DNA of 35,491 bases from assembly GCA_044222365.1 (NCBI GenBank), contig JBGANH010000004.1:1-35491 (forward strand). The letters run 5' to 3'. The stretch is from Candidatus Eiseniibacteriota bacterium (lineage in GTDB: Bacteria; Eisenbacteria; RBG-16-71-46). The position numbers and the translations under genes are program-made. Under the pieces are notes generated by a model. It saw only the letters and a list, made by a program, of their open reading frames with translations, ran no database searches and was not told where the DNA came from. Below, one piece after another: positions 1 through 35,491 of this stretch. The first letter of the stretch is position 1, and each line of letters begins with the position of its first letter.

Positions 1-243
1 CCACGCCTCGTTCATCTCGTCGAACGTGGTGATGTCCGCGAGGTAGATGGTCACCGAGAGGAGCCGGGTCTTGTCGGTGCCCGCCTCGGCGAGGCGTTCG
101 TCGATGCGCTTGAGGATCGCCTCGGTCTGGCCCTTCACGCCGAGCGAGCGGTCGGCCACCACGTGGCCGGCGAGATAGACGGTGTCGCCGTGGATGACGA
201 CGCCGGAAAGCCGGGGACCCGGCGCGAGTCTCGAAATGGGCAT
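1..243 (-). CDS. RidA/YjgF/UK114 (Rid) family protein, YoaB-like; 3' end lies outside the window
   Basis: Not in the ORF track. Manual translation from ATG at 243: MPISRLAPGPRLSGVVIHGDTVYLAGHVVADRSLGVKGQTEAILKRIDERLAEAGTDKTRLLSVTIYLADITTFDEMNEAW. GGAGA RBS upstream. Confidence 0.9.
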   Translation of the reverse strand, partial: MPISRLAPGPRLSGVVIHGDTVYLAGHVVADRSLGVKGQTEAILKRIDERLAEAGTDKTRLLSVTIYLADITTFDEMNEAW

Positions 244-521
244 GTGCGTCTCCGGATGCGGAAGGTGAGCGCGCAGCGTGCGCGAGTGCCGCGGGGCTTG
301 TCGAGCCTACCGGGCCCGCGCTCTCCCGAATGAGAGCGTGCAGTGAGACGCGCGGGAGTTTTGTCGTGACGAACTTCGCCCCGTCGCCACCGCGTTCGTG
401 ACTTTTTCATGTGCTTGTCAGGCCACACAACCTACTCTGTCGTCCTGCTGTCGCACCGTGGCTCGCCGGGCGACCCCGTCCTTCGGCGTGCGCACTCATT
501 TCCCCAGCCCCCGGAGGACGC

Positions 522-3500
522 ATGAAGAAGTGGCTCGGCATGTTCATCTCGGCCGTTCTGATCGCGGCCAGCGCGACGGTTTCGTTCGCGCAGGCCGTCG
601 AGAGCGATCCCGATCTTCCCACCGGCATCGGTGGCGAAGTCGACAAGGAAGCCTACCTGAAGGCGCGCGCCGGCTTCGACGAGCTGCGCTACGGCAGCGC
701 CCCGAGCGACGCGCTCATCCAGGCGCGCCTCGGTGCGGTCCGCCAGCTTTCGTCGCAGGGCCGTGCGCTCGCGCCGTTCGTCTCGGCCGGCACGTGGACG
801 CCGATCGGCCCCTGGCCCATCCCGAACGGCCAGACGACCAGCATCAGCACGGCGATCTCGGGCCGTGTCTCGGCGATCTGCGTGCACCCGACGAACCCGA
901 ACATCGTGTACGTCGGCGCGGCCCAGGGCGGCGTGTGGCGCTCGCTCGACGGCGGCACGACGTGGACGGCGATCTTCGACAACGCCGCGTCGCTCGCGAT
1001 CGGCTCGCTCGCGCTCGCGCCGTCCGATCCGAGCATCCTGTACGTCGGCACCGGTGAAGCGAACGGCTCGGCCGACTCGTTCTTCGGCGTCGGTCTCTAC
1101 CGCATCGACGACGCGGCGGGCGCGGCGGTCCTGAACGGGCCGTTCAACCCGACGCCGACCACCGACATCATCGGCGCCAAGACGTTCACGGGCCGTTCGA
1201 TCTCGAAGATCCTCGTGGATCCGGCCGATCCGGCGATCGTGTTCTGCTCGACCGCGAGCGGCATCGGCGGCTACGGCGGTGAACCGTTCGGCGCGTCGCC
1301 CCCGATCACCGCGTTGCGCGGCATCTACCGCTCGACGAACGCCACCTCGGCGAGCCCGTCGTTCACGAAGTTGACGGTCTCCTCGGCGGCGAGCATCGCC
1401 CCGGACGTGTCGGGCAACCAGGTCATCGCCGACATGATCTACGACCCGACCGATGCCACCTCCAACACGATCCTCTGCTGGGCCAACGGTACGACCGCGG
1501 CGAACAACGGCGGCATCTACCGCACGACGACCGCGAAGGGCGCCGGCACGTTCACGCAGACGTTCGTCACGACCGTCAGCGGTGCGCGCGGCACGTTCGC
1601 GGCGAACCGCGTCGGCGCCACGACCACGATCATCGTCGGCACGGGCGAGACCGCGGCCGGCACGTCGTGCACGACCGGTAGCGGCGCGCTGCGCCGTTCG
1701 GTGGACGGCGGCCTGACCTGGTCGGCGAAGCTCGCGGGCGGCGGCGGCTACTGCGGTGGCCAGTGCTTCTACGACCTGCCCGTCGCGATCAGCCCGACCG
1801 ACGCGAACATCATCCTCATCGGCGGCGCCGGCAACAGCACCTGCTCGCGCGTGTACGCGCGTTCGAGCAACGCCGGCGCGAGCTTCACGGCCGCCGGTGT
1901 GGGCGACGTCGGCCTGCACGCGGACGCGCACGCGATCGTGTTCGCGCCCTCGGATCCGAACATCGTGTACGAAGGCAACGACGGCGGCATCTACAAGTCC
2001 ACGAACGGTGGCGTGAGCTGGACCAGCCTGAACGTGTTCCCGTTCAGCGCCGCGCAGTACCAGAGCCTCGACGTGCACCCGCTCGACCCGAACTTCACGA
2101 TCGGCGGCACGCAGGACAACGGTACGCAGCACTACCGTCCGGACGGCACGTGGAACCGCATCGATTTCGGTGACGGCGGCTTCACGGTGATCGACCAGAA
2201 CGCGGCCGACAACTCGAACGTCACGATGTTCCACACGTACTTCAACCAGACGAACGCGATGGGCTACGCGCGCGTGACCAACGTCGCGGGCGCGGCCGAC
2301 GGTCTCTGGGCGTTCTTCGGCTGCGGCTTCAGCGGCAGCACGCCGAACGGCATGACGTGCACCGCGACGGCCTGCCAGTTCTACGCGCCGATGGTCCGCG
2401 GCCCGGGCAACCCGAACACGCTCTACTTCGGTTCGGACGTGCTCTACCGCTCGGCCAACGGCGGCACCACGGTGACCAAGGTGAGCCAGGACCCGATCAC
2501 CTCCGCTCGTGCGATCTCGGCGATCGGCATCGCGCCGTCGAACGACAACGTGCGTCTCGTCGGCCTCACGAGCTCCACGATCTGGGGCACGGTGACCGGT
2601 TCGAGCACGCTCGTGAACATGACCGGTGCGGGCATGCCGGTGAAGTACATCGGCCGCATCGCGATCGATCCGACCGATCCGAACAAGGCGTACGTCTGCT
2701 TCGGCGGCTTCGGTGTCCCGGCCGGCCAGCACGTCTGGAAGACCACGAACCTCATGACGGGCACGCCGACCTGGTCGGCGTCGGGCTTCGGCCTGCCGGA
2801 CGTGCCGGTCAACGCGTTCGCCATCGACCCGATGGTGCCGACGCGCGTGTTCGCGGGCACGGACGTGGGTGTGTACCAGTCCTTCGACGGCGGCGCGACG
2901 TGGGCGCCGTACACGACGGGCATGCCGGTCGTGGCCGTGTTCGACATGAAGATCCAGCCCACGAGCCGCACGCTGCGCGTCGCGACGCACGGCCGTGGCA
3001 TGTTCGAGCGCTCGCTCGACGCCCCGGTCGCCACCCAGCTCGCGCTGGTCGGCTCGGAGATCGTGAACGGCCACCCGAAGATGACGTGGTACTCGGCCGA
3101 CGGCGCGCGTGAGGTGATGAAGCTCTACCGCCGCGCGATCCCCGGCGAGTTCGCGTACGTGCAGGACCTGCAGGCGGACGGTGACGGCCTGCTCACGTAC
3201 GAAGACGCGAACGTCGTCGCCGGCCGCAGCTACGAGTACAAGATCGGCGTCCTCCACAACGGCGTCGAGCGCATGCTCGGCCAGGTGTGGGTGGACGTGC
3301 CGCTCGAGACGCAGTTCGCGCTGCGCTCGCTGTCGGCCAATCCGGCACGCGGCTCGCTGCAGATGAGCGTGTCGCTCGGTTCGGCGTCGCCCGCGAGCCT
3401 CGAGCTCGTGGACGTCACCGGCCGTCGCGTCGCCGGCAAGGAGCTCGGCACGCTGGCCGCCGGCACGCACCGCATCACGCTCGACGCGTCCGGCGTGGCG

Positions 3501-3572
3501 TCGGGTGTGTACTTCGCGCGCCTCGCCCAGGCGGGCAAGGTCGCGTCGGTGCGCGTGACGATCGTCCGCTAG
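522..3572 (+). CDS. Secreted BNR/Asp-box beta-propeller protein (GH74/VPS10-like) with Ig-like domain and T9SS-CTD/FlgD-Ig-like C-terminal domain
   Basis: Start reassigned to ATG 522 (GGAGG RBS). Signal peptide MKKWLGMFISAVLIAASATVSFA; SGRVSAICVHP, Asp-boxes SLDGGTTW, SVDGGLTW, STNGGVSW, SFDGGATW; HADAHAI; GGTQDNG; ATHGRGMF; tail NPARG...DVTGRRV...GVYFARL...VTIVR. Confidence 0.85.
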   Translation: MKKWLGMFISAVLIAASATVSFAQAVESDPDLPTGIGGEVDKEAYLKARAGFDELRYGSAPSDALIQARLGAVRQLSSQGRALAPFVSAGTWTPIGPWPIPNGQTTSISTAISGRVSAICVHPTNPNIVYVGAAQGGVWRSLDGGTTWTAIFDNAASLAIGSLALAPSDPSILYVGTGEANGSADSFFGVGLYRIDDAAGAAVLNGPFNPTPTTDIIGAKTFTGRSISKILVDPADPAIVFCSTASGIGGYGGEPFGASPPITALRGIYRSTNATSASPSFTKLTVSSAASIAPDVSGNQVIADMIYDPTDATSNTILCWANGTTAANNGGIYRTTTAKGAGTFTQTFVTTVSGARGTFAANRVGATTTIIVGTGETAAGTSCTTGSGALRRSVDGGLTWSAKLAGGGGYCGGQCFYDLPVAISPTDANIILIGGAGNSTCSRVYARSSNAGASFTAAGVGDVGLHADAHAIVFAPSDPNIVYEGNDGGIYKSTNGGVSWTSLNVFPFSAAQYQSLDVHPLDPNFTIGGTQDNGTQHYRPDGTWNRIDFGDGGFTVIDQNAADNSNVTMFHTYFNQTNAMGYARVTNVAGAADGLWAFFGCGFSGSTPNGMTCTATACQFYAPMVRGPGNPNTLYFGSDVLYRSANGGTTVTKVSQDPITSARAISAIGIAPSNDNVRLVGLTSSTIWGTVTGSSTLVNMTGAGMPVKYIGRIAIDPTDPNKAYVCFGGFGVPAGQHVWKTTNLMTGTPTWSASGFGLPDVPVNAFAIDPMVPTRVFAGTDVGVYQSFDGGATWAPYTTGMPVVAVFDMKIQPTSRTLRVATHGRGMFERSLDAPVATQLALVGSEIVNGHPKMTWYSADGAREVMKLYRRAIPGEFAYVQDLQADGDGLLTYEDANVVAGRSYEYKIGVLHNGVERMLGQVWVDVPLETQFALRSLSANPARGSLQMSVSLGSASPASLELVDVTGRRVAGKELGTLAAGTHRITLDASGVASGVYFARLAQAGKVASVRVTIVR

Positions 3573-3611
3573 TCGAAGCACGCAGGGCCCGTCACGCAGG
3601 CGGGAGTACCA

Positions 3612-3643
3612 CGAGAGGGGCGTCCGGAAGGGCGCCCCTTTCG
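3612..3643 (+). terminator. Putative intrinsic terminator hairpin
   Basis: CGAGAGGGGCGTCC-GGAA-GGGCGCCCCTTTCG: 14-bp stem (two G-U pairs), GNRA loop, 40 nt after the stop at 3572; weak U tract. Confidence 0.65.
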
Positions 3644-3806
3644 CTTGCCCCGGGCGGCGCGTGGGCACCGGAGCGGCCCCCGGCCGGGCCGCGCTCGTGG
3701 CGTGGTGCGCGGCGTTCGCCCTTCGGCGCTGGCCGCGCCCGGGGGCGCTGCGCCAACGTCCGCGCCCTGTCCATCCCCGCATCACGCCTCACCTCGGAGA
3801 CACGCG

Positions 3807-4598
3807 ATGCCCACCATCACGCAGCACGCGCCCGGCAGCTTCTGCTGGGTCGAACTGGCCACGACCGACCCCGCCGCCGCGAAGCACTTCTACGGCGAAC
3901 TCTTCGGCTGGACGCCGCTCGAGTTCGACATGGGTGAGAACGGCACGTACTGCATCTTCCAGCTCGGCGGCCGGCACTCGGCCGCGATGTTCCCGCTGTC
4001 GCCCGACATGCTCGAGCGCGGTGTGCCCGTGCACTGGGGCGTGTTCATCGCCGTCGAGAGCGCCGATGAGGCCGCGAAGCAGGCCGTCTCGCTCGGTGCC
4101 TCGCCGATCATGCCGCCGTTCGACGTGGGTGAGGACGGCCGGCTCGCCATCGTCACGGACACGCTCGGTGCGCCGATCAACCTGTGGCAGGGCAAGGGCA
4201 CGCCCGGCGTGGGCGTGATGCACGAGCCCGGCGCGCTCGCGTGGACGCAGCTCAACGCCACCGATCCCGCGAAGGCGAAGGAGTTCTACGGTGGACTGTT
4301 CGGCTGGAAGTCGAACGACACGTCGAGCGCGATGGGCCCCTACACGCAGTGGATGCTCGGGCAGAACATGATCGCCGGCATGATGCCCATGCCGGCGGGC
4401 ACCGGTGCGCCGTCGCACTGGCTGTCGTATTTCGCGGTCGCCGACGTGGACGCTTCGCACGCGAAGCTCACCGCGATGGGCGGCAAGACGTGGGTGCCGC
4501 CGTCGGACATTCCGGGCGTCGGCCGCTTCACCGTCGTCGCCGACCCGCAGGGCGCCACGTTCGCGATGGCGAAGTTCCTGCCGCCCCCGGGGGCGTAG
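3807..4598 (+). CDS. VOC/glyoxalase family protein with two tandem domains (Rv0577/CFP32-like)
   Basis: ATG 3807 with GGAGA RBS. PGSFCWVELATTDPAAAKHFYGELFGW is repeated as PGALAWTQLNATDPAKAKEFYGGLFGW; HWLSYFAVADVD; GRFTVVADPQGA. Confidence 0.9.
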   Translation: MPTITQHAPGSFCWVELATTDPAAAKHFYGELFGWTPLEFDMGENGTYCIFQLGGRHSAAMFPLSPDMLERGVPVHWGVFIAVESADEAAKQAVSLGASPIMPPFDVGEDGRLAIVTDTLGAPINLWQGKGTPGVGVMHEPGALAWTQLNATDPAKAKEFYGGLFGWKSNDTSSAMGPYTQWMLGQNMIAGMMPMPAGTGAPSHWLSYFAVADVDASHAKLTAMGGKTWVPPSDIPGVGRFTVVADPQGATFAMAKFLPPPGA

Positions 4599-4628
4599 GG
4601 AACGGCCGCGGCTCGAACGGATCACGCG

Positions 4629-4655
4629 GCGGCCGCCCTTCTCCCGGGCGGCCGC
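4629..4655 (+). terminator. Intergenic hairpin, possible terminator
   Basis: GCGGCCGCCC-TTCTCCC-GGGCGGCCGC: perfect 10-bp stem downstream of the VOC gene; no clear U tract. Confidence 0.4.
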
Positions 4656-4732
4656 GGTGCGTTTGCGCGGCCGCGCGTGCGCGCGTTTACTGTCGGTCCC
4701 TCGCACACACTTCTTTCGTGGAGCCGCTCCGC

Positions 4733-5824
4733 ATGTCGCTGCCGCCCGCCACGCAGTCGCCGCTCGGAAAAATCTCGCCCGAGGTGTTCGGCTCGGTCGT
4801 CGCGCCACGCCTGGGCGCCGAACGCGCCGAAGTGCTCGCGGGGCCGCGCGCGGGGCACGACGCCGCGATCGTGAAGATCGGCGCGGGCCGTGTGATGGCG
4901 GTGACGACCGACCCGCTCAGCGTGATCCCGGCGCTCGGGCCCGCGCGCTCGGCGCGTCTCGCCTGCCACCTGATCGCGTCCGATCTCTGGACCACGGGCA
5001 TTCCGCCGGCCTACGCGAGCGTGTCGTTCGCGTTGCCGCCGCACTTCGGTGACGACCTCTTCGCCGAATACTGGGCGGCGATGAGCGACGAATGGGCGAA
5101 GCTCGGCGTGGCCGTCGTCACGGGCCACACGGGGCGCTACGACGGTTGCGACCTGTCCATCGTCGGCGCCGCGACGCTCATCGGCGTCGGCGACGAAGGG
5201 CGCTACGTCACGCCGCTCATGGCGTCGCCGGGCGATCGCGTGATCCTCACGAAGGGGTGCGCGGTCGAGACGGCGGCGGTGATCGCCGCGCTCGCGCCGC
5301 AGCGCGTGGGCGGTGCGCTCGCCGCGGCGGGACTGGACGACGGCGCGCTCGCGCGGCTGCAGGCGATGGAATCGCAGGTGAGCGTGGTCGCGGACTGCCG
5401 CGCCGCGCTGCGCGTGGGCGTGCGTGATCGCGGCGTCACGGCGCTGCACGACGCGACCGAGGGCGGTGTGCTCGGCGGGCTGGTCGAGCTCGCCAAGGCG
5501 TGCGGGCACGACCTGCGCGTCGAGCGCTCGCGCATACCGCTCCCGGCCGAAGTACGCGTCGCGTGCGAGGTGCTCGGCGTGGATCCGTACGTCTCGCTCG
5601 CCGAGGGCGCGCTGCTGTGCTGCGCGCGCGCCGAACACGCGGGCGCGGTGCTCGCGGCGCTGGCCGAAGAAGGCATCGCGGCGGCGGAGATCGGCGAGGT
5701 GATGAAGGGCACCGGCAAGCTGTGGCTCGCCGAAAGCGACGGCGCCGTCCTCACGTTGGAGGAACCGGCGCCGGATCCCTACTGGGACGCTTACGCCCGC
5801 GCGGTGCGCGAGGGCTGGAAGTAG
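4733..5824 (+). CDS. AIR synthase-related (PurM/HypE/ThiL superfamily) protein of unknown function
   Basis: ATG 4733 (GGAG upstream). GHDAAIV...TTDP, VTGHTG, PGDRVILTKG, LHDATEGG, EGALL motifs. Confidence 0.85.
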   Translation: MSLPPATQSPLGKISPEVFGSVVAPRLGAERAEVLAGPRAGHDAAIVKIGAGRVMAVTTDPLSVIPALGPARSARLACHLIASDLWTTGIPPAYASVSFALPPHFGDDLFAEYWAAMSDEWAKLGVAVVTGHTGRYDGCDLSIVGAATLIGVGDEGRYVTPLMASPGDRVILTKGCAVETAAVIAALAPQRVGGALAAAGLDDGALARLQAMESQVSVVADCRAALRVGVRDRGVTALHDATEGGVLGGLVELAKACGHDLRVERSRIPLPAEVRVACEVLGVDPYVSLAEGALLCCARAEHAGAVLAALAEEGIAAAEIGEVMKGTGKLWLAESDGAVLTLEEPAPDPYWDAYARAVREGWK

Positions 5825-5831
5825 CGGCCGA

Positions 5832-7847
5832 TCAGCGCCCGCCCGGCATCGTGGGCGGAGGCGCCGGCGCGAACATGCTCTCGGGCACCACGCGCAGCGC
5901 GCGCGCGATCGGGTGCAGGTCCTGCTCCGGATCGGCCCAGGGCGAGCGGCGGTAGAAGAAGTCGGTGCGCGCCCACGGGCTCTTCGCGAACGTCGAGTCG
6001 GCGGCGAGACGGTCGGCGAACTCCTTCGCGAGCTTCGGATCCTTCGCGAGCATCTGCTTCGCGATCGGCTCCATCACGTAGTCCTCGCCGTACTCCTTCT
6101 TCGGGAAGATCGTGTCGAACGCGTTCCACGCCATCAGGCCGTCCGGCGCCTGCGGCTCGAACAGGTTCACCGCGAGCGCGGCCGAGGGCTGGTCGAGCGG
6201 CACCCACACGTCGCCGGGACGGAAGCTGCGCAGCTGGCGCTCAGGTCTGACGGCTGCGACGCGCGTCATGCGATGGCCTTCGAACAGCTCGGGGGCCTGC
6301 GACCATTCGGTCACGCGCAGCATCTCGACGCTGTCGCGCCACGTGCGCACGAGCCGCCGGTAGCGGACGCCGTGCACGTCGAGCGCGTCGATCGCGCGCG
6401 TCCATTCCTGCGGCACCAGGTAGCCCGCGGGCTGCTGCACGGCGAGCGTGGGCACGACCTCGCGGTAGACCATGATCGTCGTGTCCCACGGCGCGTCGCC
6501 GTAGCGCGCGACCGGCGCGCCCGTGATCTCGCTCGTCTCCCACGTCGTGACCTTGCCGCGATAGAGGAACGGCACGCCCTTGTCGGTCGTGCGCCCGGCG
6601 AGCACGACGGTGCGGCGTGCGGGATTCGTCTCGCGGGCGCGTGCGATCACGGACGCCTCGGCGTCGCGCACCGCGCCGGTGAGCGCGCGCGGACGGATGC
6701 GGATCTCGTCGAGCAGCGCGACGAGCAGGTCGTACGTCGCCTTCACGCGGTCGCCGTAGGGCTTGAGCATGTGGGTCTCGACGAGCAGCGCCCCGCGCGC
6801 GTGCAGCGGCGGGTAGCCGGTCGAGAACCGCGGCGGCGCGGCACCCATGTCGATGCCGCTCGAGGGGCGCGGCCCGCGGAAGTTGACGTAGGGCGCGGGC
6901 AGGTGGCCCATGGCGGTCAGCGCGGGCAGGACGCGGCCCTCGAACGCCTCGGCGTACCAGCGCGCGATCGGTTCCGGCACCTGGGGACCCTGCTGCAGGC
7001 CGTAGGTCACGTCGTGCTGGTAGTCGGCGCCGTCGGTGGTGTGGTCGTCCACGAGCAGCTCGGGCCACCACTTCGTGTACACGTTGGCGAGCAGCGCGCG
7101 CATCTCGGGCGTCTCGGCCTTCATGTAGTCGCGGTTGATGTTCAGCCCGGTGGGATTGACCCGCCAGCCCATCTCCTCGGGACCGTTCTGGTTGAGGCGG
7201 TTGTACTTGCTCCGCCGCTCGTGCGCGTCCACCGAGAAGATGGGCACGACGAGCACGATGCACGAGTCGATCAGGTTCTGGCGCGTGCGCAGCACCGCCA
7301 TGTCGCGCACGAGTGCGAGCGAAGCGTCCTTGCCCTCGATCTCGCCCGAGTGGATGCCGTTCTGGATGAGCACGACGGGTTTGCCGGTCGCGCGCGCGGC
7401 CTCGGGCGTGAAGGCGCGGTCCTTCGACACGACGAGCAGGACGAGGTCGCGGCCCTGGCCGGACTTGCCGAACGTGACCATCTTGACCCAGCGCGAGCCC
7501 GCCTCGAGCTGCTTGCAGTAGCGCATGGTCTCGTCGTAGTCGGCCGTCTGCTTCCAGAGCGTCCGCTCGGCGCGCGTGCGCCAGAAGCCCGGCAACTCGG
7601 CGGGAACCGCCGGACCGGCGGGAACCTGTGCCGGGGTCACGTCGCGCAGGCGCGCGGCGGGCCGCGGCGGCATGGCGGCCGGGCGGCGGGCACTGTCGGC
7701 CAGCGCGCGGCCGGGTTCGTAGCGGCGGACGGAGTCGGGGCGCGCGCCACCGGGGAGTGCGGTCTGGGCGAGGGCGAGCGTGGTGCTGCAGACGAGCGCG
7801 AGGGCCGTGAGGGCCGCGGCTCGACGGGACAGGGCGGTAGTCGTCAT
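5832..7847 (-). CDS. Exported M14 zinc carboxypeptidase family protein
   Basis: Real start ATG 7847 within the longer tracked ORF. Signal peptide MTTTALSRRAAALTALALVCSTTLALA; GKSGQGR, GIHSGEIEG (HxxE), NINRD, DDHTTDG, LLVETH. Confidence 0.88.
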   Translation of the reverse strand: MTTTALSRRAAALTALALVCSTTLALAQTALPGGARPDSVRRYEPGRALADSARRPAAMPPRPAARLRDVTPAQVPAGPAVPAELPGFWRTRAERTLWKQTADYDETMRYCKQLEAGSRWVKMVTFGKSGQGRDLVLLVVSKDRAFTPEAARATGKPVVLIQNGIHSGEIEGKDASLALVRDMAVLRTRQNLIDSCIVLVVPIFSVDAHERRSKYNRLNQNGPEEMGWRVNPTGLNINRDYMKAETPEMRALLANVYTKWWPELLVDDHTTDGADYQHDVTYGLQQGPQVPEPIARWYAEAFEGRVLPALTAMGHLPAPYVNFRGPRPSSGIDMGAAPPRFSTGYPPLHARGALLVETHMLKPYGDRVKATYDLLVALLDEIRIRPRALTGAVRDAEASVIARARETNPARRTVVLAGRTTDKGVPFLYRGKVTTWETSEITGAPVARYGDAPWDTTIMVYREVVPTLAVQQPAGYLVPQEWTRAIDALDVHGVRYRRLVRTWRDSVEMLRVTEWSQAPELFEGHRMTRVAAVRPERQLRSFRPGDVWVPLDQPSAALAVNLFEPQAPDGLMAWNAFDTIFPKKEYGEDYVMEPIAKQMLAKDPKLAKEFADRLAADSTFAKSPWARTDFFYRRSPWADPEQDLHPIARALRVVPESMFAPAPPPTMPGGR

Positions 7848-7903
7848 GGCCGCGCAGGTTATCACCCGGCGCGGCCATGATGTAGGCGGAGATTGGCGGT
7901 GGG

Positions 7904-8998
7904 TCAGGCTTCCATGCGCCTCAGCCGGTCCTGCACCTGCACGACGTCGGTCGTGATCTCGCCGTTCTTCCAGATCGCGTCCCAGTCGAGCTTGGTGAAG
8001 TTCGTGTGCGCGAGTTCGATCGCCTCGGACACGTGCAGGCATTCGGTCATGAGGTCCGGCGTCTCCGGCGCGGGCCGGCGATGGTGCTCGGCGATCGCAC
8101 GTGCGGCGTCCACGCCCATGCCCCAGCGCAGCACCGCGAGGCCGCCGAGCGGCTCGTGCAGGTGCCAGAGGAGCTGGCGGAAGAACACGTCCGGCATCTT
8201 CACCTCGCGGCGGCGCTTGTGGCGCAGCGACGAGATGTGGTCGAACGTGAGCAGCTTGCCCACGTCGTGGAGCAGCGCGAGCGAGTACGCCGTCTCGCCG
8301 TCCACGCCGAACGCCGGAGCGAGGGCGCGCGCGATGGGCGCGGTGCGCTGCATGTGCGACCAGACCTTCTGCACGAGGGCGTCGTAGCTGCCGCCCGGCC
8401 GGCAGAGCATCTGCTGCACCATGCTCTCCATGAGGATGCCCTGCACGCCCTTGAGGCCGACTCGCTGCACGGCCGCGTGGACGGAGTTGCAGGGGTTGCC
8501 GTCGCGCTTGTAGAAGACCGAGTTCGCCTGGCGCAGCAGCGCCTGCACGAGCATCGGGTCGTGCTCGAACAGCACGACGATCTGCGCGAGCGACGAGTTC
8601 GGGTTGCGCGCCACGTTGAGCGCGCGCATGGCGGCGTCCGGAGGCTGGCGGATGATCTGCTCGCCGGCCTTCGTGAGCTCCTCGACGAGCGCCGGCGCGT
8701 CGGACTGCTGCGCCTCGCGGGTCGCGCCGTCCATGAGCACCTTCGCGCGCCAGTGCAGCGAGCGGCGCAGTGCGGCTTCGACGGTGATCGGGTCGTTCGG
8801 CACGGGCACGGTGGCGTGCGCGTGCGCGGCGGGCGCGGCCGCGGCCTCGTTGCTCGCGACGGCGGCGGCGAGCGTGGCGGCCTGGGACTCGTCCGACGCG
8901 GCGGCGGAGCGATCCGAGTCGCGGGTGGAGGGAGCGGCGGCCTTCTCGGGCGAATTCCCGGTCGCACCGAAGAGGCGCTTCCAGAAGTTGGCGAACAT
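7904..8998 (-). CDS. Stand-alone HDOD domain protein
   Basis: ATG 8998 with GGGAGA RBS. HDPMLVQALLRQANSVFY, AVQRVG, VWSHM, ALLHDVGKL, WGM...IAEHH. Confidence 0.88.
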   Translation of the reverse strand: MFANFWKRLFGATGNSPEKAAAPSTRDSDRSAAASDESQAATLAAAVASNEAAAAPAAHAHATVPVPNDPITVEAALRRSLHWRAKVLMDGATREAQQSDAPALVEELTKAGEQIIRQPPDAAMRALNVARNPNSSLAQIVVLFEHDPMLVQALLRQANSVFYKRDGNPCNSVHAAVQRVGLKGVQGILMESMVQQMLCRPGGSYDALVQKVWSHMQRTAPIARALAPAFGVDGETAYSLALLHDVGKLLTFDHISSLRHKRRREVKMPDVFFRQLLWHLHEPLGGLAVLRWGMGVDAARAIAEHHRRPAPETPDLMTECLHVSEAIELAHTNFTKLDWDAIWKNGEITTDVVQVQDRLRRMEA

Positions 8999-9098
8999 GC
9001 GGGTCTCCCGGCGGAGGGGCCTGTGGTCCGGGCAAGCGCGTGCGTGCCCGTGGGTCCGGCTGATGCGCGAAGTCTCGGAGCCTCCGGCCACAACATGA

Positions 9099-9132
9099 GA
9101 GGGCGCCCCCGCGTCGCGGCGGGGGCGCCCTC
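9099..9132 (-). terminator. Hairpin terminating the arg operon
   Basis: GAGGGCGCCCCCGC-GTCGCG-GCGGGGGCGCCCTC: perfect 14-bp stem ~25 nt past the argF stop. Confidence 0.7.
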
Positions 9133-9157
9133 AAGTGACGGCAACTTCGTGGCACGG

Positions 9158-10162
9158 TCAGGCCGTGACGCCCGCCAGCTGCGGCGACACGCGGACGCGC
9201 TTGCGCTTTGCCGCCGAGGGCGCGTTTTCGCGCGGCGGGGTCGCCGCCGAGAGCGTGACCATGAGCGATTTCTGCAGGTGCAGCCGGTTCTCGGCCTCCT
9301 CCAGCACGACGCTCTGCGGTCCGTCGATCACCTCGTCGGTCACTTCCTCGCCGCGGTGCGCGGGCAGGCAGTGCATGAACGAGGCGTCGCTCTTCGCGAA
9401 CGACATGAGTTTCGAGTCCACGGTGAACCCGGCGAACGCGATGCGGCGCCACTGGGCCTCGGCTTCCTGCCCCATGCTCGTCCACGTGTCCGTGTACACG
9501 ACGTCGGTGTCGCGCACCGCTTCCTGCGGGTCGCGCACGCGGCGCACGCGGCCTTCGCTGCGGCGTTCGGCCTCGAGGAACAGTCCGGCGTCGGGCTCGA
9601 AGCCGTCCGGCACCGCCACGCGCAGCGAGAAATCGAAGATCGTCGCCGCCTCGAGCCACGAGTGCAGCACGTTGTTGCCGTCGCCCACCCACGTCACCGT
9701 CATGTCGTCGAGATCGCGGCCCTGGCGCCAGAGCGTGTAGAGGTCGGCGAGGATCTGGCAGGGGTGCGAATGGTCGGTGAGCGCGTTGATCACCGGGATG
9801 TTCGCGTGCTTCGCGAGCCCCTGCACGAGCGTGTGCGAGAACGTGCGCGCCACGATGAGGTCGCACATGCCCGAGAGCACGTGCGCGACGTCGGGCACGC
9901 TCTCGCGGCCGTGCTCGCTCACTTCGACGGCCGTGAGGTCCACGGCGTCGCCGCCCAGTTCGTGCATGCCGACCGTGAACGACACGCGCGTGCGCAGCGA
10001 GGGCTTGTGGAAGACGAGCGCCGCCGTCTTGCCGGCGAGCGGCTTGGGCGCCTTGGGCGTGCCGCGTGCGGCGCGCAGCCGGTCGGCCTGCGCGAACAGC
10101 TCGAGCACCCAGTCCTTCTCGAGGCCGAGGAGCCCGACGAGCGAGCGGGGATTCGTGTCCAT
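9158..10162 (-). CDS. argF: Ornithine carbamoyltransferase
   Basis: ATG 10162 with AAGGAG RBS. KPSLRTRVSF, HPCQILAD, VGDGNNV, DTWTSMGQE, HCLPAHRGEEV, AENRLH. Confidence 0.95.
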   Translation of the reverse strand: MDTNPRSLVGLLGLEKDWVLELFAQADRLRAARGTPKAPKPLAGKTAALVFHKPSLRTRVSFTVGMHELGGDAVDLTAVEVSEHGRESVPDVAHVLSGMCDLIVARTFSHTLVQGLAKHANIPVINALTDHSHPCQILADLYTLWRQGRDLDDMTVTWVGDGNNVLHSWLEAATIFDFSLRVAVPDGFEPDAGLFLEAERRSEGRVRRVRDPQEAVRDTDVVYTDTWTSMGQEAEAQWRRIAFAGFTVDSKLMSFAKSDASFMHCLPAHRGEEVTDEVIDGPQSVVLEEAENRLHLQKSLMVTLSAATPPRENAPSAAKRKRVRVSPQLAGVTA

Positions 10163-10179
10163 GTGCGGAGTCTCCTTCG

Positions 10180-13503
<3,324 letters not shown>

Positions 13504-13507
<4 letters not shown>

Positions 13508-14784
13508 TTGGCTTCTCCCTTGTCGTTCGCCCGCGTCTCGAGAACCGTGAGCGCCGCGTCGAGCCGCGCGAGCGCTTCGGAGAGGTCTTCGTTCGTCACG
13601 TTGAGCGGCGGCAGCAGGCGCACCGCGCGGTCGCCGCCGCGCACGAGCAGCAGGCCCTGTTCGCGCGCTTCCGCCAGCAGGTCGGCCGGACCGAAGCCGG
13701 CGTCCGCCGCCAAATCGACGGCGCGCAGCAGTCCGAGCCCGCGCGCCTCGCGCACCGACTTCGGGTGCTTCGCCGCGATCGCTTCCGCACCCGCGGCGAG
13801 CACCGCGGCCGCTTCGTTCACGCGCGCGAGGAAGCCGGGCGCGGTCACCTGCGCGAGCGACCAGCGCGCCGCGGCGGTCGCGAGCGGATTGCCGCCGAAC
13901 GTGCAGCCGTGCATGCCGGGCGAAAGGCACTGGGCGACCTCGGCGGTCATGAGGATCGCGCCGATGGGCACGCCCGCGCCGAGCGCCTTGCTGAGCACGG
14001 TGAGGTCGGCCTTCACGCCGAACTGCTCCTGCGCGAGCAGCGTCCCGGTGCGGCCCATGCCGGTCTGCACTTCGTCGAAGATCAGCGCCGCGCCGAGCGC
14101 CGTGGCGCGGGCGCGCAACGCCTGCAGGAACTCGCGCGTCGCGGGCACGGCGCCGCTCTCGCCCTGCACGGGTTCGACGACGATCGCGCAGACGTCCTGC
14201 GTGATCGCGTCGGTGAGCGCGCCGAGATCGTTGTAGGGCGCGAAGCGCACGCCGGGGATGAGCGGCTCGAAGGGCGCGCGGTAGGCCGGCGTGTGCGTGG
14301 CCGACAGGGCGAAGCCGGTGCGGCCGTGGAAGCCGCCCATGAACGCGACGATGTCGCGCCCCTTCATGCCGAGCGCCCCGGCGCGGGCGCGCGCGAACTT
14401 GATCGCGGCGTCCATGCCTTCGGTGCCGGAGTTGCAGAAGAACACGCGGTCGTAGCCGGTCGCGTGCGTCAGCTCACGCGCCAGCTCGACGCCGTTCTCG
14501 TTCGTGTAGAGGTTCGAGGTGTGTACGAGCTTCGCGGCCTGCGCGGCGATCGCCTCGGCGAGTCCCGCCGGGGCGTGGCCGTGCGCGTTGACCGCGATCC
14601 CGCTCACGAAGTCGAGGTATTCGCGCCCGTTCACGTCCGTCACGCGCGCGCCCTTGCCGCTCACGAGCTGGAGCCGGGGCAGCGGATACAGCGGCGCGAA
14701 GAGCAGCGGTTCTTCGGTCGCGAAGGCGGCGGACGGGGCAGGCGCCGAGGGCGCCGAGGTTTCCTTCGTCATCACTTCAGCCAT
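13504..14784 (-). CDS. argD: Acetylornithine aminotransferase (class III PLP)
   Basis: ATG 14784 with GGAGG RBS. YLDFVSGIAVN, FCNSGTE, FHGRT, EPVQGE, IFDEVQTGMGRTG, SKALGAG, HGCTFGGNPL. Confidence 0.93.
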
Positions 14785-15622
14785 GGGCGACCTCCGTCGG
14801 TGCGCCGCTCGCCGTGCCGTGCCCGGCTCCGGCATGCAGCAGCGTGCCGTGCGAGCGTTCGAGCAGCAGGGTCTTGAGCGTTTCCGGTCCGCGCCACGCG
14901 GCGATGTGCACGCGCGTGACTCCGGCGCGCACCGCGGCCGCGGCGCCCGCGAGCTTCGGCCGCATGCCGCCCTCGACCTGCGGATGCGCGAGCGTGGCGT
15001 CGAAGTCCTCCGCGGCGATCTCGCTGACGATCTCGCCGTCGAGCTTGAGCCCGGGCGTGTCCGAGAGCAGCGCGAGGTCGCTCGCGTGCACGGCCCAGGC
15101 GAGCGCGGAGGCCGCGTCGTCCGCGTTCACGTTGAGCAGGTCGCCGCCGTCCGTCGCCGCGATGCTCGCGAGCACGGGCGTGCGGCCCTGCGCGAGCAGG
15201 GTGTTGAGGAGCGACGCGTCCACGGCTTCGACCTCGCCGACTTCACCGAGCGTCGCCGATTGCGCGTGGCGCCGGACGCGCAGCGTGCCGCCGTCGAGGG
15301 CCGCGAGGCCCACGGCGTTCACGCCGGCGGCGCGGAGCGCGGCCACGAGGCGCTTGTTCGCCAGTCCGGCGAGCACGGCCGTCGCCACTTCGAGCGTCGC
15401 CGGGTCGGTGACGCGCAGCCCGTTCTCGAAGCGCGAGGCGATGCCGAGCTTGCCGCACCACGCGGTGACTTCCGCGCCGCCGCCGTGCACGACCACCGCC
15501 GGATGCGCGAACGCGGCGAGTGCCGCGGCGAACTCGGCCGGGGCGCCGGGCGCATCGAGCGCGCGGCCGCCGAGCTTGATCACGACGGGGCGGACGGGAA
15601 GCGAGTGCGTGTCCGGCCTCAC
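14777..15622 (-). CDS. argB: Acetylglutamate kinase
   Basis: Probable GTG 15622 overlapping the argC stop. VIKLGG, VVHGGG, GLRVTD, GEVGEV, LNVNAD, LSDTPG, GGMRPKL. Confidence 0.93.
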   Translation of the reverse strand: MRPDTHSLPVRPVVIKLGGRALDAPGAPAEFAAALAAFAHPAVVVHGGGAEVTAWCGKLGIASRFENGLRVTDPATLEVATAVLAGLANKRLVAALRAAGVNAVGLAALDGGTLRVRRHAQSATLGEVGEVEAVDASLLNTLLAQGRTPVLASIAATDGGDLLNVNADDAASALAWAVHASDLALLSDTPGLKLDGEIVSEIAAEDFDATLAHPQVEGGMRPKLAGAAAAVRAGVTRVHIAAWRGPETLKTLLLERSHGTLLHAGAGHGTASGAPTEVAHG

Positions 15623-16689
15623 CACGGGTTGCCGTGGACCGGCAGCGCCCACGCCTCGGGCCACCCGAGCAGCACGTTGAGGTTCTGCAGCGCCTGGCCG
15701 GCCGCACCCTTGACGAGGTTGTCGATCGCGGTGGTCGCGAGCAGCGTGCGGCCGTCGTGCACCGTCGTGACCCTCACGTCGCAGCGGTTCGAGTTGCGCA
15801 CCGCGCGCGTCTCGGGCCACTCGCCCTGCGGCAGCACCCGCACGAACGTCTCGTTCGCGTAGCGCTTCACGTACGCCTCGTGCGCCTCTTCGGGCGACAT
15901 CGCGTGCGCGAGCGACACCGTGGCGGTCAGCAGGATGCCGCGCGCCATGGGCGTGAGCTGGGGCACGAAGGACACGGCCGCGGAGCCGTTCGACAGCTTC
16001 GCGAAGTTGCGCGCCATCTCGGGCACGTGCTGGTGCACTTCGCCCGCCTTGTAGATCGCGGCGCCGCCGTCGAGCTCGACGAACGACGTGCGCAACGCCG
16101 GCTTGCGGCCGGCGCCGGAGACGCCGGAAAGCGCGGTCACGCTGACCGGGCCCGCGAGCCAGCCGGCCTCGAGCGCGGGCAGCAGCGCGAGCGTGGCGGC
16201 GGTCGGATAGCAGCCCGGGTTCGCGATGCGCGTGGCCGTGGCGATCTGGTCACGGAACGCTTCGGGCAGCCCGTAGACGTAGCCGTCCGCGCCGTCGCGG
16301 TAGTCGCTCGAGAGGTCGATCACGCGCGCGAGCTTCGAGATCCACTCGCCGTGCACGGCGCAGTAGTCCTTGAAGGCGCCGTGCGGCAGGCAGGCGACGA
16401 GCGTGTCGAACTGTCCCTCTTCGAACAGCGCGGGCAGCGCGTCCGGGCCGACGGGCGCGGGCAGCGCAGCGGCGCGCGCGTCCACGCCCGGCATGAGTTC
16501 GGCGGCCGGACGGCCGGCGTGCTCGCGCGAGACGAGCGCGGCGATCTGCACCCCGTCGTGCTGGAGGGCGAGGCGGATGAACTCCTGGCCGGAGTACCCG
16601 CTGGCGCCGAGGACGGCCACCCGGGCGACTCGTCGGCCGCGGGCGTCGGTGACGACGGGGGCGGCGGCGGGAATGGCGGGAGCGGTCAC
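15619..16689 (-). CDS. argC: N-acetyl-gamma-glutamyl-phosphate reductase
   Basis: GASGYSG, CLPHG, IDLSSDYR, YGLPE, ANPGCYPT, SGVSGAGR, HQHVPE, IDNLVKGAAGQALQNLN. Confidence 0.96.
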   Translation of the reverse strand: MTAPAIPAAAPVVTDARGRRVARVAVLGASGYSGQEFIRLALQHDGVQIAALVSREHAGRPAAELMPGVDARAAALPAPVGPDALPALFEEGQFDTLVACLPHGAFKDYCAVHGEWISKLARVIDLSSDYRDGADGYVYGLPEAFRDQIATATRIANPGCYPTAATLALLPALEAGWLAGPVSVTALSGVSGAGRKPALRTSFVELDGGAAIYKAGEVHQHVPEMARNFAKLSNGSAAVSFVPQLTPMARGILLTATVSLAHAMSPEEAHEAYVKRYANETFVRVLPQGEWPETRAVRNSNRCDVRVTTVHDGRTLLATTAIDNLVKGAAGQALQNLNVLLGWPEAWALPVHGNPW

Positions 16690-17159
16690 TGGGCACCTCC
16701 TGTGGTCTGGGCGATGGAGTCGAGATGACGCTTGAAACGCCTCGCGGTGGCCACGTCGTGCAGCACGCAGAGCACCGTGTCGTCGCCGGCCACGGAGCCG
16801 ACGAGTCCTTCGAACTCGAGCATGTCGATCGCGCGAGCGACGGCACTGGCGTGGCCCGGCGGGGTCTTCACCACCGCCAGGTTCTGCGCGAGCCGCGTCT
16901 CGTTGACGAACACCTTCAGGTCCAGCATCTGCCGGCTGCGGTCGAGCGATTCGCCCGCCGGTCCCGGCAGTTCGTACCAGGTCGATCCATCCGCGCCCGC
17001 GCGCTTGGCCACTCCCAGGCTGCGCAGGTCGCGCGACAGCGTCGCCTGCGTGACTTCGATGCCGCTGCGGCCGAGCGCCGCGGCCAGTTCGTCCTGGCTC
17101 GAGTAGCGCTTGCCGGCCAGCATCTGCGTGAGAGCGGTGAGCCTGCGGGTGCGTGACAT
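16686..17159 (-). CDS. argR: Arginine repressor
   Basis: ATG 17159 with GGAGG RBS. SQDEL, VTQATLSRDL, VVKTPPG, GSVAGDDT. Confidence 0.96.
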   Translation of the reverse strand: MSRTRRLTALTQMLAGKRYSSQDELAAALGRSGIEVTQATLSRDLRSLGVAKRAGADGSTWYELPGPAGESLDRSRQMLDLKVFVNETRLAQNLAVVKTPPGHASAVARAIDMLEFEGLVGSVAGDDTVLCVLHDVATARRFKRHLDSIAQTTGGAQ

Positions 17160-17181
17160 GAATCGGCGTGCCTCCGGTCCG

Positions 17182-17219
17182 ACTGAATACTTATGCGGGT
17201 GAGTGAATAAACAACCATT
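17182..17219. promoter_or_regulatory. Tandem ARG boxes (ArgR operator) upstream of argR
   Basis: ACTGAATACTTATGCGGG (17182-17199) and AGTGAATAAACAACCATT (17202-17219) resemble nnTGAATwwwwATkCAnn; 20-bp period; AT-rich island in GC-rich DNA. Confidence 0.8.
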
Positions 17220-17256
17220 CCCCCGGGGGCGCAAGCGGTTTGTGGTCCCGGAGCGG

Positions 17257-17294
17257 AAAAAGTCGGGCGGGCGCCCCCCGAGAGGGCGCCCGCC
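17257..17294 (-). terminator. Intrinsic terminator separating the secreted-protein cluster from the arg promoter
   Basis: 11-bp stem GGCGGGCGCCC/GGGCGCCCGCC (17266-17294), followed on the minus strand by CGAC-TTTTT. Confidence 0.7.
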
Positions 17295-17322
17295 GCCGGT
17301 TTCGCGAACAGAAACGGCCGTT

Positions 17323-20014
17323 TCAGCGCACGAGCACCATGCGCCGCGCCTTGCGCCCGCCCTCGAACTCGAGCGACCAGAAGTACGCGCCCGCGTGCAC
17401 GGCGTGGCCCGAGTCGTCGCGGCCGTCCCACCACGTCACGCTGCGGCCCGCGGCCGCGACGCCGTCCACGAGCGTGCGCACGCGCGCGCCGGCGAGGTCG
17501 TACACGGTGAGCCGTGCGTGCCCGGTGCGCGGCACCGACCATGCGATACCCGCGTGCCCGCGCGCCGGATTGGGCGTGCTGGCGCCGAGCGCGAACGCGA
17601 GCGGCCCGTCGCTCACGCCGAGTTCGCCCGCCACCACGGTGATCGCGAAGCAGTCCTGGCCCACGGTCACGCCGCCCGGCCCCGTGACGGTGACGCACAC
17701 ACGGTTCACGCCGGCGGCCGCGGAGTCGGGCACGGCGACCGTCGCCGCGAGCCACGCGGCGCCGGCGGCCGGAACGTTCACGACGGCGTCGGCCGGCAGC
17801 GGCCACGTCCGGTCGCTCGAGAAGTGCGCGGTGTGCGCGCCCGCGAATTGCGTGTTCGCGTTCGCGAGCGACCAGCCGAAGTCGGCCGCTCCGGTCGCGT
17901 TCATGGTCGTGTCGGCCGGGCCGGAGGCGATCGCCGACGTGGTCGCCACCGCCGCCGCGTACACGTCGAGGTTCGCGCCGCGGCCGTCGGCCCACGCCGC
18001 GAGCACGGCCGCGCCGCCCGAGCCGAGCGCGAGGTAGTCCCCCATGTTCGGCGCCATGTTCGTGGCCGCGGTCGTGAAGTTCGTCGCCGTGCCGCTCAGG
18101 CGCGCGTTGGCGGCCCAGCTCGCGCCGCCGTCGGGCGAGCGCGACAGGTAGAGGTTCGCGCGCGAACCGTACGTGTCGTCGCGGAAGTCGTAGGCGAGCG
18201 TGTACGGCAGGCCGTCGCCGCCGACCGCGATCTCGGGCAGGTAGTTGTCGTAGCCGACCGCGTCGTCGTTCACGCGCACGGGCGCGGCCCACGACGAGCC
18301 GTTGTCCGACCACGTCACGAACACGTCGCGCTGGTCGCGGCCGCGCTCGGCGCCGCGCGCCCCGGCCACCGTGCGCACGCGGTATCCCATGCTGCGGTAC
18401 GAAACCGCCGCGACGCGCAGGTAGTAGGTGCCGCTCACCGGTGCGGTGTAGGTCCACATCACGCTGGTGATGGTGGCGGCGGTGCTGTCGGTCTTGCCGC
18501 CGTACGTGAGCATCTGGGCGCCGTCCGGAGCAGGCGCGAACAGTCGCAGCGTGAACGCGCGTGTCGCGGTGAACGAGTCGGCGTACACGATCACGTGCTG
18601 CCCCGCGGTGAGCGGGATCGCGAAGTAGTCCTGGTCGCGCGTGCTCGCGGTGGTCGTGAGCGTGCCGCGCAGCACCTGCCCCAGCGTCGCCGCCGTCGCG
18701 GTCGCGGTGCTGCCGTTGCTCTCGACCTCGGACCTGCCGATGCCCGCGGTGGTCGTGGCCGGGAAGGGATCGTCGAGCCAGTCGTAGCTCTCGTTCCACG
18801 ACAGGTAGACGCGGCCGCGGTGGGCGCCGCGCGTGCGGTCCACGGCGATGCCCGGGAACGTGATCCCGCGGTTGCGGTTGAAGCCGGGTGCGCCGGTGCC
18901 GAAGTTCGAGATCTGGTCCACGCACGTGAGCTCGGCGCCGAAGCTCGCGCCGAAGTCGGCCGAGCGGCGGTAGCGGAAGTGGTCGGTGTCGATCGCCGGG
19001 TTGGTCTCGAGCGCGGACCACACCGCGTGCACTTCGCCGTTCGGACCCACGGCGACGCGCGAACCCTGCACGAGGCCGTTGTCCGCGGCGGACGACAGCA
19101 TCACCGAGGCGCCCCAGGTGCGGCCGCCGTCGGTCGAGCGGTAGAAGTCGATCTGGTCGCCGCTCGTCGTGAACGTCGTGTTGCTCACGTAGAGGTGACC
19201 GGTGAGCGAATCCACCGCGATCCACTGCTTGTCGAGGAACACGCTTGCGCTGGTCGCGATGCGCACCACGAAGGCGCTGTCGAACGCGAACACGTCGTTC
19301 GTGAACCGCCCGCGCGCGACCGCGATCGCGTTGGTCGTGCCGTTCGCACCGCCGGGGCTGGCGAGGCCGCAGTACCAGAAGTCGCCGGTCTTCTCGTTCA
19401 CGGCGAGCACGGGATCGCTCGTCCAGATCCACGACGGATATGCCGCCGGATGCGGCACCGCGCCGCCGTCGGTGAACGACGCGCCGCCGTCGGCGGACCA
19501 GCCGAAGCCCTGGCCTTCGCCGTACGGCACCGAGTTGAAGCCCTGCCCGTCGTTCCACGCGGTGACCACGAAGTTGCCGAGCGCCGCGACCGCGGTCTCG
19601 GACTGCGCCGCGCTCGCGCCGTCACCCGCGGGATCGTTGCACCGCACGTTCGCGGGGATCGCCGCCGCCGCCTGCGCCGAAAGCGGCGGGTTCGCGAGGC
19701 CGAACGGACCGGCGGCGCCGGCGACGGGCAGGTCGTCGGGCAGCACGGGCACGGCGCGCGCACCGGGGCGGAGTCGCGGCGCGGACGCGGCCTTGCCGTG
19801 GCGGCGCACGAGCGCGCGCTCCTGCGCCGCGCGCATCTTGTGCAGCGGCCCGAGGCGCAGCAGCTCGACCTGCATGCGGCGGTACTCGGCGCGGCGGGCG
19901 AGGGATTCGGGATCGGTCGTCGTGCCGGCACGGGCCGGTGTCGAACGGGAGCGCCGCGAAGAGCAGCGCCGCGAACACGAGCCGGGGGCTCGTGGCGATC
20001 GGGCGGAAGTGCAT
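17323..20014 (-). CDS. Secreted sialidase-fold/BNR propeller with inserted PPC-like domain and FlgD-Ig/T9SS-CTD-like tail; apparent frameshift near 19942
   Basis: ATG 20014 (GAGG RBS) gives signal peptide MHFRPIATSPRLVFAALLFAALPF in a different frame from the body (TPARA-GTTTD...). Asp-boxes SADGGASF, STDGGRTW, SPDGGASW; DKQWIAVD; GDY; WDGRDDSG...GAYF tail. Paralog of 23388..26039. Confidence 0.8.
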
Positions 20015-20045
20015 GACCTCGTGAGCTGCAAGGGCGGAGCCAGAA

Positions 20046-20077
20046 GCGGCGCCGGGGACGGAGTGTCCCGGCGCCGC
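20046..20077 (-). terminator. Intergenic hairpin after the M12B gene
   Basis: GCGGCGCCGGG (20046-20056) pairs with CCCGGCGCCGC (20067-20077). Confidence 0.5.
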
Positions 20078-20095
20078 CTCGTGGCAGTCAGTTGC

Positions 20096-23000
20096 CTAGC
20101 GCAGCACCGCGACCTTGGCGGAGCCACCTGTCCCCGGACGTGCAAGACGCACGACGTACATGCCCGGACGCAACGTGGCGCCGTCCGTGCCGGAGCCCGC
20201 TCCCGTGAGTGCGACCGAGTGCACGCCGGCGCCGAGCGCCGACAGGTCGCGCGACGCCACGCGCCGCCCCGCGAGGTCGATCAGCTCGAGCGTCGCGTGC
20301 GCGCCGCCCTGCGGCAGCGCGAACGTCACCGACAGCGAACCGCGTGAGGGATTCGGCCACACGGCCCGCACGCCGAAGCGCGCCGCCGCCTCGCCGTCCA
20401 CCGCGAGCGCCGAGGCCGGCACGATCGTGAAGTCGGCGGCGCTCTGTCCGATCACCTGCTGGCGCGCCGCATCCACCACGCGGACGCGTGCGGTGCTCGT
20501 GCCCGCGCCGGCCACCGTCCACGTCCACTCGGTGCCGGGCACGGAAGAGGCGAGGCGCTGCCACGTCACGCCACCGTCGCGCGAGAGTTCGACGTGCGCG
20601 TGCGTGACGTTCGCCGAGCGCGTCCACGCGATCGTGCGCTGCTGCGTCGCGATCCACGTGTCGCCGCCCGCCGGCGCGGTCACGCCGAGCGACGCCGCCG
20701 AGCCGCAGCCCGCGCGCCAGATCGTCGCGGTGTTCGTGCCGTTGTTGACCACCGCGAGGTCGGCGCCGCCGTCGCCGTCGAAGTCGCCGAGCGCGATCGC
20801 CCACGCCTTCGTGTTCGCGGCCGACGTGACGGCGGCGTTGAACGTGCCGTCGCCCTTGCCCGTGAGCATGCTCATGGTCTTCGCGGTGGTCGAACTGTTC
20901 GCCACCGCGAGGTCCGGCACGCCGTCGCCGTTCCAGTCGGTGACCACGAGGCCGCGCGGGTTCGAGTTCACGCTCACCGACGTGCCGCTCACCGGGAACG
21001 AACCGTTGCCGACGCCGGCCGCGCCGGCGCCGAGGAACATGCTCACGCTGCTCGCGCCCGAGTTCGCGACCGCGAGGTCGGCGATGCCGTCGAGATTGAA
21101 GTCCGCGCTGGCGAGATCCCAGGGCGTGCCGCCGGCGTTGTAGCTGGCCGCGGCGCCGAAGGTGCCGTTCCCCACGCCGAGCGCACCCTGTCCGAGCAGC
21201 ACCTTGAGGCCGCTCGCCGTGGTCGCGAGGTCCCAGATGCCGTCCTCGTTGAAGTCGCCCACGATCACCTGGCGCGTCTGAGCCGACACCGGCACCGTGA
21301 CGGGAGCTTCGAACGTGCCGTCGGGCACGCCCGCGGTCGTGTGGCCGCGCAGCGTGAGCAGGCCGCCCAGGGAACCGGCGACCACGAGATCGTTCGCGCC
21401 GTCCTCGTCGAAGTCGGCGATCGCGATGCCGCTCGGCTGCGCGTTGAGCGGCGTGCGCACGCCCGCGGCGAACGTGCCGTCGCCGTTGCCGCGCAGCAGC
21501 CACAGCGCGCTGTCGGCCTGCGTGCCGACGAGCAGGTCGGGGTGGCCGTCCAGGTCGACGTCGGAGATCGCCACGCACGCGGGCGTACCCGCCGCGGTGT
21601 ACGTGACGCCGGCGGCGAACGTGCCGTTGCCGTTGCCGCGCAGCACGCTCACGGTGGTCGAGCCGTTGTTCGCGACCACGAGATCGGCGTCACCGTCGTG
21701 GTCGAGGTCGGCCGTCGCGGTCGCGATCGGCGCGGAGCCGGTGCTCACGTTGGGCGAGGACGCGAGCGGGCAGAGGTTGAGCTTCACCTCGGCCGAGAAG
21801 CCGGACGAATCTGCGGCGCGCACCGTGCGCACTTTGTAGTAGAACGTGCCCATCTCGGTGTCGTCGAACGTCAGCCCGGTCGTGAAGCCGCGGTACTGCG
21901 GCGCGGCGTCGAGCATCGTGCGGCTGCGCCAGACCGAGTAGCCGGTCACGCCCGTCGAGCCGCCCGCCACCCACGAGACTCGCGCGCCGGTCGGGATCGC
22001 GGCGATGGACGGCGTACGCGGTGGCGCCGGCGCCGGCGTCGTCGCGCATGCGGCCGCGTTGATGCGCTGCCGCATGTAGTCGATGCAGATCGGGTGGAAG
22101 TCGAGACGGATGTTCGTCTGGCCGCCCGTGAGCAGGTGGCAGTAGCTCATGATCGTGCCCTTGTCCGGCGGCACGTGGGGCGTGGGCGTGATGCAGCCTT
22201 CTTCGCTCGTCTGGCACGAGTCGATGAGCGCGTTGGCGGGAAGGTAGCCGAGCGCCTGCCAGTTGCAGCTGTGCGTGTGGTACGAGCCGAAGTTGTGCCC
22301 CAGTTCGTGCGCGACGACCGACGCATCCCAGGTGCTCGTGTTGGTCGGGTAGCTGTAGGCCGCGTCGATCGCGCTCACGCTGTAGCCGAGCGAGCCGCTG
22401 CACAGCGAGTTGAGGTACGCGATGCCGCCGCCGAGCGGCCGCGCCGACAGCAGCGTGGCGAGCGAGCGCGACACGCCGCTGCGATTGGCGATCCAGTAGC
22501 TGCGGAACTCCGGCAGCTGCGCGCTCGTCGTCGCCTGCGTGTACGGGTCCGAGACCGTGGACCAGAAGTTCAGGTACGACACGTTGAGCGTCGCCTCGAG
22601 GTCGCGCTCGTAGATGAGCGACACCACGTTCATGAGCGACACCACGTAGGCGGTGGCGCTCGCGAGGTTCGACGAGAAGGTCGTGTACAGCTCGTAGTCG
22701 CAATCCACCGCGATCGTGAACGCCTTGCGCGGGGCGTCGATCTGCACGCCGTTCGGGGTCGCGGCGCGCGGCAGGCGGGGCTGCGGTCCGGCGGGGTCGA
22801 GCTCGGCTTCCGTGTTCTCGTTCACGCCGCAGGTGAAGGTGCTCGCCGCGGACGCGAGATTCGCGGCCGGTGCGAGCGCGTGCAGCGCACGCCCGCCGGA
22901 CAGCGACGCCGCGACCGGTGCGAGCTGCAACTGTTCGCCGTGCATTTCGATCGCGCCGATCGCGCCGTCGGCGGTGAACGTGAGCGCCGCCCAGCCGTCC

Positions 23001-23383
23001 GGATCGCCGGCGACGGTGCCGCGGAAGCACACGACGTCCGGCGCGTACGCATGCGCTCCCGCGTCGTCGGTGTACGTGAGCGTCGCGCCCGGCGCGAGTA
23101 CGTCCACACGCGTGAGCGACAGCGTCAGCACGCTGCCGTCCGGCGCCGGTAGTTCGAGCGTGCCACCGTCACCGGAGCGGAACTCGGCGAGCGCCGCCTC
23201 GTCCACGCTCAGGTACGCGACGGACTCGCGCTGGGGCACGAGCCCCGTCGCGAGCGCCACGTCCGCGGTGCGGACGGGGCCCGTGGCGCGGACGAATGGC
23301 GAGGCGGCGTGTGCCGCGACCGTGAGGCTCGAGAGAGCGAGAGCGAGGAGCGAAAGCGAGACGAGCAACCGGCGCGACTTCAT
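20096..23383 (-). CDS. Secreted reprolysin-like (M12B) metzincin with FN3-like domain, FG-GAP/VCBS propeller, Ig-like domain and T9SS-CTD-like tail
   Basis: Signal peptide ending AAHA; prodomain FTCGV; AVDCDYE; GGIAYLNSLC; HELGHNFGSYH (HExxHxxGxxH); Met-turn GTIMSYCH; tail WPNPSRG...DLAGRRV...GMYVVRL...VAVLR. Confidence 0.9.
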   Translation of the reverse strand: MKSRRLLVSLSLLALALSSLTVAAHAASPFVRATGPVRTADVALATGLVPQRESVAYLSVDEAALAEFRSGDGGTLELPAPDGSVLTLSLTRVDVLAPGATLTYTDDAGAHAYAPDVVCFRGTVAGDPDGWAALTFTADGAIGAIEMHGEQLQLAPVAASLSGGRALHALAPAANLASAASTFTCGVNENTEAELDPAGPQPRLPRAATPNGVQIDAPRKAFTIAVDCDYELYTTFSSNLASATAYVVSLMNVVSLIYERDLEATLNVSYLNFWSTVSDPYTQATTSAQLPEFRSYWIANRSGVSRSLATLLSARPLGGGIAYLNSLCSGSLGYSVSAIDAAYSYPTNTSTWDASVVAHELGHNFGSYHTHSCNWQALGYLPANALIDSCQTSEEGCITPTPHVPPDKGTIMSYCHLLTGGQTNIRLDFHPICIDYMRQRINAAACATTPAPAPPRTPSIAAIPTGARVSWVAGGSTGVTGYSVWRSRTMLDAAPQYRGFTTGLTFDDTEMGTFYYKVRTVRAADSSGFSAEVKLNLCPLASSPNVSTGSAPIATATADLDHDGDADLVVANNGSTTVSVLRGNGNGTFAAGVTYTAAGTPACVAISDVDLDGHPDLLVGTQADSALWLLRGNGDGTFAAGVRTPLNAQPSGIAIADFDEDGANDLVVAGSLGGLLTLRGHTTAGVPDGTFEAPVTVPVSAQTRQVIVGDFNEDGIWDLATTASGLKVLLGQGALGVGNGTFGAAASYNAGGTPWDLASADFNLDGIADLAVANSGASSVSMFLGAGAAGVGNGSFPVSGTSVSVNSNPRGLVVTDWNGDGVPDLAVANSSTTAKTMSMLTGKGDGTFNAAVTSAANTKAWAIALGDFDGDGGADLAVVNNGTNTATIWRAGCGSAASLGVTAPAGGDTWIATQQRTIAWTRSANVTHAHVELSRDGGVTWQRLASSVPGTEWTWTVAGAGTSTARVRVVDAARQQVIGQSAADFTIVPASALAVDGEAAARFGVRAVWPNPSRGSLSVTFALPQGGAHATLELIDLAGRRVASRDLSALGAGVHSVALTGAGSGTDGATLRPGMYVVRLARPGTGGSAKVAVLR
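20730..21760 (-). repeat. Seven FG-GAP/VCBS Ca-binding protein repeats (boundaries approximate)
   Basis: DLDHDGDADL, DVDLDGHPDL, DFDEDGANDL, DFNEDGIWDL, DFNLDGIADL, DWNGDGVPDL, DFDGDGGADL, most followed by a GTF/GSF motif. Confidence 0.9.
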
Positions 23384-23387
23384 GCGA

Positions 23388-26039
23388 TCACCTCAGGATG
23401 CTGATCCTCCGGGACGTTTCGTCGGAACCCTGGATCAGGCGCAACAGGTAGACGCCGGGACGGATGCCGCCGCCGGCGGGGAGAACGAACTCGTGGGCGC
23501 CCGGTCCGGGCGTGCCCAACTCATAGGTGCGGACGAGCCGCCCCGTGATATCCAGCACTTCAATTCTCGCACGGTTCGTGCCCCGAAGGCGATACGCCAC
23601 CCGGACCGGCGCGGCCGCGCCACGGTCCACGGGGTTCGGGAACACGCCGGTGATGGCCAGCGAGGGCGGCGTGGGCCCGGCGGGCATGGTGACGGAAGCC
23701 TTTCCGTAGAAACGTTCTTCGCCGTCCACGACCACGCCGAGGCGGTACTCGTAGGTGGCTCCCACGACGACCGAAGTGTCCGTGAAGCTGGCCGCGCCGG
23801 CCGCGGGCGGCAGCGTCTCGCGGGCGCTCCAGGCGCCGCCCGGCAGGTTCCGGCGGTAGACCGTCGGCGTCACCGTCGTGGACGGCGTGAGCTGCCAGTT
23901 GACGAGCACCGTGCTGTCCGAGGTCGCCTGCGCCGTCGTGACGTCCGCGCGCAGCGCCGCGGCGACGAACGCCATGTAGGCGTTCGGGTCGCCGTCGCGG
24001 CCGTCCGCCCAGCAACCGGCGATGCCGCGGTCCCAGGCGGCGAGGCCGTTGTAGTCGCCCTGGTTCGGCTGGATGTTCGTGTTCACGATCGTCCATGCGG
24101 TCTGCGCGCTCGACAGCGCAGAGCCCGCTTGCCAGGTGGCGCCACCGTCGGACGAGGCCGAGAAGTAGGTGTGCGAGACCGCACCGCCGCTGCTGCTCGC
24201 GGAGTTGCGGAAGTCGAACCATTGCGTGAACACGTGGCCGTCCGGACTCACCGCGATCTCGGGGAGCCAGTCGTCATAGCCGCTCGGGCTGTCGCTCACG
24301 CGCACCGGGGCGCTCCAGAAGGCGCCCTTGTCGTCCGACCAGGACGTGAACACGTCGCGTTGGTCGCGCCCGCGTTCGATCGTCCGTGTCGCGGGGCCGG
24401 TGCGGATGCGGTAGCCGCCGAAGCCCGTCACCGGGAAGATGCGGAAGTAGTACGTGCCCGCGTTCGGCGCGGTGAAGGGATAGGCCGGTCCGAAGCCCGA
24501 AGTGATGTCGGTGGACGAGGCGAGCGCGTACGTGAGCCGTGACGATCCGTCCGGGCCGAACACGCGCATCGAGAACTGCATCCCCGCGGACATCGAATCG
24601 GCCATGAACACGATGGACTCGCCCGCGCTCAGCGTGACCTGGTACCAGTCCTCTTCCACGCCGCTCGTCGCGAGGTCGCCGCGCAGCGTCTGGCCGCTCA
24701 GGAACGCGTTCGCACCGGCGGGCGCGCCGTTCGGTTCGACTTCGCTGCGGTTGCCCGACAGCCCGATGCCCGTGAGGTCGTCGAACCAGTTGAGGCTCTC
24801 GGCCCACGTCAGGTGCAGCCGCCCGTCGTGGGCGCCACCGCTGTGATCCGCCGCGATCGAGGCAAACTGGATGCCCATCGCACGATTGAAGCCGGGTGCG
24901 CCGGTGGCGAAGTTCGGATAGAACGTGAGGATGGTCGTGGGCGCGGCGAACGACGCACCGAAGTTCACGGACTTCGCGATGCGGTAGGCGTCCACGTCCA
25001 CGAGACCGATCTTGTAGTACATCACGTAGACCGTTCCGTCGGGGCCGACCACCGGCCGCGAGCCCTGCACGAGGCCGCGTTCGTCGAGCGCGATGTTGTT
25101 CGAGTTGACCGACACGAGCACGGGCGTGCTCCACGACGTCAGCGCGCTGTCGGCGGCCTGGAAGTTGATCTCGCTCACGTTCGAGACGAAGCGGGTGTAG
25201 CTGAGGTAGACGCGCCCCGTGCCCGGATCCACCGCGATCCACTGCTTGTCGAGGAACTCGGAGGAGTAGTTCACGCTGCGCACGAGCGAGGGCGTCTGCC
25301 AGACGACGTTCGAGCCGCTGAAGCGGCCCTTCACCACGCCGATGCCGTTCGTGTTACCCGAGGGGCCGTCGGGATCGATGAGTGCCGAGAAGTAGAACGC
25401 GCCCGTGCGCGGGTTCACCGCGAGCACGGGGTCGCTGGTCCACGACCAGTTCGGCGATCCTGCGGGAATCGGGAACGTGCCGCGGTCGGTCCACGTCTGT
25501 CCTCCGTCGGCCGACGTGGCGTAGCCCTGGTACTGGTTCGAACCGTCGTGGAAGCCCTTGCCGTCGTTCCACGCGGCGATCAGGTACTGGTTCCACGCGA
25601 CGATGGACGTTTCGCACTGGCCGTCGCCCGCCGTGTCGCCGGTCGGGTTGTTGCAGCGCACGTTCGTGGGCGCGACCGCCGCCACGGCGGGCGCGGCGTC
25701 ACCGAACGCGCCCGGTCGCGGCGCGGCCGGCAGTGCTTCGGTGCGCCCGTCGGGTCGCGCCTTCTCACCGCCCACGCGCAGGCTCGTCTTGCCCGCGCGC
25801 TTCATCTGCTTCGCCAGCCGGCGCAGCTCGCGCTGGCGTTCGGCGAACTCCTTGCGCTCCTCGCGGCGTTCCATCGGTTCCAGCCCGAGCCGCAGCGCCT
25901 GCAGGCGCTTGATCGGCGCGAGGTGCTCGAACGTGCGGCCGGCAGCGGCAGCCGCCGGGGACGCGAAGGTCCCCACGCCGAGCGTGAACGCGAATGCCGC
26001 GGCGAGCGCGACGCATGAGCCTTTCCGGGTGCGCGGCAT
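23388..26039 (-). CDS. Secreted sialidase-fold/BNR propeller with inserted PPC-like domain, Ig-like domain and T9SS-CTD-like tail
   Basis: ATG 26039 with AAGGA RBS; signal peptide; SADGGQTW, SDPVLA, DKQWIAVD, EVEPNG...EEDWY, SSDGGATW, QGDY, WADGRDG; tail FPNP...DITGRLV...GVYLLRL...ISILR. Confidence 0.85.
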   Translation of the reverse strand: MPRTRKGSCVALAAAFAFTLGVGTFASPAAAAAGRTFEHLAPIKRLQALRLGLEPMERREERKEFAERQRELRRLAKQMKRAGKTSLRVGGEKARPDGRTEALPAAPRPGAFGDAAPAVAAVAPTNVRCNNPTGDTAGDGQCETSIVAWNQYLIAAWNDGKGFHDGSNQYQGYATSADGGQTWTDRGTFPIPAGSPNWSWTSDPVLAVNPRTGAFYFSALIDPDGPSGNTNGIGVVKGRFSGSNVVWQTPSLVRSVNYSSEFLDKQWIAVDPGTGRVYLSYTRFVSNVSEINFQAADSALTSWSTPVLVSVNSNNIALDERGLVQGSRPVVGPDGTVYVMYYKIGLVDVDAYRIAKSVNFGASFAAPTTILTFYPNFATGAPGFNRAMGIQFASIAADHSGGAHDGRLHLTWAESLNWFDDLTGIGLSGNRSEVEPNGAPAGANAFLSGQTLRGDLATSGVEEDWYQVTLSAGESIVFMADSMSAGMQFSMRVFGPDGSSRLTYALASSTDITSGFGPAYPFTAPNAGTYYFRIFPVTGFGGYRIRTGPATRTIERGRDQRDVFTSWSDDKGAFWSAPVRVSDSPSGYDDWLPEIAVSPDGHVFTQWFDFRNSASSSGGAVSHTYFSASSDGGATWQAGSALSSAQTAWTIVNTNIQPNQGDYNGLAAWDRGIAGCWADGRDGDPNAYMAFVAAALRADVTTAQATSDSTVLVNWQLTPSTTVTPTVYRRNLPGGAWSARETLPPAAGAASFTDTSVVVGATYEYRLGVVVDGEERFYGKASVTMPAGPTPPSLAITGVFPNPVDRGAAAPVRVAYRLRGTNRARIEVLDITGRLVRTYELGTPGPGAHEFVLPAGGGIRPGVYLLRLIQGSDETSRRISILR

Positions 26040-26088
26040 GGGAGTCCTTTCGGGGGTACTGCCTGCCCGGCGCCGGCGCGTCGGGGAG

Positions 26089-26565
26089 TTACTTATGCCA
26101 CGGCGCGACCATGAACCAGAGCAGCACGAGGAACACGAGCAACTGGACGGCGTTGCCGATCCGCCAGCGGTCGAGCGCGCCGGTGTAGCCGACGGGCTCG
26201 TTGGTGGCGCCGCCGTTCGCGGCCGCGCGCGCCTGCGCGGCGAGCCGCGAGCCCTGCGGCAGGTCCACCGCGAGCAGCACGAGCAGGTTCACCAGCCACA
26301 GCGCGTTCGCGATCTGGAACGAGCGCGTGTCCGCCATCCGGTAGCCGAGCGACATGCCGAGCAACTGCCCCAGCACGCCGGCGCCGATCAGCGAGCCGAG
26401 CGCGAACACGATCCCGAGGCGCCGGTTCAGCTCGAACAGCGCGGCGCGCTCGTTCCAGTTCGTGGTGCGACGGGCGGCCAGCGCGTTCCAGTGGGCGGCC
26501 ATGAGCGCGGCGACGTAGGTGAAGCCGAACAGTACGTGGAAGTACTCCACGAGGGGCAGTGGCAC
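26089..26565 (-). CDS. Small four-helix membrane protein (DUF2269-like)
   Basis: GTG start with AGGAG RBS; four hydrophobic segments; YFHVLFG near the N-terminus and LLWFMVAPW at the C-terminus. Confidence 0.6.
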   Translation of the reverse strand: MPLPLVEYFHVLFGFTYVAALMAAHWNALAARRTTNWNERAALFELNRRLGIVFALGSLIGAGVLGQLLGMSLGYRMADTRSFQIANALWLVNLLVLLAVDLPQGSRLAAQARAAANGGATNEPVGYTGALDRWRIGNAVQLLVFLVLLWFMVAPWHK

Positions 26566-26803
26566 GGGTGACGTCTCCTGGTGTTCCGGGAAGCGGGGGG
26601 AGTGTGGAGCGCTGCGGCGCCGCGGGAGTCTAGCCGCGCGCGCCGGGCAAGGGCCAGCGCAAGGCCCGGTTGCGGCCCCCCGGTGCGCGGGACCGCCCCA
26701 TTGGCAGGCGCGTTCCCCGGAAAGTACTTTCCCCTTCTACACCCGACCCGCCGGGATTGCTCCCGGCTCCTGTGACGACCCGCGAGATCCCGCGTCCCAT
26801 CTC

Positions 26804-27388
26804 ATGAGCACCGGTTCCGAAAGCCGCACCGACACCGAACTGCTGCGCGAGATCCGCCGCGAGCCCGGTTCCCCCGGAGCCCTCGCCGCGGGCAGCGAGC
26901 TGTTCGGCCGGTACCGGCTCAAGACCTATCAATGGTGCTTCCGGGTGGTGCGCGACCACGACACCGCGCTCGACCTGGCGCAGGACGCGCTGCTGTCGGC
27001 CTGGCGGGGACTCGCCGGGTTCGACGAGCGCTCGCAGTTCTCGTCGTGGCTGTTCGCGATCGTCCGCAACCGCTGCCTGACGGCGGTGCGCAAGCGCGTG
27101 AACGTCCGCGACGAATCGGTGGATCCGGACGACCTGCTCGCCGATGGGCGTGACCCGCTCGACGTGCTCGCCGACCGGCAGGAGGAAGGCGCGGTGCTGG
27201 AGGCCATCCGCGACGACCTCGAGCCCCTCGAGCAGGAAGCGTTGTGGCTGCGCGCCGTGGAGCGCATGCCGGTGGACGAAATCACGCGGGTGCTGCGCAT
27301 ACGTTCGGCTTCGGGCGCGCGGGGAGTGCTGCAGTCCGCGCGACGCAAGCTGAAGGCGCGATTCGGGTCGCGCAGGGAGGGCATGTGA
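26804..27388 (+). CDS. ECF RNA polymerase sigma-70 factor
   Basis: ATG 26804. TDTELL, LFGRYR, ALDLAQDALLSAWRGLAGFDERSQFSSWLFAIVRNRCL (region 2); EQEALWLR...DEITRVL...ARRKLK (region 4). Confidence 0.92.
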   Translation: MSTGSESRTDTELLREIRREPGSPGALAAGSELFGRYRLKTYQWCFRVVRDHDTALDLAQDALLSAWRGLAGFDERSQFSSWLFAIVRNRCLTAVRKRVNVRDESVDPDDLLADGRDPLDVLADRQEEGAVLEAIRDDLEPLEQEALWLRAVERMPVDEITRVLRIRSASGARGVLQSARRKLKARFGSRREGM

Positions 27389-28086
27389 CCAGGTCCCAGG
27401 GTTGTCCCGCCGAATCCGCGCTGCCCGCGCGCTTCGACGCGGGCGAGCCGGAAGTGCTCGCGCACGTGCAGGGGTGTCCTCGGTGCCGTGCGCTGATCGC
27501 GCAGCACCGGGCGTTCCTCGAGAACGAGGCCAACCCGGCGCCGACTCCGGCACAGCTGGCCGCTGCCGATGCGGCGCTGGCCGCCGCGCTCGAGCGTGAG
27601 ATGTCGGGTGGCCGCGCGCCGCAGCAGGTGACGGCCTCGCCGCGCTCGCTCGCGGACCCGCCGCGTGCGTCCTGGTGGCAGGCACTGTTCGCGCCCGCGC
27701 TGCGTCCGGCGTGGGGCTTCGCCGCCGTGCTGGTCGTGGCGGGCGGCCTGTATGCGACGCTGCGCCCGGTGGAGCGCGCCGAGGTGCGCGGTGACGCGAC
27801 GCAGGCCGAGGTCGTGACCACGCTCGCTCCGGTCGCGGGCGACGGTGTCGTGACGCTCGCGTGGGAGCCCGTCGCGGGCGCGGACGGCTACGACGTCGTG
27901 CTGCTCGCCACCGACCTGTCCGAACTCGGCGCGCCCCTGCACGTGCGCGAGCCGCGGCTCGAACTGCGCCGCGACGCGCTGCCCGCCGGCGTGACGAGCG
28001 GCGCGAAGCTGCTCTGGCAGGTCACCGCCCGCATCGGTGAGCGCGAGCTGTCGCACTCGGTCGCCGCGGAGTGCGTGGCGCCGTGA
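27385..28086 (+). CDS. Putative zinc-finger (zf-HC2/ZAS) transmembrane anti-sigma factor
   Basis: GTG 27385 overlaps the sigma stop (GTGA); GGAGG RBS; HVQGCPRC (HxxxCxxC); TM WGFAAVLVVAGGLYATL; FN3-like C-terminus (LAWEPVAGADGYDV...WQVTA). Confidence 0.8.
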   Translation: MTRSQGCPAESALPARFDAGEPEVLAHVQGCPRCRALIAQHRAFLENEANPAPTPAQLAAADAALAAALEREMSGGRAPQQVTASPRSLADPPRASWWQALFAPALRPAWGFAAVLVVAGGLYATLRPVERAEVRGDATQAEVVTTLAPVAGDGVVTLAWEPVAGADGYDVVLLATDLSELGAPLHVREPRLELRRDALPAGVTSGAKLLWQVTARIGERELSHSVAAECVAP

Positions 28087-28090
28087 CGCC

Positions 28091-28108
28091 ACTGGCAGCG
28101 CTGCCAGT
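28091..28108. other. Perfect 18-bp palindrome between convergent genes
   Basis: ACTGGCAGCGCTGCCAGT is its own reverse complement; lies 4 nt after the anti-sigma stop. Confidence 0.55.
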
Positions 28109-28155
28109 CCGCTGACGAAACCCGGACCGGCGGACGCAGTCGTGTTCGCGCGCCG

Positions 28156-31100
28156 CTACTGCACTCGCACGCGGTAGCTCACGCTGCCGCGGCCGCCGGG
28201 CGCGAGTGCGCCGGCGAGCGTCCAGGTCACGGTGCCGTTGGCGCCGACCGCGGGCTGCATGAGCGCGCAGCCGGTGATGCCGTCGGCGGCCGTGGCGCAC
28301 GTCGCGGAGTCGAACACCGTCCACGCCGGCGTGGCGTCGCGGATCACGAGGTTCGAGAGCGTGCCCGTGCCCGGGTTCTCGTAGGAAATCGTGTACACGA
28401 GATAGTCGCCGGGACGCGCGCTCGCCACGTCCACGGTCTTCGTGAGCACGAGGCCGCTCGCCAGCGTCACGGTGGTGACGTCCTGCAGCTGCTCGCCGGA
28501 CGACAGCGCCGGCGCGGCGTTCGCGTACGTGAAGCTCGCGGTCAGCGTCGCCTGTTCGCTCGCACCGGTGGGCGCGCCGGCGGGCGTCGCGTGCGTCGCG
28601 ATCACGCACACGCTCTGGCCCGCGGCGAGCGCGATGCTGCTCGCGGTCGAGAGCGCCGGTTCGCCGGCGTCGAGCACGCCGTCGCAGTCGAGGTCGCGGT
28701 GCAGCGTCATGCTCCAGCCCGCGAGCGCGGGCGTCGCGACGCCCGCGGAGGCGAAGCTCACCGCGCCGTCGCTCGCCGCCGTGAACGTGTGCGCGTAGCT
28801 CGTCGTGGCTCCGCTCGACACGGTGCGCGCACCGTTGGCGACCCAGGTGTTGCGCGGCACCTCGCCGAAGGCGAGGCCCTGGTATTCGCGGCCGGAGGCC
28901 GCGGTGAATGTGACGGCCGCCGCCGCGCGATCGTAGGTGCCGAAGCTGTCGCCCGCGCGTCCGCCGGTCGCGAGTGCGCCCACACCCACGGGCGCGACGA
29001 CGTTCACGTTCGCGCCGGCGAGCGTGTGCGGCAGCCACAGCGCGAACGCGCCGGCGCCGTCGGTGAGTGCGCTGTCGCAGGGCGCGGCGCCGCACGACGC
29101 GCTCGTCAGTCGCACGCGCGCACCCGCGATCGCCGACTCGGCGCCGGAGCGAGCGCCGTCGTGCGCGACGCCGCCACCGGCGCCGTCGTCGCGGAAGCGG
29201 ACGCCGCGCACGACGCTGCCGTGCCAGAGCCCGAACGTCGCGCCGCCCACATCGGTCGCCGCCACGTTCAGCGGTCCGCGCTCGCCGGTGGGCGCCTCGG
29301 TGCGCACCCAGCCCGCGGGTGCATCGGCGGTCGAGTCGGCGCCGTCGGCCGACGTGTCGAGCTTCACCACGTACGCGCCCGAGGCGACGAACGTGAACGC
29401 GAAAGCGCCGCTCGTGCCGTCCACCGCCGCGACCTGCGAAGCCGACGGCGAACCCACGGCGAACAGCTTCGCCCACAGCGCCGCGCCGGTGCCGCCCTCG
29501 CCCGCGTCGCGCTGCGCGTCGTGGTCGGCGTCGGCGTACGCCCAGCCGCCGACGCTCACGCCGGTGGTCACGGGCACGCCGCCCGAGAACTCGGACGTGC
29601 CGGTGCCCGTCACCGTCGCGGTCGCGGTGAGCACGACCGAAGCGGCGACGTGGGGCGGCGCGGGCATCGTGAAGCGGAAACGCCGCGTGTTGTCGGTGCC
29701 GGGGTTGATGCCGTTGTAGAGGCCGGAGTACGTGCTCGTCGTGCCGTCGAGGTCGGCGGCCGAGCCTTCCGTGACGCTCGCCACGTACGTGCGTCCTTCG
29801 CCGAAGCCGCTCGGGTCGCCGTCCGAGACGAACAGCTCGATCACGCTGCCGGGCCGCGCCCAGCCGCTCACGGTGAAGCTGCCGTTCGAGAGCACGGCGT
29901 AGTCCATCACGGGATGGTTGAGCAGCGCGTTGCCGCCCGCGTCGCCGTCGCCGTTGTCGTTGCGCGTCACGTACGGCGCGGTGCCGCGCGCGGCGTCGTC
30001 GGCCGCCGACTGCAGGTCGATGCCGACCTGGCCGCTCGCCGCGCCGCCGCCGTTGCCGGCCGCCGTGCCGTTGCCCCAGATCGAGTTGCGCGAGAGCACG
30101 TGGTTGCTCGCGCCGCTCGTCACCTGCACGCCCGCGCCCACGTGGAGCGCGATCTCGCAGCGCTGCACCGTGCCGCCCGCGCCGCCGAGCCGCACGCCCG
30201 CGGTCGCGGTGTTCGCCGCCGCGCCGAGGCCGCAGCGCCGCACGGTGACGTTGGTCAGCGTGAGCCCGCCGGTCGCCGTGCGCGCGTCCACGCCGTTGCC
30301 TTCGGACTCGCCGATCCAGCACGCGGTCACGCTCAGCGTGCCGCTCGCTTCGAGCGACACCGCGCCGCGCGCGCCGTTGCCGATCGCGACGCCGCGGATC
30401 TCGCTCGTCTGGATCGTCCAGCCGTTGCTCGCGCCCGCGAGCGTCACGGCGCTGCCCGCGGCGAAGCCGAGCAGCGAGCGCTGCACGAGGCCCGCGTCGC
30501 CGCCCGCGGCGCGCAGCAGGTCGCCGCCCGCGCGCGACGCCGCGCCCGAGTCGGCGAACGCGCGCGCCGTGGCGCCGAGCACCGCGTCCTCGAGCGTGAA
30601 GCCGTTCGCGCTCGCGCCCACGCGCACGCACGCGTCGTTCGCGCTGTTGACGGCGTTGCCGAAGCCCGAGCGCGCGCACGGTGACGCTTGCGCCCTGCAC
30701 GTCGAGCCCGATCGCGAGCGCGTTCGCGTCGCGCAGTTCGACTTCGGGCGCGGCGACGGCCGTGAGCGCGATCTCGTCCGTGCCCACCGTGGGCGCGGCG
30801 CCGAGCGCGCCGCCGTTCGTGTTGCCGACGTTCGCGGTCTGCGTGCCGCCGTCCACGCGCGTTCCCGCGTCGGTCAGCGCCGGCAGCGGCGTGAGCGGCA
30901 CGAAGCGCGCGACGCCGTTCACGAGCGCGTTCGCGAGTCCCGCGCGCAGGCCCGGATGCGCGAGCCCGTCGGGAACCATGAACACGCTGGTCTCGACGCC
31001 CGCGGGCAGGCCCGATTGCGCGAGGCCCGTGTTGGCGAGCGCGTTCGCGTTGAGCAGGAACTGTCGCAGCGTGCCCGCGCCCGCGTCGCGCGTGCTCACG

Positions 31101-33133
31101 ATCGTGTCGAAGTTGAAGCCGAAATCCACGCCGGTCACGTCGGCCGAGCCGAGCGTCACGCTCGCCACCGACTGCGGCGTGGCCGCGGGGCTCGTGAGCG
31201 TGCCGAGCGCGGCCGCCGTCGTGTTCGAGTCGGCGTCGGCGATCGCGGGGTTCTCGCCGCCGACGCGGTCGGTCACGGCGACCGGAGTGCCGCTCGAGGC
31301 GTCGGTGCGCCACGTCTGCACGGACAGCAGTCCCGCGACGGCGCCGGGGCGCGACGAGCGCACGCTCGCGTTCACGACGCGCACGGTGTACGCGCCCGCC
31401 GGCCAGCCGTCGAACACGTACGCGCCCGCCGCGTCGGTCCGTGCGAGCTGCAGGAACGCTCCGGTGCCGCCGTCGTACAACTCGACGCGCGCGCCCGGGC
31501 GCGCCACGCCGGAGGATGCGGCGAGCGAGCGCCCCGCGCCGCCGCCGTAGTTCGGATCCTCGAACACGGTTCCCGCGATGCGCGCCGAGGTCACCGTGAC
31601 GATCGTGGACTGCGTGCCGCCGGTCACGGGATCGCCGTCCGAGCGCGCGGCGAACGCGACGCCCGACTGCTGGCCCGTGAACGCGAGCGCGGCCTGGTTG
31701 CTGACCGCGGTGCCCGAGGGCTGCGGCGCGTTCACGGTCACCCGGAAGACGACGCTCGTGGTGACGGCGACGTCGATGCGTCCGCCCGCCGCGGCCGTGG
31801 CGCCGGTGCCGAGGCGCGCGACGACGCTGCGCGAGGCGCCCACGTATTCCGCCTGATCGTCGCCCGCGGCGTCGGTCTTCGCGCCCGCGTTCGGGCCCGC
31901 GCTCACGCGCAGCGAACCCGGCACGTACGTGACGTTCGACGGCAGCGTGTCGGCCATGGCGCACGCGATCGCGTGGTCGAGGCCGTTGTTGCGCATCGTG
32001 ACCGTGTACTCGAGCACGTCGCCCGGGCGCACGAGGCCGCCGTTCACGTCGGTCACCGTCTTCGTGAAGTTCGCGGCGTCGAACACCGGCGCGTACAGGT
32101 CCGTCGCGAACGTCACCGCGCCGGGGTAGTACGTGTCGCCGTTCGTCGTGAGGGAGACCGACGCGCTCGTCGCGCCGTTCGCGAGCAGGCCGTCCGCCTG
32201 CACGAGATCGCAGTCGAAGCCGAGCTGGTTCAGGTAGTTCGGGTTCTTCGCGGTGAACGGCGCGCCGAGCTGGCTGATCGAGCTGTTGAAGAAGTTGTCC
32301 GCGGGATTGGTCGCGTTCGAGAGCGCGGTGCCGTTGAGCCGGAAGCTGTCGCCGGTGAAGCCGAGGTCGCCTTCGAACGCGACCACGCCGAGCCGCGTGT
32401 TCACGGTGCCCGCGGGCGGCGTCACGAACCCGCTCACCGTCATGTTGACGGTCGTCGTGCCCGAGACGAGCGCGAAGCCGTCGAACACGACGAGGTTGCG
32501 CGCGGGCTGCGTGGCGTCGGAGTACACGACCACGAGCGACCAGCCACCGTGCACGTTCGTCGTGTTGGGTGTCGAGCGCACGTCGGCGACGCGATACACG
32601 CCCGCGCCGGCCGCTCGCACGAGCGCGGTGACCTCGGCGAAGCCCTGGTAGGCGCTGCCGCTCGCGTCGAGCTGCGTCGCCGTGTAGGTGTTGTACGCGC
32701 TCGAAGCCGGCGTCGCGATCTTGACCGTGTTGCGCAGCGCGTTGTTGGTGTAGCCGCCCCAGTAGAGGCCGGCCCACGTGACCGTGGCGCCCGCGGGCAG
32801 CGTCAGCGTCGCGGTGCTCGAGCTGACCGTGGTCGAGACGCCGTCCATGTCCACGTAGACCATGGTGTTGTCGTTGTTGTTGATCGAGTTGCCGTTGCCG
32901 TTGCGGGCGTTGTTGCAGTTGCCGCCGCCGTTGCACGACATGACCGTGTTGCCGATCAGCGTGACGTCGCCCGGCTGGTTGACGCTGAAGCGCGGCGTGA
33001 ACTGGCGCACGACCTGCGCGGCCGCGGGCGTGGCGCACAGCACGGCGTACGCGAGGGCGGCGGCGAGCACCGCCACCGGGCCGAGGGCTTCGAAGGCCCC
33101 GGAGCGGCCGGAACCGCGATGCCAAGTCCTCAC
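28156..33133 (-). CDS. Large (~1650 aa) secreted DUF11-domain surface protein/adhesin with SdrD-B-like and beta-helix regions; apparent frameshift near 30667
   Basis: GTG 33133 overlaps the upstream stop; GGAGG RBS; signal peptide ending LCATPAAA-QVVRQ. DUF11 FTKTV...PGDVLEYTVTMRNNG...DTLP...SNQA; IAGTVFED; beta-helix-like GVDAR/GVRL/GVQV/NSIWGN; terminal DUF11 LTKTV...PGDYLVYTISYEN...DATP...YRVRVQ*. The frame switches at RAL|GFGN. Confidence 0.8.
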
Positions 33134-35491
33134 GGGCGCACCTCCGGTTCGTTCGCGAACGTGCGTTCGTCGAAGCGCATGCGTACGCGCAGGTAGGCGC
33201 CGGCGCGCGTCCACGACTCGCCCGCGAGCTCCTCGTCGTCGAAACCGAAGCGGTTGAATCCCAGGGCCAGCCACGCGCCACGCGCGAGTTCGCGTCCGAC
33301 CTCGGCGCCGAGTCCGTACTCGCGTTCGGCGAACGTGCGGCCGGCGCGCACGCCGCCCGTGACGCCCGCATCCCAGTGCGTGCCCAGCGCGCGCGACAGC
33401 CGTCCGTGCAGCCACTGCGCGCCGCCCGCGGTGACGCGCCCGGGTTCCTGGTCGCGCGTGAGCTTGCCCGCCCAGCCGAGCGTGCCTTCCCATGCGCGCT
33501 TCGTGGTCGAGCCCGAGAGCGCGGCGATGTTCGCGACGTGGCGCACGCGTCCGATGCCGGCGACGGCGTTCGGCGCCTCGCGGTCGTAGCGGAACTCCCA
33601 GCGGCCGAGCGCTTCGTGCGCGCCGTTCGGCCGCCACGCGAAGCCGAGCTGCAGCCGCTCGCGCGCCTCGGCGCCGGCGCCGTGTGTGCGCGTGAGCGTG
33701 AGCAGCTGGCGGCCGAGCGCGGTCCACGCCGAGTCGAGCCGCACCGCCGCCGCCATGCCCTGCAGGAACTGGTCGCTCGCGCGGCTCGTGCGCACTTCGA
33801 AGCGCGACGAACCCTTCCACACGTCGTCGCCCGTGAAGTCCACCGCGCCCGTGACTGCGGTCGTCGGGCCCGCGTCGCCGCCCGCGAGCGGTGTGACGCG
33901 CTCGAACGTGGTCGAGATCCGCATGCCTTCTGCGACCTTCCAGCCGTTGCGCAGGCCGACCGCGGCCTGGCCTTCGCGGCCGGCGATCGCGTCGCTCATG
34001 CGGTACTCGCTGAAGACGTGCGCGCCGTGCGCGACGTCGGCGTCCACGCCCACCACGGTGGCGGCCTGGTTTTGCGCGTTCGAGAGCGCCCAGGCGCTGG
34101 AAAGGCTCGAGAGCAGTTCGTGCCGCGCGTAGAGCCGTCCGCGCGCGGTGAACCGGTACTCGCCGCCCACCGCCGCCATGCGCCGCTCCCAGTCGCGCGT
34201 GTCCTGCTCGACCTCGGAGTAGCCGCTCCACTCCGGGTGCCCGGGCCACTGCGCGGACAGCCGCGCGCGCAGCGCCGCGCTCGTGCGTTCGGCGGGCGCG
34301 CCGCGGCGCGAGACGCCGGCCACGCGCACGCCGAACTCGCCGCGTGCCGCGGTGCCGAGCGGGCGATCGAGCGACAGCAGTCCGCCCGCGCGGCGTTCGC
34401 GTCCGGCGGCGTCGGCGCTGAAGAGCGCCTCGGCGGCGAGCCGCGAGCGGTCGGGCAGGCGCAGCGCGAGCGTCGCGCCCGCCTCGTTGCGACCGGCTCC
34501 GGCGCCCGCCGAGGGGTTGTCGAAGCGCGGCGAGGTCGAAACGCCCCACGCGCGAGCGGTGCCGCGCGGCGACTCGTGCGTGAGTTCGACGCGTCCACCG
34601 TCGGCCGCGGCCTCGCCCACGTGGCGCGTCGCCGCCCACTCGGCCGCGAACGCGGTGTGCGCGCCCGCGCGCCACTCGCCCGAGACTCCGCGCAGTTCGT
34701 ACGGCGCCGAGGGGTCGTGGTCGTCCACGGCCACCGCGCCCACTTCGAGCCGCGGATGCACGCGCACGCGCGCGTCGGCGCCGTGCACCCACGCGGCGGC
34801 GCCGTCGCCGTCGCGCTCGTAGCTCACGCGCAGCCACACGGTGTTCAGGTCCGCGTCCACGCTCGGCGCGGGCGCGCGCAGCAGCAGCCGGCCGGTGAGC
34901 GGTTCGAGCGTGTAGTCGGTGAAGCGCTGCAGCGACGTGCTGCTCCGGACGAGCGCGGGCTGCGCGCGGTCGCGCACGATCAGCTCGACGCGCTCGGAGT
35001 TCTCGACCACCGGTGCGTCGGCGAGCACGTACGGCCCGCTCGTGCCCATGCCGCGGAGTTCTTCCACCGCGCGGCGGCCGCGGTCGCGGCTCGTGAACGT
35101 GTGCACCGCGAGCGGGCCGCGCTCCCACGACGCGAGCGCGCCGGTGAGCGAGCGGCCGTATCGCCCGAGTGAGCGGAAGGAAGAGGTGGGTCCGGAGGAC
35201 CCGGACCCCGTGACGTAGTCGCCGTAGAGCAGCGACGCGTCGCGGCGTTCGAGCTTCGCGTACAGCTGGCCCGTGGACTGCGCTTCGTAGCCGCGCGTGG
35301 CGGCGTCGCCCGTGACCGGGAAGCCGCGGTCGGGGGTGAGGTCGCGGAACTGGCGCTGTTCGCGCTCGCGATCGGAATCCCAGCCGAGCGTCAACAGCAG
35401 GTCGCCCTGCACGCGGCCCTTGAGGAAGAGTGCGCCGTGCGCGTCGGCGGCCGTGCGGCCATCGCGGCTCTCGGTGGCGAACTGCGTGATC
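33130..35491 (-). CDS. Large predicted outer-membrane beta-barrel protein of DUF11-associated operons; 5' end lies outside the window
   Basis: Frame stays open to the window edge (ITQFATESRDG...GALFLKGRVQGDLLLTLGWDSD). FPVTGD, LYAKLER, LYGDY, GTSGPY, ENSERVEL, DYTLEPLTGRL; many alternating amphipathic strands; C-terminal LGFN...GAYLRVRMRF resembles a beta-signal. Confidence 0.7.
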   Translation of the reverse strand, partial: ITQFATESRDGRTAADAHGALFLKGRVQGDLLLTLGWDSDREREQRQFRDLTPDRGFPVTGDAATRGYEAQSTGQLYAKLERRDASLLYGDYVTGSGSSGPTSSFRSLGRYGRSLTGALASWERGPLAVHTFTSRDRGRRAVEELRGMGTSGPYVLADAPVVENSERVELIVRDRAQPALVRSSTSLQRFTDYTLEPLTGRLLLRAPAPSVDADLNTVWLRVSYERDGDGAAAWVHGADARVRVHPRLEVGAVAVDDHDPSAPYELRGVSGEWRAGAHTAFAAEWAATRHVGEAAADGGRVELTHESPRGTARAWGVSTSPRFDNPSAGAGAGRNEAGATLALRLPDRSRLAAEALFSADAAGRERRAGGLLSLDRPLGTAARGEFGVRVAGVSRRGAPAERTSAALRARLSAQWPGHPEWSGYSEVEQDTRDWERRMAAVGGEYRFTARGRLYARHELLSSLSSAWALSNAQNQAATVVGVDADVAHGAHVFSEYRMSDAIAGREGQAAVGLRNGWKVAEGMRISTTFERVTPLAGGDAGPTTAVTGAVDFTGDDVWKGSSRFEVRTSRASDQFLQGMAAAVRLDSAWTALGRQLLTLTRTHGAGAEARERLQLGFAWRPNGAHEALGRWEFRYDREAPNAVAGIGRVRHVANIAALSGSTTKRAWEGTLGWAGKLTRDQEPGRVTAGGAQWLHGRLSRALGTHWDAGVTGGVRAGRTFAEREYGLGAEVGRELARGAWLALGFNRFGFDDEELAGESWTRAGAYLRVRMRFDERTFANEPEVRP

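Follow-up and report, generated by a model that had tools for sequence, protein, structure and literature searches.

The window analysed here (35,491 nucleotides) is the entire contig C268 of a Candidatus Eisenbacteria genome that was assembled from a metagenome and is 79% complete. At its end lies the distal part of a probable surface-fibre module of four genes, which encode a small DUF11-like protein, geneA (the proposed shaft or adaptor), the barrel fusion (the proposed anchor) and the tip adhesin, in this order. geneA is located on contig C5 of the same genome, upstream of the barrel fusion, and a gap of about 3.4 kb separates the 3' end of C5 from the 35491 end of C268. The features in the window are as follows.

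33130..35490, minus strand: 3' part of the barrel-fusion gene, 786 codons, with a TGA stop at 33130-33132 and a reading frame open to the contig end
33141-33145, minus strand: GGAGG, read from the sequence as the ribosome-binding site, 7 nt ahead of the adhesin GTG
33133, minus strand: GTG start of the adhesin gene, overlapping the barrel TGA stop as GTGA at 33130-33133
33017..33133, minus strand: adhesin signal peptide, 39 residues, ending in AAA before Q, with the cleavage site placed by eye from the translation
32201..32866, minus strand: DUF3344-like head domain (Pfam PF11824, E 2.3e-05, 24.6 bits, short of the 27.2-bit cut-off)
31676..32074, minus strand: internal intact DUF11/CLIPPER domain, with Lys at 32060-32062, Asp at 31949-31951 and Asn at 31697-31699
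30659..30674, minus strand: frameshift site, where 8 bp that the orthologues have are missing between 30667 and 30666
28468..30666, minus strand: stalk after the frameshift, with a right-handed beta-helix, an SdrD_B-like domain and a penultimate Ig-like domain
28159..28467, minus strand: terminal acceptor DUF11/CLIPPER domain, 103 aa, with Lys at 28438-28440 and Asp at 28336-28338, the Asn strands being absent
28156-28158, minus strand: TAG stop of the adhesin, immediately after YRVRVQ

The GTGA overlap of the barrel and DUF11 genes had been pointed out in an earlier note on this DNA; it was found again on the minus strand, and by coordinate reading it is also present in the related genome G001. 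The residues named there were all located at the positions listed, that is, the Lys (codon AAG), the Asp of DTLP and the Asn (codon AAC) of the internal DUF11 domain, and the Lys and the Asp of DATP of the terminal one together with the stop after YRVRVQ. The internal domain has the full Lys-Asp-Asn triad in one domain and was used as the intact reference in the acceptor alignment, with a score of 21.7 bits that lies under the 24.6-bit Pfam cut-off. The stalk was assigned by the Pfam scores of Beta_helix (28.9 bits) and SdrD_B (24.6 bits), together with alignment A2. The translation of the adhesin end contains no LPXTG and no hydrophobic tail, and no sortase family was detected among the scanned proteins of the window and the locus. 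Nothing follows the stop, as had been stated, and the next genes (26804-28083, plus strand) converge on it.

The stretch 28156-33133 had been taken as one gene frame, by which a frameshift was overlooked. The coding frame of the adhesin switches at about 30660 in the GC3 plot because of an 8-bp deletion at 30666/30667, as determined by blastn against three relatives (G001, G008 and G014). Public contigs that bridge 30666/30667 were obtained from runs X1 and X4, both with the 8 bases and both from one study of a strain about 96% identical to the window; the contigs of runs X2 and X3 end at this point. Among the public contigs, none identical to the window spans the site and none supports the deletion. 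If the deletion is real, this strain is without the acceptor domain. The long ORF 28022-35491 (2,489 aa) was also considered as a gene and was rejected: by GC3 it is coding only from about 33133 to 30667, and the remainder is an Arg-rich off-frame reading of DNA with 72-77% GC.

The barrel gene of the earlier note proved to be only the 3' 786 codons of a gene of about 1,800 codons cut at the contig end; the missing 5' part of about 1,030 codons, with the signal peptide, the donor hairpin and the stalk domains, lies beyond that end, and the orthologue in G001 (P0004) has 1,813 aa. The barrel was modelled by AF2 as an all-beta structure of about 32 strands over residues 217-771, with moderate confidence (pLDDT 68), and matched no Pfam or NCBIfam family, including PF03797 and the usher family PF00577. 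Foldseek with this model returned generic large outer-membrane barrels only (TM about 0.2), with FimD at rank 33, and the Atlas matches were unnamed outer-membrane protein clusters. The PapC pore was the top VIA match, a weak one (Z 13.2, rmsd 7.1 A, 325 residues aligned) with a Z only about 1 above those of unrelated porins. The barrel is not a separate usher-like gene, as had been proposed, and represents the C-terminal domain of a stalk protein with its own donor. Because it is fused to the stalk that carries the donor strand, the protein is first of all an anchor subunit. A translocon function of the barrel, in an usher-like role, is conceivable, with the balance tilted somewhat against it.

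The linkage with the barrel gene, on which the earlier proposal depended, is conserved. The four genes were found in identical order in all 14 fetched loci, and by table reading all three large genes are present in 20 of 41 related genomes, absent from 19 and represented by parts on short contigs in 2. The full triad was found in 23 of 49 well-covered loci of other lineages, and the four-gene order recurs in Eisenbacteria, Proteobacteria, Verrucomicrobiota, Nitrospirota and Acidobacteriota. Matches were obtained in at least 252 species genomes and in 194 database clusters, and among the carriers of such loci are Burkholderiales-type genomes and the complete genome CP012157. The small partner protein is strongly conserved, with DUF11 as its sole family match, and is without the Lys and the Asp. 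A single-chain paralogue composed of head, DUF11 repeats and a barrel (37% identical) is located on contig C5 in the same locus. An OmpA-like partner gene lies after this fused paralogue and recalls TpgA with the trimeric autotransporters (a weak NCBIfam match). Literature searching found no published description of such a fibre system, and the region most likely holds part of a so far uncharacterised set of genes, conserved across many lineages, that encodes a surface fibre of bacteria.

DUF11 (PF01345) has been shown by experiment to be a Lys-Asp-Asn isopeptide domain, named CLIPPER (PDB 9IFR), and is described in the main text of that report as a stalk unit of fibrillar adhesins in Gram-negative bacteria (Protein Sci 2025, PMC12617251). 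The terminal domain of the adhesin matches Pfam DUF11 with 31.9 bits (cut-off 24.6) over profile positions 2-81 of 114, and its orthologue in G001 matches TIGR01451 with 72.3 bits (cut-off 24). As in CLIPPER, the acceptor Lys belongs to the first strand and is followed by the Asp some 34 residues further on; they correspond to Lys715 and Asp748 of 9IFR, respectively. The known triad is in one chain and its bond is intramolecular, whereas here the Asn-bearing last two strands are found on other proteins; no such split domain was met in the passages of PMC12617251 consulted, and the word 'split' is absent from its main text.

The adhesin orthologues end at the same residue (RVRVQ and stop) in 11 of 11 loci and 15 of 15 genomes, so this end point is not due to chance, and geneA stops at the corresponding position of its own terminal domain in 14 of 14. 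In a wider set of 80 loci from many phyla, the C-terminal acceptor domains end 0-4 residues past the last profile position (87 of 87). Homologues extending past the stop would have spoken against a truncated domain, and none was found among the 15 close relatives or these 87 terminal domains. The acceptor Lys and Asp are invariant in the 29 domains of alignment A4, and in the wider loci Lys was retained in 73 of 73 aligned acceptors and Asp in 86 of 87. No conserved Asn was detected in the same chain within or just before the terminal domain (the upstream 'YANAA' has N or G, and 'GANG' varies). A cis donor, the 'FTYANAA' hairpin just upstream, was rejected on this variation between N and G; the segment also lies outside the interface in the complex model described below.

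The terminal domain alone was folded by AF2 as a seven-strand sandwich with pLDDT 94. The claim of an incomplete terminal fold thus holds in comparison with intact DUF11 domains and does not hold in the sense of a visibly broken fold, and the acceptor may be stable without a donor. The best match of the acceptor fold was 9IFR (Z 9.8, rmsd 2.4 A, 91 residues aligned), with model residues 1-103 aligned to residues 18-109 of its 123-residue chain. At the sequence level, phmmer with a complete DUF11 repeat gave nothing at E <= 1 among the PDB sequences, and the acceptor profile found only the Gram-positive pilin Spb1 (4UZG, E 7e-4), 9IFR not being matched.

Neighbouring genes with a donor had been suggested as the counterpart of such a domain, and two were found. 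The mature N-termini of geneA (on C5) and of the barrel protein (in the relatives) read A-A-P-P-A-G-T-P-I-x-N-x-A right after the signal peptide, which by sequence reading ends in A-x-A before A and is without a lipobox Cys. The mature N-terminus of geneA begins with AAPPAGTPIGNQATATY, with the Asn invariant in 21 of 21 sequences (alignment A3), and the barrel-fusion N-termini follow A-[AM]-P-P-A-G-T-P-[IV]-x-N-x-A in 8 of 8. Among the matches listed, the Asn motif was found within the first 140 residues of 99 of 120 barrel-fusion homologues, and Asn was replaced by Ser or Ala in 4 of the 120. Of the 71 donors in the wider loci, 70 have Asn11 and all have Ala13. The join of '...YRVRVQ' with 'AAPPAGTPIGNQATATY' parallels the internal '...FRVTVN' with 'APQPSGTAVSNQAALAF', and Asn stands 11 residues past the break both in this trans join and in the intact internal domain. 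The N-x-A strand that had been expected from another subunit thus exists, as part of a two-strand hairpin and not as a single strand. geneA is a chain of about seven domains with an N-terminal donor and a C-terminal acceptor, by which each locus has two donors and two covalent-type acceptors; in the window's own genome (79% complete), the donor and acceptor scan found as assembled copies only the acceptor of the window and the donor of geneA. The two variant loci gave no covariation signal, since a lost Asn in a donor and a lost Lys or Asp in an acceptor did not occur together: with one barrel donor changed from Asn to Ser, both acceptors of that locus retain Lys and Asp, and with one geneA acceptor changed from Asp to Asn, its donors retain Asn.

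For the complex model, one pairing, the adhesin acceptor with the geneA donor, was used, with the last 235 aa of the adhesin and the mature 167 aa of geneA, including the donor's own first domain, as the input. The ipSAE values of the runs were 0.87, 0.86 and 0.86, and the best of three controls reached 0.00. Of the solved complexes, 58 of 80 pass the score mark of the tool, as do 2 of 110 mismatched pairs, counts that hold only roughly because custom alignments were supplied. At least 92% of the contacts are common to the runs, with a partner pLDDT of at least 88. In the model, the donor hairpin is docked on the Lys and Asp strands of the acceptor, with acceptor residues 137-144 (Lys142), 155-161 and 167-177 (Asp176) facing donor residues 9-20 and 27-37. 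Lys142 contacts donor residues 13, 29 and 30, and Asp176 contacts donor residue 13. Asn11 of the donor lies within the interface stretch and is absent from the closest pairs to Lys142, so the model does not fix the bonded residue. The pass could also stem from intact CnaA-like folds that the model had learnt.

The reading that we favour, and regard as probable with some reserve, is a head-to-tail fibre in which a DUF11/CLIPPER domain is split across subunits, probably locked by isopeptides and anchored by its own giant barrel. For its parts, donor-acceptor complementation in trans is likely, and for a covalent Lys-Asn lock the chances appear about even. The core of the earlier proposal stood up to each of the refuting conditions named with it. 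The evidence is computational (sequence anatomy, conservation, gene linkage and the passing complex model), and from it we infer binding in the cell, covalency, the subunit order, the route of export and the small protein's part as a chaperone or cap. By the proposed mechanism, the tip adhesin (DUF3344 head and stalk) and geneA would each end in an acceptor that retains the isopeptide Lys and the catalytic Asp and is cut in the loop ahead of the last two strands, and geneA and the barrel fusion would begin, after cleavage, with exactly the missing two strands, including the Asn. The N-terminal hairpin of one subunit would insert into the C-terminal acceptor of its more distal neighbour and rebuild a complete domain. 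The chain would then consist of the tip completed by geneA and geneA completed by the anchor, and geneA may also self-polymerise. The Lys-Asn isopeptide would probably form spontaneously, as in intact CLIPPER domains, and lock the chain. The C-terminal beta-barrel of the anchor (about 750 residues) would fix the fibre to the outer membrane and may double as an export pore, and the single-chain paralogue would be the fused equivalent.

Since there are two donors and two acceptors per locus, several wirings fit. The geneA hairpin might close the C-terminal domain of geneA itself while the anchor donor captures the tip, or the donors might swap acceptors. geneA has both parts, the modelled pair is that of adhesin and geneA only, and GBS104-like domains built from discontinuous segments exist according to the main text of PMC12617251; such a closure would resemble the nested domains of Gram-positive pilus adhesins. 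We nevertheless hold a different wiring to be improbable: the geneA donor is predicted to dock confidently onto the adhesin acceptor, geneA with its about seven domains would need to fold back on itself, and the fused paralogue is a linear chain. Another explanation accepts the complementation and dispenses with the bond, as in chaperone-usher pili, with Lys and Asp kept for stability or by descent. Consistent with this, Asn is absent in 4 of the 120 homologues among the matches listed and in 1 of the 71 donors, one acceptor is without Asp, Asn11 is not listed among the closest predicted contacts of Lys142, and BsaA oligomers without the isopeptide Asn stay SDS-stable until heated, as described in the preprint text (PMC11580942). 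Across phyla, Lys has been kept in 73 of 73 aligned acceptors, Asp in 86 of 87 and Asn in 70 of 71 donors, a near-invariance that would be hard to account for without chemistry, and the identical triad makes the bond in the solved CLIPPER domain described in the main text of PMC12617251; the chance that the fibre is purely non-covalent appears small.

It is very unlikely that nothing is split, that is, that the terminal domain is a compact, complete seven-strand Ig variant, the hairpins belong to their own first domains, and the locus encodes neighbouring fibrillar adhesins and an outer-membrane protein. The pLDDT of 94 for the domain alone agrees with this explanation, as does the existence of the compact seven-strand relatives DUF7507/CLIPPER_2 (main text of PMC12617251). 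It leaves unexplained, however, the invariant Lys and Asp without an Asn in the same chain, the invariant Asn hairpin that stands exactly at the start of the mature chain, spaced as in an intact domain, and the strict end point of 87 of 87 domains, and it is opposed by a complex score of 0.86 against 0.00 for the controls with the donor's first domain present.

The proposed split-domain fibre was compared with known systems. In chaperone-usher pili (Fim/Pap), an N-terminal extension likewise completes the Ig-like fold of the preceding subunit head to tail, and a tip adhesin without a donor, a basal outer-membrane barrel and an operon are also shared; an incomplete Ig fold with an N-terminal donor is thus found here by analogy and not by homology. 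No usher or PapD-like family was detected by Pfam in the scanned locus proteins. The system here differs in having a hairpin of two strands as its donor and, as its acceptor, the last domain of long multi-domain proteins. Its lock may well be covalent, and its barrel forms one chain with a stalk subunit and exceeds usher barrels in size, with about 32 or more predicted strands against their 24. Classical (type Va) autotransporters share the signal peptide, the N-terminal passenger or stalk and the C-terminal outer-membrane barrel in one chain; their barrel has about 280 residues and 12 strands, whereas the one here has about 750 residues and is joined to a passenger with a donor strand, to which further subunits would be added. 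Type V pili (FimA/Mfa of Bacteroidia) are built from lipoprotein precursors by protease-triggered strand exchange and differ in this respect from the signal peptides here, which are without a lipobox Cys. In SpyTag/SpyCatcher and SnoopTag/SnoopCatcher, an isopeptide domain has been divided so that a short strand and the rest of the domain reconstitute it and ligate spontaneously (for SpyTag there is a review, PMC6539128); these pairs are man-made and derived from Gram-positive CnaB domains, and the split here would be natural, CnaA-like and fibre-building.

Two natural polymers combine strand donation with an intermolecular bond. According to the preprint text on BsaA (TasA family) of Clostridium perfringens, an N-terminal segment inserts into the beta-sheet of the neighbour by 'donor-strand exchange and lock', and an Asn-Glu-Lys triad forms a spontaneous intermolecular isopeptide, backed by mutagenesis (bioRxiv, PMC11580942). 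BsaA differs by its TasA/camelysin-like fold from the CnaA-like DUF11 here, by its triad from the Lys-Asp-Asn here, and as a Gram-positive homopolymer without outer-membrane barrel, tip or anchor subunits; the TasA/camelysin Pfam family was found in no locus protein. The archaeal thread filament Saci_0406 is described in the text of its report as joined by donor-strand complementation and intermolecular isopeptides; its conserved donor comes immediately behind the point where the Sec signal peptide is cleaved, and the bond runs from the Asp24 alpha-amino group to Asn57 between subunits n and n+2 (Nat Commun 2022, PMC9715654). It is a homopolymer of a subunit without a Pfam family and has no barrel.

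A wider proposal, for which the chances fall somewhat short of even, is an unrecognised, phylum-spanning class of fibres of outer-membrane bacteria, in which natural Tag/Catcher pairs, each made of a CLIPPER domain split in a loop, would ligate tip adhesin, shaft protein and anchor into one covalent chain, with export through the anchor barrel, attachment to it, and the small protein as a decoy-acceptor chaperone or cap; without Lys and Asp, this protein would hold the donor hairpins until exchange. If the split-domain fibre is true, a large set of proteins annotated as 'DUF11 domain-containing', 'TIGR01451 repeat' or 'hypothetical' would be explained, in carriers that belong to many phyla and come from soil, sludge and groundwater. 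The CLIPPER isopeptide domain would then have an intermolecular role, and its natural pairs would offer orthogonal Tag/Catcher pairs for protein engineering. It would then be a puzzle how folded Ig domains, linked in a covalent chain, are exported across the outer membrane by way of a barrel with about 32 or more strands, and outer-membrane bacteria would have a new route of building pili or fibrillar adhesins that is self-ligating and uses neither sortase nor chaperone-usher machinery.

The window is the entire contig C268 of a 4.0-Mb metagenome-assembled genome (345 contigs, 79% complete), assigned to Candidatus Eisenbacteria by the database names of nearly identical proteins. Spurious long ORFs are abundant in it because of its GC content of 68-77%, and the true frames were picked by third-position GC. 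In the earlier note, an outer-membrane barrel gene was coupled to a DUF11 adhesin with an incomplete terminal Ig fold. Reading of the sequence confirmed the GTGA overlap of both genes at 33130-33133 (GGAGG 7 nt upstream), the Lys, Asp and Asn of the internal DUF11 domain (32060-32062, 31949-31951 and 31697-31699, respectively), and the Lys and Asp of the terminal one (28438-28440 and 28336-28338, respectively), with the stop at 28156-28158 right behind YRVRVQ. Two gene models had to be revised. The adhesin had been taken as a single open frame, and its coding frame changes near 30660 by third-position GC because 8 bp that are present in three related genomes (G001, G008 and G014) are deleted between 30667 and 30666; the gene is intact in G001 (about 1,650 codons). 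Public contigs that carry the 8 bases came from a strain with about 96% identity, in two runs of a single study; no public contig confirmed the deletion, and those of two further runs end right at the site. An assembly error may account for the deletion, or a lesion specific to this strain. The barrel gene, in turn, runs off the contig end at 35491. Its G001 orthologue has 1,813 residues, arranged from N- to C-terminus as signal peptide, N-terminal hairpin, Ig-like, CarboxypepD_reg, DUF11, SdrD_B and Big_1-like domains and barrel. A database protein of 2,539 aa (P0089) runs from such a barrel directly into a DUF3344 adhesin, and is most likely a frame-error read-through of the 4-nt overlap with no real fusion.

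The missing upstream partner was located at the 3' end of contig C5 (locus L010) of the same genome, where a gene for a shaft-like protein (geneA) with 97% identity to its G001 counterpart is interrupted by the end of the contig. From this position and the synteny with G001, C5 and C268 are therefore neighbours with a gap of about 3.4 kb, which by the same synteny holds the rest of geneA and, from the barrel gene, the portion encoding donor and stalk.

Features of contig C5 and of the window, with coordinates and strand
C5, 2764-11103, +: giant single-chain paralogue with an unknown head, about ten complete DUF11 repeats, SdrD_B and a barrel
C5, 11061-12272, +: OmpA-family peptidoglycan-binding protein, about 400 aa, overlapping the end of the giant paralogue gene
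C5, 12336-14693, -: Ser/Thr protein kinase gene, flanked by the OmpA and small DUF11-like genes
C5, 15218-15730, +: small DUF11-like protein, 170 aa, just before geneA
C5, 15814-18252 (3' end of contig): geneA, about 865 aa, several DUF11- or NEW3-like domains; adjoins the barrel gene upstream in relatives
Window, 9161-17180, -: arginine biosynthesis cluster, argR, argC, argB, argD, argG, argH-GNAT fusion and argF (named from Pfam matches)
Window, 26804-27385, +: ECF-type sigma factor (Sigma70_r2), converging on the adhesin 3' end
Window, 27394-28083, +: gene with no family match, after the sigma-factor gene and likewise convergent with the adhesin 3' end

The barrel of the giant paralogue is 37% identical to that of the window, and the paralogue looks like a fused version of the split system. 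The kinase gene looks like an insertion, because the OmpA and small DUF11-like genes are only about 320 bp apart in G001. Large secreted proteins whose C-termini carry Por_Secre_tail or FlgD_ig-type domains, which may serve as type IX-like sorting signals, are encoded at 567-3569 (+), 17326-19965 (-), 20099-23392 (-) and 23391-26048 (-) of the window; their further domains include Sortilin/BNR, M12B metalloprotease with FG-GAP repeats, and PPC. Such a tail is absent from the adhesin.

The order of small protein, geneA, barrel fusion and adhesin was the same in 14/14 loci fetched from relatives, so that the linkage of the adhesin gene to the barrel gene is conserved. All three large genes were present in 20 of 41 related genomes, with no orthologues in 19 and parts on short contigs in 2 (tallies read from tables, including the unpublished genome G026, over related and thus non-independent genomes). 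The adhesin orthologues at L068 and L069 (from G015 and G010) lack query residues about 531-1189 (SdrD_B and beta-helix part) and retain head, internal DUF11 and terminal acceptor; the stalk length is thus variable.

The adhesin ends at the identical residue in 15/15 genomes, the stop of the window copy being that of its homologues, and geneA has an equivalent C-terminal domain in 14/14. Alignment with intact DUF11 domains shows that both break off right in front of the Asn-carrying segment, the intact counterparts being ...FRVTVN/APQPSGTAVSNQAALAF... in the internal domain of the adhesin and ...VTVAVN/AAAYPSVTNAAIVV... in the repeats of the giant paralogue (the slash marks the break point). 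Lys and Asp are invariant in 29/29 of these terminal domains, and the alignment contains no conserved Asn within or just upstream of them. The Pfam DUF11 match covers profile positions 2-81 of 114 in the terminal domain and 1-114 in the giant's repeats. In the structure search, the solved CLIPPER domain 9IFR came out on top (Z 9.8, rmsd 2.4 Å over 91 residues; model 1-103 superposed on 18-109 of a 123-residue chain). In that domain, which spans 708-828, the bond is formed by Lys715, Asp748 and Asn806 (PMC12617251). By spacing, this Asn would lie about 9 residues past the aligned end, depending on the numbering offset of the entry. The 103-residue domain alone was modelled by AF2 with seven strands at pLDDT 94; its incompleteness is thus a matter of comparison with intact DUF11 domains and not of a broken predicted fold.

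Donor strands, as anticipated, are encoded nearby: geneA and the barrel fusion both start with an x-N-x-A hairpin. The mature N-terminus of geneA, AAPPAGTPIGNQATATYLDATSNSYTVNSNPVVTVV, is a two-strand hairpin matching the tail of an intact DUF11 domain, with Asn11 invariant in 21/21 orthologues (G026 left out), and that of the barrel fusion reads A-[AM]-P-P-A-G-T-P-[IV]-x-N-x-A in 8/8. When the donor is set behind the last acceptor residue, its Asn falls 11 residues past the break, matching the intact internal domain; by sequence, the DUF11 domain appears to have been divided within a loop. An acceptor without a donor is present in the adhesin, a donor without an acceptor in the barrel fusion (anchor), and both in geneA.

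For complex modelling, the last 235 adhesin residues (two domains; alignment of 15 sequences) were paired with the mature 167 residues of geneA (hairpin and first domain; 21 sequences). The interface score ipSAE was 0.87, 0.86 and 0.86, with contact agreement of at least 92% between runs and partner pLDDT of at least 88; the best of three controls scored 0.00. The tool's mark is reached by 58/80 solved complexes and 2/110 mismatched pairs, rates which are only rough here because the alignments were user-supplied, and memory of intact domains may add to the score because the model rebuilds a known fold. The interface comprises acceptor residues 137-144 (Lys142), 146-151, 155-161, 167-177 (Asp176), 179-182, 220 and 234-235, and donor residues 1-3, 7, 9-20, 24-25 and 27-37, with Lys142 contacting donor 13, 29 and 30, and Asp176 donor 13. 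The model lends support to the predicted donor-acceptor binding. Asn11, the homologue of Asn806, is inside the interface and outside the closest listed pairs, and Asn30 is also near-invariant; either may be the bonded residue.

Among the database clusters scored, 194 belonged to the barrel-fusion family at E <= 1e-5, with no names beyond 'DUF11 domain-containing', 'TIGR01451 repeat protein' or 'hypothetical'; a collection with one genome per species contained at least 252 relatives. Among 120 listed homologues, the Asn donor motif was within the first 140 residues in 99, Ser or Ala replaced the Asn in 4, and the other 17 were mostly N-terminally truncated gene calls or variants outside the search pattern. 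The 80 loci kept were from Eisenbacteria, Verrucomicrobiota, Gamma- and Betaproteobacteria, Desulfuromonadales, Nitrospirota, Armatimonadia, Acidobacteriaceae, Gemmatimonadetes and Entotheonella. By profiles from close relatives, 87 C-terminal acceptors were detected in them (Lys 73/73 aligned, Asp 86/87), all 87 ending 0-4 residues past the profile, together with 71 donors (Asn11 70/71, Ala13 71/71, Asn30 68/71). The full triad (upstream ORF with donor and acceptor, barrel gene with donor, downstream ORF with C-terminal acceptor) was found in 23 of the 49 loci having enough sequence on both sides, and 6 more were short of a detected barrel donor only. Rare variants, among P0050, P0053, P0057, P0071, L107 (6455-12406) and L115 (3683-6349), include some barrel donors with Ser or Ala instead of the Asn and one geneA acceptor with Asn instead of the Asp, possibly non-covalent versions.

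Within the module, conservation across phyla is highest for the small protein (motifs kPG..eY, atLPvP, PL.R and EYr.LRW), which lies just upstream of a geneA-like gene in 50 of the 80 loci L070-L149 (E <= 1e-36). It can be aligned to the acceptor domain by hhalign (probability 79%), the Asp is absent, and no conserved Lys was seen at its first strand in our reading of the alignment; it is a candidate chaperone or cap.

The AF2 model of the barrel (pLDDT 68, 17 sequences) was all-beta, with about 32 strands at residues 217-771 and more before 217. Foldseek returned solely generic large outer-membrane barrels at TM about 0.2 (LptD, SprA, TonB-dependent receptors, SlpA, MtrB), with FimD at rank 33; in a search independent of Foldseek, the usher pore of PapC headed the ranking (Z 13.2, rmsd 7.1 Å, 325 aligned), only about 1 Z unit above OmpM1 and AlgE. 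No Pfam or NCBIfam family matched, and the nearest Atlas clusters were unnamed. It is thus predicted to be an outer-membrane barrel outside any described family, and its usher-like function is hypothesised.

In the proposed mechanism, Sec would export all four proteins, whose signal peptides were read from the sequence, and the anchor's barrel would be inserted in the outer membrane. Its N-terminal stalk would be extracellular, because the head and ten repeats of the fused paralogue would be useful only outside the cell. The terminal domain of geneA would be completed by the anchor's hairpin and that of the adhesin by the geneA hairpin, in a tentative order; geneA might polymerise with itself as well. 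By analogy with intact CLIPPER domains, an isopeptide would then form at the rebuilt Lys-Asp-Asn site. The subunits may be joined in the periplasm or outside, and the small protein may keep donors until exchange. The product would be topologically the linear string of Ig-like beads of the fused paralogue, and such a string of folded domains could traverse the wide barrel.

Donor-strand complementation, optionally with a spontaneous isopeptide lock, is a known principle, exemplified by chaperone-usher pili, archaeal threads (PMC9715654) and BsaA (PMC11580942). The present system differs from these three in its split CnaA-like CLIPPER domain with a two-strand donor, its multi-domain hetero-subunits and its anchor fused to a giant barrel. 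The available text of the CLIPPER paper describes intramolecular bonds only (PMC12617251), and a full-text literature search found no description of a split CLIPPER domain or of the barrel family. On the bolder reading, the module would be a new class of pilus system.
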